NCBI GenBank assembly: GCA_937998305.1 | Contig: CALLDL010000004.1 | Location: 7,103 to 71,102 of the forward strand | Direction: 5' to 3' | Origin: an uncultured Desulfobacterales bacterium | Lineage (GTDB): Bacteria; Desulfobacterota; Desulfobacteria; Desulfobacterales; UBA11574 | Length of the DNA stretch: 64,000 nucleotides | Part shown: piece after piece, positions 1 through 64,000 of the stretch | Layout of the letters: each line of letters begins with the position of its first letter | Position numbering within the stretch: the stretch's first letter is position 1 | The notes under the pieces: generated by a model | What the model was told of the DNA's origin: nothing | What the model saw: only the letters and a program-made list of their open reading frames with translations | Database searches by the model: none | Made by a program: the position numbers and the translations under genes

Positions 1-43
1 AGCGCTCAGTTTAGGTGAAAATTAAGGGGGCCAAACTTGAATC

Positions 44-1051
44 TTAAGTCTTGGTCCGGAGCAGTTGGTGATATGCTCGGGACAGCTTGATAAATTTGTC
101 GTGGTCACCGCCTTTGTCTGGATGAAGCTTTTGAATCCGTTTACGGTAAAGTCGGACCAGGTCTTTGCGGGTCATTTTTTTCAACTCTTCCGGCGTTTCT
201 TTGAACAGGGCACCGGCCTCCTCCAGATTGGCTTTCCGGGATTTAAACGAAGAGCGATAGTCCCTTCGACTGTTGATAAACGTTCGAATGTATTCTTCAA
301 TAAATGATTTTGGAGCATAGTCGTAATCGAAATACATGACAGCATAACGAACAAGATATTCATTCAGACTGTCACCGGTTTCCATGCCCCCCCAGAACGC
401 CAGGTCGCTGTTCAGACGACAAATTCCCTCCACAAAGTGCTCATCCACCGCCTTTTGCTCCAGCAATTTGGGTGCGGTTTGGGCAAACCACTGGGTGAAG
501 AAATCCTGAAGGTTAAAAATGACATATGCGTAGGTTTTATATTCTCGGACCGCCAGGATTTTTTCCATCTCCATGAACATTTGTTCGATTTCATCTCTGG
601 ATTTATCCGTTAGAACCTGGAACAGCTTATGCGGCACGCAGGCAATGTTCTGTTGATTCGTTCGCCCGCATCGTAAGTAGAGGATTCGACGCTGATCAAA
701 GATGTGAAACTCTGAGGGTGCCGCCGTTTGTTTTGCACTTGGCACTTGTCGATGTTTCAGATTTTTTTGCCGGTTTCTAAAGGTTTCTATAGATCTTCTA
801 ATGTCCGGATCCAGAAAGTGCCAGAAAATATCTTCCAGCTCATCGTTTTCCAGATAAACATCCATATCAATAAGTTGTTCTTCCACAGATTCGTTGATGT
901 AAAACGAATTTCCACCCGGATAAACGATGTATTGGGCTGGATCGATCCCGAGGTCAACCAAATTCCGACTCAAAAATTGATTCTTGTGTAAATAGGATTC
1001 TCGAATGGAATAATGCGTCTGACCATTAATTTTCCGTTGTGCAAGATACAA
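44..1051 (-). CDS. J-domain (DnaJ-like) protein; C-terminal J domain, N-terminal region unknown
   Basis: 335-aa ORF. The C-terminus LYRKRIQKLHPDKGGDHDKFIKLSRAYHQL carries the HPD tripeptide of J domains. TTG start with AAGGA about 9 nt upstream. Confidence 0.6.
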   Translation of the reverse strand: MYLAQRKINGQTHYSIRESYLHKNQFLSRNLVDLGIDPAQYIVYPGGNSFYINESVEEQLIDMDVYLENDELEDIFWHFLDPDIRRSIETFRNRQKNLKHRQVPSAKQTAAPSEFHIFDQRRILYLRCGRTNQQNIACVPHKLFQVLTDKSRDEIEQMFMEMEKILAVREYKTYAYVIFNLQDFFTQWFAQTAPKLLEQKAVDEHFVEGICRLNSDLAFWGGMETGDSLNEYLVRYAVMYFDYDYAPKSFIEEYIRTFINSRRDYRSSFKSRKANLEEAGALFKETPEELKKMTRKDLVRLYRKRIQKLHPDKGGDHDKFIKLSRAYHQLLRTKT

Positions 1052-1099
1052 GATTATATTTCCTTTTGGCGATGGTATTTTTAACTTTCACATGCCGTC

Positions 1100-2209
1100 T
1101 CATGCGTCTTCAATATAAATCCGTTTGACTCGACTGGATACGCCACAGGTCAACTCATAGGGTATGGTTCCGATGCTTTGGGCAACATCCAGGGCTTGGA
1201 TAACGCCTTGGGGTTCTTCACCCCATATAACGACTGGATCACCGGGGTTTATCGGATCATCCCCGACATCGATCATAATGTGATCCATGGTGACCCGGCC
1301 GACCAATGGGTAGCGTTTTCCTTTGATCAGAACTTCTCCGATATGGGTCAGACTTCGCTGAATTCCATCGGCATAACCGATGGGAAGAACAGCGATGGTT
1401 GTGGGTTTTTCCGATGTCCACTGCCTGCCGTAACTTACCGGAAAATTGGCCGGGATTTTTCTAATATGTGCCACAAATGTTTTCAGGGTCATGACCTGTC
1501 TTATTTTTATTGTGCGGGTGGTTTCTGATGACGGATAGTGCCCGTACAACAAAATACCGGGTCGAACTGCATCAAATGTGCTTTCAGGCAAATCCAGAAC
1601 CGCTCCGCTATTGGCCATGTGAATGATGGCCGGTGTTTTGCCTTTTTCTTTCAATCGGGAAAGAATGTCCTGAAATCTGGACAGCTGAAGGTTTGCGTAG
1701 GTTTTGTCTGTTTCGTCTGAAGTGGAAAAGTGCGAATAGAGTCCCTCCCAAACACAGTGTTTGGACGACATAAGCACGTCCAAGAAGTCGGGTTCCCGAT
1801 CAAAAAGGACGCCGATTCTCCCCATGCCGGTTTCCACATTCACATGCACACTCGCCGGTTGTTTCTGTCCGGCCTTTTCAATCCAGCGAATGTCTTCTAT
1901 CCCGAATAGACTGATTCTGAAGCCGGCTTTTATGGCCTCTGAAATTTCATCAGGGAACAGTCGCCCAAAAATCAGTATCGGGTGGGATATTCCGCTGTCT
2001 CGCAATTCCATAGCTTCTTGAAACTGTGCTACGGCAAATCGTGTATAACCTTCTTTTACAAGGCGTTTGGTTACGGCAACGGCACCGTGGCCGTAGGCAT
2101 TGGCTTTTACCACCGGGATGATCTCAGATGGGGCCACTTTTTCTTTGATGGCGTTTATGTTGTGAACCAGATTGTTCAGATTAATTTCAGCGAATGTTTT
2201 TGTACTCAT
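1100..2209 (-). CDS. alr: alanine racemase
   Basis: 369 aa with the PLP-lysine motif VVKANAYGHG near the N-terminus and typical Alr length. Confidence 0.9.
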   Translation of the reverse strand: MSTKTFAEINLNNLVHNINAIKEKVAPSEIIPVVKANAYGHGAVAVTKRLVKEGYTRFAVAQFQEAMELRDSGISHPILIFGRLFPDEISEAIKAGFRISLFGIEDIRWIEKAGQKQPASVHVNVETGMGRIGVLFDREPDFLDVLMSSKHCVWEGLYSHFSTSDETDKTYANLQLSRFQDILSRLKEKGKTPAIIHMANSGAVLDLPESTFDAVRPGILLYGHYPSSETTRTIKIRQVMTLKTFVAHIRKIPANFPVSYGRQWTSEKPTTIAVLPIGYADGIQRSLTHIGEVLIKGKRYPLVGRVTMDHIMIDVGDDPINPGDPVVIWGEEPQGVIQALDVAQSIGTIPYELTCGVSSRVKRIYIEDA

Positions 2210-2255
2210 TGATTCACCTTTTGAATATGGGTTCCGATTCGATTATTAAGATGGG

Positions 2256-2465
2256 CTAGGGTTTCAATATCATGTTATCGATCAAGCGAGCTTCCCCGAT
2301 TCTTACGGCAAGGGCCATCAGGGCCGGTCTGTCGATGGTTTTCATATCATCAAGGGTTCCCGGATGGGATCGGATCAACTTTGCTGCTGTGTCGATAATT
2401 TTAGCGGCATCCGGAGCGAACACTGCACTGACACTTTTTTTGGAGCAGTTCAAGGTCTCTTTCAA
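2256..2465 (-). pseudogene. orphan C-terminal fragment resembling pantoate--beta-alanine ligase (PanC)
   Basis: 69-aa ORF ending ALMALAVRIGEARLIDNMIL, like the conserved PanC C-terminus (..G.ARLIDN). The roughly 200 N-terminal PanC residues are absent. Confidence 0.4.
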
Positions 2466-2540
2466 AATTCATGGGATAGGTCTCTAAATCTTCGCCAGGG
2501 CCGAACTGTGTAGAACTCACTAAATTAAATGAAAAATATG

Positions 2541-3011
2541 TTAGTTGACAAATAGAACAGAGATATCCTTTGCCAGATTGAAAACTTTTTGAGAAATACT
2601 TCCCAACAAGAAATCTTTAATTCCGGATACTCCCCTTTTTCCCATGACAATAATGTTATAATCGGACTGGGCTTCTTTTATAATATCTCTTGCAACGCCG
2701 CTTTTTTTGAGTTTTGCTTTAATGGTGATATTCTTTTCTCCAAATCCGGCATCCATCAGTATGGTTTTACTTTTTTGTAAAGCTTTAGTAACCAGCTCTT
2801 TCTTTTTTTCTTCAAGCAGACAAAAAGAGCTTTGTTGAGATGTAAAATAAGGCGTTAGCTCCGGACTGTTCATTTCGCACATGGTTGCGGTGTCTTGAAC
2901 AACGTTAAATAGGGTGATCCGGTTATCAGCGGTAAAAGTATTTGCCACAAATTCAACCGCGCGTATCGCATTTTCAGAATCATCAATCGCCACCAATATT
3001 TTTTTAGCCAT
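2541..3011 (-). CDS. universal stress protein (UspA family)
   Basis: 156 aa; KKILVAIDDSENA at the N-terminus and IIVMGKRGVSGIKDFLLGSISQKV (the ATP-binding G-x2-G-x9-G-S pattern) near the C-terminus. Confidence 0.85.
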   Translation of the reverse strand: MAKKILVAIDDSENAIRAVEFVANTFTADNRITLFNVVQDTATMCEMNSPELTPYFTSQQSSFCLLEEKKKELVTKALQKSKTILMDAGFGEKNITIKAKLKKSGVARDIIKEAQSDYNIIVMGKRGVSGIKDFLLGSISQKVFNLAKDISVLFVN

Positions 3012-3163
3012 CTATCATATCCTCCTTCATATAAATACCAGTTTGTGTTCACATTACGTATGCCAGCTTGTTCTGATAACTTCAAGGGAATTTCATTTGT
3101 TGGGTAAAATTCTTAATAAGAAGATAAGAATTATTTATAACCTAAACTCGACCATCCTGAAGG

Positions 3164-3275
3164 GTTTCAAATAGTGACAATTTTTTGCATAATTAAATCC
3201 TATCCATTAGCAACATTATCAATGTATATTTATTTGTAATTATTGCTTTATTATAGCCCTGTCACTATTTGAAAC
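3164..3275. repeat. perfect 16-bp inverted repeat GTTTCAAATAGTGACA / TGTCACTATTTGAAAC separated by an AT-rich spacer
   Basis: Arms read directly at 3164-3179 and 3260-3275. The element lies in the usp upstream region. Confidence 0.7.
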
Positions 3276-3471
3276 GCTCCATTTAGGTCTAATTTTATAA
3301 TGCTGAAACATGGATTGATAGGGGCTGAGGTGAATCAATGGGATATGCGGGCAGTTTAACGTCTTGCCCGGGACTAAAGACTACAACCGCTGCTGCAATG
3401 TGCAACTCTGGGTATCGTAAAACGTTTCATATTGTTCACCTCCTGTTGTTTTATAATTGCGATGATGGTGT

Positions 3472-3711
3472 TTATGTTGTGATATCTTTCAGTTTTTCAC
3501 CAGCCGACGGAGAAATCGAATAGTATGGATCCATGCTGGCCGGCGATACGGGTTCACCTGCAATCGATTTTTGTAAGTGTTTATGCCGGCAATGTAAACA
3601 TGTCCAATATTCCCAATGTCTTTTACAGGCATGATCCAAACAATTTCTGTAGTAGGGACAAAATACATTTCTATATCCCTTGGACTGAAGAGGTTTTCTG
3701 AATTTTCTCAT
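3472..3711 (-). CDS. small Cys/His-rich hypothetical protein
   Basis: 79-aa ORF with AAGGA 9 nt upstream of the ATG and a cluster CPYYRNCLDHACKRHWEYWTCLHCRHKH. No family recognised. Confidence 0.35.
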   Translation of the reverse strand: MRKFRKPLQSKGYRNVFCPYYRNCLDHACKRHWEYWTCLHCRHKHLQKSIAGEPVSPASMDPYYSISPSAGEKLKDITT

Positions 3712-4072
3712 TACTGAATTCCTTATCTCTGATCAATATTTACTGGCATATAGGAACATAAAATATAGATAATACCACAATGTGGTTATGTCAACTTGTT
3801 TTTGAAGCCTTTAATGGTTGTATAATTGGACGTTTCGATAGAATTGTCATACTTGCCTTCAACCTCTTATCCCATCTAATTGATTACAATTTTTCTGCAC
3901 TTGCTTCAAGGTAGTCTGACATGCGTCAGCCGTGAGTTTCATGCCCCTTTCACCCTTTTGTTATCCAGCACGCTATATTCCTCGGTAAATTGCAAAACAT
4001 CAATGACCTGCAGCATTTCATCGACCTGCTTCGTGCTAGGCCTTTTAGCAATATTGGGGTGAGAAACTTGAG

Positions 4073-4582
4073 TTATAATTCTTCCATATCGAATTCTTTG
4101 AAATCAAACCAATATCCAGTATTTGTGATGTAGTCCAACTCAGCCTGAACCGCGGCAATGTGGTTTTCTTCAATCTCCAGAAACCGGGAAAACATCTTTT
4201 GACCTTCATCGGTCATTTCATTGACCATTTTTTCGTAAAAATTACTGGTTTCAACTTCTGCTTGAAGGGCTCTGCTGAGAATGACCTTTACGCTGCTAAG
4301 ATCCTTTGTTGACATATGGGCCTTGATTTTATCGGTTTCTTTCTGAATGATTTCCTTTGAGGGAACAGCGGATATCAGCTTCTCGGCTGACAGTTTCCCT
4401 GATTTTCGCCACAACCTGAGTCTCTCCATCAAATAGTCGAGGTGATATTGCTCGTCATCTCCCATCATTTTAAAAAATCTTTGACCTTCCGGATCATGAA
4501 CACTTTTAGCGGCATCCCGATAAATATCCCGTATTTTTGTTTCATAATCGATGGCTGTCTGAATGGCTTTTTCCATTTCCAC
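4073..4582 (-). CDS. ferritin-like / rubrerythrin-family diiron protein
   Basis: 169 aa with two E-x-x-H helices (DDEQYH and EIEENH) in a four-helix-bundle-like layout. Confidence 0.7.
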   Translation of the reverse strand: MEMEKAIQTAIDYETKIRDIYRDAAKSVHDPEGQRFFKMMGDDEQYHLDYLMERLRLWRKSGKLSAEKLISAVPSKEIIQKETDKIKAHMSTKDLSSVKVILSRALQAEVETSNFYEKMVNEMTDEGQKMFSRFLEIEENHIAAVQAELDYITNTGYWFDFKEFDMEEL

Positions 4583-4879
4583 GGTTTTTCTCCCCTTTTA
4601 AAAAAACATATGGTTTTAAAGCATATTCTCTCATTTAATCAAATTTCATGCCATATTTGAGAGCGATATTTTCAGGCTCCTATATATCAATATTATCAAC
4701 CAATTGGATGATTTTACAAATGAAGGGGTGTGTTACACAGGCTGGATGGACACTTTTTTGAGACAATATGTCTCATATTGTGTATCGAAATTTACTTGAA
4801 TAAGACTTGTCCAGGTGACATTAGTTGAGGCTTCAGCTGAGTTAAAGGGTGCGAATTTGAGTTATAAAAAACAAGGGGA

Positions 4880-6442
4880 TTAGGCAGTGTTATTTACAAT
4901 CAAGTTCTGTGCGGTCATTTCTTTGGGTATATCCAAACCAAGTAGAAACAAAACCGTTGGTGCGATATCCGATAGTTTGCCATGGCCAATAAGCCGCTTG
5001 TCCTTGGAATCATTGGCAAGGTAAATGACATCAACGGGGTTCAAGGTATGGCTGGTTTTGGTCATGCCGGTCTGATCATCGACCATCTGTTCGGAGTTGC
5101 CATGATCCGATGTAATGAGAATATGGGCATCAATTTCGAGCAGGCGGTTGACAATTCTGCCGATACAATCGTCCACTACCTCGATAGCTTTTATGGCGGC
5201 CTCCAAGTTACCGGTGTGGCCGACCATATCTCCGTTGGCAAAATTTACGGCAATAAAGTGATAAGGGTTGTTACGGAGTCTTTTAAGAAGTTCATCGGTA
5301 ACATTGTAAGCCTCCATCTCCGGGTGACTGGCAAAGGTGGCTGGATCGAATCGGCTCGGAACGTCGACCTGATCCTCGTTTGGGTATGGGGTTGTTGTCT
5401 TCCCGTTAAAAAAACTCGTAACATGTCGAAATTTCTGGGTTTCGGCAATTCGCAGCTGGCGAAAACCTGCATGGGAAATCACCTCGCCGAGGAGGTGTTC
5501 CATGCCTCCACCCGTGTCCATAGCGCCCAGCATGTAGTTCGTAAATTCATCCCAGTATCGTGTCAGGCCAACATAAGTTATATCTCGAGTTGTTTTTAGT
5601 TTCCCTGGATATTTTGGATCAACAAAGGCCATGGAGAGCTGAATTGCGCGATCCTGCCGGTAGTTGGTGTGCAAAATACAATCGTTATCCCTGACACCGT
5701 CATAGTTGCCGATCACGTAAGGGGGAATATATTCATCAAACATTTCCACATTATCCGGGGTCCTGTCATTTTCATATGATTCATTAACCGCGGTTTCAGC
5801 ATTTAAGGCTCGACGACCTTCGCAGGCGACAATGCAATCAAAGGCAATATCGGTCAATCTCCAGTTCCTGGAACGGTCCATTCCGTAATATCGACCCATT
5901 ATAGTACCAATGAAGCATCCGCCGACCTCGTCCATCACCTGATTGAGCTTTGCCAAATATTCCAGACAACTTCGCGGAGGTGTATCGCGCCCGTCTAAAA
6001 AGGGATGGATGATAATGGGACCATCGGGATATTCTATCCTTGCCCGCCGCATGATCTTAAAGAGATGTTCCTGATGGGCATGTACGCCTTCGTCCTGGAG
6101 CAAACCGAGCAAATGAAGACGGCTTTGGTGTTCCTTCCAGTTGTTCACCAGCTCTTTCCACTTTTTTACTCCAAAAAGTTCCCCTGTGCTTAATCCGTCG
6201 TCAATACGCTTGAGTTCTTGAATGACGATTCTGCCGGCACCCATGTTTAGGTGTCCCACTTCCGATGATCCCTGATATCCATCTGGAAGGCCAACAGGTT
6301 CTCCGGCACAGTCTAAAAGTGTCCATGGATAGATGGCTTTGTACAGGTCGATATTGGGTGTCTTGGCGGCAAGTACGGCGTTGCCTTGTGCGATTTCGCT
6401 ATATCCCCATCCGTCACGAATGATCAAGCATACAGGCCGCAT
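4880..6442 (-). CDS. gpmI: 2,3-bisphosphoglycerate-independent phosphoglycerate mutase
   Basis: MRPVCLIIRDGWG at the N-terminus and ITSDHGNSE near the C-terminus. Start set at the ATG preceded by AAAGGAG (6442) rather than the ORF-track start at 6460. Confidence 0.9.
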   Translation of the reverse strand: MRPVCLIIRDGWGYSEIAQGNAVLAAKTPNIDLYKAIYPWTLLDCAGEPVGLPDGYQGSSEVGHLNMGAGRIVIQELKRIDDGLSTGELFGVKKWKELVNNWKEHQSRLHLLGLLQDEGVHAHQEHLFKIMRRARIEYPDGPIIIHPFLDGRDTPPRSCLEYLAKLNQVMDEVGGCFIGTIMGRYYGMDRSRNWRLTDIAFDCIVACEGRRALNAETAVNESYENDRTPDNVEMFDEYIPPYVIGNYDGVRDNDCILHTNYRQDRAIQLSMAFVDPKYPGKLKTTRDITYVGLTRYWDEFTNYMLGAMDTGGGMEHLLGEVISHAGFRQLRIAETQKFRHVTSFFNGKTTTPYPNEDQVDVPSRFDPATFASHPEMEAYNVTDELLKRLRNNPYHFIAVNFANGDMVGHTGNLEAAIKAIEVVDDCIGRIVNRLLEIDAHILITSDHGNSEQMVDDQTGMTKTSHTLNPVDVIYLANDSKDKRLIGHGKLSDIAPTVLFLLGLDIPKEMTAQNLIVNNTA

Positions 6443-6617
6443 GGCTGCTCCTTTCAACAATTTTTTATCAAAATATTTTTAAAGCCTATTAAAAAGCAAT
6501 GTCAAAAAAAAGGAATAGATTTTATTTCGATAAACACCCTCGAACGTTCACTCATCGCCATATATTTTTCAAAATTTAAACGAGAGCAACCTCGATCAAC
6601 AAGGAGCCTGGTTTCGA

Positions 6618-7517
6618 TTATTCACTTGGTTTCAAAAGAACCCGGTATTTTTTTACAAAGTCGACCGGATGATACGATAATTTCGCTTTGCGAAGTCCTT
6701 CATTACCGAGATCCTGCTCACGATTAACGAAATCAAATTGTTCGCCGTGATGTTCAAGAAACATCTGGTTAATTGCCTGATATGCACCTTTATAATCCGG
6801 GTTTCCTTTTTCGAAATGGATCACGATCGTATCTTGCGACAGTTGTTCGGCAATGGTGTAGGCAACCATTTCTTGGCCGACCAAAAGCGCACCGCCGGTT
6901 AGGCCATAAAGCGTTTCCGGGTTATCGAGAATTTTTGAAATTGCTCGGTTTTCAGCGGACAGAGCTTCGGACGACTCGCAATCCCGCCAAGTGCACCAAT
7001 CTTCCTGCATGGCCAGGGCCATATCGATCATCTTTGCATCAAAAGGAACGTATTGATAATCGTATTTTTTTTTGAATTGGTTCACCAGGTTCTTTTTTTT
7101 ATGAAAGCGATTGCCTTTTAGTGCCATGAGTTCTTTAACATCGTAAATGTAATCCCAGTGCGCTCTTTCATCCTCACTTCGAATACGGTCTTCGATATTT
7201 TTCTCCCATACCCGAAGCAATTCTTCAGGGATACGGAGAAAGGTGATCGGTTCGTCGAAATATTTGTCAAAACATCGGCTCCAGTCCATGTCCGTCCATG
7301 ACCCTATCGGCGCCCAAAACACTTCACTTGGAATCGTCTGTTTTATCCAGACCACATCATCCGACCATGCCCAATAAAGTCCATACTCATCCGACCATCC
7401 CCACAGATTAACAAAGCTATAATCGGAAGACTTCTGGGGGCATCGGTTAAATATATCCAAATATTCATTTTGCTTATTCAAATTGATCGTTTCAAAGTTT
7501 AGCGTCATTCGGCTCAT
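6618..7517 (-). CDS. DUF2156-like protein (lysyl-phosphatidylglycerol synthase C-terminal domain fold)
   Basis: 299 aa. The N-terminal SDYSFVNLWGWSDEY pattern resembles the DUF2156/MprF C-domain family from memory. An alternative start exists at 7508. Confidence 0.5.
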   Translation of the reverse strand: MSRMTLNFETINLNKQNEYLDIFNRCPQKSSDYSFVNLWGWSDEYGLYWAWSDDVVWIKQTIPSEVFWAPIGSWTDMDWSRCFDKYFDEPITFLRIPEELLRVWEKNIEDRIRSEDERAHWDYIYDVKELMALKGNRFHKKKNLVNQFKKKYDYQYVPFDAKMIDMALAMQEDWCTWRDCESSEALSAENRAISKILDNPETLYGLTGGALLVGQEMVAYTIAEQLSQDTIVIHFEKGNPDYKGAYQAINQMFLEHHGEQFDFVNREQDLGNEGLRKAKLSYHPVDFVKKYRVLLKPSE

Positions 7518-7641
7518 CCTTAATAATAATGTTTGACCTTCGATTTATATATTTTATAGGTATAAATCAAGCGTTATTCCAGTACGCCATCCCTTGATTA
7601 TTTTAAGTGGGGCAGAGCCCCCGGTTTAAAATGCAAAAGGA

Positions 7642-7657
7642 CGGCATAGATATTGCT
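7642..7657 (+). promoter_or_regulatory. candidate sigma-54 (-24/-12) promoter
   Basis: CGGCATAGATATTGCT has GG and GC at the canonical spacing (consensus TGGCAC-N5-TTGCW). It lies about 65 nt upstream of the ATG at 7723. Confidence 0.4.
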
Positions 7658-7722
7658 AATGTTAATATGTCTTTTCTGATTCTATAACATTGTAATACGA
7701 TTTTATTTTCGGGAAATGATCC

Positions 7723-8841
7723 ATGAGAAAACATCTTGTGCTTGTTGGTGGCGGCCATGCCCATATGGTCACACTTGCAAATCTTCGAGTATTCATTGAA
7801 AAAGGTCACAAGGTCACGGTTATCGCCCCTTCACCATACCATTATTACTCCGGTATGGGGCCTGGTATGCTCGGTAGAATCTATACTCCGGATGACATCC
7901 GTTTTTCCACACAGCATGTGGTGAAAAAACAGGGCGGCACTTTTGTTCTCGGAAAAGCCGTTCAGGTGGACCCGAAGGGTAAAAAACTGATCCTTGAATC
8001 CGGTGAAACAGTCCCTTATGATGTTCTTTCATTTAATGTCGGAAGTTATGTTCCAGAAAACAGAATTATGGGCACTGCCAGGGATGTTTTTACCGTAAAG
8101 CCGATTGAAAAACTTATTGATGCTCAGAAGCGTATTTTAGAGCTCGCTTCTCGTAAGAAAATAACCATTGGCATCGTCGGCGGCGGACCGTCTGCTGCCG
8201 AAATCGCCGGCAATGCCTGGCGGCTGACACAGGATTATGGCAAAAACAAACCCAGGGTCCGAATTTTTGCAGGAAAAGATTTTATGTCGCGATTCCCGGT
8301 TAATGTTAAAAAAAAGATTTCCAGATCGCTCAAAAGACGTGGCATCGAAATTCGGGAATCCGAATATGTTGAGAAAATCAAAACCAATGAGATTATCCTA
8401 GAATCGGGGGAAAGCTACGATACGGATGTTATCTTTCTGGCTGTCGGTGTTAAACCGTCACCGATTTTCAAGGAATCGGATCTGCCCATCGGACCGGACG
8501 GCGGATTGCTGGTCAATCAATACCTTCAAAGCACTGAATATCCTGAGATATTTGGAGGGGGTGACTGCATTTATTTTAAAAACCAGCCGCTCGACAAAGT
8601 CGGTGTCTATGCTGTACGGGAAAACTCAGTGCTATATCAAAACCTTATGGCATCGCTTGAAGGGAGGGCGCTTCAACCCTTTGATCCCGGAGGGGATTAC
8701 CTCCTGATATTCAATATGGGGGACGGTACGGGGGTTTTGCGCAAAAAGTGGTTGATCTCTGATGGAAAACTCGCCTTTAAGATTAAAGATTATATTGATC
8801 GAAGATTTATGAACAAGTTTCAACAAATTGAAAAAAAGTAA
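7723..8841 (+). CDS. FAD-dependent pyridine nucleotide-disulfide oxidoreductase (NDH-2-like)
   Basis: 372 aa with two dinucleotide-binding motifs, LVLVGGGHAH and IGIVGGGPSAAE. Confidence 0.75.
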   Translation: MRKHLVLVGGGHAHMVTLANLRVFIEKGHKVTVIAPSPYHYYSGMGPGMLGRIYTPDDIRFSTQHVVKKQGGTFVLGKAVQVDPKGKKLILESGETVPYDVLSFNVGSYVPENRIMGTARDVFTVKPIEKLIDAQKRILELASRKKITIGIVGGGPSAAEIAGNAWRLTQDYGKNKPRVRIFAGKDFMSRFPVNVKKKISRSLKRRGIEIRESEYVEKIKTNEIILESGESYDTDVIFLAVGVKPSPIFKESDLPIGPDGGLLVNQYLQSTEYPEIFGGGDCIYFKNQPLDKVGVYAVRENSVLYQNLMASLEGRALQPFDPGGDYLLIFNMGDGTGVLRKKWLISDGKLAFKIKDYIDRRFMNKFQQIEKK

Positions 8842-8965
8842 CGGTATAATTTATCAAACAATTTTATCTGAATTATCGTCTTTTTTGAAAACACATAGCG
8901 TTAGCTCAACACATAATATTGATGCAAAGGACCTCAAGAAATGGAGCTAACTACTGGAGATTATT

Positions 8966-9181
8966 ATGGGAAAACATGACATTCTGGTGTTCAAGCCGTA
9001 TCCTTTCAAGGTAGGTGAGAAACTAAACATCGAAGAGGGACCCCGCAGGGGTGACTGGGAAGTGATCGGTATCAGTGAACATAAAGTTAAACTCCGTTGT
9101 CCGGTTTCGTTTCGGGAGTTCGAATGGCGCCATTTTTGCTACTTCGTTGAGGAGCGTAAAGGGGCTATTTGGCCTCAATGA
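8966..9181 (+). CDS. small hypothetical protein
   Basis: 71-aa ORF in an otherwise empty gap, with GGAG upstream. No recognisable motif. Confidence 0.35.
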   Translation: MGKHDILVFKPYPFKVGEKLNIEEGPRRGDWEVIGISEHKVKLRCPVSFREFEWRHFCYFVEERKGAIWPQ

Positions 9182-9293
9182 CAGATCAGAGGGAGCATTA
9201 CATCCTTTCTCATGTCCATAACACTTTGAAATAAAAGCGTCCAGAGACTCAAAGATTCTGTGGATGGCATGGTTATCCGAACCGTTTTTGGGG

Positions 9294-9507
9294 GTACGTG
9301 TTCACCGGGTACGCTCCCCCGCTTCACTTTGGTGTCTGCGTGTCTGGTCATTTCAATAACTTAGCAGCGGTGGCATTCCTGCCTCCTCCGCGTTCTCCCG
9401 CGAAAAGCATGCGGGAGCTGCGGTCTCCCCCACTGCTAAGTAATTGAAATGACAAAGCCACTTTGTCAATATCGTTACACGGGGAAGCGTACCCGGTGAA
9501 CACGTAC
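9294..9507 (+). repeat. family A nested-palindrome element, copy A1
   Basis: Outer arms GTACGTGTTCACCGGGTACGC / GCGTACCCGGTGAACACGTAC; middle stem GTCATTTCAATAACTTAGCAG / CTGCTAAGTAATTGAAATGAC; apical hairpin CTCCCGC-GAAAAGCAT-GCGGGAG. Confidence 0.85.
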
Positions 9508-9560
9508 TTCTGGGGGACATGAAGAATTTATCTAACTTTAAATAATATTAAAGAATAATT

Positions 9561-10145
9561 GTGGAATTTATAAGAATTCTTGCCATTGCAGTGGCTCTGG
9601 CCATGGATGCTTTTGCGGTTTCAATAGCGATCGGTGTAAACTTAAAAAATGTCAATTCGAGACAATTGTTCCGTTTGTCCTGGCATTTCGGACTGTTCCA
9701 AGCCCTCATGCCAATTATCGGTTGGAGTGCGGGTTTATCTATACGGCGCTATATTGAACATTACGATCATTGGATCGCTTTCGGCTTGCTGGCATTTGTG
9801 GGCGCCCACATGATTAAAGAGGCCTTCCAGGATGGTAAGGCCGAAAAACCGATAAAAGATTATACAAAAGGAATGACATTGGTGATGCTTTCGGTGGCAA
9901 CCAGTATTGACGCTCTTGCTGTGGGCTTCAGTCTATCTTTGCTGAAGATATCGATTTGGATGCCGGCCTTGATTATTGGCATCGTAGCAGGTACATTTAC
10001 CCTCATTGGAATGCGGATTGGCGAACGCATCGGCGCTGCCAAGCGGTTAAGTCTTTATGCCGAAACCATCGGCGGGGTTGTTTTGATAGGTATCGGACTC
10101 AATATTTTACATGAACATGGTGCGTTATTCGCTTTTTTAAACTGA
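9561..10145 (+). CDS. mntP: manganese efflux pump MntP
   Basis: 194 aa, multi-TM, with the MntP/DUF204 signature AIAVALAMDAFAVSIA repeated as SVATSIDALAVGFS. GTG start. Confidence 0.85.
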   Translation: MEFIRILAIAVALAMDAFAVSIAIGVNLKNVNSRQLFRLSWHFGLFQALMPIIGWSAGLSIRRYIEHYDHWIAFGLLAFVGAHMIKEAFQDGKAEKPIKDYTKGMTLVMLSVATSIDALAVGFSLSLLKISIWMPALIIGIVAGTFTLIGMRIGERIGAAKRLSLYAETIGGVVLIGIGLNILHEHGALFAFLN

Positions 10146-10174
10146 ATCGTATGGCTACAGTCAGCTAAATAACG

Positions 10175-10420
10175 GTATGGGTTCACGGGGTGTGCTCCTC
10201 CGTTTCACTCCGGTGTCTATGTGTCTGGTCATTTCAATGACTTAGCAGCGGTGGCATTCCTGCCCCCTCCGCGTTCTCCCGCGAAAAACATGCGGGAGCC
10301 GCGGTCTCCCCCACTGCTAAGTCATTGAAATGACGAAGCCACTCCGCCAACCCGCCTGCCATGCATGGCACGAGCGGGCAGGTATCGTTACACGAGGAAG
10401 CACACCCCGTGAACACATAC
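10175..10420 (+). repeat. family A nested-palindrome element, copy A2
   Basis: Same architecture and orientation as A1. Outer arms GTTCACGGGGTGTGC / GCACACCCCGTGAAC. Carries an extra internal palindrome TGCCATGCATGGCA. Confidence 0.85.
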
Positions 10421-10443
10421 AAATAACGCACGGAGGGATATCG

Positions 10444-11208
10444 ATGTCGATACTTACAATGGGAATCATCGCCAGCACACTGGCTGGCCTGGCTACCGGT
10501 GTTGGCGCCTTGCCGGCGCTTGTTTTTAAGAGTGTTTCCGATAAGATTCTAAATACCATGCTTGGGGGGGCTGCAGGCGTGATGCTGGCAGCCACTTCTT
10601 TTTCGTTAATTGTTCCAGGGATAGAATATGGCAATCAGGCATGGCCGGGTTATGGTGTTTATATCGTTGTTTTTGGGATGCTGTTTGGTGCTGTCTTTTT
10701 AGACCGTATTGATAAATGGCTGCCCCATGAGCATTTTGTCCTCGGACATGAAGGCCCTTCCAGTTCCTTGAAAAGAATTTGGCTCTTTATCATTGCCATT
10801 ACCATTCACAACTTTCCTGAGGGACTTGCAGTGGGGGTTGGGTTTGGAAGCGGAGATATTGGGGCGGGAACCAGTCTTGCCATCGGAATCGGGCTTCAGA
10901 ACATGCCGGAAGGTTTGGCTGTTGCCATGCCTTTGATCGGCCTGGGTTACAGCCGATGGCGCGCTATAGGTATCGCTACTTTGACAGGACTGGTGGAGCC
11001 CATCGGCGGTGTTCTGGGGGTTGCAGCCGTCACCGTTTTTAACCCCGTCCTCCCGTTTGGCCTGGCGTTTGCAGCCGGCGCCATGTTGTTTGTTATTAGT
11101 GATGAAATTATACCGGAAACCCATTCCAAAGGAAAATCGCGTCTAGCAACCTTTGGTGTCATGATCGGATTTGTGATCATGATGGCGCTGGACAATCTTT
11201 TGGGATAA
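10444..11208 (+). CDS. ZIP-family divalent metal (zinc) transporter
   Basis: HNFPEGLAVGVGF and QNMPEGLAV motifs. Start moved to the ATG at 10444 (GGAGGG upstream), because the longer ORF would read through repeat A2. Confidence 0.85.
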   Translation: MSILTMGIIASTLAGLATGVGALPALVFKSVSDKILNTMLGGAAGVMLAATSFSLIVPGIEYGNQAWPGYGVYIVVFGMLFGAVFLDRIDKWLPHEHFVLGHEGPSSSLKRIWLFIIAITIHNFPEGLAVGVGFGSGDIGAGTSLAIGIGLQNMPEGLAVAMPLIGLGYSRWRAIGIATLTGLVEPIGGVLGVAAVTVFNPVLPFGLAFAAGAMLFVISDEIIPETHSKGKSRLATFGVMIGFVIMMALDNLLG

Positions 11209-11232
11209 TTCTCCCTAAAGTATTATTTTGAG

Positions 11233-11390
11233 AATGAAGGTTGATGAACTCGTAAAAAGTCAAAATTCGACGCCAAAGTAAAAAGCCTCAAATTCCCCCG
11301 CATAAAACCAGCGGGATAAAAAGGAGTGCAAATTTCAGGGAATGCAGCGCAGCGCAGAAGTTGGACTTTTTACGAAGCCGTCAAGGTTAA
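11233..11390. repeat. family G inverted-repeat element
   Basis: Arms TCGTAAAAAGTC (11250-11261) and GACTTTTTACGA (11364-11375), extended imperfectly to about 25 bp. Intergenic. Confidence 0.55.
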
Positions 11391-11477
11391 TCTTCTGTGA
11401 TAATCAGTATCCTATTAAGATCTTCGGGTTGGAATTCTTCGATGATCTTACCTTATTGTCTACGACGGGAGGACACC

Positions 11478-12428
11478 ATGGATCAAGATATATATGATGT
11501 TATTATTTTAGGTACCGGACCTGCCGGGCTTCAGGCGGCCATCCATGCTGCACGGACCAAAGTTTCGGTTTTGGTTATGGGACGCGAGCACAAATCGAGT
11601 CTTTTTAGAGCCCATGTGGAAAATTACTGTTGCATCACTGGAATTTCAGGGGGAGAACTTCTCCGACAGGGTGTCAAGCAGGCACTGGATTCCGGAGCCC
11701 GTTTTTTACATGAAGACGTTATAAAAACATCGAAGGACAATGAGGAGTTTATCGTTGTTACTGAAAGTGACAAAACCCTAAAGACACGAACCCTTATTAT
11801 GGGCATGGGGGTTTCCCGGAACCGTCTGGGCGTTCCCGGTGAAAAGAAATATTTCGGACAAGGCGTGAGTTACTGTGTGGACTGCGATGCAAATTTTTAC
11901 AAAGGCAGCACGGTGGCCGTGGTTGGCAATGAATCGGCCGCAGTTTCAGGGGCATTGACACTGTTGTTTTACGCAGACAAAGTCCATCTCGTTTCTGATG
12001 AACTTCAGGTTTCCGAGCGGCTTAAATATCAAATTCAAGAATCGGATGTTGATATTCATCTCGGACATAAGGTTACAGAGATCATTGGTGATAATACCGT
12101 TAGAGGTTTGATTATGAACAATGGTCAAAAGTTGAATGTGGATGGCGTATTTATCGAGACTGGTGCCAAGGGAGCGGTGGAGTTGGCCGCGACATTAGGT
12201 GTTGCTTTGGATCCTGAAAAGTTTCAATATATTGTTACGGATAAGCAGCAGCAGACCAATATCAAAGGCATTTACGCCGCCGGAGACATATGCGGGCCGC
12301 CGTGGCAGATGGCCAAAGCTGTGGGGGAGGGCTGTGTCGCAGGTCTCGCTGCAGCCAAATATGCAAAAAAGATGAAAAAAAATCAACCCAAGGTTGAATC
12401 AAGACCGCTTTTGTCCAACGACACATGA
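11478..12428 (+). CDS. thioredoxin-reductase-like FAD-dependent disulfide oxidoreductase
   Basis: DVIILGTGPAGLQAA FAD motif, redox pair CVDC in the position of the TrxB CATC, and AAGDI near the C-terminus. Start at the ATG at 11478. Confidence 0.75.
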   Translation: MDQDIYDVIILGTGPAGLQAAIHAARTKVSVLVMGREHKSSLFRAHVENYCCITGISGGELLRQGVKQALDSGARFLHEDVIKTSKDNEEFIVVTESDKTLKTRTLIMGMGVSRNRLGVPGEKKYFGQGVSYCVDCDANFYKGSTVAVVGNESAAVSGALTLLFYADKVHLVSDELQVSERLKYQIQESDVDIHLGHKVTEIIGDNTVRGLIMNNGQKLNVDGVFIETGAKGAVELAATLGVALDPEKFQYIVTDKQQQTNIKGIYAAGDICGPPWQMAKAVGEGCVAGLAAAKYAKKMKKNQPKVESRPLLSNDT

Positions 12429-12731
12429 TGTCCCTGGCCCCGGGTAACCTTCACAGATCCAAGGTCTGACAGGATAGATTTTACACAACGCATTTTCCAT
12501 ACTGTATTTCAGAAAGGGACAAGGTGCTGCGTTATACTCGGTATTTTCGATTTCTCCGGAATATTCGTTCCTAACAAAACCATATAAATCAATAAAATCC
12601 TCAAAGTTCATGTCCAGATAATCCGCAGCAAGGCGAGGATCCAGTTCAGACCATGGAATGCCAATCTTTTTACAGCAATTTCCGCATCTTTTGCAGTTGA
12701 ATTTCATTGTCATATTATCGTACGGCACCAA
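12399..12731 (-). CDS. YkgJ-family Cys-cluster (putative Fe-S/Zn) protein
   Basis: CKRCGNCC (CxxCxxCC) N-terminal signature. The start is ambiguous (GTG at 12731, or ATG at 12713 or 12707). Confidence 0.65.
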   Translation of the reverse strand: MVPYDNMTMKFNCKRCGNCCKKIGIPWSELDPRLAADYLDMNFEDFIDLYGFVRNEYSGEIENTEYNAAPCPFLKYSMENALCKIYPVRPWICEGYPGPGTSCVVGQKRS

Positions 12732-12746
12732 AATACAAAGTGATCT

Positions 12747-14159
12747 CTATTCAGATTCGTAAATGTTTGAAGCGATATCCGGGAAATTTTTTAAAAAACG
12801 GTATAATGTGGCCCGTCCCACACCCAGATATCTTGCAGCTTTGGCCTTATTTCCGCCGCTTCGAATCAGAGCTTCTTTTACGATTTTCGAATCCAGCCTC
12901 AGAGACGGTCCACGGGATAACCGATTATTTTCCTTCTTTTTCAATTCCATAGGGAGGTGAACAGGTTGAATAATTTTTCCTCTGGATTTTATAAGTGCAT
13001 AATGAATGGCACTTTGAAGCTCCCGGACATTCCCGGGCCAGGGGTAATCAATCATAACGGATAGCGCGCTTTCGGAAATGCTTTTTGTTTTTTGTCCTTT
13101 ATAAGCGATTTTTTCGAGAAAGTTGTTGACGAGGAGAGGAATATCATTTTTACGCTTTCTCAGCGGCGGTAAATGAATGGGAACCACGCTGATCCGATAG
13201 TATAAATCATCACGGAAATTCCCCTTTTCCACTTCGTGTTTCAGGTTTCGATTTGCAGCGCTGATAATTCGAACATCCACTGAAATGGTTTTTTCACCCC
13301 CCACCCGTTCGAATTTGCCTTCCTGTAGAACCCTCAGCAACTTTGCCTGCATCACTTTGGGCAAATCTCCTATTTCGTCCAGAAACAGCGTGCCGCCGTT
13401 TGCCATTTCAAATCGGCCCTTTCTGTCTCTCAAGGCTCCGGTAAAAGAACCCTTCACGTGACCGAAAAGCTCGCTTTCCAGCAATCCCTCGGGCAGAGCC
13501 CCGCAATTGACCGGTACGAAAGCTTTATGCACACGTAGGCCTTCGTTATGTATGGCATGGGCTACCAGTTCTTTTCCGGTACCGCTTTCTCCCTGAATGA
13601 GGACAGGAATATCAACTTCAGTAATCTCTCTTATCATCTCGAAGATGTCTTTCATCTTCGGGTCGCGTCCGATGATTCCGGAAAAGCGATGCTCATCCAA
13701 TTTTTGATGAGTAATGTCTTGAACGGTTCCAAGGGAGCGTAACGGGTTTCCATTCGCATCGTATATGGTCCGACATTTTTCATGCACATATTTCAATGTA
13801 TTGTTTTTAAGGAGCAGCCTGTGAACCATATCATAGCCTGTCTTTTTTTTTAATGAATCCTTAAACGCCTTGTCTACAGCCTTCTTGTCTTCAGGATGCA
13901 CGGAATCGAGAAAGGCTTCATAAGTTGCCCCAAATTCTTGAGGATTTGAATCAAAAATACGATAAATTTCGTCGGACCAATATAACGTATCGTTAACCAA
14001 ATCCAATTCCCAATGCCCTATATTTGCGATCCTTTCGGCTTCTTTCAATCTCTCTTCGCTTCTTTGAATGGCTTTTTTGCTTCCTTCCAGCTCTGCGATC
14101 TTTTTTTTCAGTACAGCAATCTTTTTTTCCAATTCTTTATAGGTTGGTTTTCTGCTCAT
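12747..14159 (-). CDS. sigma-54-dependent transcriptional activator (coiled coil + PAS + AAA+ + Fis-type HTH)
   Basis: Walker A GESGTGKE, a GSFTGA variant of the GAFTGA sigma-54 contact loop, and a C-terminal AARYLGVGRATLYRFLK HTH. Confidence 0.9.
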   Translation of the reverse strand: MSRKPTYKELEKKIAVLKKKIAELEGSKKAIQRSEERLKEAERIANIGHWELDLVNDTLYWSDEIYRIFDSNPQEFGATYEAFLDSVHPEDKKAVDKAFKDSLKKKTGYDMVHRLLLKNNTLKYVHEKCRTIYDANGNPLRSLGTVQDITHQKLDEHRFSGIIGRDPKMKDIFEMIREITEVDIPVLIQGESGTGKELVAHAIHNEGLRVHKAFVPVNCGALPEGLLESELFGHVKGSFTGALRDRKGRFEMANGGTLFLDEIGDLPKVMQAKLLRVLQEGKFERVGGEKTISVDVRIISAANRNLKHEVEKGNFRDDLYYRISVVPIHLPPLRKRKNDIPLLVNNFLEKIAYKGQKTKSISESALSVMIDYPWPGNVRELQSAIHYALIKSRGKIIQPVHLPMELKKKENNRLSRGPSLRLDSKIVKEALIRSGGNKAKAARYLGVGRATLYRFLKNFPDIASNIYESE

Positions 14160-14502
14160 GGAAAGATTCTCCGAACCCTTTGGAATAACCGTTCATTCAA
14201 GATCATCGTTTCAAAAGGCGTTAAGATTAATAAGTTGCTTTGGGTTTTGAATAATAAGAATGCGAGGCGTTATTTAAAGAGTCAATAAGATTTAGGGATC
14301 AAAATTTGCAACTGCTGATATTAACTATATTTTCTATACACTTTTGATGAAATTTGTCAATGGAAATCTGAAAAAGATGTTCGCTGGTATACGTATTTTG
14401 AAGGATCATAGAGAATTGACATGTTCATAAAATCATACTATTAACTAGCATAACATTATAACGGGTTAACCTGTTCATATTCCAAAAACAGGGTGATATA
14501 TT

Positions 14503-15105
14503 GTGGAAAAAGCGTCTGTTTTTAAAGAAACATATCAAAATTATTTGGATCGGATTGGCAAAATTGATCTCGATTCAAGAGCCGAAAAATTAGGGGGGCG
14601 TGTTGAAAAAGATGAGATGGTTCTTTCCTTTTTCGGGAAACCTTACAGGATATCAAGCCGGGGGATAACAGACCCGTCCGGCAAACAGCCGCCTATGGGA
14701 ATCAGTGTCGTTCTATGCAAATACTTGCTTCTATGTCCGGATATACCTTCTCTGGACAAGGAATGGGCCTCCTATAGAGACTTTAAAGATACCGCTCCTT
14801 TGGTTCATAGCTTCGTGAATCATACAGAACGACCGATTGTCCGAGATTATTCGAATCGCCTAAAAGATCTGGCAGCGGCATGTGAAAAACTTGGTGGGAG
14901 AGATCCGGGTTTAGATCTTAATTATCAACTTATCATGAAACTCTATCCGCTGCCGAAAGTTCCCGTGCTTTTACTTTTTGATGATGTGGATGAAGAATTT
15001 CCGGCCCAGTGCAAGGTTCTTTTCGAAAGACGTGCGGAACATTACCTGGACCCCGAGTGTTTGGCGATTGTAGGCACGCTTCTTAATAATTTTCTGAAAA
15101 ATTAA
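14503..15105 (+). CDS. DUF3786-like protein
   Basis: 200 aa with a GTG start. The overall pattern resembles DUF3786, a family often found beside corrinoid/methyltransferase genes. Assignment is from memory only. Confidence 0.45.
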   Translation: MEKASVFKETYQNYLDRIGKIDLDSRAEKLGGRVEKDEMVLSFFGKPYRISSRGITDPSGKQPPMGISVVLCKYLLLCPDIPSLDKEWASYRDFKDTAPLVHSFVNHTERPIVRDYSNRLKDLAAACEKLGGRDPGLDLNYQLIMKLYPLPKVPVLLLFDDVDEEFPAQCKVLFERRAEHYLDPECLAIVGTLLNNFLKN

Positions 15106-15115
15106 AGTGGATTTG

Positions 15116-16153
15116 CTAAATTCCATACCTGTCCCGCAGCCGGTGTGATAATTCCTGCACAACCTGAAACGCCTTTTCAACGGTCTTTTCTCCGTCTGGG
15201 TTGACCAGACAGCAGGTTGCCGGAGATAAGAGACTTCTCGATATTAAAAACTCTTTATCGATGCCGTTAACATCCAATAAATCCCACAACGCTGACAGCC
15301 TTGTTTCCAGCGAACCGATATCTTCAGCTTCAAAAGGCTCAAAATTTGTGGGTACAATCCCCCATGCAATGACCCCGCCGCGGTCAAGGAATTGTTTTAT
15401 CGATCCAGAATACGATGAAAATACTTCTCCATTTTGGTATATATCCAGAGAAAGGATGTCAAGATCAAGATTCAAAAGGAAATCCCAGTCCGGATTTCCA
15501 CACAAATGAATACCGCGAGGTCTTTGCACCATAGAGAAAAAGTGCTCCAGATCGTCTTTGGCCTTTATGTTGTCATAACCCGAAAGTGCACTGAATAAAA
15601 ATTGCAGTCCCGGTTCATCAACAAACATAAATGCATTAGGATTCATTTTTTGAAGCCTTTGCAGCTGGACATTGATGCGCTTTGCCATAAATTCGAGCAT
15701 AAAAGAACGTATGGTGTCTTCAAAGAGAATCGGTCGGTCATCCTGGTCAAGTATATTTAAGCCAAAACTGACGGGTCCTTCCAGTTGCCCTCTTATGGCA
15801 GGTCGGTCGGAAAGGTTCATTTCTAGAAATTTATGATAAACTACCGAATACGCTTTGCTGATGTCAAAGTATTCAGGTTCGTCAAAATGGGCCATGGTCT
15901 CTTCAAATTCATTGATAAACTTATCCATGGAAAAACGAAGGGTTCGTTTTTCCATATCCAGAAGAATCCCGGGGAAATGTTCGGCGGCCTGAACATACAT
16001 GTCTTCATAGTAGCTGACGTGTGGCAGCTGAGGCCAGAATGGAATATCCATGGATAGGGCGAATTCGAGTGCCCTGTCAGCATCTTTATGAGGCATGACA
16101 GCCATGGCGGTTGTATTAAGATCTCCGGGGATTGTCATAACATTCCTCTTCAC
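15116..16153 (-). CDS. URO-D / MtaA / MetE-like (uroporphyrinogen decarboxylase superfamily) protein
   Basis: 345 aa. TIM-barrel-like pattern with FVDEPGL and IHLCGN segments reminiscent of methylcobamide:CoM methyltransferase/MetE-like enzymes. Confidence 0.5.
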   Translation of the reverse strand: MKRNVMTIPGDLNTTAMAVMPHKDADRALEFALSMDIPFWPQLPHVSYYEDMYVQAAEHFPGILLDMEKRTLRFSMDKFINEFEETMAHFDEPEYFDISKAYSVVYHKFLEMNLSDRPAIRGQLEGPVSFGLNILDQDDRPILFEDTIRSFMLEFMAKRINVQLQRLQKMNPNAFMFVDEPGLQFLFSALSGYDNIKAKDDLEHFFSMVQRPRGIHLCGNPDWDFLLNLDLDILSLDIYQNGEVFSSYSGSIKQFLDRGGVIAWGIVPTNFEPFEAEDIGSLETRLSALWDLLDVNGIDKEFLISRSLLSPATCCLVNPDGEKTVEKAFQVVQELSHRLRDRYGI

Positions 16154-16221
16154 AAAATATTTTTCCGGATAGCTACACTGTATTGGCGTTGCTGAAAATA
16201 AAGCATGCGAAAAATGAGTTT

Positions 16222-17589
16222 TTAAGAAAAAAAGATTCTCGCCAATTCTTTTTCAGAAAGTATCTTTTCCTCTCGTACAATGTCGATGATGGTTTTGCCC
16301 ATTTCATGGGCCTTGTTTGCAATGGTAGCGGCCTTGTCATATCCGACATGGGGCACCAGATAGGTTGCCATGGCCAGGCTTTTTTCGATGTTGGCGGCAC
16401 ATTTTTGTCGATTGGCGCGAATCCCACTGATACATTTTTCAGCTAAAAGCTTGGTTCCAGAAGAAAGAAAGGCTATGGATTGCAGAAGGTTATAGGCAAT
16501 CACCGGCAGCATTACATTTAGTTCAAAATTGCCCGCCTGTCCGCTTATGGTAATTGTGGTGTCGTTTCCCATGACCTGAGCGCATACCTGAATGACAGCT
16601 TCCGGAATAACCGGATTAATCTTTCCGGGCATAATAGAAGACCCGGGTTGAAGAGAAGGGATCGATATTTCACCCAGCCCGCACCTGGGCCCGGATGCAA
16701 GCCATCGGATGTCATTGCAAATTTTAACCAGACTGCCGGCGATGGTTTTTAAGGCGCCGCTGGTTTCGACTGCAGCGTCCTGTGCGCCCTGGGCTTCAAA
16801 ATGGTTTTCTGCTTCCCTAAAGTTGAATTTTGAATGTTTCGAGATCAGGACAACAACTTTTTTTGCAAAATCAGGATGGGTGTTCAAGCCGTTTCCAACA
16901 GCGGTTCCGCCCAGGGCAAGTTCTGAGAGATGGTCTTGGGCGGTCTCAATTCTTTTTATGGCAAGCGCTGTTTGTCGTTCATATCCTGAAAACGCCTGAC
17001 CCAAAAATATGGGTACGGCATCCTGTAGATGGGTTCTTCCAATTTTTTTCAGATCTTTAAATTCGACGGCTTTATCTGAAAGGCTTCTTTTGAGACTGAC
17101 CAATGAAGGAATAAGATTCTTTTTAATAAGGGTTAATGCAGAGATATGGATGGCAGAAGGGATAACGTCATTGCTTGATTGTCCGAGATTGACATGATCA
17201 TTGGGATGAACCGGAAATTTCCCTCCTTTTTTCCCTGTAACAATTTCGTTTGCCCTTGATGCGATGACCTCGTTCACGTTCATGTTCGTTGAAGTGCCTG
17301 ATCCAGTTTGAAATACATCCACCACAAACTGGTCGTCCAATTTTCCTTGCATAATTTCCTTGGCGGATGTCACAATGGGTTCTGATACCTTTTTGTCAAG
17401 AAGGCCCAGTTCATGGTTCACCATTGCAGCACATTGTTTTATGAGAGCAAGAGAATAAATAAATGAAGCGTGAAATCTAAGATCGCTGACAGGAAAATTG
17501 TTAACCGCCCTCTGGGTACTTGCTCCAAAATACGCATCTTCCGGAACTTCTATGGTTCCCAATGAATCTTTTTCTTTTCTGTATTTCAT
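16222..17589 (-). CDS. aspartate ammonia-lyase / class II fumarate hydratase family lyase (AspA-like)
   Basis: Signature GSSIMPGKINPVIPE (the NPV.PE form is typical of AspA), plus TGSGTSTNMNVNEV and HPNDHVNLGQSSND. Confidence 0.85.
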   Translation of the reverse strand: MKYRKEKDSLGTIEVPEDAYFGASTQRAVNNFPVSDLRFHASFIYSLALIKQCAAMVNHELGLLDKKVSEPIVTSAKEIMQGKLDDQFVVDVFQTGSGTSTNMNVNEVIASRANEIVTGKKGGKFPVHPNDHVNLGQSSNDVIPSAIHISALTLIKKNLIPSLVSLKRSLSDKAVEFKDLKKIGRTHLQDAVPIFLGQAFSGYERQTALAIKRIETAQDHLSELALGGTAVGNGLNTHPDFAKKVVVLISKHSKFNFREAENHFEAQGAQDAAVETSGALKTIAGSLVKICNDIRWLASGPRCGLGEISIPSLQPGSSIMPGKINPVIPEAVIQVCAQVMGNDTTITISGQAGNFELNVMLPVIAYNLLQSIAFLSSGTKLLAEKCISGIRANRQKCAANIEKSLAMATYLVPHVGYDKAATIANKAHEMGKTIIDIVREEKILSEKELARIFFS

Positions 17590-17607
17590 AATAAACGCAT
17601 TCCTTAT

Positions 17608-17790
17608 TTAGTTTCCATCCAGAAATGGCCCTTTTCCGCAATCTCTGCGTCAATCTGCGGAATTGCTTGTGCGGCGTACAACTTGTACGCCTCCGCGCAA
17701 TTCCTTGATTTCCTTGACTTTGCGAAAAATTGCTAATTTCTGCATTGGAAACTTAAATTGTGTCCAATATAGATTTATGGATGGACACTA
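17608..17790 (+). repeat. family B structured element, copy B1
   Basis: About 183 nt. TTAGTTTCCATCCAGAAA ... TTTCTGCATTGGAAAC ... TTATGGATGGACACTA with internal hairpin GCGTACAACTTGTACGC. Two further copies lie in this window. Confidence 0.8.
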
Positions 17791-17809
17791 TTTAATAAAT
17801 TTGCTTACG

Positions 17810-18379
17810 TTAGATTAAGGCCATACCTTCACCCGGATAAATGGTGCGATCCTCTAGCGGTGTTGCCTTTTTGACTTCCGGCCAATGACCGGCTTGAGGA
17901 GCGACACCTTCTTCGGCAATTGCCGTGGGATTTTTGTCTTTCATCTTGGGAGACTTTCGTATGTCCAAACCGGCAACCGGTGCGCTGAACTCAATGGGGA
18001 TATTGTTCGGATCAAAAGCATAGATTGAATGAATAAACCCATGATCGATAACTTCCGAAACCCAAAATCCGGCTGTTTCAAGTTTGTCCTTAAGTTCCCA
18101 TAGATCATCATCACTTTCAACACCCAAAGAAACATGGTCAAATATAAAGGAACCTCTGACCGGCATGCCATGATCTTTTTCGGGCATTTTTTCGACGTCA
18201 GGCCACTCAAAAAAGGCAATCATGTCATACTCGGAAAGTTCAAAAAAATAATGTCTGTATTTCGGCCCGCCGAGTCCCGCCACAAGGCGCAATCCCAACA
18301 AATCCCGCCAGAATCGAATGGTGGTATCCATATCTCGGGTAGCCATTGCCAGATGATTAATCCCTGTGTATTTTGCCAT
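17810..18379 (-). CDS. VOC-family (glyoxalase/bleomycin resistance/dioxygenase) protein
   Basis: N-terminus INHLAMATRDMDTTIRFWRDLLGL and a second FDHVSLGV half-domain. Confidence 0.8.
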   Translation of the reverse strand: MAKYTGINHLAMATRDMDTTIRFWRDLLGLRLVAGLGGPKYRHYFFELSEYDMIAFFEWPDVEKMPEKDHGMPVRGSFIFDHVSLGVESDDDLWELKDKLETAGFWVSEVIDHGFIHSIYAFDPNNIPIEFSAPVAGLDIRKSPKMKDKNPTAIAEEGVAPQAGHWPEVKKATPLEDRTIYPGEGMALI

Positions 18380-18534
18380 CTTACCGTCCTCTTAAAAAAG
18401 ATAATTCATTCCGCTCTCCAAGGCGTAGGCTCTCCGTGCCGGAGGCTGATAAAAGGATATCATAAAAACTCACCAACCCTTGTCCTTAGAATACAATAAC
18501 TGTGCCAGCCCGGGAAACAAACTTGTGAAATATT

Positions 18535-18550
18535 TGGCATGAGCATTGCA
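18535..18550 (+). promoter_or_regulatory. sigma-54 (-24/-12) promoter
   Basis: TGGCATGAGCATTGCA matches TGGCAY-N5-TTGCW at every conserved position. It lies about 140 nt upstream of the ATG at 18693. Confidence 0.6.
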
Positions 18551-18692
18551 TTTAAATTAAAATAAGTTTGGTATGCGAATTATTTCTTGGGTCGTTTATA
18601 GATCGTCATAATCTTTTACTCGTCAAAAAACGAATTGTTTTTGTAACATATCGTATCAACCTTTTTATAAACCCATTCATAGGAGGTGCAAC

Positions 18693-18899
18693 ATGTCGCC
18701 CAAACGGTATAAAGTTGAAACATCCTGTCCTCAATGCGGATGCAGTGCTGTTACACATCTGTCTACACAAGAAATCAAAGAAAGATATGGAGATGTAGCA
18801 AATGTTGAAATGGATTGTGGCGAATGCTTAATCAAGTATGAGGCTGATATGAAAACTGCATGCCCTGAATGGGATAAGGACTGTAGAATAAAAGAATAA
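18693..18899 (+). CDS. small zinc-ribbon-like Cys-rich protein
   Basis: 68 aa with GGAGG upstream. Cys pairs CPQCGC ... CGEC ... C..W...C. Confidence 0.5.
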   Translation: MSPKRYKVETSCPQCGCSAVTHLSTQEIKERYGDVANVEMDCGECLIKYEADMKTACPEWDKDCRIKE

Positions 18900-18925
18900 T
18901 TCAAGATTTCGAAAGGCATGAAAAA

Positions 18926-19405
18926 ATGATTTATGACTTTACTGCAGACGACGTGTTTGAGATGGCTGAGGAACTTGAAAGAAATGGCGCTAAATTTTAT
19001 GGAGATGCCGCTCAAAACGCAGACAACCCTGAGTACAAAAAGCTTCTTGTTGGGCTTGCGGAAATGGAAGTCGAACATGAAAAGACATTTGTAAATTTAA
19101 GGTCGCAACTGTCGGGAAATGAAAAAGCATTAACGGCGTTTGACCCTCAAAATGAATCCGCCCTTTATCTTAAGGTTCTGGCAGATACCAAGGTGTTTTT
19201 TGAAAAAAAGATTGATTTTTCATCCATGAAAAGTGTCCTCAAGGCAGCCATCCTTGCTGAAAAAGATTCCATCGTTTTTTATCTTGGCATGAAAGAAATG
19301 GTCCCTGAACAGTATGGGAAGGATAAACTTGACAAGATTATCGAAGAAGAGATGGACCACATAAAAATACTCAGCAAAGAACTGGTTGCCCTGAAGAATC
19401 AATAA
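18926..19405 (+). CDS. ferritin-like / rubrerythrin-family diiron protein
   Basis: 159 aa with E-x-x-H helices EMEVEH and EEEMDH. Confidence 0.7.
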   Translation: MIYDFTADDVFEMAEELERNGAKFYGDAAQNADNPEYKKLLVGLAEMEVEHEKTFVNLRSQLSGNEKALTAFDPQNESALYLKVLADTKVFFEKKIDFSSMKSVLKAAILAEKDSIVFYLGMKEMVPEQYGKDKLDKIIEEEMDHIKILSKELVALKNQ

Positions 19406-19594
19406 GGATCTTGTTTCATAATACAAATGTGTATCAATATTTAATGTGAGACAATTTTTAGACTTTTGGAATGCTTTTAATACAGTTTCGTTTTCATGTT
19501 TTTGTCATTTCCTTTTAAAAAGACCTGACCACCGAACTGGAAAAAATGAATAAAGATTGATTAAAATTTTGATAGCTTATGGAGACCCTGATAC

Positions 19595-19810
19595 GTGAGA
19601 CGCTGCAATTATAATATTAAAAAAACATTGAATCTAGTGGATGAAATGATCAGAGTCGCAGATAAGGGCGACATTGAGCGAGAAGATAGCGGCTGTGGTA
19701 TTCTTTACGGTGTATTGCGTGATTCGGCCTATAAAGTGAAAAAACTGGCGGAACAGGAAAAAGAAAAACACATAGCAAAAGGGTGGTGGATGGAAGAGTC
19801 CGACAGCTAA
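19595..19810 (+). CDS. hypothetical protein
   Basis: 71-aa ORF with a GTG start and GGAG upstream. No family recognised. Confidence 0.3.
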   Translation: MRRCNYNIKKTLNLVDEMIRVADKGDIEREDSGCGILYGVLRDSAYKVKKLAEQEKEKHIAKGWWMEESDS

Positions 19811-19894
19811 AAAATGGCGAGAGATGTATTGTATCACTGGTAGCATTTAATTTTTTAAAAATAACTAACAAACACATAAAAGGAGGCGTTTAAT

Positions 19895-20467
19895 ATGGCG
19901 TTAAAAGGGACCCAAACAGAGAAAAATCTTTTAACTGCATTTGCAGGGGAGTCGCAGGCAAGAAATCGATACACCTATTTTGCCAGTCAGGCTAAAAAGG
20001 ATGGCTATGTTCAAATATCTGATATATTTATAGAAACAGCCAATCAGGAAAAAGAGCATGCCAAGCGGTTTTTTAAATTTTTAGAGGGCGGAGAGGTTGA
20101 AGTCGCTGCGGCATTTCCAGCCGGAGTTATTGGAACGACCTTCGAAAACCTGAAAGCAGCCGCGGCAGGAGAACATTATGAGCATACCGAGATGTATCCC
20201 GGTTTTGCCAAAGTTGCCCGCATGGAAGGGTTTGAAGCCATTTCTGAGGTTTTTGATGCGATTTCAGTTGCTGAAAAACAGCACGAGAAACGGTATGTTG
20301 ATCTTGCCGCCAACATAGAGGCCGGAAAGGTATTTAAAAAAGACGAAACCGTAACTTGGCGATGCCGAAACTGCGGATATCTCCATGAAGGTGAGCAGGC
20401 TCTGGAATTGTGTCCGGCTTGTGCACATCCCCAGGCCCACTTTGAACTGCTTGGTGAAAACTGGTAG
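19895..20467 (+). CDS. rbr: rubrerythrin
   Basis: N-terminus TEKNLLTAFAGESQARNRY, a diiron four-helix domain, and a C-terminal rubredoxin-like CRNCG...CPAC. Confidence 0.92.
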   Translation: MALKGTQTEKNLLTAFAGESQARNRYTYFASQAKKDGYVQISDIFIETANQEKEHAKRFFKFLEGGEVEVAAAFPAGVIGTTFENLKAAAAGEHYEHTEMYPGFAKVARMEGFEAISEVFDAISVAEKQHEKRYVDLAANIEAGKVFKKDETVTWRCRNCGYLHEGEQALELCPACAHPQAHFELLGENW

Positions 20468-20607
20468 GGCTGGTTTAGACGGTTGAACCTGCAGGCCCGT
20501 TTACCGGTAACCCTTATTCGGTAAAGGATGTGATGAATTTAATGTCTCTGATTTTAACTGTCATTAAAAACAATCGAAATATTTTATTTTAAAAGGAGGA
20601 AAGAGAA

Positions 20608-20982
20608 ATGGCGGAAAAACTTGAAGTTTATAAATGTGAAATTTGTGGAAATATCGTAGAGGTTCTCCATGGTGGTGGCGGAGAGCTGGTGTGCTGTGGG
20701 CAGCCCATGGTCCAGATGGTTGAGAACACGGTTGATGCAGCCAGAGAGAAACATGTGCCGGTTATTGAAAAAGTTTCGGGCGGCATAAAAGTTAAAGTCG
20801 GTGATGTTCCGCATCCTATGGAAGAAAAACATTATATTGAATGGGTTGAAATCATAGCAGACGGTAAGGCTTACAGACAATTTCTCAACCCCGGGGAGGC
20901 CCCTGAGGCAACATTTGATATGGAAACCGATCAAGTTACAGCACGTGAATACTGCAACATCCATGGTTTGTGGAAAGGATAA
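20608..20982 (+). CDS. dfx: desulfoferrodoxin (2Fe superoxide reductase)
   Basis: Desulforedoxin-like centre I (CEICGN...CCGQPM) plus centre II residues ([18 protein letters not shown]). Confidence 0.92.
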
Positions 20983-20987
20983 TATCG

Positions 20988-21503
20988 ATGCTATCAGATA
21001 GAATGCAAAAAGCACTCAATGGGCAGGTGAATGCCGAACTTTATTCTTCTTACCTATACTTGTCGATGAATGCCTACTTCAAATCTGTTAATCTTGACGG
21101 GTTTGCCAGCTGGATGAATGCACAGGCTCAGGAAGAACTAATGCATGCCATGAAACTTTATGAGTTTATCAATCAACGTGGTGGGAGAGCTCTTCTCGCT
21201 GCAATTGAAACACCTCCCGCCCAATGGGATTCTCCTCTGGCTGTGTTTGAAGACACGTTAAAACATGAACAGAAGGTGACCGGGCTCATCAATGGCTTGG
21301 TTGAAATTGCTATGGAAGAACGTGACCATGCGACACAGATATTTCTCCAATGGTTCGTGACCGAACAGGTAGAAGAAGAAGAGAGTGTCGGTAATGTGCT
21401 GGAGCAGCTCAAACTGCTGGGTGATGCCAAACAAGGTCTTTTTATGATGGATCGAGAACTGGCAACACGACAGGCTCCGGATATGCCCATTGAATCAGAA
21501 TAA
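20988..21503 (+). CDS. ftn: non-haem ferritin
   Basis: LNGQVNAELYSSYLYLSMNAYF and AQEELMHAMKLYEF ferroxidase-centre helices. Start at the ATG at 20988. Confidence 0.88.
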   Translation: MLSDRMQKALNGQVNAELYSSYLYLSMNAYFKSVNLDGFASWMNAQAQEELMHAMKLYEFINQRGGRALLAAIETPPAQWDSPLAVFEDTLKHEQKVTGLINGLVEIAMEERDHATQIFLQWFVTEQVEEEESVGNVLEQLKLLGDAKQGLFMMDRELATRQAPDMPIESE

Positions 21504-21541
21504 AGAGCACGACATTTACCTGAAAAGGAGGTGATCTTATT

Positions 21542-21697
21542 ATGCCTAACTGGAGATGTTCAAACTGTGGGTATGCGCTAGAGACCGATGCACCACCGGA
21601 TCAATGTCCTTCTTGTAAAGAAAAATGTGAATTTCTTGACAATACCTGTTATACGCCGGATTGTGAATTTGAGGGCACTGACAAACGAATAAAATAA
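21542..21697 (+). CDS. small rubredoxin-like zinc-ribbon protein (51 aa; below the ORF-track cutoff)
   Basis: Hand translation MPNWRCSNCGYALETDAPPDQCPSCKEKCEFLDNTCYTPDCEFEGTDKRIK. CxxC...CxxC resembles the rubrerythrin C-terminal domain. GGAGG lies upstream. Confidence 0.55.
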   Translation: MPNWRCSNCGYALETDAPPDQCPSCKEKCEFLDNTCYTPDCEFEGTDKRIK

Positions 21698-21726
21698 GGT
21701 GGCATAGCGCTTAAGGAGAAAATATA

Positions 21727-22158
21727 ATGGCTAAAGTACTTGTTGTATGTGCCACAAGAACCGGAGAAACTCTTAAAATCGGTGAACTCATCGCCGAAGG
21801 TATTCGGGTGTCCGGTCATGAAGCAAATGTGGTAAAGATCAATACAATAAAAAAAGAAACCGATTTACAGGGGTATGACGGCCTTGTATTTGGATCGGCC
21901 ACGTATCATGGCGATATGATTCAGACCATGAAGACCGCTCTTTTTCTTGCTGAAAAGGCTGGCCTTGAAGGGAAAGTGGGGGGTGCTTTTGGTGCATTTG
22001 GATGGAGTGGAGAAGCACCGGATCGCATTTTCGACACCATGAAAAATATTTTTAAAATGAATATGGTTGGTGGTCCGTTGAGGCTCAAAGCGAGTTCTCT
22101 GGGCGGAGGGGTCCAGATGGCTCAGGACTATGGCCGTGAAATCGCCGAGAAGTTATAA
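21727..22158 (+). CDS. short-chain flavodoxin
   Basis: 143 aa; FMN phosphate loop VVCATRTGETLKI; GWSGEA segment. Confidence 0.85.
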   Translation: MAKVLVVCATRTGETLKIGELIAEGIRVSGHEANVVKINTIKKETDLQGYDGLVFGSATYHGDMIQTMKTALFLAEKAGLEGKVGGAFGAFGWSGEAPDRIFDTMKNIFKMNMVGGPLRLKASSLGGGVQMAQDYGREIAEKL

Positions 22159-22254
22159 TTAGGGTTTTTGGCAACAGTATAGTTCTTTTAGAGGCCTAAA
22201 GTTCCAAGATGGTTTTATTTTAACTACTTTACAATGTTTAAACAGGAGAAGATT

Positions 22255-22440
22255 ATGTCTACACCGCAACATTGCCCGGGGTTTCAAAATTTTAAGACCT
22301 TAAAATCATTTGCATGCAAATGCCCGAGTTGTGGCCAAGAAGTGGAAATTTTTTCAGATGAGTTTGACAGAACCCATGTGTGCGAGGGCTGCAAAGAGCA
22401 GATAGACTTTACCCAGTGCACGCTGGAAGGGGCGGCATAA
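22255..22440 (+). CDS. small Cys-rich protein
   Basis: About 61 aa from the ATG at 22255 (AGGAGAAG upstream). Motifs CPG...CKCPSCG...CEGC...C. Confidence 0.45.
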   Translation: MSTPQHCPGFQNFKTLKSFACKCPSCGQEVEIFSDEFDRTHVCEGCKEQIDFTQCTLEGAA

Positions 22441-22786
22441 CTTACCGACTCTGATTTCAGCAGCCCATGTATACTTTTCTTAAGTTGTGAATAAATCATA
22501 GTTTGGCAATGATTCTAAAATGTTCTGAATTTTTGTCGCTACTTGGGCAGGGCAGACTGCTCCAAGAAACGACTGTTTCTATGTATCGTGAATTCCTGAA
22601 AAATCCGCCTTCAATCTAAACCGAAACGGTATTTAAGCTTTGATTTTATAGCTTTTTCAGAAACGGATCATTTTCAAACAGATAAAGATATTATCTCAAG
22701 TTTCACATCCAAAAACTTCAGTAACTTTAATACAGCGTAGCAGGTCTTAATAAATCTATTTTAAGCCTAGTGCATCAAATGTTTTT

Positions 22787-22966
22787 TAGAACCTATCTCA
22801 AAAACAATCTAAGTTCCCATGGCGGCGTTGTGGAACGGTTCAAAATGCTCACATACTATGTGTATGCTCCGCTTTTTCACCGCTCCACGCCCCCGATTCT
22901 CGGGATTTCGCAACGCTCAACTTGCTTTTTGTTGAACTCTAACCTTATTTTTGAGATTAGGCTCTA
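22787..22966 (+). repeat. family C MITE-like element, copy C1
   Basis: Terminal inverted repeats TAGAACCTATCTCAAAAA / TTTTTGAGATTAGGCTCTA. The interior is near-identical to the inverted copy at 34929-35072. Confidence 0.8.
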
Positions 22967-23027
22967 GTAATGTCCGGTGTGAAACTTGAGAATATATTTG
23001 TATGCTGTATTTAAAAAGGAGATGCTC

Positions 23028-24341
23028 ATGGATGTGGTATTGCTTTCGCGTTTGCAGTTTGCGGCCGCCACCATGTTTCACTTTTTATTTGTTCCTTTTA
23101 CCCTCGGTTTATCGTTTTTGGTGGCCTATATGGAAACCAAATACGTCAAGACCGGGGACGAAACCTACCTTCGCATGACAAAATTTTGGGGCAAGCTGTT
23201 CCTCATTAATTTTGCCGTGGGTGTCGTCACCGGGATAACTTTAGAATTTCAATTTGGAACCAACTGGTCCCGCTATTCAGCTTTTGTCGGGGATATCTTT
23301 GGTTCCCTTCTGGCTATCGAAGCAACCACTTCCTTTTTTCTGGAATCGACCCTCATCGGTGTTTGGATTTTCGGCTGGAAAAAACTCTCCAAAAAGGCTC
23401 ACGCTGCGGTGATGTGGTTGATTGCTGTTGCGTCAACCTTTTCGGCGGTCTGGATACTTATCGCCAATGCCTGGATGCAAAACCCGGTTGGATATACCAT
23501 CCGGGACGGCCGGGCCGAACTGGTTGATTTTGCTGCTGTTTTGTTTCAAAAATACGCCATCTTTAAATTTGTCCATACGGTCAGCGCCGCTTATGTGCTG
23601 AGCGCCTTTTTTGTCATGGGGGTTAGCGCTTATCATTTGTTAAAAAAACAACATATCGATTTTTTTACGCGATCTTTCAAAATCGCTCTGGGATTCGGCA
23701 TCATTTTTTCTTTTATAGTGGTCATCATGGGTGACATTAACGGTGTCATCGTTGCTGAAAAACAGCCCACCAAGCTCGCGGCAATGGAATCTCTCTGGGA
23801 AACCACCACCCGGGCGCCGGTCTATTTTTTTGCTCTTCCGGATGAAGAGAACGAAAGAAATAAAATTGAAATCGGCGCCATACCCGGTGTGCTTAGTTTT
23901 CTGGTCAAACACGATATCAATGCAAAGATACAGGGCTTGAAGGATTTTCCCAGGGAGGAAAGACCACCGGTGTTAATTACATCTTTTGCCTTTAAAGGGA
24001 TGGTCGGCCTGGGTTTTTACTTTATTATAGCTACCATTCTCGGCTGGTGGAAACGCAACCGACTGGTGGACAGTCCTAAATATTTAAAGCTCATGCTGTT
24101 GTCCATTCCCCTGCCGTATATGGCTTGTGAACTGGGTTGGGTTGTGGCAGAAGTGGGTCGTCAACCATGGATCGTGTATGGTCTGATGAAGACGTCTGAT
24201 GCAGCCTCTCCCATAGCTACATCTCAGGTATTGACTTCGCTGATTGCGTTTATTGTGGTGTATGGTTTGTTGGGTGTTACCGGATTTTATTTGATTGCCA
24301 AAAACGCTTTGAAGGCTCCCGAGCTCACCACCGACAACTAG
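23028..24341 (+). CDS. cydA: cytochrome bd oxidase subunit I
   Basis: N-terminus LSRLQFAAATMFHFLFVPFTLG and GWVVAEVGRQPW near the C-terminus. Start at the ATG at 23028 after AAGGAG. Confidence 0.92.
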   Translation: MDVVLLSRLQFAAATMFHFLFVPFTLGLSFLVAYMETKYVKTGDETYLRMTKFWGKLFLINFAVGVVTGITLEFQFGTNWSRYSAFVGDIFGSLLAIEATTSFFLESTLIGVWIFGWKKLSKKAHAAVMWLIAVASTFSAVWILIANAWMQNPVGYTIRDGRAELVDFAAVLFQKYAIFKFVHTVSAAYVLSAFFVMGVSAYHLLKKQHIDFFTRSFKIALGFGIIFSFIVVIMGDINGVIVAEKQPTKLAAMESLWETTTRAPVYFFALPDEENERNKIEIGAIPGVLSFLVKHDINAKIQGLKDFPREERPPVLITSFAFKGMVGLGFYFIIATILGWWKRNRLVDSPKYLKLMLLSIPLPYMACELGWVVAEVGRQPWIVYGLMKTSDAASPIATSQVLTSLIAFIVVYGLLGVTGFYLIAKNALKAPELTTDN

Positions 24342-24383
24342 CAATCCGAAAACCCCGGCGATATAAAAATACTGGAGGAGAAA

Positions 24384-25412
24384 ATGGTTTTACAAACGAT
24401 ATGGTTTTTTCTATGGGGTCTTTTATGGGCGATATTCTTTATGACGGACGGATTCGATTTTGGGATCGGAACGCTTTATCCCTTCTTGGGCAAAACCGAT
24501 CGGGACAAACGGATTATGATTAATGCACTGGGACCCTTGTGGGACGGAAATGAAGTGTGGCTGATTACCGCCGGAGGGGTTACTTTTGCAGCCTTTCCCC
24601 TGGTATATTCTGTTATGTTTTCATCTCTTTATTCAGCGTTGATGCTGATTTTATTTGCCCTTATTCTTCGGGGTGTTTCTTTTGAATTTCGCGGCAAAGT
24701 CGATGACCCCCGCTGGCGAAAGATCTGGGACACCTGCATTTTTGTTGGAAGCTTTGTGCCTGCACTCCTTTTTGGCGTTGCCTTTGCAAATATTTTCCAG
24801 GGCATTCCCTTCGATCACAATGGGGTCTACCATGGAACACTCTTTACACTGTTAAATCCATATGGTCTTTTGGGCGGCATTCTCTTTGTTCTCCTTTTTA
24901 TGATTCACGGTGCTTTGTGGATTTCCATAAAATCAGAAGGAGATCTCCAAGAAAGAGCTATTTCCACTGTCAAAAAACTCTGGCCGATCCTTCTTGGAGT
25001 GGCGGTTATTTTTTTAATCGCCAGCAAGTTCTCCACCCGTCTGTATGATAACTATATTGAACATCCCACTTTTTTTATCGTCATAGTGATGACGGTTCTC
25101 GCGCTTTTGAGCGTCAGATTTTTCCTTGTGAGGAAAACTTTTTTCAAAGCCTGGTTCGCTTCAGCATTGACCATTGTGGGCGCCACGTTTTTCGGCGTGA
25201 TCGGGCTTTACCCGAACCTGTTTCCCTCCAGCCTGAACCCCAGGTACAGCCTTACCGCATACAATGCCTCTTCAAGTCCTTTAACATTGAAAATTATGCT
25301 GATTGTTGTTATAATTTTTATCCCTGTTGTCATCGGCTATCAAATTTGGGCATATAACCTTTTTAAAGGCAAAGTGACGGAAGAGGATCTTGCCCATGAT
25401 GAAGCCTATTAG
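24384..25412 (+). CDS. cydB: cytochrome bd oxidase subunit II
   Basis: 342 aa, polytopic, N-terminus DGFDFGIG, immediately downstream of cydA. Confidence 0.9.
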   Translation: MVLQTIWFFLWGLLWAIFFMTDGFDFGIGTLYPFLGKTDRDKRIMINALGPLWDGNEVWLITAGGVTFAAFPLVYSVMFSSLYSALMLILFALILRGVSFEFRGKVDDPRWRKIWDTCIFVGSFVPALLFGVAFANIFQGIPFDHNGVYHGTLFTLLNPYGLLGGILFVLLFMIHGALWISIKSEGDLQERAISTVKKLWPILLGVAVIFLIASKFSTRLYDNYIEHPTFFIVIVMTVLALLSVRFFLVRKTFFKAWFASALTIVGATFFGVIGLYPNLFPSSLNPRYSLTAYNASSSPLTLKIMLIVVIIFIPVVIGYQIWAYNLFKGKVTEEDLAHDEAY

Positions 25413-25447
25413 ATATTAGTGTTTTAATCTTTGTGAAAGTTACGCTT

Positions 25448-25789
25448 ATGAAATCAAAAATTGTTGTGTTGTGGGTCGTGTTCGTGCTTGTTTATGGTGG
25501 CGTCATCTTTGCTGGTATTGAAAAAAAAGGCCCGGAACAAATAACCCTTGACGGAGGCCAAAAAGGCGTGGTTGGTTTTCCCCATCGACAACATCAAACG
25601 ACGCTGGGTGACTGCAACATCTGTCATAATATATTTCCCCAGAAGTTGGGCGTCATCGAGGATTTGAAAAACCAGGGCAGACTGGCGAAAAAACGGGTCA
25701 TGAATCATTGCAGGGCGTGCCACCGCAACCGGGTCAAGCATGGCCAAAAGGCCGGCCCGACTTCCTGCCAGAAATGTCATAAAAAATAA
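25448..25789 (+). CDS. triheme cytochrome c7 (PpcA-like, cytochrome c3 superfamily) with signal/anchor
   Basis: Three CxxCH motifs (CNICH, CRACH, CQKCH). FPHRQH precedes haem I and the protein ends CQKCHKK, as in Geobacter PpcA. The start could be GTG at 25433. Confidence 0.8.
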   Translation: MKSKIVVLWVVFVLVYGGVIFAGIEKKGPEQITLDGGQKGVVGFPHRQHQTTLGDCNICHNIFPQKLGVIEDLKNQGRLAKKRVMNHCRACHRNRVKHGQKAGPTSCQKCHKK

Positions 25790-25803
25790 AAGAGGTTTAG
25801 CTG

Positions 25804-26781
25804 ATGATGATTCTTGGATTTCAAGGGAGTCCCCGAAAAAAAGGAAACACCAACTATCTTTTATCCGTCTTCATGGACGAGGCTGAGATTTTAGGTGCTC
25901 AAACCCGTATCATTAATGTATCCAAAAAAAATATTGTGCCGTGTATAGGCTGCGGTTATTGTGAAAAGAAGGGCTACTGTATCACTACAGATGATGATAT
26001 GACCAATGAAATCTACCCGTTGCTTCGGGAGGCGGATGTTGTTGTTTTGGCGGCGCCCATATATTTTTATAACGTTCCCGCTCAGCTAAAGGCCCCCATC
26101 GATCGTACTCAGACGCTATGGTCCAGGAAATATAAGTTGAAACTGACCGATCCGGCGAGACATTACCGGCGTGGATTTCTTCTTGCCCAAGGTGCGACAA
26201 AGGGAAAGAATCTTTTTGAAGGTGTCGACCTTACGGCAAAATATTTCTTTGATGCGGTGGGAGCGGGGTTCAACGGGAGCTTAACCTACCGGCACATAGA
26301 ATATACCGGGGATATGGAAAAGCATCCCACCGTTCACAAAGATGTGACAGCTTCCGTGAAGGAACTTCTGGCCCCTCTTTTGGGCAGAAAAAAAATATTA
26401 TTCGCCTGTCGGGAAAACGCCTGTCGAAGCCAGATGGCCGCAGCATTTGCGCAACATCTTGCCGGTGATAAATTTGAAGTTATTTCAGCCGGCAGCGAGC
26501 CTGTGGAAAAAATAAATTTGGATATGGTCAAGGCCATGGCGGAAAAAGGGATCGATATGGGATTTCGCAAAACCCGATTCCTGGATAAGGCGGCATCAGA
26601 GTTGCAGCCGGATATGATCATTACCATGGGTTGTGATGAAGCATGTCCTTTTATTCCAGGTATGCAGCGGCTGGACTGGGATCTACCCGATCCGGCCGGA
26701 AAACCGATGGATGTTATGCGCAATGTTCGTGACGAAATTGAAAAAAAGGTTAAAGCTCTTGTCAACAGCACATTGAGCTAA
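25804..26781 (+). CDS. fusion protein: iron-sulfur flavoprotein-like FMN reductase + LMW-PTP/thioredoxin-type arsenate reductase domain
   Basis: N-terminal half has GSPRKKGNT plus the compact cluster motif CIGCGYCEKKGYC. C-terminal half has the CRENACRS (C-x5-R-S) P-loop and ITMGCDEACP. Confidence 0.8.
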   Translation: MMILGFQGSPRKKGNTNYLLSVFMDEAEILGAQTRIINVSKKNIVPCIGCGYCEKKGYCITTDDDMTNEIYPLLREADVVVLAAPIYFYNVPAQLKAPIDRTQTLWSRKYKLKLTDPARHYRRGFLLAQGATKGKNLFEGVDLTAKYFFDAVGAGFNGSLTYRHIEYTGDMEKHPTVHKDVTASVKELLAPLLGRKKILFACRENACRSQMAAAFAQHLAGDKFEVISAGSEPVEKINLDMVKAMAEKGIDMGFRKTRFLDKAASELQPDMIITMGCDEACPFIPGMQRLDWDLPDPAGKPMDVMRNVRDEIEKKVKALVNSTLS

Positions 26782-26802
26782 AAAATTAAAAGGAGAAATA
26801 TC

Positions 26803-27351
26803 ATGCCCGTTCAGTTGAAAGTCAAAGACATGATGATTCCCATAGGTGATTATGCAGTTACAACTGCCGATAAACCTCTGAAAGAAGCCGTTCCAGAGCT
26901 GATGAAAATCTATTGTCAGGTGGAAACTGGAAAATGTACGGAAGCAGGACACAGAACCAGCCTTGTCCTTGATGCTCAGGGTGAACTTGTGGGGATTCTC
27001 GATTTTAAAAGCATTTTAGAAGTGATGATTCCGGAAATTGCAGGAGGAATCAGCGGAAAATTGCATGCACTGGGTGTTTCAATCGCTTTTGCAGAAGCCG
27101 ATGCCCATGACATGGACCATGCAAAACACGGGTTTAGATCCAGAGTCAGACAGAACGCGCAAACCCATGTTAGAGACGTGATGCTTAAAATAAGAGGGAC
27201 CATAGATGCCGACGCCGGATTTCTGGATGCCCTTAAAATGATCTACCGCAACAAAATTACCATTTTACCCGTGTACGAAGAGGAGAAACTGGTGGGCGTT
27301 CTGCGGGATTCAGATCTGTTTCTGGTTGCAGCAAATGTTCTTATAGAATGA
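26803..27351 (+). CDS. CBS-domain pair protein
   Basis: 182 aa with two CBS-like repeats (..GELVGILDFKSIL.. and ..EKLVGVLRDSDL..). Confidence 0.7.
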   Translation: MPVQLKVKDMMIPIGDYAVTTADKPLKEAVPELMKIYCQVETGKCTEAGHRTSLVLDAQGELVGILDFKSILEVMIPEIAGGISGKLHALGVSIAFAEADAHDMDHAKHGFRSRVRQNAQTHVRDVMLKIRGTIDADAGFLDALKMIYRNKITILPVYEEEKLVGVLRDSDLFLVAANVLIE

Positions 27352-27383
27352 TAAATTTTGAAATGATACTTAAGGAGGAATAA

Positions 27384-27590
27384 ATGGCCGAACCTGAAGA
27401 GATGTATCAATGTCAGCAAGTTAGTTGTGGATATATTTATAACCCTGACAAGGGAGATCGAAAAGGAAAAATTCCCAAAGGGACCCAGTTTGCCGATTTG
27501 CCGGACGACTGGAAATGTCCGGTGTGCGGTGCTGGAAAGAAAATGTTCAAACCCCTTGCCGGGCCCGGCTCAGTTGCGGCAGGTGGTTAG
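27384..27590 (+). CDS. rubredoxin, type-2-like (C-x4-C first motif)
   Basis: [18 protein letters not shown]...DDWKCPVCG. The first Cys pair is spaced C-x4-C rather than C-x2-C, as reported for Desulfovibrio Rd-2. Confidence 0.75.
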
Positions 27591-27597
27591 AATTTGA

Positions 27598-27650
27598 TCA
27601 TACCTGAAGCGTCCTTGAAATGGATTTATTTCAAAGGACTAAACCATTAC
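27598..27650 (+). repeat. family D leader motif, copy D1
   Basis: CATACCTGAAGCGTCCTTGAAATGGATTTATTTCAAAGGACTAAACCATTAC. Ends 28 nt before the rubredoxin ATG. Confidence 0.75.
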
Positions 27651-27678
27651 ATAAATTCAATAAAAGAGGAGGGTTCAA

Positions 27679-27837
27679 ATGGACAAGTATGTATGCACGA
27701 TTTGCGGTTATGTTTATGATCCGGAACAAGGTGATCCTGACAATGGTGTTGCTCCGGGCACAAAATGGGGAGATGTGCCGGATGACTGGGAATGTCCGGT
27801 ATGCGGCGCATCAAAAGATGATTTTGAAAAAGAATAA
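27679..27837 (+). CDS. rub: rubredoxin (52 aa; below the ORF-track cutoff)
   Basis: Hand translation [53 protein letters not shown] textbook rubredoxin, with GAGGAGGG upstream. Confidence 0.9.
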
Positions 27838-27855
27838 TAAAAGGACGGGAGGAAG

Positions 27856-29046
27856 ATGAGACCTGTAGAAATAACAAAGGGAATCTATGATGTTGGCGTT
27901 ATTGATTGGAACATCAGGGATTTCCACGGATATTCGACTTATCGAGGTACCAGTTATAACGCATTTTTAATCGTCGATGAGAAAATCGCACTCATCGACA
28001 CCGTCAAGAAGAATTTTTCTGATCAACTAATTGATAATATTTCAAAAATTATCGATCCGAAAAAGATAGACTATGTCATCAGCAATCATACGGAAATGGA
28101 CCATTCCGGCGGGTTGCCACGGGTGATGCACAAAGTTGGTGAGGACAAGGCGCTTTATTGTTCAAAAATGGGCGCCAAAAATCTGGCCCGACACTTTCCT
28201 CAAAAGTGGAATTATCATGCGGTTGGTACCGGCGAGGAGTTGAGTCTGGGAAACCGGACCTTGACATTTCTCGAAACCCGAATGCTTCACTGGCCGGACA
28301 GTATGTTTACCTACCTGAAGGAAGACAAAATTCTCTTTTCCAGTGATGGTTTCGGACAGCATTATGCAGGGCATGAAAGATTCGATGATCAGATCGGAGA
28401 CGATATCATGCTTCACGCAAAAAAGTACTATGCTAATATTTTACTTCTTTATTCACCGTTGGTTCTAAAGCTTTTGGATACGGTTGCCCAACTGGGCCTT
28501 GAAATCGATATGATATGTCCGGATCACGGAATCATATGGAGAAAAGATCCGGGCAAGATCATCAATGCGTATGCAAAATGGGCCAAACAGGAGCAAGAGA
28601 AAAAAGCTGTCGTGGTCTACGACACCATGTGGCACAGCACTGAAGCCATGGCCGATGAGATTGCAGCGGGAATCGCCGGTGAGGGGGTATCGGTAAGACC
28701 GATACATATACGAAGCTCCCATCGCAGTGAGATTATGACGGAAATTCTCGATGCCGCGGCCATCGTTGTGGGATCGCCGACACTTAACAACCAATTGTTT
28801 CCCACGGTCAGTGATTTTCTGGTTTATATGAAAGGGCTCAAGCCTTTAAACAAAATCGGTGCCGCCTTTGGTTCTTACGGGTGGAGCGGTGAAGCGGTCA
28901 AGCTGATCAATAAAGAACTCGAAGCCATGAAATTCGACGTCATCGATCCCGGTATCAGAATTCAGTATGTTCCGGAAAAGAAGGGATTGGGAGCCTGTTT
29001 TGAACTGGGCAAAAAAATCGGACAGTCAATAAACAATAAAATATGA
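27856..29046 (+). CDS. roo: flavodiiron protein (rubredoxin:oxygen oxidoreductase / FprA)
   Basis: Metallo-beta-lactamase-like domain with HTEMDHSGG (H-x-E-x-D-H) plus a C-terminal flavodoxin domain (VVVYDTMWHSTEAMA). Confidence 0.92.
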   Translation: MRPVEITKGIYDVGVIDWNIRDFHGYSTYRGTSYNAFLIVDEKIALIDTVKKNFSDQLIDNISKIIDPKKIDYVISNHTEMDHSGGLPRVMHKVGEDKALYCSKMGAKNLARHFPQKWNYHAVGTGEELSLGNRTLTFLETRMLHWPDSMFTYLKEDKILFSSDGFGQHYAGHERFDDQIGDDIMLHAKKYYANILLLYSPLVLKLLDTVAQLGLEIDMICPDHGIIWRKDPGKIINAYAKWAKQEQEKKAVVVYDTMWHSTEAMADEIAAGIAGEGVSVRPIHIRSSHRSEIMTEILDAAAIVVGSPTLNNQLFPTVSDFLVYMKGLKPLNKIGAAFGSYGWSGEAVKLINKELEAMKFDVIDPGIRIQYVPEKKGLGACFELGKKIGQSINNKI

Positions 29047-29234
29047 AAATACCGTCTGTTGATCTGGATCGATGCAATTTGTGCGGCGCTTGTATTGAGG
29101 TCTGCCCTATGGTTTTCAGACTCAATGATGCCGGATATATTGAAGTAATCGAGCTATCCTCTTATCCGGAGACGGAAGTCAATGAGGCAATAAAATACTG
29201 CCCTGAAGATTGTATCTACTGGGAAGAGGATTAA
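29043..29234 (+). CDS. small [4Fe-4S]/[3Fe-4S] ferredoxin
   Basis: 63 aa; CNLCGACIEVCP ... CPEDC. 4-nt ATGA overlap with roo. Confidence 0.75.
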   Translation: MKIPSVDLDRCNLCGACIEVCPMVFRLNDAGYIEVIELSSYPETEVNEAIKYCPEDCIYWEED

Positions 29235-29334
29235 ACTCGACAATCGCTCAATTTAGGTTAAAGGAAAGATGGCGTGCTTGATATGAAGAAGATGGTGTTG
29301 CTTGTGTTTAACGGTGACTCGATGTGTTTTAATT

Positions 29335-29386
29335 ATACCTGAAGCTCCTTTGGAATCGATTTGTTTCAAAGGACTAAACAATTACT
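29335..29386 (+). repeat. family D leader motif, copy D2
   Basis: ATACCTGAAGCTCCTTTGGAATCGATTTGTTTCAAAGGACTAAACAATTAC. Ends 39 nt before the ATG at 29426. Confidence 0.75.
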
Positions 29387-29425
29387 TTCGGATTATTTAA
29401 GCCCGGAATTTCACGGGGCAAACAA

Positions 29426-30103
29426 ATGGGCAGCAGGCAGCTCAAAAAAATACTTCCGGCACTTTTAAAAAATGAAGAATTTGAAAAGAGCCTTGAAGAG
29501 ATCTGCCTCATGCCGGCTCGTAGGGTCGTCAATCCGCTTTTTTCCTTTTTTTACAATGCGGACGAATTGATCAAATGGCGTGCAGTTACGGCAATGGGTG
29601 TCGTAGTTGCGCGTCTTGCCCATGAAAATCTTGAGTCTGCCCGCATCGTCATGCGGCGACTCATGTGGAATTTAAATGACGAATCCGGAGGGATAGGCTG
29701 GGGCTCTCCAGAAGCCATGGGAGAAATCATGGCGCGTCATGACGGACTGGCCAGGGAGTATGCTTGTATGCTTGTATCCTACATTAACGAGGCAGGCAAC
29801 TTTCTCGAATATGAGATGCTGCAACGTGGGGTGCTCTGGGGATTGGGCAGACTTGCCCATACGCGTCCTGAACTTGTTCGGGATGCAGCAGCTTATCTTT
29901 CTCCTTTTATGCGATCAAAAGATGCTGTCCATCGTGGTCTGGCAGCCTGGCTGGCTGGGGCGATACCTTCAGAGATGACAAAATCCTTACTCAAACATCT
30001 GGTCACCGACAAAGCAAGAATAAACATCTTCATCAACATGAATCTGGAGGAGCGTACCGTGGGGCAACTGGCTGACGAGGCGCTTACTCGCACTGTTTCT
30101 TAA
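29426..30103 (+). CDS. HEAT-repeat-like protein (resembles the DVU0298 family)
   Basis: 225 aa, all-helical, with a WNLNDESGGIGWGSPEAMGEI segment. Family name recalled from memory, unverified. Confidence 0.45.
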   Translation: MGSRQLKKILPALLKNEEFEKSLEEICLMPARRVVNPLFSFFYNADELIKWRAVTAMGVVVARLAHENLESARIVMRRLMWNLNDESGGIGWGSPEAMGEIMARHDGLAREYACMLVSYINEAGNFLEYEMLQRGVLWGLGRLAHTRPELVRDAAAYLSPFMRSKDAVHRGLAAWLAGAIPSEMTKSLLKHLVTDKARINIFINMNLEERTVGQLADEALTRTVS

Positions 30104-30126
30104 AAAGTATTCATCATAGATCCACA

Positions 30127-30242
30127 AGTATTCAGAGGGTGTGCTTTCCCGTGTAATAATACTGGCGGAATGGCTTCATCATTGAAATGACCAGACACGT
30201 AGACGCCAGAGTGAAACTGGGAAGCATACCCTCTGAATACTT
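30127..30242 (-). repeat. family A element, short inverted copy A3 (lacks the apical domain)
   Basis: The reverse complement aligns to both A1 flanks (..CGTCTACGTGTCTGGTCATTTCAATGA..). Outer arms TTCAGAGGGTGTGC / GCATACCCTCTGAA. Confidence 0.75.
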
Positions 30243-30293
30243 ACATTGATCCGACTATTGAGTTCTGCTGACAATTACGGTTGATGAATTGTT

Positions 30294-31265
30294 ATGTTAC
30301 CCATTCGCGACACAATATCTTCCAAAAATTATCCGATTGTAAACAATACAATTATCGGTATCAACGTTGTCCTTTTTCTGTTTGAGATGTCCCAGGGGGC
30401 CCATTTAGACCGTTTTGTTTATATTTACGGCCTGGTTCCCGCCAGATACTCAGTGCCACAAATTGCATCTTATTTTACCACCGGTCAGCAGCTTCTGTCT
30501 TGGCTCTCTTTCATGTTTCTTCACGGCGGGTTCTGGCATCTTCTGGGCAATATGTGGTCTCTTTACATCTTTGGCGATAACGTCGAAGATCGTCTGGGTC
30601 CTTTTCGGTACCTTGTTTTTTATCTGCTGTGCGGCATTACATCGGGTCTTTCCCATCTTCTTTTCAATCTTCATTCCAATATACCCACCATCGGGGCCAG
30701 TGGCGCTATTGCAGGTGTCATGGGGGCTTATTTGATTCTTCATCCCAATTCCAAAATATTAACCTTGATTCCCATTATCTTTATTCCGTGGTTTGTTGAA
30801 GTTCCCGCATTTTTCTTTCTGGGCCTTTGGTTCGTTCTTCAGTTTCTAAATGCGGCAGGCAGCCATGGGAATATTGGCGGAATTGCATGGTGGGCTCATA
30901 TCGGTGGGTTCGTTTTTGGAATCGTTTTGTTAAAGATTTTTCTTGCGTTACCCGAAACCGGGGTTAGCGGTAAAATGCGTCGTGTCACTGCTAAAAGAAA
31001 AACGCACCGCCTTCAGGTTGTTCGGCCCGGCGGCCTTGGAAAAGATCCCCACCTTTATGGAACCATTGACATTACGTCATTCGAGGCGCTTGCAGGAACA
31101 CAAAAACTAATCAATATCCCAAAAGGATTCCAAAAACGGATTGTTAAAGTGATTGTTCCTTCCGGCGTGAAAGAAGGAAGCAAACTGCGTTTAAAAGGCT
31201 TGGGTAAAACAGCATCCGACGGCCAACGGGGAGATTTGTATCTTAAGGTAATGATAACATCTTGA
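30294..31265 (+). CDS. rhomboid intramembrane serine protease fused to a DnaJ C-terminal-like domain
   Basis: Rhomboid catalytic GASGAIAG and AHIGGF. The C-terminal ~80 aa (EALAGTQKLINIP...KLRLKGLGK...RGDLYLKV) look like a DnaJ CTD. Confidence 0.8.
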   Translation: MLPIRDTISSKNYPIVNNTIIGINVVLFLFEMSQGAHLDRFVYIYGLVPARYSVPQIASYFTTGQQLLSWLSFMFLHGGFWHLLGNMWSLYIFGDNVEDRLGPFRYLVFYLLCGITSGLSHLLFNLHSNIPTIGASGAIAGVMGAYLILHPNSKILTLIPIIFIPWFVEVPAFFFLGLWFVLQFLNAAGSHGNIGGIAWWAHIGGFVFGIVLLKIFLALPETGVSGKMRRVTAKRKTHRLQVVRPGGLGKDPHLYGTIDITSFEALAGTQKLINIPKGFQKRIVKVIVPSGVKEGSKLRLKGLGKTASDGQRGDLYLKVMITS

Positions 31266-31579
31266 TTAAAATAGCTGAGACCTCGAGGTGTTTTTATTTG
31301 TCGGATCGCTCCATGGATAATCCTTTTTTAAACCGCGTGAACTCGTGGCAAGGGCTCGTAAAGAAAGAACAGGAACCAATCTTTGAAAAATCAATAGGTT
31401 CGCTGTACAATCTGCAATTTCTTTTAAAGATCCGATTTCGGTATGCGCCTGTTTTTTCTAACGATCCCCAAGCCACTCAAACAGCACCCGCTTTAAAAAA
31501 GGATCATCCATTCCGCTTTCCAGGGCGTAGGCTAATATCCAATGATTTAGAAGAAAAATTCCCCGATTCATAGAATAGT

Positions 31580-32353
31580 TTAAAATGAATGAAGATACCA
31601 AAGTAAAACCTTCTCTCCAAAGAAAACATATGACATTGCACCAATGGAAAGAAATGGGCCGAATGGGATGGCAAATTTCAGATTTTTCCCCTTTAGCAGC
31701 ATAACTATTATTCCCACGAAAGTCCCTGCAAGCGATGCAACAAAAATGGTAAAGATAACCCCTTTCCAGCCGATAAAGGTTCCAATCATCCCCAGAAGCT
31801 TGATGTCCCCACCCCCCATGCCTTCTTTACGGGTGATGAGACTGTATGTCCATGCGACGAGCAAAAGGCTGCCCCCTCCCACCAGCAAACCCAGCAGCGA
31901 GGATTTAAACGTCATTGCGGGTAGAACAAAAGAAGCCGCAAGGCCGATGGGAATCCCCGGGAGCGTGATAATATCCGGGATGATTTTATGATCAATGTCA
32001 ATAAAGGTGATGACCAGCAGCGATGAAATAAAAACAAAGTATACGACACCTTCCAGAGTCAGACCAAACATGAAAAGAATAGCGATGGCAAGAATTCCGG
32101 TCATCAACTCAACCAAAGGATAGCGAAGTGAAATGGGTGTCTTACAGTTCCGGCACCGGCCTTTGAGCCATAAGTAGCTAAAAACAGGAATGTTGTCATA
32201 AAATTGTATGGCACTGTTGCATTGCGAGCAGAATGATCGGGAAGGATTTATAATCGATGTTGAGGATGGCAGTCGATATATGCAAACGTTTAAAAAACTT
32301 CCAATGCACATGCCGAACATGAAAACCAGGCTGACGAATAAAACGTTAATCAT
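31580..32353 (-). CDS. pilD: prepilin peptidase / N-methyltransferase (type IV)
   Basis: Zn-finger-like CSQC...CRNC, the LRYPLVEL segment and the catalytic GGGDIKLLG motif. Confidence 0.88.
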   Translation of the reverse strand: MINVLFVSLVFMFGMCIGSFLNVCIYRLPSSTSIINPSRSFCSQCNSAIQFYDNIPVFSYLWLKGRCRNCKTPISLRYPLVELMTGILAIAILFMFGLTLEGVVYFVFISSLLVITFIDIDHKIIPDIITLPGIPIGLAASFVLPAMTFKSSLLGLLVGGGSLLLVAWTYSLITRKEGMGGGDIKLLGMIGTFIGWKGVIFTIFVASLAGTFVGIIVMLLKGKNLKFAIPFGPFLSIGAMSYVFFGEKVLLWYLHSF

Positions 32354-32492
32354 GTTTTATGCGATGTCCTCTTGAATTTCTGATGAGATAATAGTAAGTG
32401 CACACTTTAGGGTGAATGTTTTCGTTTATATATGGAGTTTCGTCTCGTGTCAAAGCAACTTTTAAAACGTACGGGAGAAAGGGGTAGATGCT

Positions 32493-33170
32493 ATGAGTAT
32501 GAATGTGGTGGAAAGGATAGATGAATTTGTTAAGGTCAGGAATGTGCTTGCAAGTGTTTTTGACAAAAGCGGTTTGGAAGCCTTCATACCGGAACTTATC
32601 CGGACAAATCCTGAGATAAAAATTTTTTCAACTGGCGGCACGTACAAAAAAATCAAAGAAATTCTCGGAGACACGGCGGATTCCTGCCTGACACAGGTTT
32701 CGGATTACACGGGTCAGCCGGAAACTCAGGGTGGTCTAGTGAAGACTCTCGATTTTAAGATATATCTCGGACTGCTAACCGAAACCTACAATGACGCCCA
32801 CAATGAAGATATCCGGCGAACAGGTGCTGTTCCCATAGATATGACCCTTTGCAACTTATATCCTTTTAAAGATACCATTTCAACAGCAGGGGTGACGGTT
32901 GAAATGGCTCGCGGTAATATAGATATTGGCGGGCCGTGCATGATAAGAGCGTCTGCAAAAAATTATATAAGGGTTGCATCGGTGGTCGATCCATCGGACT
33001 ATTCGGCGATTTTATCAGAAATGAATTCAAATAACGGCTCTATATCGCTGGGACTTCGCTACCGTCTTGCCCAAAAGGCATTTGACCACACAGCCGTTTA
33101 CGACCGGACCATCGCAGATTTCTTGGGCTCCAAGACAATTGATGAAGTGGCTGGGTGTTACACCTTATAA
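32493..33170 (+). CDS. purH: IMP cyclohydrolase (MGS-like N-terminal module of PurH) as a separate gene
   Basis: VLASVFDKSGL, FSTGGT, GNIDIGGPCMIRASAKN and the linker LAQKAFDHTAVYD all match the PurH N-terminal domain. The ORF stops where the AICARFT domain would begin. Confidence 0.8.
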   Translation: MSMNVVERIDEFVKVRNVLASVFDKSGLEAFIPELIRTNPEIKIFSTGGTYKKIKEILGDTADSCLTQVSDYTGQPETQGGLVKTLDFKIYLGLLTETYNDAHNEDIRRTGAVPIDMTLCNLYPFKDTISTAGVTVEMARGNIDIGGPCMIRASAKNYIRVASVVDPSDYSAILSEMNSNNGSISLGLRYRLAQKAFDHTAVYDRTIADFLGSKTIDEVAGCYTL

Positions 33171-33390
33171 ACGGGTAGCAAAGTCTGTTTTTTATACCAC
33201 TACCGCTTCAGGTATAATTAAATTTTTGCTGAAAGAACTCGTGAACAAGGGCTCGTAATGAAAGAACCTGCCCAGACGATTAATAAAGGTTTTTGCTTTA
33301 ACAGGGGGGTCATCCATAACGTTAAATGGCCTATGGTTCTTTCAAAACGATTCCTAATTCACCCAGACAGCTTCCAGACAAAAATTGAAT

Positions 33391-33442
33391 CATACCTGAA
33401 GCTTGTTTAAAACCGATTTGTTTCAAAGAACGAAACTATTAC
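33391..33442 (+). repeat. family D leader motif, copy D3
   Basis: CATACCTGAAGCTTGTTTAAAACCGATTTGTTTCAAAGAACGAAACTATTAC. Ends 36 nt before the ATG at 33479. Confidence 0.7.
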
Positions 33443-33478
33443 GAAAATTTTAATGGTCTTCAAAAAAAGGAGAAAAAA

Positions 33479-34729
33479 ATGGCTGAAGATTTAAAGAAAA
33501 TGTATCGGACAATAATGGACGATCACTTTCCACCTGGGATGGAGATTAGTTTTGTGGATCAGGATAAAAGACAAACCCTTTTTTATGAAAAAGTGGCCTG
33601 GACCATCGATAACATACAAAAAGGGCTCAGATACGGTGAAAATCCGGGTCAGGAAGCCGCACTTTACAAACTGATCAATGGAAATCTGGCTTTAGGAGAA
33701 AGCGAATCGATTCAGCCGGGACAGCATCTGGCTTCAGACATTGAGCTTTTGCAATCCGGCAAACATCCCGGCAAAACCAACCTGACCGATGCAGACAACT
33801 CTATGAACATTTTAAGATATTTTGTGGATAAACCCACAGCTGTCATTGTCAAGCACAACAATCCCTGTGGGGTTGCCCGCTCTGATACATTGGTAGATGC
33901 GTATCTAAAGGCAAACATGGCAGACAGGGTGGCGGCATTTGGAGGATGTATCGCCGTAAACCGGGCTGTAGATCAGGCAACGGCGGAAGCCATCACCGAA
34001 CAATACGCTGAAGTCGTTGTTGCACCCGATTTTGAAGACGGTGTAATGGACATCTTTGCAAAGAAAAAAAACCTCAGGGTGATACGTATCGGTAATATCA
34101 ACAGGCTGCAGAACTTTGTCGGGCAAAGATGTGTGGAATTCAAGAGCCTGATTGACGGCGGTATCATCGCCCAGTGGTCATTTGTGCCGGCAGCCCGGAC
34201 AAAGGCAGATCTAAAACTTGCCGCATGCGATTATAAAGGTAAGCCGTATCAGGTTAACCGAGAGCCCACAGAACAAGAATACAACAACCTGCTCTTTGGA
34301 TGGCTTGTGGAATCCGGCATTACATCCAATTCCGTCATTTATGTCAAAGACGAGGTTACCGTCGGCATCGGTACCGGTGAACAGGACCGGGTGGGTGTTG
34401 CCGAAATTGCAAGGGACAAGGCCTACCGAAAGCTGGCGGACCGTTACTGCTTTGAAATGCATAATATTTCCTATAATGATTTGAAAGATGAAGATAAAAA
34501 AGCAGAAATTGATGCTAAAGTGGCCGATGAAAAAGGCGGACTGATCGGCTCCGCCATGGTCAGTGACGCCTTTTTCCCTTTTAGAGACGGTATTGATGTC
34601 GGCCTGAGAGAGGGGATTACTTCAGTGATTCAACCGGGTGGATCTGAAAATGACTACCAGTCCATCGAGGCCTGTAATGAAGTCGGTGCGACAATGGTCT
34701 ATACAGGGCAGAGAAGTTTCAAACACTAA
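33479..34729 (+). CDS. purH: AICAR formyltransferase (C-terminal module of PurH) as a separate gene
   Basis: LRYGENPGQEAALY, VKHNNPCGVA and the C-terminal QPGGSENDYQ...VYTGQRSFKH. Own RBS AAGGAGAAA. Confidence 0.88.
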   Translation: MAEDLKKMYRTIMDDHFPPGMEISFVDQDKRQTLFYEKVAWTIDNIQKGLRYGENPGQEAALYKLINGNLALGESESIQPGQHLASDIELLQSGKHPGKTNLTDADNSMNILRYFVDKPTAVIVKHNNPCGVARSDTLVDAYLKANMADRVAAFGGCIAVNRAVDQATAEAITEQYAEVVVAPDFEDGVMDIFAKKKNLRVIRIGNINRLQNFVGQRCVEFKSLIDGGIIAQWSFVPAARTKADLKLAACDYKGKPYQVNREPTEQEYNNLLFGWLVESGITSNSVIYVKDEVTVGIGTGEQDRVGVAEIARDKAYRKLADRYCFEMHNISYNDLKDEDKKAEIDAKVADEKGGLIGSAMVSDAFFPFRDGIDVGLREGITSVIQPGGSENDYQSIEACNEVGATMVYTGQRSFKH

Positions 34730-34914
34730 TTTGCTTCCATCCATAAATGGCCTTTTTCCGCAATCTCGGCGTTAATCTGCGGGATTCCTTGTGCGACGTA
34801 CTAAAGTACGCCTCCTCACAATTCCTTGATTTCCTTGATCTTGCGCAAAAATTCTCATTTCTGGATTGGAAACATAATAATGCCCAATATTTATTCGTGG
34901 ATGGACACTAATTG
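34724..34914 (+). repeat. family B structured element, copy B2
   Basis: Aligns along its length to B1 and B3. Its 5' end overlaps the purH-C stop codon. Confidence 0.8.
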
Positions 34915-34928
34915 GGATTGAATCACAC

Positions 34929-35072
34929 TAGAACCTATCTCAAAAATAAGATTAGGGTTCAGGGCAAGGCGTAGAGCGGTGAAAAAGCGGAGCATACACG
35001 TAGGATGTGAGCATTTTGAACCGTTTCACAACACCGCCATGGGCACTTAGATTGTTTTTGAGATAGGTTCTA
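34929..35072 (-). repeat. family C MITE-like element, copy C2 (inverted relative to C1)
   Basis: Perfect terminal inverted repeats TAGAACCTATCTCAAAAA / TTTTTGAGATAGGTTCTA. Ends 6 nt from the stop of the VWA gene at 35079. Confidence 0.8.
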
Positions 35073-35078
35073 TATGTT

Positions 35079-36080
35079 TCAAGGTCTTGTGCTGTTCAGC
35101 CCCACAAAGGTACCACCGTTTCTCTGGCATAAAGCGCGCATAAGAGTGGCAAATCGTTCGCCGGTGTTGCCGCGTTGGTTCGTTTGTTCCATAACGACCG
35201 GAAAACCAACGGCATGGATCCGGACCCGACGAGAACCGTCTTTTTCTGTCTTGTTAATTCTGTCCACTTCATTGATGACCGGCTGGATAGCGGAACCGCT
35301 GAATTCATCACCGAATACATAAAGGCTTATTTTTTTATCTTTTGAATAGAACATATTGATCGCGGCGGTAATTCCTTCTACCGGGCTGCTGTTGCTGAAA
35401 GAGTTCCAAGTGCGCAGGGCTGAGATGATGGCCCTGCGCCGGGCCGGGGTGTCCGGTATCCATTTCCCGGCATACTGGGAAAACAGGAAATTTCCCATAT
35501 CGTTCATTATCTGGATGCCTTTGACTTTCGGATAGATTTCGAGCGTCTCCCGCATTTTTTTCTGGACCAGGCTCCAGGCATTTCGCTGCATGCTTCCGGA
35601 TGTGTCGATAATAAAAACGATGTACTCACTGTCCACGGGAATACCACCTACCGAACGGGTTATTTTTTTAGGAAGGCTTTTATAAAGCCGCTTCATTTCT
35701 TCGGTCAGCTCCTGACGTGCAAGGGCCAGTTTGCCTTCAATAATATTTTGAACCATAGCATCGTCTTTGGATCCTGCAAATCGGCCTTTAATCGTCGACA
35801 GATCGCCCTGGAGCCGGGCAAGCTTTTTCTTATCTTTTGACAGCTGAACCTTTTTAGCCGTCAATTCGCGGTTCAGGATTCGGGTGTCACCTTGGATTTC
35901 AAACAGTTCGTTTTCCAGGCGAACAATCTCAGCCTGCATGTTTTCTTTGATTTCTTCAATGACCACCGGTTCAGCAAATTTGGACAGTACAAACAACAGA
36001 ATAATAGCACCGAATCCGCAGCAGATACAGTCAAGAAAGGAAAGGCTGAATATATCTATGTCCCGTCTGTGTTTTTTCAT
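35079..36080 (-). CDS. ExbD/TolR-like TM helix + coiled coil + VWA-domain protein (paralogue 2)
   Basis: N-terminus KKHRRDIDIFSLSFLDCICCGFGAIILLF (basic N-terminus and an Asp inside the TM). Heptad-rich region, then VWA with the MIDAS motif FIIDTSGSM. Confidence 0.75.
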   Translation of the reverse strand: MKKHRRDIDIFSLSFLDCICCGFGAIILLFVLSKFAEPVVIEEIKENMQAEIVRLENELFEIQGDTRILNRELTAKKVQLSKDKKKLARLQGDLSTIKGRFAGSKDDAMVQNIIEGKLALARQELTEEMKRLYKSLPKKITRSVGGIPVDSEYIVFIIDTSGSMQRNAWSLVQKKMRETLEIYPKVKGIQIMNDMGNFLFSQYAGKWIPDTPARRRAIISALRTWNSFSNSSPVEGITAAINMFYSKDKKISLYVFGDEFSGSAIQPVINEVDRINKTEKDGSRRVRIHAVGFPVVMEQTNQRGNTGERFATLMRALCQRNGGTFVGLNSTRP

Positions 36081-36111
36081 AGGGTTAAATCCATGTCATC
36101 CGGCGTTGTCC

Positions 36112-37203
36112 TTACGGCCAGTTTTTCGAGGGACAGAAAAAAGATCCCTTGGTTTTCTTGGCCAAACGCCAATAGACGTCAGCAGCCATGGGATCCCCCT
36201 CCATGGGATAAAGTATGATGTTCACCGGCACCCTTTTAGGCAGTTGCGAAATTGCTTCGTTAAACAGACTTACCCGTTTTTTACTGGAAACCCTTGTTCG
36301 CCATGGCTTGCTGCTTCCCATGGTCGGCAAACCATCGGTAAGTAAAAATATGTTGTCCGGGGTCGGTTTCATCTCGTTGATCGATTTGATCGCGCTTATC
36401 AGACTGGTTCCTTTTTCCGGAACCAGCCGGTACAAACTTTCTGCCGAAAGGTTTAATGGGTCCATCGCGCCGGCATCCAGCCAGGTTCCTTTTGAATGTT
36501 CAAGCAAAGGGCGTGCGGTTTCGTTAAATATGTATATTTGAAATTGACTGGTTGAAGGAAGCTGGGTGATCAGCCAGTTCATGGTTTTCACTGCCTGTTG
36601 CCATTTGGGAGCGCTTATTTTCTGAACATTTTTTAAATTGCGCCGGCGGATAATCCCGACAACGGTTTCATCCAGCATACTGGCTGAGACGTCCAGGAGA
36701 ATAAAGATCCGCTTTCCCCCCATTTTTAAATCCGTAAGGTACTGGCGATCTCCCTGCCCTGGAAACGGGCGCAATCTGGAACCTATGTCATCCTGTGTTT
36801 TGGCCCCGGCTTTCAACCGCCGAAGCTCCTCTTCAAGAGATCTTAAATCATCTTTTAACTTATTGATGTGTGTTTTGCTTGCAAGGGTGTCCTTGTCTCT
36901 ATCCGCCAGTTCAACCTTTTTTTCATTGAGTATTTTTATAATTTCGCGGGATCGTCCCTGTGTGGTCACCAGGTCGGCATCAATTTCAGAAAGGATGTTG
37001 CGAGACTCAACCAGTTTTTTTTTATCGTCCAAAACCTGCTGTTCTATTTTGTTCACTTGAGCACGCAAATCCGACGTTACGGCGTCCCGTCGATGAGCGC
37101 TTTTGGCGTTTACCACGACAAATAAAAGAATAATCGCCCCTAACCCGCAGCAGATGCAGTCAATGAAAGATAAGCTGAATACATTTAATTTTCTACGTTT
37201 CAT
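36112..37203 (-). CDS. ExbD/TolR-like TM helix + coiled coil + VWA-domain protein (paralogue 1)
   Basis: Start set at MKRRKLNVFSLSFIDCICCGLGAIILLF (ATG at 37203, 11-nt overlap with the upstream gene). Coiled coil, then VWA with MIDAS ILLDVSASM and LLTDGLPT. Confidence 0.75.
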   Translation of the reverse strand: MKRRKLNVFSLSFIDCICCGLGAIILLFVVVNAKSAHRRDAVTSDLRAQVNKIEQQVLDDKKKLVESRNILSEIDADLVTTQGRSREIIKILNEKKVELADRDKDTLASKTHINKLKDDLRSLEEELRRLKAGAKTQDDIGSRLRPFPGQGDRQYLTDLKMGGKRIFILLDVSASMLDETVVGIIRRRNLKNVQKISAPKWQQAVKTMNWLITQLPSTSQFQIYIFNETARPLLEHSKGTWLDAGAMDPLNLSAESLYRLVPEKGTSLISAIKSINEMKPTPDNIFLLTDGLPTMGSSKPWRTRVSSKKRVSLFNEAISQLPKRVPVNIILYPMEGDPMAADVYWRLAKKTKGSFFCPSKNWP

Positions 37204-38608
37204 CGGCTTCCAAGCAGGCAATGAGTCGTATGGTTTCTCGGGATGTCCCAAGGCGAACGATTTGGCCAAGTTCGAGTATAGCACTCCCGTTGATCTGTCG
37301 ATTATCTACAAATGTTCCCTGACTGCTGAAGTCCGTTAGAACAATACGGTTATCTTCGCGCTGAACCGTACAATGCTTTTTGGAAACATCGGATGATTTC
37401 GCTTCAACACGAATGCCTTTTCCAAAAGGGTAATGATCGCAGCCGATGATGAGAGGTTTTTCGGAGACGGGATAGGCCACATCGCGATAGAGTAAATGTG
37501 AGGGGTTTATCGTATGGGAGGTTTGATAAGAAATAGCTCGGGAAGTTGTAGATTCTGTCTGCTGCCAGGGACGGCTGGTAAAAAAAGATGCCCCATTTTT
37601 AAAGTGTCGATCGGTCAACGGGTCCCGGAGTTTTAAAACTCCCAGAGCACCGGCTCCGGGTTCGAGTTCAATGATTTTGCAGTTTTCTATTTCTAAAAGT
37701 TTATCCTTTAATCCCGGCAGACAGGCGACTCGATGGGTCGTTTGAAGGACGGTCAAGAGATTGTTTTTACCATGGTCATCTCGCATTTTTTCAATGAATC
37801 GGCAAATTTCATCATATATCTTCTCGCTCTTTTGAAACAATACATCACGCAGAAGAGTAATACGATAAGAATTTTTTCCATGGGATAATTCAAATAAAAA
37901 GGAGGGTTGGTTTTTAAAAATATCAAGGGCAGATGCCAGGCGGTTATAAAGTTCCTGTTCCGTTGCGGCCTGATGAAGGGGATCGAATCTTGTGGCATGA
38001 ACAAATTCTTCAGCAATGGTTTCCACCCAGCTCCGGTATAGCTGTTCCAGGCTAATTTCCTCGAATGTCACCGAGTTTTTCGCTGTTAGATATTCACCCT
38101 GATGAAGATAAGTGATTTCGAATCGGTGCAAATGGATGTCCAGGTGCAACAGCATTGCATTTGGATAAGCGTGATATGATGCGGCTATGGGCAGGGATAC
38201 AAAACCTTTAACGGGTATGGAAAGCTCCTTGGCCATACCCAGAATAAGTCCCAGCTGTTCTTTGCTGTAAAAGTTGGGTACAGCGATGATCATCTCATCG
38301 CCATACTGTTTAACGATTTCCCAGACGTGAAATAGATGGGTGTATGCGATTTCAGCATGATTTTGCGCATGTCGGTTCTTCTGTTTTAAAGGTTCCGTAT
38401 TCAATTGATCCCAGAATCTGTTGATGACTTGAAGTGGAAAGAGGTGTGCCTTGTCTGATGCCGGTTTTCCGACGAGCAGACGCTCTTTTTCCGGTATGGC
38501 GAATCCGGGACTTTCTTGTTCCTGTCCGTCAACGGTTAACAATCTTATTGGATTGTCCCCGGCAACCAGGATTCCGGAATCGGCGAGTTCAAGCCCTAAA
38601 AGTGTCAT
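37193..38608 (-). CDS. degenerate Hsp70/actin-fold protein with a C-terminal divergent FHA domain
   Basis: Hsp70-like order of segments (LGLELADSG; AVPNFYSKEQLGLILGMAKELSIPVKGFVSLPIAAS; LHLDIHLHRFE) with the nucleotide-binding glycines lost. C-terminus has VSKKH..LTDFSSQGTFVDN, FHA-like. Confidence 0.65.
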   Translation of the reverse strand: MTLLGLELADSGILVAGDNPIRLLTVDGQEQESPGFAIPEKERLLVGKPASDKAHLFPLQVINRFWDQLNTEPLKQKNRHAQNHAEIAYTHLFHVWEIVKQYGDEMIIAVPNFYSKEQLGLILGMAKELSIPVKGFVSLPIAASYHAYPNAMLLHLDIHLHRFEITYLHQGEYLTAKNSVTFEEISLEQLYRSWVETIAEEFVHATRFDPLHQAATEQELYNRLASALDIFKNQPSFLFELSHGKNSYRITLLRDVLFQKSEKIYDEICRFIEKMRDDHGKNNLLTVLQTTHRVACLPGLKDKLLEIENCKIIELEPGAGALGVLKLRDPLTDRHFKNGASFFTSRPWQQTESTTSRAISYQTSHTINPSHLLYRDVAYPVSEKPLIIGCDHYPFGKGIRVEAKSSDVSKKHCTVQREDNRIVLTDFSSQGTFVDNRQINGSAILELGQIVRLGTSRETIRLIACLEADET

Positions 38609-38721
38609 TTGTTCACCCTGTCAAATGGATTTTTTGGTATAAATTCATGGTATATGGTCACGAGGAGGCACACCCCGTGACCACCGTATCGTGTCGAAAG
38701 ATGCCATTTCTGGATGGACAC

Positions 38722-39525
38722 TCATTGTGTATGCAAATGCCTGGTCAATCTCTCTTCACAATATGCTTCTGTTTCCAAGACATATCTTTCCTGAAGCAGC
38801 TGCAGCTGGTGCAGCATAAACATGAGAACAATGCTGATAAGAAGCGCGATCAAAGTTGAGTTAAACGCTACCCCCAGGCTGCGGGTAACACCGAAAATTT
38901 CTCCTTCAATGGCCTGATGCGCCAGCCCAAGTGCATCTCCAATGCCTCGTACCGTGCCGATAAATCCGATGGAGGGAATGGCCCAGGCAATATATCTAAT
39001 CATGGACAATTCAGATTCCAATCGTTCACCTTCGGCCGAACAGTAGGCATGGGTTGCATCTGCGACATCCTGAATATTTTTTGTTGAACTAAATCTTTGC
39101 AAACCGGCCAGCAATGCTCTGGGAAGCAACCCGTTTTGTTGATACGTCGGCAGTGCTTGAATTTCCCGGGACAGTTCCCGGGTATCTTCAGGCAATATAC
39201 GAACCCCTTCGGCTAAAGGAATCAAACCCTGTTGTAACAGCGAACGGTGTCTTATGGTGGTAACAGCCTTAAACGCCATTATGGCCAGCGCCCAAAACAT
39301 GAGAACAAAACAGGCTTCTTGCTCATAATCGCGGATCAACACATAGGCAGAACGTTCGGTTGTTTGCGTTTTGTCTTTTTGGAGCATCTCAGCCTGACGG
39401 GTCAGAATGGCGTCGGCATTTGGACGAATGATGCCGACGTAAACGGCATGAACAAAAATGATAATCAGAATCAGAGAGAAAAGCTGGTAAATAAACTCCA
39501 TGGATATCGGTAATGTTTTTTTCAT
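38722..39525 (-). CDS. MotA/TolQ/ExbB-family proton-channel protein
   Basis: 267 aa with three TM segments. AIPSIGFIGTVRGIGDAL fits the G..GTV.GI signature, followed by GVAFNSTLIALLISIVLMF. Confidence 0.8.
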   Translation of the reverse strand: MKKTLPISMEFIYQLFSLILIIIFVHAVYVGIIRPNADAILTRQAEMLQKDKTQTTERSAYVLIRDYEQEACFVLMFWALAIMAFKAVTTIRHRSLLQQGLIPLAEGVRILPEDTRELSREIQALPTYQQNGLLPRALLAGLQRFSSTKNIQDVADATHAYCSAEGERLESELSMIRYIAWAIPSIGFIGTVRGIGDALGLAHQAIEGEIFGVTRSLGVAFNSTLIALLISIVLMFMLHQLQLLQERYVLETEAYCEERLTRHLHTQ

Positions 39526-39570
39526 AGTGAATTCTCGATGTTGATTTTACTTGCTAATAAGTAAATTAGA

Positions 39571-39788
39571 TACTCGACATACCCTTACCAAAGGAAATGT
39601 AACCGAAGCCTTCTCACAAGTGCCTAAAGTTTGAAGTGAATTAAAGTGCCTAAAGTTGAGGTAGCGCTAGCGCGCTGTCATTAAAATATAATTGGCTAAA
39701 AATTTCCTCAACTTTATCTCACTTTAGCCACTATTAACTATTTCTGTTTTAATATCAAAGTCAGCATATCAGTAAAAAATGTCGAGTA
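39571..39788. repeat. family E inverted-repeat element inside the cluster
   Basis: 10-bp termini TACTCGACAT / ATGTCGAGTA. Internal direct repeat AAGTGCCTAAAGTT x2 pairs with CCTCAACTTTATCTCACTTTAGCCAC. Central palindrome AGCGCTAGCGCGCT. Confidence 0.6.
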
Positions 39789-39862
39789 GGATTTGTACTT
39801 CTTAGTAAAAAAGTTTTCCGGTCTGCAACGCGTTGTTGGCGACGGATTCGAAACTAAAAGTG

Positions 39863-40195
39863 TCAGATATCGTATGGAAAATCAACACCCTGATCTGCCG
39901 GAATCGTTTCTGACGGAACGAACGGTTTTACCGGTTTTGTCTTTTTGGGAACATTTTTCTCTTGTGTCAACGTCTTTGGTTTGTTTGTATCTTTATGGGT
40001 TTTTGAGGCATTATCAACGGAAACATTGTTCGACGGTTTTTTGGGGTCATTTTGGGCAAAATAGGTTGATCCTGAATGTTGTCCGAGCGGTACGTTTAAT
40101 TCATAAAAGAATCCTGTCGGCACAGTTCCTGCCCATGTCGCTCCAAAAAGACATGTCCCCAATAAAGCAATTGCTATAAAAAATCTGTTTACCAT
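39863..40195 (-). CDS. small secreted/anchored Lys/Pro-rich protein
   Basis: Start at MVNRFFIAIALLGTCLFGATWA (signal or anchor), 2 nt after the upstream stop. K/P-rich spacer KPKTLTQEKNVPKKTKPVKPFVP. C-terminus ADQGVDFPYDI. Confidence 0.55.
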   Translation of the reverse strand: MVNRFFIAIALLGTCLFGATWAGTVPTGFFYELNVPLGQHSGSTYFAQNDPKKPSNNVSVDNASKTHKDTNKPKTLTQEKNVPKKTKPVKPFVPSETIPADQGVDFPYDI

Positions 40196-40197
40196 GG

Positions 40198-42309
40198 TCA
40201 TTTCAAATATCTGCAAACCCGAAAACCGACATCCTCACGTTTGTCATCACCGTAACTGCGATAGGCCAGTCTCAAGGTGTTGATACTTCCATGTTTCCAG
40301 CTGGATCCTCTGATCACATGGTGTTTACCGTTTTTGGGTCCGGTTGGGTCCACATATGTTTTTTCGGGATCATAACTGTAAATTGAATAAAAATCGTGAC
40401 ACCATTCTGCTACGTTACCGCCCATATCATACAACCCCAGGGTATTGGATTTAAATTTTGCCGGCGGAGCTGTTGTTACATATTCGTCATTGTAACCTTC
40501 GAGAACGGTGGGAAGCAAGTTTTTTGCGGATTGATCCAAATAATTTCCGGATAGTTGAACGGGAGGAAATTTGTTTCCCCATGGATATTTCGAAAATGCA
40601 TGTTTACCGGTAAACCGGGCACAGTACTCCCACTCTGCTTCGGTAGGCAGCCTGTAACCGGTATTTAACGGCTCGACGGCAGTCAACGTGTTCCCTTTTT
40701 TAACATAAGCCGGTGGCAGTGACGCTTTGGCGCTGAGCCAGTTGCAGAACCGGGCAGCCTGTTCCCAGGTGACTCGAACCGCGGGCTGGGCAGAATTGTT
40801 CAGACTCTGTGATTGAAAAAAGCCTGAATTGTGTTTGGCCAAAAATTCCTTGAATGCGTGGTTGGATACTTCTTTAAGGCCCATGTAAAACGGCCGTTTT
40901 AGTATGACCTTTCTAAGGGTTTCATTGGATCTGTGACCCTGTTCTCTGCGTGAAGATCCCATGGTGTAGGACCCGGGCTGGATTAATTTCAATCTGTAGC
41001 CTGTTTGAGTTGTAATCACCAGCGGTTCAGTTTCTTTGGACGCCCCCTTTTTCTTGAGCGCAACTTTCAATTGTTTTGGAAACCCGGGTTGGGGGGTGAT
41101 GCGGATTCCATAGGGATGAAAGCCTTTTTTATTGAATTCCAGTTTGTGTTCCACGGCGATCAGATTTAATTTTTTCGGAACAATGCCCCATGATTTGCCG
41201 TCTATTATCAGTTTGGTGTCGGGCGGTTCAACCGACAGGTGGACGATACCTCGTTTGGGTTTTAAATTCACATTGAGCTGTTTTGGTGCAGCCGATACAA
41301 CTTGTACGTTACGGTTTGTTTTTTTATAACCGGCCTTTGAAATTTGAACAACATGATGTTTGTCCGGAGAAAGATCGAGTGTCAGCGGTGTCTGACCGAC
41401 AAAAGCCCCGTCAATTATGATATTGGCTCCGGCGGGTTTGGTTTTGATCGTCAATTTGCCGTCTGCCGGCTGAAGCCGTACGTCTTTTATTTCTTGGGGT
41501 TCATTCAATTTTACATCCAGATGGTGTTTCCATGTTTTAAAACGATCGGCACTGATCTCAAGAAGATAAGACCCAGGCGACAGTTGAGTGTGTAAAGGGG
41601 TTTTCCCGAAGGATTTTCCGTCGATCAAAACATTTGCGTCCAAAGGCACGGAACTGACAATGATATCCGACCAACCCGGAAGCAGCGCCAGGTTAAACTC
41701 CTGAAATTTGTCACAGCCATGCACGGTAACATCGGTCTGAAAGTTTTGATAATTCTCGGCACCAATTTCAATTTTGTGCAGACCCGGCAGTATTTCAAGA
41801 TTCTCTATGGGGGTGTTTCCAACCACAGTACCATCGATATATACTTGTGCGCCTAAAATGTTACTTTCTGTATCACCCGAATCATAGGCGCGAATCATCA
41901 GGCGACCGGGACGTTCTTGCATCTTTAGACGCAGGTTCTGCCGTTTTTCATCGCTGACCCAAAATGTATGGTCAAGGGGTAAAAAACATTCTCTGAGAGC
42001 CTCCATCGTGTATTTTCCGGGACGCATCAAGTAATAGTTCCCGATTTTCGGTGTCAGGATACTCCCTGAAAACACAATACGTTCCGGAACCGGCTCGATG
42101 TCTATCACTACCTGACGGGCAGTGAAGACAAACCAGGTCGAGAGACAAAGAAAAATCAGGACGATTCCAATAAGAACGCCGACAACCCATTTAAAAATGA
42201 TAAACGGCTTTGGTCTTTTAGATGGCGGCTTGGACCGAAAGGATATCGGTTCGATTTTTATAGGCGTTTTCTCTCCACCGTTGTTTTGGATTGTGTCTGT
42301 CAATGTCAC
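40198..42309 (-). CDS. membrane-anchored PEGA-repeat protein with a C-terminal FGE-sulfatase (SUMF1-like) domain
   Basis: One TM (FIIFKWVVGVLIGIVLIFLCL), 4-5 PEGA-like repeats (e.g. VLIDGKSFGKTPL..LSPGSYLLEISADRFK), then RVTWEQAARFCNWLS, GYRLPTEAEWEY, GLYDMGGNVAEWC and IRGSSW. Confidence 0.85.
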   Translation of the reverse strand: MTLTDTIQNNGGEKTPIKIEPISFRSKPPSKRPKPFIIFKWVVGVLIGIVLIFLCLSTWFVFTARQVVIDIEPVPERIVFSGSILTPKIGNYYLMRPGKYTMEALRECFLPLDHTFWVSDEKRQNLRLKMQERPGRLMIRAYDSGDTESNILGAQVYIDGTVVGNTPIENLEILPGLHKIEIGAENYQNFQTDVTVHGCDKFQEFNLALLPGWSDIIVSSVPLDANVLIDGKSFGKTPLHTQLSPGSYLLEISADRFKTWKHHLDVKLNEPQEIKDVRLQPADGKLTIKTKPAGANIIIDGAFVGQTPLTLDLSPDKHHVVQISKAGYKKTNRNVQVVSAAPKQLNVNLKPKRGIVHLSVEPPDTKLIIDGKSWGIVPKKLNLIAVEHKLEFNKKGFHPYGIRITPQPGFPKQLKVALKKKGASKETEPLVITTQTGYRLKLIQPGSYTMGSSRREQGHRSNETLRKVILKRPFYMGLKEVSNHAFKEFLAKHNSGFFQSQSLNNSAQPAVRVTWEQAARFCNWLSAKASLPPAYVKKGNTLTAVEPLNTGYRLPTEAEWEYCARFTGKHAFSKYPWGNKFPPVQLSGNYLDQSAKNLLPTVLEGYNDEYVTTAPPAKFKSNTLGLYDMGGNVAEWCHDFYSIYSYDPEKTYVDPTGPKNGKHHVIRGSSWKHGSINTLRLAYRSYGDDKREDVGFRVCRYLK

Positions 42310-43934
42310 ACCTTAATGTTACAAATTATGGATACGCGCAACGATGTCTGGCCGGGTTTCACGGTGATTTTCAGCCGGACATCCTGGTATCCGTTGCGTG
42401 AGCCGACCACGGTGTACGTGCCGGGTCTTAGCGATAATTCGCGAAAGGTAAATTTGCCGAGTTTTCCGATTTTATAAACGGCGATTTCCGTAAGGTTATC
42501 AGACTCGATTATCACTTTAACAGGAGTTCCGGCGATATCCACCAAGGTTTTTAGCTCGTTTAATCGGGCGTTTAAATGTGTGCCCCTTTGTTCCAGTTTC
42601 TCGGCCTCCTCGATCAAACGTATCGCATTTTCAAGCTGCCGGTCCGATTCCATGACGTCGGGTTTTTCAAGAAAAAATGCAATTCGTTTAGCAACCTGAA
42701 TGTGTTCCAAAGAGCGTTTTTTACCCTGGACGGCAAAACTGATATTAGGATCAATTTTAAGAACTGTCAGATAAGATTTAAGGGCCTGTTCCCAATTTTC
42801 AGCCTGTTCGGCAGACATTGATTTTTGGCGAAGTTTTTCAATTTTATCTAACCGGATGGCCTCGTCAACCTGCAATAAAGCGCTTTTTACTTCACGTGAT
42901 TGGGGTTGGAAAGATTTTGCCTTTAAAAGCGTTGTTCTGGCGAGTTGATAATGGCCATTGTGATATGCCGTCAGCCCATCCGACATGAGTTTCTGAAACT
43001 GTTCGTCGACGATTTTTTCTTTCATCCGGATTAAGCCGTTTTGAGCTTCCCTGGATTCAGGGTCCAATTGCAGTGCCCTCTGAAAATCGGCATGTGCAAA
43101 AGCAAACCGATTATTTTCTTCATGGTTTTTCCCCGATTTTACCAGACGGTTCACTTCATCAAGCTTCTTGGCCCGTTCCAAATTCCGCCGGGCGGATTCA
43201 TCTGACGGTTGAATCTTTAAAGCCGTAGAAAATTTTTGTTGGGCAATGACACTGTCACCATTTTCAAGAGCCTTCTGACCTTCGTCTGTCAGTTTTTGAA
43301 ACACGGTTCCGGTGTTACTGATCAACTCTTTTGCTATATTGGCGGCTTGAGCATATTTTTCAGCTGCAGCAGAAAACGAACGATCCAAAAGCAGCCGGTC
43401 TCCTTCTTCGCTGAGGGCTGTCATGGTTTCATATTCTTCACCACCCCATACGGAACCCTCTTTTTCTTCTATCTCATTTTTAAGTTTCAATAACTTTGCC
43501 AATTCCTTGTCTGCCGTTTCTTTTTCCCGTTCAAATTTGGCAGTGTCGACGGTTTGCATTGATTTAATCGCTGGTTGTCGCTCTAGGGGAACGAAAACCG
43601 GTTCTGTCGTGGTGCCGACCCGCTCTTTGTTTGTCTTGGGAACATTCAAATCCTGTTTTTTTAAAATCCCGGTTTCCGAAGATTCTGTATGTTCCGTGTT
43701 TTTAGCCAGATTCACCGGATGTTTTGATAAATGGCGAATAAGAAAAAGACCCCCTGTCACCATTGAAGTAAGAATGATGAGAAGCAATAAAACGGTGATA
43801 GAGGTTATTCGAAAAGAGCGATCCGAGTCAGGCTGGTCATTCCCTTGGTGCACCTCAAGGGGCGTGATTATTTCCACGCCAAAATCTGAAGCCTCTTTAC
43901 CTTGAGGAGGTTGAGTGGGTGTGTCGGACGGCAT
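42306..43934 (-). CDS. membrane-anchored TPR-repeat protein with a C-terminal PEGA-like domain
   Basis: TM ITVLLLLIILTSMVTGGLFLI and several TPR-like A..F..AL...P repeats. The C-terminus LRPGTYTVVGSRNGYQDVRLKITV is PEGA-like. 4-nt overlap with the downstream gene. Confidence 0.75.
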   Translation of the reverse strand: MPSDTPTQPPQGKEASDFGVEIITPLEVHQGNDQPDSDRSFRITSITVLLLLIILTSMVTGGLFLIRHLSKHPVNLAKNTEHTESSETGILKKQDLNVPKTNKERVGTTTEPVFVPLERQPAIKSMQTVDTAKFEREKETADKELAKLLKLKNEIEEKEGSVWGGEEYETMTALSEEGDRLLLDRSFSAAAEKYAQAANIAKELISNTGTVFQKLTDEGQKALENGDSVIAQQKFSTALKIQPSDESARRNLERAKKLDEVNRLVKSGKNHEENNRFAFAHADFQRALQLDPESREAQNGLIRMKEKIVDEQFQKLMSDGLTAYHNGHYQLARTTLLKAKSFQPQSREVKSALLQVDEAIRLDKIEKLRQKSMSAEQAENWEQALKSYLTVLKIDPNISFAVQGKKRSLEHIQVAKRIAFFLEKPDVMESDRQLENAIRLIEEAEKLEQRGTHLNARLNELKTLVDIAGTPVKVIIESDNLTEIAVYKIGKLGKFTFRELSLRPGTYTVVGSRNGYQDVRLKITVKPGQTSLRVSIICNIKV

Positions 43935-44015
43935 AGTTGAACGTCTCGGAAATTCTACAACCTAATGAAATTATAGATTAAATTTTGAGGCTTGAGCGCT
44001 TGCCTCGAATATAGA

Positions 44016-44166
44016 ATAATGGAATGGTGGAATACTGGAAGGTTGGTTTTTAAAAGGATATTATCTGTTTTTAGTTTTATCGTTATCACAAATTTTACCA
44101 TTAACCCAACATTGCATTATCCCAGAATCCATTATTCCATAATTCCAGCATTCCACCATTCCAATT
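44016..44166. repeat. family F inverted-repeat element
   Basis: Arms ATAATGGAATGGTGGAATACTGGAA (44016-44040) and TTCCAGCATTCCACCATTCCAATT (44143-44166). Lies in the gap between two cluster genes. Confidence 0.6.
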
Positions 44167-44203
44167 GTGAGCGAAGCGAACTAAGTTCATTTGATGCTCG
44201 ATT

Positions 44204-45436
44204 TTATTCTGAGCCTTCGGATGTTGTCTTTTCTTTATGTTCCGATGAGATATCCGGATCAAAGCCGGTTTCTGTGATATATATCTGTCGCAGCAATTCG
44301 CGCCAGTGTTTAAATTGTTCTTCGGCGGTTCCGGTCAGCTCATACTGCTTGCCTTCGAATTCCATGACAACGGGCTGCATTTCACTGCCAAACGATTCGC
44401 TCAACTCCTTGATTGCTGCCGAGTGGATTTCAGCTTCTTTAGTAACATTAAACCCGTTGACGATCACCTGGCCGCCGATTAAAATCATACTCATCTGAAG
44501 CGCGCCGGTGTTGTTGACTTCTCCCGCATTCAGTGCAATAGCACCTGCCAGTAGCAACATGCCGACCAACTTTTGATTTAAGGCGTTACGTTTAATCTCC
44601 TTGATAGCCTTAATTTCTTCATAGTTGAGCTTGCGCCAGTTCTCATAAGAAGACCAAATATTTGCATAATATTCTTCATAATACTCATTCAAGGTGTCCA
44701 CATACATGTATTCCCGCTCCCGTATCTTTAGCAGACGGATCATTATGGTGTCTTCATCGGCAGGCAGGCGATTGACGGCGATGAGATTTTTTTTATCTTT
44801 GGTCAGATATCCATTGTAGACGGATGGCGCAAAGTCTTGTGCAAATTTTAATTTCGAGACGGTACGGATGTTCTTGATCTCTTCAGGGGGCAGCTTCACG
44901 AGATAAGTGGCGATATCATTGGAGATGGTATTGTATAGATCCTGATACACATCTTTTTCTCCGGCTCGATTTCCCGAATAGAATGCCAGAGAGGCTTCGG
45001 ATTTATATTTTTTGCTGAACCAGGTTTTCCGGGTCGCATCCGTCACATCGATTTGAAGTATCAAGTGCTCTCCGTTGGATTCAAGAACTTTACCTTTGAC
45101 CAGAACGTCGATACTTTCCGTTTTACCTGGAAGGGCACGCACTGCGCCCCAATAGCTGCTTTGCTGCATGGTGCTTTTCAAATGATACGGCATGAAATGA
45201 CGTTCTGCTTTTCTGATTTCTTGACTGGTATGTTCTTCTTTGGCTTGCTCTTCTGTAATTTTGTCGGATTCAAAAACCAGGATGCCGACATCGAGCAGTT
45301 GCTCTTCTAAGATTTCTTCTTTGGCTTTCATTATTGTCGTAGGACCGACCTTTTGAGCATTAAAGGTGGCACATCCTGTGAACAAAATTAAAATCAAAAT
45401 CATTAATAAGAGGTTATGATGAACGCTAAATCTCAT
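44204..45436 (-). CDS. lipoprotein of unknown function with a C-terminal Gly-rich hydrophobic segment
   Basis: Start set at MRFSVHHNLLLMILILILFTGC (lipobox LFTGC). Late segment LVGMLLLAGAIALNAGEVNNTGALQMSMILIGGQVIVNG. Confidence 0.6.
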   Translation of the reverse strand: MRFSVHHNLLLMILILILFTGCATFNAQKVGPTTIMKAKEEILEEQLLDVGILVFESDKITEEQAKEEHTSQEIRKAERHFMPYHLKSTMQQSSYWGAVRALPGKTESIDVLVKGKVLESNGEHLILQIDVTDATRKTWFSKKYKSEASLAFYSGNRAGEKDVYQDLYNTISNDIATYLVKLPPEEIKNIRTVSKLKFAQDFAPSVYNGYLTKDKKNLIAVNRLPADEDTIMIRLLKIREREYMYVDTLNEYYEEYYANIWSSYENWRKLNYEEIKAIKEIKRNALNQKLVGMLLLAGAIALNAGEVNNTGALQMSMILIGGQVIVNGFNVTKEAEIHSAAIKELSESFGSEMQPVVMEFEGKQYELTGTAEEQFKHWRELLRQIYITETGFDPDISSEHKEKTTSEGSE

Positions 45437-45458
45437 CTTAGCACACACTTTAATGGCC

Positions 45459-46352
45459 TTACTTGCGCACATTTTTTTTATATTGTTCATATTCTTTCCA
45501 GAGCTTTTCCTTAAGTTCAGGATCGGATTCTTTTTCTGCCGCTTCGCGAAGCTGTCTGGCCACGATGTCATCATCTTCAGGGTCGTAACGATTTTTAGGA
45601 TGTCGTTGGGAACCTTCCGCTCCTTCCCGGGATTTGTCTTTATCAGTCAATGTGGTGTCATCCCTGCCTTCTTCAGAGTTATTTTCCTTTCCGGCTTCTA
45701 GGCCGCTTTTTTCTTTTTCGGTTTCTTTCGGTTCTTCGGATGAATCCTGACGGGAATCAGCGGTTTCTGCTTTTGAATCGGTATCTATCTCGATGCCCTT
45801 GTCACGCAGGCGTTGTGCCGCAGCTGCAGCCTCTTGGGCCAGATCCTGCAGTTTTTCTGATGATTTTGTCTGGATCAAATCCAATTCCTCGAGCAGCATC
45901 TCATCGAACTCGGCCAGGGAACGGTCGAGTTGGCGGTCCAAGACGGTTACTTTGTCAACTACCTGTTCCTCGGGAATGGAAGGGTCCAGCATCGCGGAAG
46001 TATCATCAGAAGATGATGCCCCGTAAGTTGCTTTTCGGGTATTATATTTAGCGCTAAGTGCTTCCAATTTATCCACTTTTTCCCGGTTTTCAGCAACCAT
46101 GGCCTGCACTCGAATTAAGTACGTATTATAATCTTTTATGATATCCGGTAATATATCCTCGGATTTTTTTAACTTTTCCAGCTCAAAAGAGATGCGTTCC
46201 TCGGTGGCCATACTGATACGTAAATCCTTGCGTGCCGATTCAAGGGCCGATTCAATTTTTTGCATCGAGGCAGCATATAGGCTGGTAGACAGCACAAGCA
46301 ATAACACTTTGGCCAGAATAACTTTCCACCATTTGGGATCGTTTATGATCAT
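45459..46352 (-). CDS. secreted coiled-coil / acidic low-complexity protein
   Basis: Signal-like VILAKVLLLVLSTSLYA, heptad-rich middle and an acidic S/E/K tract. Conserved-looking C-terminus DDDIVARQLREAAEKESDPELKEKLWKEYEQYKK. Confidence 0.55.
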   Translation of the reverse strand: MIINDPKWWKVILAKVLLLVLSTSLYAASMQKIESALESARKDLRISMATEERISFELEKLKKSEDILPDIIKDYNTYLIRVQAMVAENREKVDKLEALSAKYNTRKATYGASSSDDTSAMLDPSIPEEQVVDKVTVLDRQLDRSLAEFDEMLLEELDLIQTKSSEKLQDLAQEAAAAAQRLRDKGIEIDTDSKAETADSRQDSSEEPKETEKEKSGLEAGKENNSEEGRDDTTLTDKDKSREGAEGSQRHPKNRYDPEDDDIVARQLREAAEKESDPELKEKLWKEYEQYKKNVRK

Positions 46353-47177
46353 TATTGAAACCCGTTCGTTTTGAAATCATAAAATGTATCTGAAAATAAT
46401 AAAAAATTACATTTGCATTTGCTAAATATAAGAAATTTGAGGAGTTGTGTCAAGATGCGCGAGGTTTTGCCTCGGGTAGTGGATCAATTTGGGTAAAAAA
46501 GGATAAGTATATAATAGTGAGGTATTGGTAAGTAAACACAAAGTTTGAATCCATCAAGCTTGGGGCTTACTCAATTAGATATCACAAGGGAAAAAGAATA
46601 AAATTAGAATATAGAGATTGCATCCCGCATGATTAAAAAGCTTTTCATTTTATCAATTTTCATTAATATCATATTATCGTCATTTTTTGCGGTATATTCA
46701 TATAAAAGGGGAGGAATTTCATATATTTCAAAAAGAGTATTCTCAAGTGAGACAAAAGCAAATAATTCACCCAAACCGTTGTTAAAAAAATACTATAATG
46801 TAGATTTCTGACTTAAACTTTCAATTCAGACCATCCTATTATGCTTTTAAATTTGCCGAAAAATTTCACTTCGAAACCTTGAAAAACTGCTGAGACTGTC
46901 GAAAAAGTTTAATTAATGCATTTTTGTGAAATTTGCATATAATAATATCAATCACTAAAAAATCTACTAAGAACCCTTTTTGATTTATTGTGAATTTTGG
47001 GATATAGGTCAATATGGGACGATGATGATATGTTAACTTTTTCGTCTTCTCAAAATAAATTCAGCACAACCGGAGGCTGAGAAGAAGGGAAAATTGACTT
47101 AAAAGTGAATAATTAATAATCAAGATGCAACCCTGGATGCTTCTCAAGGACTATTTAAATGAAAAGGGGACAGTCAA

Positions 47178-48140
47178 ATGATCAAGGAAATTACCACGCA
47201 GGAGCTTAACACAGAAAACTTCATCGATGAGAAGGTTAAAGAAATCCAACAAGTTGTTGGGGAAGGAATGGGGATCAATGCGCTCTCGGGAGGCGTCGAT
47301 TCGTCCACGGTTACGATGCTCGGCCATCGCGCCCTGGGGGACCGCCTTAAGACCGTGTTTATCGAAAACGGTCTTATGCGTGAGGGAGAGTCCGAAAAGG
47401 TTGCCGGTCTTTTTAAAAAGCTTGGGGTCACGGTTGACGTTGTCGATGCACAAAAAGAATTCTTTGCCGCACTCGAAGGAATCACGGATCCGGAAGAAAA
47501 GCGCGAAGCGATTACCCAGGCTTTTTACCGAGACGTATTCGGACGCCTCATCAAGGAAAGTGGCGCAAAACACCTTCTCCAGGGAACCATATTGACCGAT
47601 ATCGACGAGACTATCGCAGGAATAAAACGGCAGCACAATGTCTTTGAGCAGCTCGGAATCGACCCGAAAGAGGCTTTTGGCTATCACATCATCGAACCGC
47701 TCATTCAGCTTCGCAAAGACGGCGTTAGAAAGGTTGGTGAGGCTCTGGGGCTCCCGGCAGAAGCCTTTGACCGCATTCCATTCCCGGGTCCGGCACTCGC
47801 GGCACGTGTGATCGGTGAAGCAACCCCGGAGCGCATCGAGACGGTTCGAAAGGCAACCGTTGTGGTCGAACGGCTGCTCAAGGAAACCGGTGCATTCCAG
47901 TATATGGGGATCCTACATGAAGACCGCGTGACCGGCATGCGTGACGGATTGCGTGATTTTGGTCAGCAGATCGAGGTGCGTTGCTGGGAGAGTGTCGACG
48001 CGCGAGTTGCAACACCGACGCCGCTTTCTTTCAAAATCCTCGAGGAACTCGCCAGTGAAATTATCCGCGATGTGCCAGGCATCGTTAGCGTCACGTACAA
48101 CATTACACCGAAACCCCCTTCAACGATCGAAGCGGTCTGA
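47178..48140 (+). CDS. GMP synthase ATP-pyrophosphatase (subunit B-like, no GATase domain)
   Basis: PP-loop ALSGGVDSS, PFPGPALAARVIGE, and the dimerisation-domain ending VTYNITPKPPSTIE. Confidence 0.8.
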   Translation: MIKEITTQELNTENFIDEKVKEIQQVVGEGMGINALSGGVDSSTVTMLGHRALGDRLKTVFIENGLMREGESEKVAGLFKKLGVTVDVVDAQKEFFAALEGITDPEEKREAITQAFYRDVFGRLIKESGAKHLLQGTILTDIDETIAGIKRQHNVFEQLGIDPKEAFGYHIIEPLIQLRKDGVRKVGEALGLPAEAFDRIPFPGPALAARVIGEATPERIETVRKATVVVERLLKETGAFQYMGILHEDRVTGMRDGLRDFGQQIEVRCWESVDARVATPTPLSFKILEELASEIIRDVPGIVSVTYNITPKPPSTIEAV

Positions 48141-48176
48141 CGACAACGAAAGCTTTGGCAGCCTGAAATGCGCGGG

Positions 48177-49694
48177 TTACGAGATAAAAAGATCTTTAGT
48201 AGAGAAGTTGGGATCACTCGTTAGGTTCACGCCGAGTCGCCTCAATCCGGCCTCATCCCCCGGTGTCGGGATATGGGTCATATGGACTTCACACCCATGG
48301 AGTTCCTCCAATTTTTCCATGGCTAACTGGGCGGCGGGATTGGCGGTCGCGCTGATGCTGAGGGCGATAAGGGTTTCCACCAGGTCGAGGCTGAGGGTCT
48401 TTTCATTGAGCACCTTGGTTTTGAGATCTCGAACCGAATTGACGATGTTGGGCGGGAGCAATTTAATCTTGTCCGGGATTTCGGCTAAATTCTTAATGGC
48501 GTGTAAAATAAGGCTTGAAGCCGAGTGAAATTTCGGTGAGTTGTTTCCGGTTACGATGATGCCGTTTCCGAGCTCGATGGCCGCACCGCAAAAAATACCT
48601 TCGCTGCCTTTACCGCTCTCCAGGCCTTTTATGGCCGCGTTGCGCGCCGGTTCGACCACTCGCCGGTATTCCAGTTCCAGGTTGAAGTCTTTAATCAAAA
48701 GCTCTACCCGTTGAACCGTTTCCTTGTCCGTCAAACCCATGACATATTCGCATCGATAGCGGAAATACCGTCGAATAATTTCCTGTTTGGCAGCTTCCTG
48801 TGTCGCTTCATCGTTCGTGATGGCAAAGCCAGCGCGATTGACCCCCATGTCGGTGGGGGATTCGTAAAACGGTTCGCCGCCCATTATTTTTTTCAATATT
48901 CGTTTCAGAACAGGAAACACCTCCACGTCACGATTGTAGTTGACTGTCTTCTGATTATAAGCCTCCAGATGAAAAGGATCTATCAGGTTAAAATCCCTGA
49001 TATCAGCGGTGGCGGCTTCATAGGCCACATTCACCGGGTGCTTGAGAGGCAGATTCCAGATCGGAAAGGTTTCGAACTTGGCGTAACCTGCGAAAATACC
49101 CCGTTTGTATTCATGGTATACCTGGGAAAGGGAGGTGGCCAGTTTTCCGCTGCCAGGTCCGGGTCCGGTCACGATGACCAGGGGTTTATCTGTTTCGATA
49201 TATTCATTGGCGCCGTATCCTTCATCGCTTACGATCAGATCGATATCCGTAGGATACCCCTTGGTATACTGATGGGTGTAAACCCGGATGTTTCTTCTTT
49301 CCAGTTTATTTTTAAACTGCAGGGCTGACGGCTGGTTTTCAAAACGGGTAATTACAACTCCTAAAACGTCGATTTCCCAACCCCGGAGATCGTCGATGAG
49401 TTTGAGGGCGTCGGAATCGTAGGTAATACCGAAATCAGCCCGCATTTTTTTCCTTTCGATATCGCCGGCATAAATGCAAAGCAGAATGTCGGCCTTGTCT
49501 TTTAACGCCTGAAGAAGCCTCATTTTTACATTGGGATCATAGCCCGGTAACACCCGGGACGCATGATAGTCAAATAAAAGCTTGCCGCCGAATTCAAGGT
49601 AGAGTTTATTGTCAAATTTTTTCGCACGTTCGAGAATTTCAGATATTTGCTCCTGGATATATTTCTCATTGTCAAACGCCATATTTGCTGCCAT
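48177..49694 (-). CDS. DUF1846 / UPF0371-family protein
   Basis: 505 aa. N-terminus FDNEKYIQEQ..ILER......KLYLEFGGKL.FDYHASRVLPGYDPN matches my memory of UPF0371. Confidence 0.65.
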   Translation of the reverse strand: MAANMAFDNEKYIQEQISEILERAKKFDNKLYLEFGGKLLFDYHASRVLPGYDPNVKMRLLQALKDKADILLCIYAGDIERKKMRADFGITYDSDALKLIDDLRGWEIDVLGVVITRFENQPSALQFKNKLERRNIRVYTHQYTKGYPTDIDLIVSDEGYGANEYIETDKPLVIVTGPGPGSGKLATSLSQVYHEYKRGIFAGYAKFETFPIWNLPLKHPVNVAYEAATADIRDFNLIDPFHLEAYNQKTVNYNRDVEVFPVLKRILKKIMGGEPFYESPTDMGVNRAGFAITNDEATQEAAKQEIIRRYFRYRCEYVMGLTDKETVQRVELLIKDFNLELEYRRVVEPARNAAIKGLESGKGSEGIFCGAAIELGNGIIVTGNNSPKFHSASSLILHAIKNLAEIPDKIKLLPPNIVNSVRDLKTKVLNEKTLSLDLVETLIALSISATANPAAQLAMEKLEELHGCEVHMTHIPTPGDEAGLRRLGVNLTSDPNFSTKDLFIS

Positions 49695-49742
49695 GCTCTC
49701 TCCCTTATTCTATTATAAAATGAAAACCTCCCGGTTCTTCGA

Positions 49743-51401
49743 CTATTGCGCCTTATTTGCCATGGTGTAGGTCGAAAAGCCGCCGCTTAAGTTTCTGGAC
49801 TTAAAACCGTTTTGAACCAGAATTCTGTGCCCCAGATATCCCCTAAAGCCTATGCCACAAAACGGAATGTAAGTTTTTTGTTTATCGAGTTCGGATAGTC
49901 TGCTTCTGAGTTCATCGATATAAATATGCAAAGCGCCTTCGATCTTTCCCACACGGTTCAACTCAAATTTGGTGCGAAGATCTATCAAAATCGCACCGTT
50001 TTTTTGAAGCTTTTCAAGTTCATCCCAATGAACGATTTCCATATCCCCTTTAAGAATATTGGCAGCCACAAAGCCGCATATATTGATAGGGTCTTTTGCC
50101 GATGAATACGGGGGAGCATATGCCAGTTCCAGTTCTTGGAGGTCGTAGACGGTCATTTTTGCCCGAATGGCAGTGGCAAGCACATCGATTCTCTTGTCCA
50201 CCCCCTTTTTGCCCACGATTTGAGACCCCAGCACTTTTCCGGTGCCTGGAGAAAAAAGAATTTTAATCGATGTGTTGGTGGCACCCGGGTAATAGCCGGC
50301 GTGGGAACCGGAATGGGTGTAGGAAACAAGATAGGGAATGTCGTGCTTTTTCAAAAATTTTTCGTTGGCGCCGGTGGATGCCAGGACCATATCGAACACT
50401 TTTACCACCGAAGTCCCCAGTGTTCCGGTAAAGATGGACTTTCTGCCCAAAGCATTGTCTGCAGCAATTCGCGCCTGTTTATTGGCAGGTCCTGCAAGGG
50501 CGGTCAGTGTGGGAAATCCCGTGACGACATCTCTGACCTCCACCGCATCTCCCACAGCATAGATATTGGGATCGGAAGTCCTCATGGTGTCATCAACCGA
50601 AATGCCACCTGTGGGGCCTATTTTCAGATCAGCCTGTATGGCCAGTGTAATTTCGGGTCTGATCCCTACGGAAAGCAGCACCATGTCACATGCAATTTCG
50701 CGTCCTTTTTGCGTGGAGACTAAAATCCGGTTATTTACTTTTGAAAATGATTTTACGCCGTTTTCAAGCTCGAGTTCCACGTTTTTGGCTTCAAGATGTT
50801 CATGAATCAGGGCCGCCATTTCATAGTCCAAAGAAGGCATCACCTGGTCGAGCATTTCCACGATGGTCGTTTTAACGCCTCTCTCGGTGAGGTTTTCGGC
50901 CATCTCGAGGCCGATAAAGCCGCCGCCCACCACAACGGCGCATCGGGGATTGCGCTCATCCACAATCTTTTTGATTCGGTCTGAATCGGGTACATTTCGA
51001 AGGTGAAAAATATTTTCCAGTTCAATGCCCTCCAGAAGCGGCTTGATGGGTTCGGCCCCGGGAGATAAAATAAGCTTGTCATAACTTTCCCAGTATTTTT
51101 CCCCTGTAATGGTATTTTTTATCTCAACTGCTTTTTCTTTGGAATTGATACCAACGACTTCGGCGAAGATACGCACATCAATGCTATAGCGCTGTTTGAA
51201 TTGTTCCGGTGTGGCCAAAAGAAGGTGATCGCGCCTTTTGATGACATTTCCGATATAATAGGGAAGTCCGCAGTTGGCAAAGGAGATATATTCTCCCCGC
51301 TCAAAAACGACAATTTCAGCATCTTCGCTCACTCTTCTCGCCCGGGCCGCCGCTGTAGCGCCTCCGGCAACTCCACCAACAATAACCAGTTTAGCACCCA
51401 T
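49743..51401 (-). CDS. CoA-disulfide reductase / NADH oxidase-family flavoprotein with a C-terminal rhodanese domain
   Basis: LVIVGGVAGGATAA; redox Cys in SFANCGLPYY; second GGGFIGLE; rhodanese loop FCGIGFRG. ATG at 51401 after GAGGGA. Confidence 0.85.
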   Translation of the reverse strand: MGAKLVIVGGVAGGATAAARARRVSEDAEIVVFERGEYISFANCGLPYYIGNVIKRRDHLLLATPEQFKQRYSIDVRIFAEVVGINSKEKAVEIKNTITGEKYWESYDKLILSPGAEPIKPLLEGIELENIFHLRNVPDSDRIKKIVDERNPRCAVVVGGGFIGLEMAENLTERGVKTTIVEMLDQVMPSLDYEMAALIHEHLEAKNVELELENGVKSFSKVNNRILVSTQKGREIACDMVLLSVGIRPEITLAIQADLKIGPTGGISVDDTMRTSDPNIYAVGDAVEVRDVVTGFPTLTALAGPANKQARIAADNALGRKSIFTGTLGTSVVKVFDMVLASTGANEKFLKKHDIPYLVSYTHSGSHAGYYPGATNTSIKILFSPGTGKVLGSQIVGKKGVDKRIDVLATAIRAKMTVYDLQELELAYAPPYSSAKDPINICGFVAANILKGDMEIVHWDELEKLQKNGAILIDLRTKFELNRVGKIEGALHIYIDELRSRLSELDKQKTYIPFCGIGFRGYLGHRILVQNGFKSRNLSGGFSTYTMANKAQ

Positions 51402-51796
51402 TTTTTCCCTCAAATATGTTTATATGTTTCTATATGATACATAATATAGACATTAAGGATTAAAATCAAGCAAGCACTTTTGGGTGAAAGATTATTCGAA
51501 CAGCGGCGCTGTCCAAGTCATCTGTCGTTTGTTTCTTTTGCTGAAAAAACGAGAAGATCGACAAACTTCTGGCAAAATGCCCGCCATGAAATTTTTTTTG
51601 CCTCTTCTGCCGCGGTTTGTTACATAATGCCAAGCATTCAAATATTCTATTCTCAACAGCCGATTCATAAAATTAACCCCAAATAATTGGACAACATAAG
51701 TCAAAAACAGACTTGATCCCTGCTCTCGCTCAATTTGACAATCCATGATTTGGATTATAAACTATTAAATTGTGTTATGGATTGGAGAATGATTTG

Positions 51797-52921
51797 ATGA
51801 CCTTAAAACCAGACTTCGGAACATTGGAAAAAAGAATCAGGGATCTGGAAGAAGCGCTGCAACAGTGCAGGCAGGCCGGTAAGTCCGTGAGCGAAGCCGA
51901 AGAGACGTCCCGGGCGCTTTTTAATGCGACGTTGGAGTCCGCGATTCTTATTGATACCAAAGGTACAATCCTCGCCGTTAACGAAGTAGCGATTTACAGA
52001 CTGGATAAGCTCAATGTCAACATCATCCGAATGAATATTAATGATGTCCTCCCTTCGGATGTTGCTATACAAATAAAAAATAAGATCGATGCGGTCATAA
52101 GCTCGGGCGAACCGATTCAGTTTGAGAATGAAAGTGAAGGATCTCTGTATGCCAATACGATCTATCCGTTATTTGGAAAACATGGGAATGTCCAAAAGGT
52201 GGCGATTTACACAAGGGACGTTACTGTTCAGAGACAGGCCGTGGAAGCGCTAAGGGAAAGTGAGGAAAAATTTCGGAGCATCAGTTCTTCAGCCCAGGAT
52301 GCACTCATAATGATGAGCAACAGGGGAAATATTACGTATTGGAATGAGGCTGCTGAAAGAATCTTCGGGTATACAAAAAAAGAAGCCATTGACAGGGACT
52401 TGCACTGGCTACTGGTTCCGAAAAAATACCTCGAAGCTTTCACGAAAGGATTCGAAAATTTTAAGGAAACCGGTCAGGGCAGCGCAATTGGAAAAACGAT
52501 TGAAATGTCGGCGCTTAGAAAGGATGGAAGGGAATTTTCCATGGAACTTTCCTTGTCTTCTTTTCAACTCCAGGGCCAATGGCATGCTTTGGGAGTTATT
52601 CGAGATATCTCCGATCGAAAGAAGGCTGAAAAAGAACGGTTACAAAAGGAAAAACTGGAAGGGGTACTCGAAATGGCCGGCGCTGCCTGCCACGAATTGA
52701 ATCAACCCCTGCAGATCATTTCAGGGTATTATAAACTTTTAATAAAGGATATCCCGGATGATCATTCCCTCAATGCAAACGTTAAAATAATCCAAGAACA
52801 AATCTATAAAATGGGAGAGATTACAAAAAAGATAATGAAGATCACAAAATATGAAACCAAACCCTACACCCATGGCAGTATAATCATTGATATCGATAAA
52901 TCATCAAATACGATTACATGA
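51797..52921 (+). CDS. PAS-PAS sensor protein with a DHp (HisKA-like) H-box but no ATPase domain
   Basis: Two PAS-like blocks, then AGAACHELNQPLQIISGY. Only about 75 aa follow, with no N/G1/G2 boxes. The start could be TTG at 51770. Confidence 0.65.
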   Translation: MTLKPDFGTLEKRIRDLEEALQQCRQAGKSVSEAEETSRALFNATLESAILIDTKGTILAVNEVAIYRLDKLNVNIIRMNINDVLPSDVAIQIKNKIDAVISSGEPIQFENESEGSLYANTIYPLFGKHGNVQKVAIYTRDVTVQRQAVEALRESEEKFRSISSSAQDALIMMSNRGNITYWNEAAERIFGYTKKEAIDRDLHWLLVPKKYLEAFTKGFENFKETGQGSAIGKTIEMSALRKDGREFSMELSLSSFQLQGQWHALGVIRDISDRKKAEKERLQKEKLEGVLEMAGAACHELNQPLQIISGYYKLLIKDIPDDHSLNANVKIIQEQIYKMGEITKKIMKITKYETKPYTHGSIIIDIDKSSNTIT

Positions 52922-53146
52922 GGGGGATAAGAGACATCTTATAATGGACAGGGTCAAAATCCGATCAGCTTTTACATTTTCCGCGCAAACTGATAGGCAC
53001 GTTTTTACCTTTTTCAACTCTTTCCTAAAATGAAAGCTTTGATAAAATCCTTAGAGAACAAACACTCGACCTCTTGAACCTCTGAATTATTGACCTTTTT
53101 CTCCCAACTCATCGGGAGAAAAATCAAATTTTAAAATTAGGGCCCT

Positions 53147-54025
53147 ATGGATCGTTTGGTTGGCGTAATCCTGATTGCTGTATCTGCGTCGTGCTTTGGT
53201 GCAATGGCCATTTTTGCTCGCCTGGCCTATGAAGCAGGTACAGATCCGATTACGGTTCTATTTCTACGCTTTACCATTGCCGCCATCTTTATGGTTACGG
53301 TCATGGCAGTGAAAGGAATTGCTTTTCCCCGGGGGCGGACTCTGATAAGCCTTACACTCATGGGGGCACTCGGATATGTGGGGTTTTCCCTTTCTTTTTT
53401 CACGGCTCTAACCATGGCCCCTGCGGGGCTGGTTGCAATCCTTCTTTACCTTTACCCTGCGTTTGTTACGATATTGGCAACGATTTTCCTTAAAAAACCG
53501 GTGACGATACTTAAATGTGTAGCCCTTTCCATGACCCTTGGGGGAACGATACTGATTATCGGACTGGACAGCGGTAATGGACAGGTCCTTGGAATTGTGC
53601 TGGGTATAACAGCAGCAGTTCTGTATTCAATCTACATCATTGTCGGCAGCAAGGTCATCCTAAATGCCGGTGCCTTTCCCGCTTCAACTGTTGTCATAAT
53701 TTCAGCAGGTGTGGTTTTCAGCGGAGTCGTTGCCGTAAAAGGCGTACAATTCCCGATAACGTTGACCGGGTGGGTTTCAGTGTTTGCCATTGCCTTGGTT
53801 TCAACAGCCCTTGCCATTGTAACATTTTTTGCCGGTTTAAAAAAAATCGATCCTGCAAATGCTTCCATGATTTCCACCTTGGAGCCTGTGGTCACCATTG
53901 CGCTGGCTGTGGTTGTTCTTGGAGAGACAGTGACGATACCCAAAATTCTGGGGGGTATAATGATTCTTACAGCAGTGGTTCTTTTGGCAAGGAGCGAGGC
54001 CCACGCGCAAGTTTCAGGAGGGTAA
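53147..54025 (+). CDS. DMT-superfamily (EamA-like) transporter
   Basis: 292 aa with about 10 TM segments in two similar halves. Confidence 0.8.
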   Translation: MDRLVGVILIAVSASCFGAMAIFARLAYEAGTDPITVLFLRFTIAAIFMVTVMAVKGIAFPRGRTLISLTLMGALGYVGFSLSFFTALTMAPAGLVAILLYLYPAFVTILATIFLKKPVTILKCVALSMTLGGTILIIGLDSGNGQVLGIVLGITAAVLYSIYIIVGSKVILNAGAFPASTVVIISAGVVFSGVVAVKGVQFPITLTGWVSVFAIALVSTALAIVTFFAGLKKIDPANASMISTLEPVVTIALAVVVLGETVTIPKILGGIMILTAVVLLARSEAHAQVSGG

Positions 54026-54080
54026 TGGAGGCTGAATCAAAAAGAGCCTGACCTGATGATGGGTATTTAAAAGTTTCCGT

Positions 54081-54120
54081 AATGAACTGCCCCGCGGCTT
54101 GCCGCGGGGCAGTTCATTTT
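54081..54120 (+). terminator. rho-independent terminator
   Basis: Perfect hairpin AATGAACTGCCCCGCGG-CTT-GCCGCGGGGCAGTTCATT followed by TTTATTT. Confidence 0.8.
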
Positions 54121-54473
54121 ATTTCAGACCGTTTTTTTGATATTCAGCTCAATGTGATGATTTTAGCCTTAAATATTCAAACTTGGATAACAGTAGTCGG
54201 TTGACAATTCCGCTATCTTCAGGTATTTGAATTACAACTGGTGGTATCTGGATGAAAATCGCCGTATTTTTGAGATAGATTCTAATAAGAAAATACAGGA
54301 AAAGTTGTTCACAATAAATGAGAAAGGAAATGTTTATGATCTATCGGTGTGATGCGGCCAAGGTAAAGGAAATCATAAAAATTCGAAGTTTTCGAAGTAA
54401 AATTGCACAAGTAAAAAGTCTCTTTGGTTGTAGCACAAACAAAAAATTCAATATATTAACCATCTGGAATTAT

Positions 54474-54812
54474 ATGTTGATTTTTATTTTGCTGTTTTTT
54501 TGCTTCGTAACATCAGGCTATGCCATAGATGTTACCCTCAAATGGACTCCGAATAATGAGTCAAACTTAGCGGGCTACACAGTTTTTTATCGTCAAGAAG
54601 GTCAGTCATATAATTACATCAACCCATACTGGGAAACCACAGACCCCACGTGTACTATTTATGATCTGGATGAAACTAAAACGTATTATTTTATAGTAAA
54701 AGCATTCAGTACTGAAGGTTTTCAAAGTGGTAATTCCAACGAAGTTTGTCTTGAAGCAGGAACAACGACAGGCAATTAGCCGCCAATAGCAGACGCAGGC
54801 CCAGACCCGGCC
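54474..54812 (+). pseudogene. truncated secreted fibronectin-type-III protein gene
   Basis: Signal MLIFILLFFCFVTSGYA plus one FN3-like domain. The frame ends at TAG within ..GN*PPIADAGPD.., where such proteins usually read NQPPIADAGPDQ. Homology stops shortly after. Confidence 0.5.
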
Positions 54813-55482
54813 TGTGCGGTTTCGCATATGCACCACAAACATTCACAAATTTTTATTTTCGGTTGTTTTCCTAGAGTCGATGCCCTTTCAAATATGTATT
54901 GGCATAGGCCATTGTCAAAGAGCAAAATTTAAATCTAAAATGTTTCAGACAGACCAAGATAGCATTGATCGACATTCGAAAAAAAAGAAAATTCGAAATC
55001 AAATCAAAATGGACTCAATTGTTTTGCTGTTTTCAACCATAGCCGTAACCGGTCTGGCTGTTTTCATTATCTTTTGGTTGTTTGTCGTTCATATAATTTA
55101 AAGGCATTACCCTCAAGGTGAGACCTTTGTAAAACAGCCCTTTTTGCCCGATTTCTGTGTTAGGCTCAAATTTTAACCTTCAAAATGCTCAATGTACTCT
55201 TGTGGTTAAGATTTTCGCCTTCCCCTACAGGCCTAAGGCTTGAACTCGAACAAAAATTTCTATTTTTAAAAGGTATCCGCAATTCAATAGGATTAAAACA
55301 TGTGAGGAAGAAGATAACAGCAATATGCTCTGCGAAAGAGTTAGAAATTGATGTTTTTTCGAAATCCGCTATAGATCGAAAGGGCATTGAACATTTAAAA
55401 CGGCTGAGACAAGAGTAGTATTTCGGGCTTTAGATTACGAATTATACACTCGTAGCCTTCAAAAAGTGAAAGGAGAAAAAAC

Positions 55483-55752
55483 ATGAACAAAGCAGATTTA
55501 GTAAACGAGGTTGCCAAAGTCGTCAAAACCAAAAAGGATGCCCAGGCGGCCGTGGACGTTGTTCTTTCAAGCATTGCCGAGGCACTAGGGAAAGGAGACG
55601 CCGTATCATTGGTTGGGTTCGGCACATTTAAGGTGGCAGAGAGGAAGGCGCGTAAAGGCAGAAATCCTCAGACAGGGGAAGAGATATATATTGCGGCAAG
55701 GACGGTGCCAAAGTTTGTTGCAGGAAAGGCTTTAAAGGAAGCTGTGAAATAA
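55483..55752 (+). CDS. hup: HU-family DNA-binding protein
   Basis: MNKADLV...[24 protein letters not shown]. Classic HU. Confidence 0.92.
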
Positions 55753-55776
55753 TTATTTGTTTGTAGATAACCGATA

Positions 55777-55808
55777 AAGGCAGAGTCAATATGACCCTGC
55801 CTTTTCTA
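55777..55808 (+). terminator. rho-independent terminator
   Basis: AAGGCAGAGTC-AATAT-GACCCTGCCTT followed by TTTCTATTT. Confidence 0.7.
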
Positions 55809-56128
55809 TTTGTACGCCCGGCAGGGCGCACTCACTTACCCTAAGTATCATGGCCCTTAAATTTTTTGTAATATTATTTTATAGTTTGGGCAAATCCGTT
55901 TACTCATCCCTACAAATCCACAAGATGATGGATTTCTCGAATGGAGATGCCATGGATCATATAAACCTCACACGGATACGACTGTGACCAGAAACGAGCT
56001 AATCCGTTATGCGGGACGAAGATGATTTGCCTCCTGTCAGTTTCAACATATTGCCAACCTAAAGATGAGAGTTTGTTCCATATTTAACCATACTGAATGA
56101 TCATCAAAAACCATGAACAACAGAGTGA

Positions 56129-56168
56129 TGCACAGAAAAATGTGCATCAATGCACAGTTTTTTGTGCA
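56129..56168. promoter_or_regulatory. two tandem TGCACA-N6-TGTGCA palindromes (candidate activator-binding sites)
   Basis: TGCACAGAAAAATGTGCA (56129-56146) and TGCACAGTTTTTTGTGCA (56151-56168), offset by 22 bp. Confidence 0.5.
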
Positions 56169-56274
56169 TTTTTTAATTCCATATGCTTTTTAATTCCCCG
56201 AACGTTATAACCAACTTCTCATAAACAGCCAGAAAATAAGGATTTTTGCCACTCTATACCCACAAAACAGAATT

Positions 56275-56290
56275 TGGCACATATGTTGAA
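56275..56290 (+). promoter_or_regulatory. weak sigma-54-like -24/-12 element
   Basis: TGGCACATATGTTGAA. The -24 is perfect, but the -12 reads TTGA instead of TTGC. About 45 nt upstream of the ATG at 56333. Confidence 0.3.
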
Positions 56291-56332
56291 TAGAATTCCA
56301 TTTAATACATCCTTCCTAAAGGAGTAAATGTT

Positions 56333-56740
56333 ATGAAATTCAACGTTATGTTCGTTGACGATTCAATGAGTGTTCTTGAATCTCTGCAATGGTTGTTCAA
56401 GGATGAACCTTATTATCTATTTACTTTCGACAACCCCCTTGACGCCCTGAAAGTTATAAGAACATTGGAGTGGGCTGTTGTCGTTGCGGATCGATCAATA
56501 CAGAAAATGGATGGTCTTGAATTTTTGAAAAGGGTTCAGGTAGATTCGCCTCATACAATGGGGATAATCATGAGCGACGATAATGAAATTACCGGAAAAC
56601 TTGATACGTTATATTCCGCATGCGGTTATCGATGGGTCAAGAAGCCCCTGAAGAAAAATGAAATTAAACAAGCGGTGAAGATGGCAATTGCGTATTATGA
56701 AACCAATGTCGACAGCAAAGAGCATGCAACTTCGACCTAA
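56333..56740 (+). CDS. stand-alone response-regulator receiver domain protein
   Basis: 135 aa. VMFVDD acidic pocket, VVVADRSIQKMDG phospho-acceptor region, and a conserved Lys in WVKKP. Confidence 0.8.
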   Translation: MKFNVMFVDDSMSVLESLQWLFKDEPYYLFTFDNPLDALKVIRTLEWAVVVADRSIQKMDGLEFLKRVQVDSPHTMGIIMSDDNEITGKLDTLYSACGYRWVKKPLKKNEIKQAVKMAIAYYETNVDSKEHATST

Positions 56741-56852
56741 ATTGAGCGATTTTCGAGTAACTCAAGTTTCACCCCTCAATATTGCTAAAAAACCTTATAG
56801 CTAGCAGGCTGAAATAATTTTTTTACGGTAAAACATTTCATTCTTAACCTCC

Positions 56853-57038
56853 CTAATTAGTTTCCATCCAGAAAAGGCCCTTTTTCGCAATTTCTGCGCC
56901 TGTCCCGTGAAATGCAGAGCCTATTTTTCTGGGATCAATCTGCGGAATTACTTGACCTTGCGCAATCCCGCCATGGCGGGACTGCATTGGAAGCTTGATT
57001 TGTGCCTGATATAGATTTATGGATAAGACACTAATTAG
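56853..57038 (+). repeat. family B structured element, copy B3
   Basis: CTAATTAGTTTCCATCCAGAAAAGGCC ... ATTTATGGATAAGACACTAATTAG, with CTAATTAG at both ends. Confidence 0.75.
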
Positions 57039-57183
57039 CATGGTTTCAAAAAGATAAATTTTGATGATTATGAAATGAATTTCATAAAAAATGGGAAATA
57101 TTATTCATAATATTTGGCAGTGTTAATATTGTCGGACAAGACAATTATCTGTTATTATGGAAAATATGTCTATCTTGAGAATT

Positions 57184-57199
57184 TGGCACGATTTCTGCT
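57184..57199 (+). promoter_or_regulatory. sigma-54 (-24/-12) promoter
   Basis: TGGCACGATTTCTGCT has GG and GC at the exact consensus spacing. About 270 nt upstream of the CPBP gene. Confidence 0.55.
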
Positions 57200-57467
57200 T
57201 GATGCTTAATTATATTTAATTATAAAGTTAAAAGTATTAACGCAAGTGAGTGCCACTCAACTTCAACACCTAAAAAAAAACCACGTGACGGCCAAGCGCC
57301 TTCAAGGTTATATTTAAAAAGGGAGTTTGAGGTGGCACTTAATAAATGGCTTCTCTGGTGTGCGTGCATCTTATTCTTCGGTCGACCGTATATATTTATA
57401 CATAATTTTAGAATGCACCGAAGTTAATAACGGCATTTAGGGAAGCCTTTATATTTAGAATAACTCT

Positions 57468-58127
57468 ATGCTGATAAACGAAGCCAATTCATACCAAAAA
57501 AGACCTTATATTCCCTATGTATTTCCCTTTGCCCTCTTTGCGGTCTGCATCTATGCGGGTCTTTTCTTCAATATTTCCCAAAGCCTTATGTATCCAATAA
57601 AAACCGTTTTGGTTGCTTTAAGCTTGATTTACTTTTGGAATGTCTACAAACAGGAAATACGATTCTCATTTAGCTGGCTGCCTGTCATCTCCGGAATTTT
57701 GGTCTTCTTTATATGGGTGCTTCCTGAAGGGATGTATCCTCAGATCGGACATTCAGAGTTTAATCCTTATAAACACGCAAGCGGTTATGGTGTATATTTT
57801 ATTATTATTTTCAGGTTGATCGGTGCCACTTTGGTTGTTCCCTTAATGGAAGAGTTATTCTGGAGATCGTTTGCCCTGAGATTTGCCATAAAATCTGACT
57901 TTAAATCCGTGCCGCTCGGGCAGTTTTCATGGATTTCTTTCATCTTCATTTCTATTCTTTTTGGATTAGAACATCAACGTTGGCTTGTAGGGATTTTTGC
58001 AGGAATGGTATACTCAGGTGTTCTCTATCGAAGCAAAAACCTATTTGACCCCATCTTGTCCCATGCAATAACAAATTTCTTGCTGGGCGTGTATGTTCTC
58101 TCAACCCATCAATGGTCTTTCTGGTAA
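57468..58127 (+). CDS. CPBP-family (CAAX-protease-like) intramembrane metalloprotease
   Basis: Motifs PLMEELFWRSF (EExxxR), FGLEHQ and SHAITNF in a polytopic protein. Confidence 0.8.
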   Translation: MLINEANSYQKRPYIPYVFPFALFAVCIYAGLFFNISQSLMYPIKTVLVALSLIYFWNVYKQEIRFSFSWLPVISGILVFFIWVLPEGMYPQIGHSEFNPYKHASGYGVYFIIIFRLIGATLVVPLMEELFWRSFALRFAIKSDFKSVPLGQFSWISFIFISILFGLEHQRWLVGIFAGMVYSGVLYRSKNLFDPILSHAITNFLLGVYVLSTHQWSFW

Positions 58128-58238
58128 TTGAAAAACGAAATGTCAAAATAACATTAAAGGCTTTTCAACCAATCACAGAGTGTCTCGGTTGCAACTACAT
58201 GTCCGGCGCAATATGAATAAAGGAAATGATCATAAAAC

Positions 58239-59444
58239 TCATATGTGAAATGTATCCACTGCTTCTTTCATAAGCTTCCCGATCGCCATCTTTTGAGGAC
58301 ATCCTTGCTCTGCCAATGAATAGTCCAAATTTACCATTTGCAGTCGGATATTTTCAGGAATTGTTTTAAATTGGACGGCGGCGTAATCGTACTCACCGTA
58401 GCTTCGATAATACATGAGATACCGCATCACATCACCGATGGGGACATCCATTTCAACAATGGATTCACAAATTTTTGTACAACCGGCGCAATAATCTGAG
58501 TGTGTTTCGCAAGCATAGCGGTGCAAAAATTCAGTGTCCCGTACGGAGAGGTCGGTCCTGTTCAATGCACTGGCAACATTGGCCTTAAGGATTGTCATGT
58601 TCGGCATCTGCGAACAAATGCTGGCGATATCCGGATTTTGCCAAACTGCCATTAATTTGGCCTGGGCGTCGGTAAATCCTTTTAGTAAAAAACGGCCGGC
58701 CATTTTGAGTTCGGTATCTGTATTTGTCTTAACCGATCCTCCACCCTGGGTTTTCATGGCGGTCAATCCGATGCCCGCTTTCACACAGGCATCTACCGCT
58801 CGCTTCATACGGTCGGTATGCATCAAGCGAAAGTTGTAGGTCATCATAATACCGTCGATCCAGCCAAGCTTTGCCGCTTCCATCATACACGTTTCCATAT
58901 TGCGGTGGGTACTGAAGCCGAAAAAACGGATTTTTCCCGCTGCCTTGGCCTTTTCCGCCCAGGTTTTGGTGCGTTCATCCAATTCATCAATACCGTAGAT
59001 TCCGTGAACAAAATAAAGATCAATATAGTCGGTGTTCATTTTTTCAAGGGATCGATCAAGGAGCCGGGTCATGCCTTTGGGATCCCGGGCGTCGGATTTG
59101 GTCACCAGAAAAATTGTATTGCGATCTTCAGGATATTTTTTAAAATATTTTCCAATGCCAGTTTCGCTGCCGCGTTGATAGCAGTCCGCTGTATCCCAGT
59201 AGGTTACACCCCAACGCATGGCCTGTTTCATCATTATCTGGTTGGAGGCGATGTCAAACATTCCGCCCAATGAAAGTATTGAAACTTTTGCCCCGGTTTT
59301 TCCGAAGGGTCGGACAGGGATGGTTTTTTGTGCTTCGGTTGTGGTTGCAATTTGGCTGACCGGTGCCATGACCGCTCCCAATCCGGCACTGCCGGTAGCC
59401 TTTAAAAAATCTCTGCGGGACCATTTGCCGTCATTTTGCTGCAT
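58239..59444 (-). CDS. Tat-exported aldo/keto reductase with a C-terminal Cys-rich extension
   Basis: Twin-arginine signal SRRDFLKATGSAGLGA, AKR motif GVTYWDTADCY, and C-terminal CETHSDYCAGCTKIC. Confidence 0.8.
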   Translation of the reverse strand: MQQNDGKWSRRDFLKATGSAGLGAVMAPVSQIATTTEAQKTIPVRPFGKTGAKVSILSLGGMFDIASNQIMMKQAMRWGVTYWDTADCYQRGSETGIGKYFKKYPEDRNTIFLVTKSDARDPKGMTRLLDRSLEKMNTDYIDLYFVHGIYGIDELDERTKTWAEKAKAAGKIRFFGFSTHRNMETCMMEAAKLGWIDGIMMTYNFRLMHTDRMKRAVDACVKAGIGLTAMKTQGGGSVKTNTDTELKMAGRFLLKGFTDAQAKLMAVWQNPDIASICSQMPNMTILKANVASALNRTDLSVRDTEFLHRYACETHSDYCAGCTKICESIVEMDVPIGDVMRYLMYYRSYGEYDYAAVQFKTIPENIRLQMVNLDYSLAEQGCPQKMAIGKLMKEAVDTFHI

Positions 59445-59489
59445 TTTGTAACCTCCGTTAATTCTTAATTCTTTTTCAGTATTTCACTT

Positions 59490-59873
59490 AAGTCCTTGAA
59501 CCCTCGACGCCTTGAATCCTTTTTGTAAAAAGCGACCGGCCAGTTTTAGCTCGGTATCGCTGTCGGTATTCACCTGGTGCCGCCCATGTAAGTATTTGCC
59601 GTATCCCAATAGGTCACCCCCCGTTTGAAGGTTTGTCTTAGCACCAGCAAACTCATAAAAGTGTCGAGACTTCCCTCAAAAGCCAATATGAGGACATCTG
59701 TTCAGGTTTTTCCAAACGGCCGAGTCGGTATTGTTTTTGGTCCTTGGGAAGCTTCGGTTAAAGGGTTGAAAGCTGCAAAGATTGCCCCTACACTCGTTGC
59801 ACCGGCTGCTTTCAAGAAGTCTCTTCGGGAGCGGTTGTGTTTTTTATCGACATACAGAATTCTCCATTTTTGA
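59490..59873 (-). pseudogene. decayed tandem paralogue of the Tat-AKR gene
   Basis: Reverse-strand reading gives RSRRDFLKAAGATSVGA..KTIPTRPFGKT*..RGVTYWDTANTY, then jumps to VNTDSDTELKLAGRFLQKGF. It has an in-frame TGA, a large internal deletion, no start codon and a lost 3' half. Confidence 0.7.
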
Positions 59874-59924
59874 GACAGTCTCTGATATTTGAATGGTTGA
59901 AGTAAAAATTTCTCCCAAACATCG

Positions 59925-61874
59925 TTACCGTTTAAGAAGCAATGCGTGTTCAGGAGTTCTTGATTCATTGTCTGCCGTTACCCGAATCGCGCGCTTTCCC
60001 GGGACCGGACACTCGTGTTCGCAAACGCCGCAGCCGATGCAGTGTTCGGGATCGACATAGGGCTGCTGAAGCCGTATCTGAATTTCAATGCGACTTCCCG
60101 GCAACGGGGGTAATTCAAAGGGCAACCCGTCGGCAACCCGTAATCCCCTTTCCCAGTTGCTTACGATTCGCCGCCGTCGATGACCTGTTGACGGTAGAAC
60201 CACGGTAAAATAATCACCTGTGGCAAGTTGATTCATGCCGGGACCGGTGCCCTGAAACTCGATATATAAGGCATCGGCCTTTGCTACAATCAGCTTGGAA
60301 CCCGTATCAATAGTGTTGAAAACTTTACGGGTTCGGATGGCCTTGGGACTCACCGGGCAATTTTCCTGGCAAACGATACAGGGTCTGTCCATTGCCCAGG
60401 GCAGGCATCGGCCCCGGTCGACGAAGGCGGTTCCAATTTTAATCGGTCCCTGATCGGCATAGCGGTTTCTTCCCAGTCGTTCATCTATGCTGATGGGCCG
60501 TATCGCCGCTGTTGGGCAAAGATTTCCGCAGGCAATGCAATTAAACTGGCAACCGCTGGTTCCAATACGAAAATTGAGAACCGGGGTCCACAATCCTTCA
60601 AGACCGCCCTGCAGACCGGCCGGATGGATTACATTGGTCGGGCAAATACGCATGCACTGACCGCATTTGATGCAGCGGGAGAGGAACGCTTTTTCCGGCA
60701 GGGCGCCGGGAGGACGCACCAAAGCCGGCTCCCAGTTTCCACCAAGATGGCCGCTTACCCGAAGCATGGGAATGGCTGCGGCTCCGGATACTGCCGAAGC
60801 TAAAAATTGCCTGCGAGACAGATCCGGTGCGAGAATTTCACCCGAAGCGGACGGAGCGATCTGATACGTCATTAAATTATGACGGCACTCGCTCAGGCAG
60901 TTCATGCACAGGATGCATTCGTTTATTCGAATTTGCGACGTCGGCGAGCACGCACCTTCACAATTCTTTTCACAGAGATGGCAATCAATACATTCATTTT
61001 TTGTTTTGCCCATTCGCCAGATGGCAAAACGACTCAATATACCGAACATTGCGCCCGTCGGACATATGAAACGGCAATAAAAACGCGGCACCGCCAGATT
61101 TAATAATACCGCTGAGAGGAATATGGCTGCAATCAGCCAGGTACCGTCGTAGGCTCGTGGGTTGGTCGAAATGGATACAGCAGTGCGGTCAAGAAGCGGC
61201 AGGATAACAAGGTTTATCGAGCGGTACACCAACGGAATCGGATCCAGCAGTCCGATTTGAAGAGATGCCACCGAAGTTTGATAGCCATTAAATAAAGTGC
61301 TTAACAACAGCCAGACCGAAATGAAGATCAAAAACACAAAGCCAATTTTTTTTGGATTCGCCCGTGTTTGACGCACGGCATTGAGGATCATCCAGGTCAA
61401 TATGACCAAAACCAAGATCCCGAAAAGCAATCGATTGGTTTCGGGTAAACGAATGGAGTCGATTGCCAGTTCGAGCACCGAAACCGTCAAAAGAAAAATC
61501 AGAATCCAATATTTGATCGATTGTCCGGGATGGTATCGATTGAGTTTTATTTTTTCGGCCATTGATTTTTTGCGTTTGGCCAGAAAGCCGACAAACTGGT
61601 GAATGGAACCGAACGGGCATATCCAGCCGCAAAAAAACCTTCCCAGGATTATTGTAAATACGATCGTTGCCAGCCCCCATAAGAGGCCATCATATACCGT
61701 TCGGGTGCTCAGTAGTGTCGCCAATCCCACCAGCGGATCCAGCTGAATCATCCAGTTTACCGGCCAGCCGCGTAACTGCCACCATTGATCCCCAAGGGTG
61801 GTGACCGCACAAAACCATAAAAACAGGACAAAAAAGAAGCCTTGACAGATTCGTCGGGTGGTTACGATATTCAT
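59925..61874 (-). CDS. membrane-bound polyferredoxin (NapH/MauN-like N-terminus + multiple 4Fe-4S motifs)
   Basis: CGWICPFGS in the TM region and six ferredoxin-type Cys motifs (e.g. CIKCGQCMRICP, CIGCGVCEHECP). Confidence 0.8.
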   Translation of the reverse strand: MNIVTTRRICQGFFFVLFLWFCAVTTLGDQWWQLRGWPVNWMIQLDPLVGLATLLSTRTVYDGLLWGLATIVFTIILGRFFCGWICPFGSIHQFVGFLAKRKKSMAEKIKLNRYHPGQSIKYWILIFLLTVSVLELAIDSIRLPETNRLLFGILVLVILTWMILNAVRQTRANPKKIGFVFLIFISVWLLLSTLFNGYQTSVASLQIGLLDPIPLVYRSINLVILPLLDRTAVSISTNPRAYDGTWLIAAIFLSAVLLNLAVPRFYCRFICPTGAMFGILSRFAIWRMGKTKNECIDCHLCEKNCEGACSPTSQIRINECILCMNCLSECRHNLMTYQIAPSASGEILAPDLSRRQFLASAVSGAAAIPMLRVSGHLGGNWEPALVRPPGALPEKAFLSRCIKCGQCMRICPTNVIHPAGLQGGLEGLWTPVLNFRIGTSGCQFNCIACGNLCPTAAIRPISIDERLGRNRYADQGPIKIGTAFVDRGRCLPWAMDRPCIVCQENCPVSPKAIRTRKVFNTIDTGSKLIVAKADALYIEFQGTGPGMNQLATGDYFTVVLPSTGHRRRRIVSNWERGLRVADGLPFELPPLPGSRIEIQIRLQQPYVDPEHCIGCGVCEHECPVPGKRAIRVTADNESRTPEHALLLKR

Positions 61875-61881
61875 GATTTTT

Positions 61882-62874
61882 TTAAATTGATGCCATTACA
61901 GGATTCAATTTGTGATAGTCCGCGGTTCCAATTCCGGCGGCTTCCGCTTTTCCGATGAACGGAAGTTCGTCTAAAGATTTTCCGAGTAAAGATGCGCCAA
62001 ATGCATCGACAGCGACCTGATCCGTACTGACGATCATGGTATTGGTATTTTTAAGGTCCGAAAGAGAGCCTCCGGTGGGACCGTTGGTCATCATGCTCGT
62101 GGTCGCGTCCAGTATCACGAGAGAGGGCTTTACCATCATGGCCAGTTCCATGATAATGTTGTGTATATCCTGGTGAAAGATATTGCGGCGACCCCCCAGA
62201 AGTCCGTACCAGTTTTTCATGATCATGGATGCGCCGCTTCGATGGTGATCTTTAAGTGGCGCCATACCGATCACTTTGGTGATATCCGTAAAGGGTTTGT
62301 AAAGAACCGGCCAATTTCGGATCAATTTTGCGTCTTTGACCGTCATGGGGCTGAACAAATCATTGCGCGGCAATAACACCCGGGCACCGGCACTGCGGGC
62401 GGCATCGGCAATGCCTGTCAAGGAAAAGCAGCTGGCAGGATCATTAATGGGGTTATCCGTTACCAAGACGGATGCGGCGCCGGCCCGAAGACAAAGCTGT
62501 GTCATTTCGGTGATGATCGCAGGATGCGTCGTTGCCGACAGCATGGCCGGAGACGCAAAGGCGGCATTGACTTTAAGCAGCACCCGATCTCCTTTTTTTA
62601 TAAATGCTTCAATACCACCTAAGGATTTTAGTGCCATCCGTAAGGTGGCAACCCTGTCCTCTCCTCGGACAATGCTCATTTTTTGCCCCAGAGCGTGAAT
62701 GGAAAAATCCGGCAGGATAAGGTTTGACTGATCATTTTTTGATAAAGTGGGACCTTTGGAATCATGGAACCAGAAACCCGCGGCACAGGCGGCAGTTATG
62801 GAAATCCCTGCTTTGGCCAATCGATCCAGAAATTGACGCCGGTTCAATCCGCTACTGTTCGGATCGGGATTCAT
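61882..62874 (-). CDS. Tat-signal DUF362-domain protein
   Basis: NRRQFLDRLAKAGISITAACAAG twin-arginine leader. The body (VLLKVNAAF..ATTHP) resembles DUF362 from memory. Confidence 0.6.
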   Translation of the reverse strand: MNPDPNSSGLNRRQFLDRLAKAGISITAACAAGFWFHDSKGPTLSKNDQSNLILPDFSIHALGQKMSIVRGEDRVATLRMALKSLGGIEAFIKKGDRVLLKVNAAFASPAMLSATTHPAIITEMTQLCLRAGAASVLVTDNPINDPASCFSLTGIADAARSAGARVLLPRNDLFSPMTVKDAKLIRNWPVLYKPFTDITKVIGMAPLKDHHRSGASMIMKNWYGLLGGRRNIFHQDIHNIIMELAMMVKPSLVILDATTSMMTNGPTGGSLSDLKNTNTMIVSTDQVAVDAFGASLLGKSLDELPFIGKAEAAGIGTADYHKLNPVMASI

Positions 62875-63919
62875 TCCCCCCCTCTTTTATTCGATGATAT
62901 AATCGTATGGCCAGCGTTTTCGCCTGATTAATGGTTGCAGCTTCCCGAATGCCTGCCAAATACGAACCATGGAAAAAAACTATTTCATAGGTGTCTAAAA
63001 TTTCTATCAATCGAGCACCTTTTATCGACAGCTGCGCTTCAATATTTTTCCCGCCGTATGCTAATAAAAACATTATGTAAGCCGAGGCCAATTCTTTTGC
63101 TTTAACAGGTGTTCTGCGATGGGAGAGATATGCCGTGAGGTTGTGCTCGTCAAATTCATATTCGGCAGTGTAAATCTTATCGAAACCATCATATCCAAAA
63201 GCATCCGAAGAGATTAAGACCATACTGTTTTTTACCAGTTCTTGCTTGGGGAACAGCTCAGTTTCATTGACGGCAGCTATTTTTGCAGGGGTGTTGCGAA
63301 TGAACGTCTCGGCCATCATTTTTACAGGCTGCTGAACCTGTTCGGATACATTGGATGCAATGATTTCTACATAATAACGGCCATGAATCAGAAAGAGAGC
63401 GTTGGGTGTCCTGTAGGCATGTTGAGCCAAACCGAGGGACTCTGCATCTTGCCGGCGCTGGGCGCTGAACACTGAAAAAGCGTTTTGACTGTTGCCCATG
63501 TCATAAACAAAGGCTTCCATCCACAGATCGGTTGCACGTTCATCCCTAAAGCGCTGACTGATCAAACGGGTAAAACCGGCGGACAAGTACAATTCGGCCT
63601 TGCCGTTGATTTTATCGGAAAGATTGCGGGGGTCAAACATCTCCGTTGATGTGAGGGGCTGTATGCCTTCAGGCAAGGGGACAAAGGATGCGTTCGGAGA
63701 CAATTGAGAAGATGGTTTGTCTTTGTCTGGCTTCGGTAAAAGAGCATCTTTTTGCAATATCCCGGGGTTAAATTGGGATTGGGTGATAAATATACCCACC
63801 CCGATAACTATGAGAATGGATAAAATAACCATACTCAAAAACGTTTGCCGCCGACTGTTGTTTTTATTCTCCCGAATCACTGAATCCTCAAACTTTGACA
63901 GTAATTTTGGCAAAGACAC
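62852..63919 (-). CDS. membrane-anchored hypothetical protein
   Basis: 355-aa ORF with a single N-terminal TM (FLSMVILSILIVIGVGIFI). 23-nt overlap with the downstream DUF362 gene. Confidence 0.5.
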   Translation of the reverse strand: MSLPKLLSKFEDSVIRENKNNSRRQTFLSMVILSILIVIGVGIFITQSQFNPGILQKDALLPKPDKDKPSSQLSPNASFVPLPEGIQPLTSTEMFDPRNLSDKINGKAELYLSAGFTRLISQRFRDERATDLWMEAFVYDMGNSQNAFSVFSAQRRQDAESLGLAQHAYRTPNALFLIHGRYYVEIIASNVSEQVQQPVKMMAETFIRNTPAKIAAVNETELFPKQELVKNSMVLISSDAFGYDGFDKIYTAEYEFDEHNLTAYLSHRRTPVKAKELASAYIMFLLAYGGKNIEAQLSIKGARLIEILDTYEIVFFHGSYLAGIREAATINQAKTLAIRLYHRIKEGGNESRSEQ

Positions 63920-63921
63920 TT

Positions 63922-64000
63922 GTACGTGTTCAGGGGGTGCGCTCTCCCCGCGTCACTTTGACGTCTACGTGTCTGGTCATTTCAATGACTTAGCATAATG
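63922..64000 (+). repeat. family A element, copy A4 (cut by the window edge)
   Basis: GTACGTGTTCAGGGGGTGCGCTCTCCCCGCGTCACTTTGACGTCTACGTGTCTGGTCATTTCAATGACTTAGCA aligns to the 5' halves of A1 and A2. Confidence 0.75.

Follow-up and report, generated by a model that had tools for sequence, protein, structure and literature searches.

The minus strand of the window (the whole 64-kb stretch of DNA that was analysed) carries a run of nine genes, designated g1 to g9, which is found in Desulfobacterales and also in metagenome-assembled genomes (MAGs) labelled Planctomycetota, Acidobacteriota and Nitrospinia. All 83 loci that are long enough for the comparison share one gene order, down to 30% identity of g7. 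The operon is a widely conserved, uncharacterised envelope machine organized around a MotA/TolQ-type proton motor. Its elements, in order of transcription, are as follows.

46425..46453, minus strand: sigma-70-like promoter match TTGACA-17-TATATT (11/12; consensus match only), about 70 nt 5ʹ of g1
45459..46352, minus strand: g1, first gene of the operon, 297 aa, with a signal sequence, a coiled coil and an acidic region
44204..45436, minus strand: g2, predicted lipoprotein (LFTGC), with 410 aa when M47 of the ORF is taken as the start
42306..43934, minus strand: g3, 542 aa, with a cytoplasmic tail, one transmembrane (TM) segment, a coiled coil, TPR and a C-terminal PEGA-like domain
40198..42309, minus strand: g4, 703 aa, with a cytoplasmic tail, one TM segment, four PEGA domains and an FGE-sulfatase (GldK/PorK-like) domain
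39863..40216, minus strand: g5, 117 aa, with an N-terminal hydrophobic segment (ORF, hydropathy)
38722..39525, minus strand: g6, MotA/TolQ/ExbB-type proton channel, 267 aa (Pfam MotA_ExbB, PF01618, E=9.4e-14)
37193..38608, minus strand: g7, Hsp70 nucleotide-binding-domain (NBD)-like/FHA protein, 471 aa (ORF, ATG start)
37193..37203, minus strand: 11-nt overlap ATGAAACGTAG of the last codons of g7 (..D-E-T-stop) with the first of g8 (ATG AAA CGT AG.), read from the sequence
36112..37203, minus strand: g8, 363 aa, with a TM Asp, a coiled coil and a VWA domain (Pfam VWA_3, VWA_2)
35079..36080, minus strand: g9, 333 aa, with a TM Asp, a coiled coil and a VWA-like domain (weak Pfam VWA matches)

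The gene g1 is syntenic in every locus long enough to show it, and a g5 homologue was found in most loci. Neither g2 nor g5 matches a Pfam or NCBIfam family; g2 has more than 2,200 homologues, none of them named.

Together, g6, g8 and g9 are predicted from their sequences to form a 5:2 proton-driven motor of the MotA/ExbB/TolQ type. The residues expected of such a motor lie at the following positions.

38953-38955 and 38854-38856, minus strand: channel threonines T191 and T224 of g6
37159-37161 and 36679-36693, minus strand: TM aspartate D15 and MIDAS D171-x-S-x-S of g8
36030-36032 and 35592-35606, minus strand: TM aspartate D17 and MIDAS D159-x-S-x-S of g9

Both threonines are 100% conserved in 75 g6 sequences, as are the TM aspartate and MIDAS in 71 sequences of g8 and 69 of g9. 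The latter two proteins are paralogous (E~1e-13) and have cytoplasmic tails of just about 10 residues; g6 has a loop of about 88 residues (aa 90-177), probably cytoplasmic, that runs from its second hydrophobic segment to the GTVRG helix. No operon protein matches an ExbD, TolR or MotB family model in Pfam or NCBIfam. A TolQ-like channel with heterologous "TPH-vWA" protein pairs has been described (PMC12204202, Mol Biol Evol 2025, section 8); this motor likewise has a TolQ/MotA-type gene with no adjoining tolR or exbD, two different TM-tethered VWA proteins with a conserved TM Asp, and a conserved channel Thr. Compared by that paper's description, the g6, g8 and g9 families are probably the same as those of the published motor. 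However, the paper contains no Hsp70-like/FHA gene, no PEGA/FGE-sulfatase protein and no nine-gene operon (the term "Hsp70" is absent from it, and "FHA" appears only within FhaC). The original prediction placed g7 between the channel gene and the VWA genes; the location is right, and since the VWA genes read as motor B subunits, g7 lies inside the motor module and does not merely adjoin it.

A Shine-Dalgarno-like element, GGGTGA, lies 6 nt 5ʹ of the g7 start codon. The 11-nt overlap with g8, which had been proposed earlier, is real and recurs in a 52%-identical relative (L001), with 8 nt in L085; co-production of g7 and g8 via this conserved overlap is plausible. The g7 family has more than 838 homologues and at least 1,400 clusters at 50% identity (1,402 counted), conserved over the full length. 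Alone among the operon's proteins, g7 has no hydrophobic segment by hydropathy and is therefore predicted to be cytoplasmic. It also evolves fastest of the four motor-module genes, with a mean identity of 54% against 69-79% for g6, g8 and g9, for which reason a peripheral or regulatory role fits it better than a core mechanical one.

The protein g7 is an Hsp70-type fold that lacks the canonical ATP-binding residues and is fused to a non-canonical FHA domain. Its N-terminal part and linker are organized as follows.

37565..38608, minus strand: Hsp70-type NBD-like fold, aa 1 to about 348 (AF2 model, Foldseek, profile matches)
38573..38602, minus strand: phosphate-1 equivalent LLGLELADSG, aa 3-12, in place of IIGIDLGTTN (hhalign register)
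38117..38152, minus strand: phosphate-2 equivalent LLHLDIHLHRFE, aa 153-164, in place of AVYDLGGGTFD (representative counts)
37712..37747, minus strand: adenosine-motif equivalent LQTTHRVACLPG, aa 288-299, in place of ILVGGQTRMP (representative counts)
37505..37564, minus strand: variable, low-confidence linker, aa 349-368 (pLDDT <50 for aa 350-365; variable columns)

By sequence alone, the N-terminal part of g7 matches nothing in Pfam, NCBIfam or the PDB sequences, and no Pfam or NCBIfam model covers this domain in the family. Pfam HSP70 gave no match at E<=0.1 to g7 of the window or to any of 97 family members, and the Pfam actin-like models matched 0 of the 97. The Hsp70 relationship is evident by structure and by family profile. 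With the AF2 model (pLDDT 79.9), the top 50 Foldseek matches in the PDB are exclusively Hsp70 (E 2e-17 to 4e-15), at identities of just 10-15%, and include Ssz1, a non-cycling Hsp70. NBD-only targets align with TM scores of 0.69-0.79 and an rmsd of 3.5-5 Å; for the DnaK NBD (6w6e_I), the TM score is 0.79 and the rmsd 3.5 Å over 355 columns on 357 aa. Among PDB sequences, the non-FHA matches of a 134-sequence g7 profile are DnaK, Hsp70 and Ssb only (E 0.002-0.016), and its matches to Hsp70 sequences are weak throughout (E 0.002-0.1). These results bear out the Hsp70/actin fold that had been proposed for this domain, and the searches assigned it to no non-actin fold. The three motif pairs put forward earlier also aligned in identical register in hhalign, which additionally recovered an Hsp70-style IIB signature (TRFDPLH versus RNDPLA). 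The fold ends in a conserved strand segment, SFFTSRPW.

Like the NBDs of DnaK, Ssb and BiP, g7 has a four-subdomain actin-like fold with the motif segments in the same order, and in both cases a β-sandwich follows the NBD and linker. In Hsp70, this is the peptide-binding domain with its lid; in g7, the substrate-binding domain and lid are absent and an FHA domain stands in their stead. Unlike Hsp70, g7 has neither the ATP-binding Gly loops nor the catalytic Lys and Glu, and its subdomain IB is shortened and modelled at low confidence.

The loss of the canonical residues extends across the family. Among 141 representatives of 26-53% identity, none has the Gly-rich phosphate-2 loop (GGG), the adenosine GG or the catalytic Glu/Lys; A, S or L stands at the catalytic Glu (E171), and the segment with K70 is missing. 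That the nucleotide-binding motifs are replaced, as had been read from the single sequence, is thus a family trait. What replaces them is itself conserved. The phosphate-1 D-x-G-T-T reads E-L-[NS]-D-A-G (E7 in 116/141, D10 in 135/135, G12 in 118/141), and the phosphate-2 D-x-G-G-G-T reads D-x-H-L-H-R (D157 in 130 of 141, H159 in 71 with Q in a further 39, L160 in 135, H161 in 136, R162 in 115). At the adenosine motif, G-G reads S-H-R, with S/T291, H292 in 91 of 141, R293 in 121, P298 in 131 and G299 in 136. The replacements D10, D157, H161, R162 and R293 are 82-100% conserved, above most of the protein. Such constraint indicates that the cleft has acquired a new function or a new conformation that is conserved. 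The description of these motifs as "eroded" is therefore right as to the lost canonical residues and misleading as to what took their place; judged by sequence, the ATP site is re-purposed rather than eroded.

That g7 is a decaying, functionless remnant of an Hsp70 gene has next to no chance of being correct. All canonical catalytic motifs are indeed gone, but the ORF is unbroken, members of 26-50% identity share dozens of invariant or near-invariant positions, and synteny is strict in every sampled lineage; together with the size of the family and its full-length conservation, these data effectively refute the idea.

The conserved replacements also allow a reading in which E7, D10, D157, H159, H161, R162 and R293 form a new ligand site for a metal, phosphate or polyphosphate, or a phosphopeptide, making g7 a sensor or enzyme. 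An H-x-H pair plus acidic residues is a common type of metal site, and the set contains both. However, the clustering of these residues follows solely from homologous Hsp70 positions, salt bridges between Arg and Asp that hold the lobes locked are an equally good explanation, and nothing related in Pfam or the PDB has a site of this kind. This reading is distinctly improbable. Even so, because the conserved His/Asp/Arg cleft could bind a ligand, the nucleotide independence of g7 is not proven.

The Hsp70 ancestry of g7, its probable translational coupling to g8 and its faster sequence change relative to the motor core would also suit a holdase-like assembly chaperone that escorts the N-terminal pore helices of g8 and g9, or the g3 and g4 tails, during membrane insertion and stays outside the finished machine. 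This role is still harder to credit, since g7 has no substrate-binding domain or ATP cycle, the operon encodes no J-domain or GrpE partner, and the cytoplasmic tails of g8 and g9 are so short.

The C-terminal domain of g7 contains the following features.

37214..37504, minus strand: FHA domain, aa 369-465 (Pfam match, 11 modelled β-strands, PDB-sequence FHA matches)
37439..37444, minus strand: G389-C390 (in IIGCD) at the canonical Gly-Arg position (representative counts)
37373..37384, minus strand: S409-K-K-H412, with S-x-x-H kept (representative counts)
37316..37321, minus strand: Q430-G431 at the canonical Asn-Gly position (representative counts)

Pfam FHA (PF00498) matches aa 404-454 of g7 at E=3.1e-9 (37.6 bits against a cut-off of 20.7) and is also matched in 53 of 97 relatives. 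The model has 11 strands (aa 371-463, pLDDT 67-90), and the domain opens with a near-invariant P-T-H motif (H371 in 126/127 representatives). Weak matches link g7 and 48 of 97 relatives to the cytoplasmic FHA-like family of the T3SS protein YscD (Yop-YscD_cpl), and EssC is among the weak PDB-sequence matches of the family profile. As the original prediction had quoted them, the residues IIGCD, SKKH and QG are all present, so the phosphothreonine-binding set in g7 of the window is incomplete. Homologues mostly lack the Arg and Asn as well. The Arg is kept in 21 of 127 representatives and is otherwise A, T, S, V, Q, L or C; Asn is rare at its position (Y in 36, A in 13, others), and the following G is present in 77/127. 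The S and H of S-x-x-H occur in 72/127 and 78/127 family-wide, each in at least 90% of the close subfamily. Homologues that retain both a complete ATP site and a canonical FHA domain did not appear among the representatives. At locus L080, the operon is complete and its g7 carries no FHA, so this domain cannot be essential to the core function.

Two further proteins of the operon, g3 and g4, are bitopic and have short motifs in their cytoplasmic tails.

43851..43877, minus strand: g3 motif V-E-I-I-T-P-L-E-V, aa 20-28
42235..42261, minus strand: g4 motif I-K-I-E-P-I-S-F-R, aa 17-25

By hydropathy, the TM segments are aa 48-66 in g3, which has a Pfam TPR match, and aa 36-54 in g4, which matches Pfam PEGA (1e-45), FGE-sulfatase (2.3e-43) and, under its cut-off, NCBIfam GldK (3.5e-38). 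The g3 motif is kept across lineages as [EK]-[IVFT]-I-[TSAV]-P-[LIVQR], and [IV]-x-P-[IVL]-x-[FYI]-[RHK] lies N-terminal to the TM segment in 47 of 50 tabulated g4 orthologues; the two motifs resemble one another. In L044, L083 and L085, a Ser/Thr (Hanks) kinase is fused to the N-terminus of g3, with the tail motif kept between kinase and TM segment, and L001 has a split kinase. The earlier statement that no kinase lies nearby holds for the 64-kb window, where no ORF matches a Hanks-type kinase (phmmer E<=10), but not for the orthologous operons of these other lineages. Because those operons fuse a kinase to g3, the FHA domain may stem from a phospho-Thr circuit or still take part in one.

The reading preferred here, which stands about an even chance, is that g7 is the sole cytoplasmic subunit of the machine, a nucleotide-independent, PilM-like adaptor or regulator on the cytoplasmic face of the motor. 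The nine-gene machine would span the envelope and be driven by the g6 proton channel, with g8 and g9 as inner "B" subunits, each with a single Asp-bearing TM helix, a coiled coil and a periplasmic VWA domain. The NBD of g7, of Hsp70 lineage, would have lost both ATP binding and hydrolysis. As a conserved set of Glu, Asp, His and Arg occupies the phosphate loops and the adenosine motif, its lobes are probably fixed as a clamp that needs no nucleotide, and the flexible linker connects this domain to an FHA β-sandwich whose phosphothreonine pocket is presumably weakened. Through the FHA domain, the NBD-like cleft or both, g7 would dock on the juxtamembrane motifs IITPL of g3 and IEPxxFR of g4, tie these proteins to the g6 pentamer, and so couple or gate the proton-driven movement of the VWA dimer. 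In relatives with a Hanks kinase beside the g3 IITP motif, Thr phosphorylation may tune this docking; in the lineage of the window, which has lost the kinase and has Cys for the FHA Arg, docking would be constitutive. In favour of this reading, the g3 Thr is kept in 19 of 20 loci with an intact S..H versus 9 of 15 with a degenerate FHA, by a test uncorrected for phylogeny (p=0.027). Against it, retention of the FHA Arg does not track kinase presence, the kinase-bearing lineages having Leu, Ser or Gln and also Arg. The analysis establishes the fold, the lost motifs and what replaces them, the FHA residue pattern, the synteny, the motor features, the tail motifs and the kinase fusions; we infer all of the protein-protein contacts and the functional output of the machine, and the g3 and g4 tail motifs could instead bind a partner outside the operon.

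FliG, YcgR and FlgX bind MotA, and they provide the model for an alternative in which g7 is a brake or clutch. Here, the NBD-like domain would bind the large cytoplasmic loop of the g6 pentamer and the FHA domain would read the phospho-signal of a kinase encoded elsewhere in the genome, the g3 and g4 tails being irrelevant. The gene has g6 and g8 as its direct neighbours and is probably coupled to g8 in translation, g6 has the loop described above, and the original prediction had named the same partner, the cytoplasmic loop of the MotA/ExbB protein. In M. xanthus, moreover, the FHA domain of GltG, near its TM segment, is predicted to contact the pentamer of the TolQ-like AglR (PMC11761067). 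However, the window contains no kinase, the FHA Arg is absent, and the similar cytoplasmic motif in both bitopic proteins is left unexplained, which makes this alternative unlikely, albeit less so than a ligand site or a chaperone.

The adaptor reading draws on several envelope machines. PilM of the type IV pilus, the cytoplasmic domain of GspL in the T2SS and FtsA are actin-fold adaptors at the cytoplasmic face of such machines. They are encoded in the operon of the machine and hold the short conserved N-terminal tails of bitopic partners, as in PilM-PilN; PilM binds ATP, whereas the GspL cytoplasmic domain has no nucleotide binding. The g7 operon likewise encodes two bitopic partners with conserved N-terminal motifs, which g7 may hold in the same manner. 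PilM, FtsA and GspL are not, however, the closest structures to g7, all of the top 50 Foldseek matches being Hsp70, and g7 adds an FHA domain. In the P. aeruginosa (Pseudomonas aeruginosa) T6SS, the threonine-phosphorylation pathway PpkA-PppA-Fha1-TagR brings together an FHA protein, a Hanks kinase, a VWA domain in the periplasm and a periplasmic protein with the FGE-sulfatase fold, a combination shared with g7-type operons. Unlike that pathway, the g7 system centres on a motor, has no T6SS genes and lacks the kinase in the window; its operon showed no PP2C phosphatase. A cytoplasmic FHA domain, often with degenerate pThr residues, is also placed on an envelope machine by YscD/PrgH (T3SS), EssC (T7SS), Fha1/TagH (T6SS) and GltG. 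In those systems, the domain lies within a membrane protein or stands alone, whereas in g7 it is fused to an Hsp70-like domain.

The Agl-Glt machine of M. xanthus has the same kinds of parts as the g7 operon, a likeness of shared domain types. A TolQ-like pentamer is joined there by two different TolR-like subunits (AglR5-QS), and the machine further comprises FHA domains in the cytoplasm, MreB as an actin-fold cytoplasmic platform, a VWA protein and TPR proteins (PMC11761067). However, the VWA protein of Agl-Glt is an outer-membrane adhesin, whereas those of the g7 operon are read as B subunits, and MreB is a true ATPase filament, unlike g7. Agl-Glt drives gliding; nothing in the analysis of the g7 operon pointed to motility.

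A broader proposal, which we regard as doubtful, makes g7 a new cytoplasmic partner (a clutch, torque acceptor or signal gate) of a non-flagellar 5:2 proton motor, with its rebuilt His/Asp/Arg pocket sensing either a ligand or, once phosphorylated, the IITP tail of the kinase/TPR protein. If this were true, a metabolite or Ser/Thr phosphorylation would act as the on-off switch of a VWA-tipped machine in the periplasm that runs on protons, and a rotary motor would have taken over a chaperone ATPase fold, now free of nucleotide, as a regulatory subunit.

The Hsp70-like/FHA protein is encoded by the seventh (g7) of nine co-directional genes, 46352..35079 (-), that form an operon on the minus strand of the window. 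Approximately 70 nt upstream of g1 lies a near-consensus sigma-70-like match (TTGACA-17-TATATT, 46425-46453, minus strand), a position consistent with an operon start at g1. Downstream of g9, the minus strand showed no terminator-like site. The order g6, g7, g8, g9 bears out the placement of g7 between the channel gene and the VWA genes.

Genes of the nine-gene operon, in order
g1, minus strand: signal sequence, coiled coil, acidic region
g2, 44204-45574 (whole ORF), minus strand: lipoprotein-like (LFTGC)
g3, minus strand: transmembrane (TM) segment and TPR, bitopic
g4, minus strand: TM segment, four PEGA domains and an FGE-sulfatase (GldK/PorK-like) domain, bitopic
g5, minus strand: small exported protein
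g6, minus strand: MotA/ExbB/TolQ channel
g7, 37193..38608, minus strand: Hsp70-like/FHA protein
g8 and g9, minus strand: TM segment, coiled coil, VWA

Among 83 related loci drawn from GTDB genomes and metagenomes, every contig of sufficient length shows this same gene order, and it persists at a g7 identity of approximately 30%. Most of these loci (numbered with an L below) come from MAGs of Desulfobacterales, and others bear the labels Planctomycetota (including Ca. Kuenenia), Acidobacteriota, Nitrospinia and Gammaproteobacteria. Averaged over 52 loci, the g6 protein is 78% identical to that of the window, g9 77%, g8 69% and g7 54%. A hydrophobic segment is present in eight of the nine proteins, g7 being the sole exception.

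The g7 ORF begins with ATG, 6 nt downstream of a GGGTGA element, and encodes 471 residues. Searched alone, residues 1 to approximately 375 found no match in Pfam, NCBIfam, PADLOC or, by phmmer, PDB sequences, and at E ≤ 0.1 the Pfam models for HSP70 and for actin-like families matched none of 97 g7 family members. The link to Hsp70 thus comes only from the predicted structure and a broad family profile, not from sequence-only searches. In the AlphaFold2 model (mean pLDDT 79.9, pTM 0.67), a two-lobed alpha/beta domain (residues 1 to approximately 348) is followed by a disordered stretch (350-365) and an 11-strand beta-sandwich. The top 50 Foldseek matches of this model in the PDB all belong to the Hsp70 family (DnaK, Ssb, Ssz1, BiP and Hsp110; E from 2e-17 to 4e-15). 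Targets consisting of the nucleotide-binding domain (NBD) only gave target-normalised TM-scores of 0.69-0.79 and an rmsd of 3.5-5 Å; for 6w6e_I, 355 columns were aligned to a target of 357 residues. Additionally, 1.84 billion cluster representatives were scanned by HMMER with the N-terminal domain, which yielded 1,402 clusters at E ≤ 1e-3, mostly of 440-480 aa. A profile built from 134 of these cluster representatives (26-50% identity) and compared with PDB sequences matched FHA structures and Hsp70s and nothing else, the latter being DnaK (E=0.002), a Cryptosporidium Hsp70 (E=0.004) and Ssb1 (E=0.012-0.016).

The original prediction had paired segments of g7 with Hsp70 motifs from sequence alone. 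All the segments quoted (LGLELADSG, AVPNFYSKEQ..., LHLDIHLHRFE, IIGCD, SKKH and QG) are present in g7, and the structure search likewise places its N-terminal domain with the Hsp70s. More than 838 g7 homologues were found at E ≤ 1e-3; when an alignment of 30 of these (51-100% identity) was compared with the DnaK NBD by hhalign, the probability was a weak 5.8%, and the motif pairs nonetheless fell in the same register, with the IIB signature TRFDPLH additionally opposite RNDPLA. At that probability, the comparison backs the alignment and adds no independent evidence. On the Foldseek result, the profile matches and the hhalign register, the N-terminal domain is a predicted NBD of Hsp70 lineage that no curated sequence model recognises. 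Database labels of distant relatives, found by cluster look-up and profile search, are merely unnamed metagenomic or "FHA domain-containing protein".

The nucleotide site of this domain has been rebuilt. Across 141 family representatives, the phosphate-1 motif (D-L-G-T-T-N in DnaK) reads E(116)-L-[N/S]-D(135/135)-A-G(118), the phosphate-2 motif (D-L-G-G-G-T) reads D(130)-x-H/Q-L(135)-H(136)-R(115), and the adenosine motif (G-G-Q-T-R) reads S-H(91)-R(121), with counts in brackets. The position of the catalytic E171 holds A, S or L, and the strand bearing K70 in DnaK falls opposite an alignment gap (hhalign). Because no representative counted has a Gly-rich loop (0/141), canonical ATP binding has been lost family-wide. 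The nucleotide motifs had been described as eroded; the canonical loss stands, but erosion does not, since the replacing residues are among the best conserved of the whole protein. Judged from these columns, the site is re-purposed rather than eroded. The same conservation contradicts the reading of g7 as a dead relic, to which we give virtually no credence. The conserved replacements point either to a fixed, closed cleft held by Asp/Arg salt bridges or to a new ligand site lined by His and Asp. A cleft that has become a ligand or metal site, which these His and Asp residues would suit, appears improbable.

In the C-terminal domain, Pfam FHA matches aa 404-454 beyond its curated cut-off (E=3.1e-9), and there is a weaker match to the cytoplasmic, FHA-like domain of YscD from the T3SS; the modelled fold, with 11 strands, is canonical. 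The departures from the FHA consensus first read in g7 hold for most of the family. Among 127 representatives possessing the domain, the Gly-Arg site has Gly in 92 and Arg in just 21, S-x-x-H retains Ser in 72 and His in 78, and at the Asn-Gly site Asn is rare and Tyr most frequent. The best conserved feature is a P-T-H motif immediately before strand 1 (H371 in 126/127). By sequence model and predicted fold, g7 is thus an FHA family member without the full pThr triad. The domain is dispensable in at least one lineage: in the complete operon of L080 (9995-11107), g7 is merely 370 aa long, lacks the FHA domain, has no FHA remnant detectable by tblastn and overlaps g8 by 4 nt. Approximately one in ten family representatives is likewise about 350 aa long. 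These short forms make the FHA domain an accessory module and the NBD-like domain the constant core.

In the window, the predicted 11-nt overlap of g7 with the next gene can be read directly: ATGAAACGTAG is common to the end of g7 and the start of g8, which begins within the last g7 codons. The terminal D-E-T-stop of g7 (GAT GAA ACG TAG, 37193-37204, minus strand) is dual-coded with the M-K-R start of g8 (ATG AAA CGT AG.). The conserved D-E-T was considered as a docking motif, but dual coding with the g8 start codon is the simpler account, and its conservation may reflect the overlap rather than a functional tail. At L051 (10001-11393), g7 is broken into two ORFs, reflecting a frameshift or assembly error in the MAG or possibly pseudogenisation.

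The neighbours of g7 carry the features of an ion-driven motor. The g8 and g9 proteins are paralogous (E~1e-13), and each has a single TM helix, FSLSF[IL]DCICCG.GAIILLF, whose Asp is conserved in all sequences compared (71 for g8, 69 for g9). Both retain a complete MIDAS D-x-S-x-S, and the two pore Thr residues of g6 are likewise 100% conserved. ExbD, TolR and MotB family models matched none of the operon proteins, and this includes Pfam ExbD/TolR against the g8 and g9 N-termini; the case for g8 and g9 as B subunits draws instead on the invariant TM Asp and a published class description. In that class, described in 2025, TolQ-like genes are found in close linkage with genes for heterologous pairs of TM-tethered vWA proteins (TPH-vWA), whose "trans-pore helix" bears a proton-binding Asp and is predicted to lie inside the pentamer (PMC12204202). 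The g6, g8 and g9 proteins match the class by its published description, which makes no mention of an Hsp70-like or FHA protein (PMC12204202). Zorya-like anti-phage defence was considered and rejected: ZorA alone among the defence models gave a match (E=0.011), owing to the common MotA fold. Kaur et al. 2020 describe vWA conflict systems, which occur in a different context and include no motor (PMC7159879). That g7 is an Hsp70-derived pseudo-ATPase with a non-canonical FHA domain and a subunit of a TolQ/TPH-vWA operon is highly probable.

Candidate binding sites for g7 lie in g3 and g4, which have short N-terminal cytoplasmic tails, each with a short motif conserved in all lineages. The g3 motif is [E/K]-[I/V]-I-T-P-[L/I] (VEIITPLEV in the window, aa 20-28), the g4 motif is [I/V]-x-P-[I/V]-x-[F/Y]-[R/H/K] (IKIEPISFR, aa 17-25), and aligned on Pro the two are alike, I-[T/E]-P-[L/I]-x-[V/F]-R. 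As first noted for the neighbourhood of g7, no Hanks kinase is detectable in the 64-kb window; other lineages fuse one to g3. An N-terminal Ser/Thr kinase domain is present in g3 of L044, L083 and L085 (Pkinase E 1e-25 to 1e-43), as a split gene in L001, and by homology in L043, L047, L048 and L059. Kinases first called in L049 and L037 proved to be artefacts of an over-long ORF or a shared tail. In the fusions, the g3 motif lies between kinase and TM segment, the usual site of an autophosphorylated juxtamembrane Thr. The g4 protein of kinase lineages usually gains an N-terminal domain of approximately 120 aa with weak FHA/Yop-YscD_cpl matches (E 0.01-0.09). This FHA-like cytoplasmic domain occurs in L043, L044, L047-L050, L059, L079, L083, L085 and L004/L022, which comprise kinase-bearing loci and a few without kinase, and the IEPxxFR-type motif is kept downstream of it. 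Across lineages, the FHA Arg of g7 is not kept in step with kinase presence. The g3 Thr is retained in 19/20 loci with an S..H-bearing g7 FHA versus 9/15 with a degenerate one (Fisher p=0.027, loci counted regardless of phylogeny), an association that is suggestive only.

The analysis establishes the fold of g7, the motif statistics, the synteny of the operon, its motor features, the tail motifs and the kinase fusions; all contacts of g7 and the output of the machine are inferred. In the mechanism considered most likely, g7 would be a nucleotide-independent adaptor or regulator on the cytoplasmic side of a machine powered by protons, with a VWA-tipped dimer that would extend into the periplasm. 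The locked Hsp70-type clamp and FHA domain of g7 would bind the g3 and g4 tails and/or the cytoplasmic loop of g6. The periplasm-spanning TPR (g3) and PEGA/FGE-sulfatase (g4) proteins would in this way stay attached to the motor, and g7 would couple or gate it. Binding would be under phospho-Thr control where a kinase exists and constitutive where it is absent, as in the window. This specific mechanism is tentative, and for the identity of g7 and the adaptor mechanism together the chances are even. A g7 that acts directly on g6 as a brake or clutch would share the contact with the g6 loop; it is unlikely, and the tails of g3 and g4 carry conserved motifs of their own.

Although g7 and Hsp70 have the NBD fold in common, g7 fails the family sequence model, the catalytic motifs and the substrate-binding domain, and for these reasons it is not filed as an Hsp70. 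An assembly chaperone, which would have the shared fold in its favour, is very improbable. By analogy, g7 is closest in proposed function to the actin-fold adaptors PilM and GspL and to the FHA scaffolds of T3SS, T6SS, T7SS and GltG. The domain set of the operon is also reminiscent of the PpkA/Fha1/TagR circuit. The Agl-Glt gliding machine combines a TolQ-like pentamer and two different B subunits with a cytoplasmic FHA, an actin-fold platform, TPR and VWA, and its likeness to g1-g9 is one of kinds of parts (PMC11761067). A search of full-text literature found no description of the g7 protein or of a nine-gene operon joining Hsp70-like/FHA, MotA/ExbB and VWA proteins, and a Ferrigenium preprint among the results had no bearing on it; the motor class was published recently, and the Hsp70-like/FHA subunit, rebuilt pocket, operon and tail motifs were not found described in the literature searched.

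Ion-driven 5:2 motors, including MotAB, ExbBD, TolQR, GldLM, ZorAB and AglRQS, are a fast-moving field, and to our knowledge the cytoplasmic partners of the non-flagellar ones are largely unknown. The g7 protein is a concrete, conserved candidate partner for the TolQ/TPH-vWA class. The operon enlarges a two- or three-gene module to nine genes; PEGA/FGE-sulfatase, TPR and lipoprotein can be recognised among its periplasmic parts, and some lineages add a kinase as input. For Hsp70/actin-fold evolution, g7 reveals an extensive family, numbering at least 1,400 clusters at 50% identity, outside all Pfam and NCBIfam models, with the entire ATP site exchanged for other conserved residues and an FHA in place of the substrate-binding domain. 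A new family model would annotate thousands of "FHA domain-containing" or hypothetical proteins, and residues and peptides are defined for testing.

Elsewhere in the operon, g2 has more than 2,200 homologues, all unnamed, and matches no family. The first ATG of its ORF is probably not the true start, which homologues of 410 aa place at M47. A Gly-rich hydrophobic stretch can be read near ORF aa 335-375, and the AF2 model of g2 is poor (pLDDT 43.6), the listed homologues in the input all being at least 74% identical. At L078, g2, g3 and g4 are fragmented, by a frameshift or assembly error in the MAG or possibly by pseudogenisation. L005 (CAXMTB010000016.1), from a MAG labelled "uncultured Nitrospinaceae", encodes operon proteins 85-96% identical to those of the window. 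The remaining close relatives all belong to Desulfobacterales or Thermodesulfobacteriota, which suggests mis-binning, a wrong label or recent transfer. The 64-kb window contains no tRNA gene and no Rfam family at gathering score. By eye, 32493-33170 and 33479-34729 (plus strand), approximately 300 nt apart, are presumably the two halves of PurH (IMP cyclohydrolase/MGS-like and AICAR transformylase). Also by eye, 30294-31265 (plus strand) presumably encodes a membrane protein of rhomboid type, extended at its C-terminus by a region that recalls the DnaJ C-terminal beta-domain (..GDLYLKV..).
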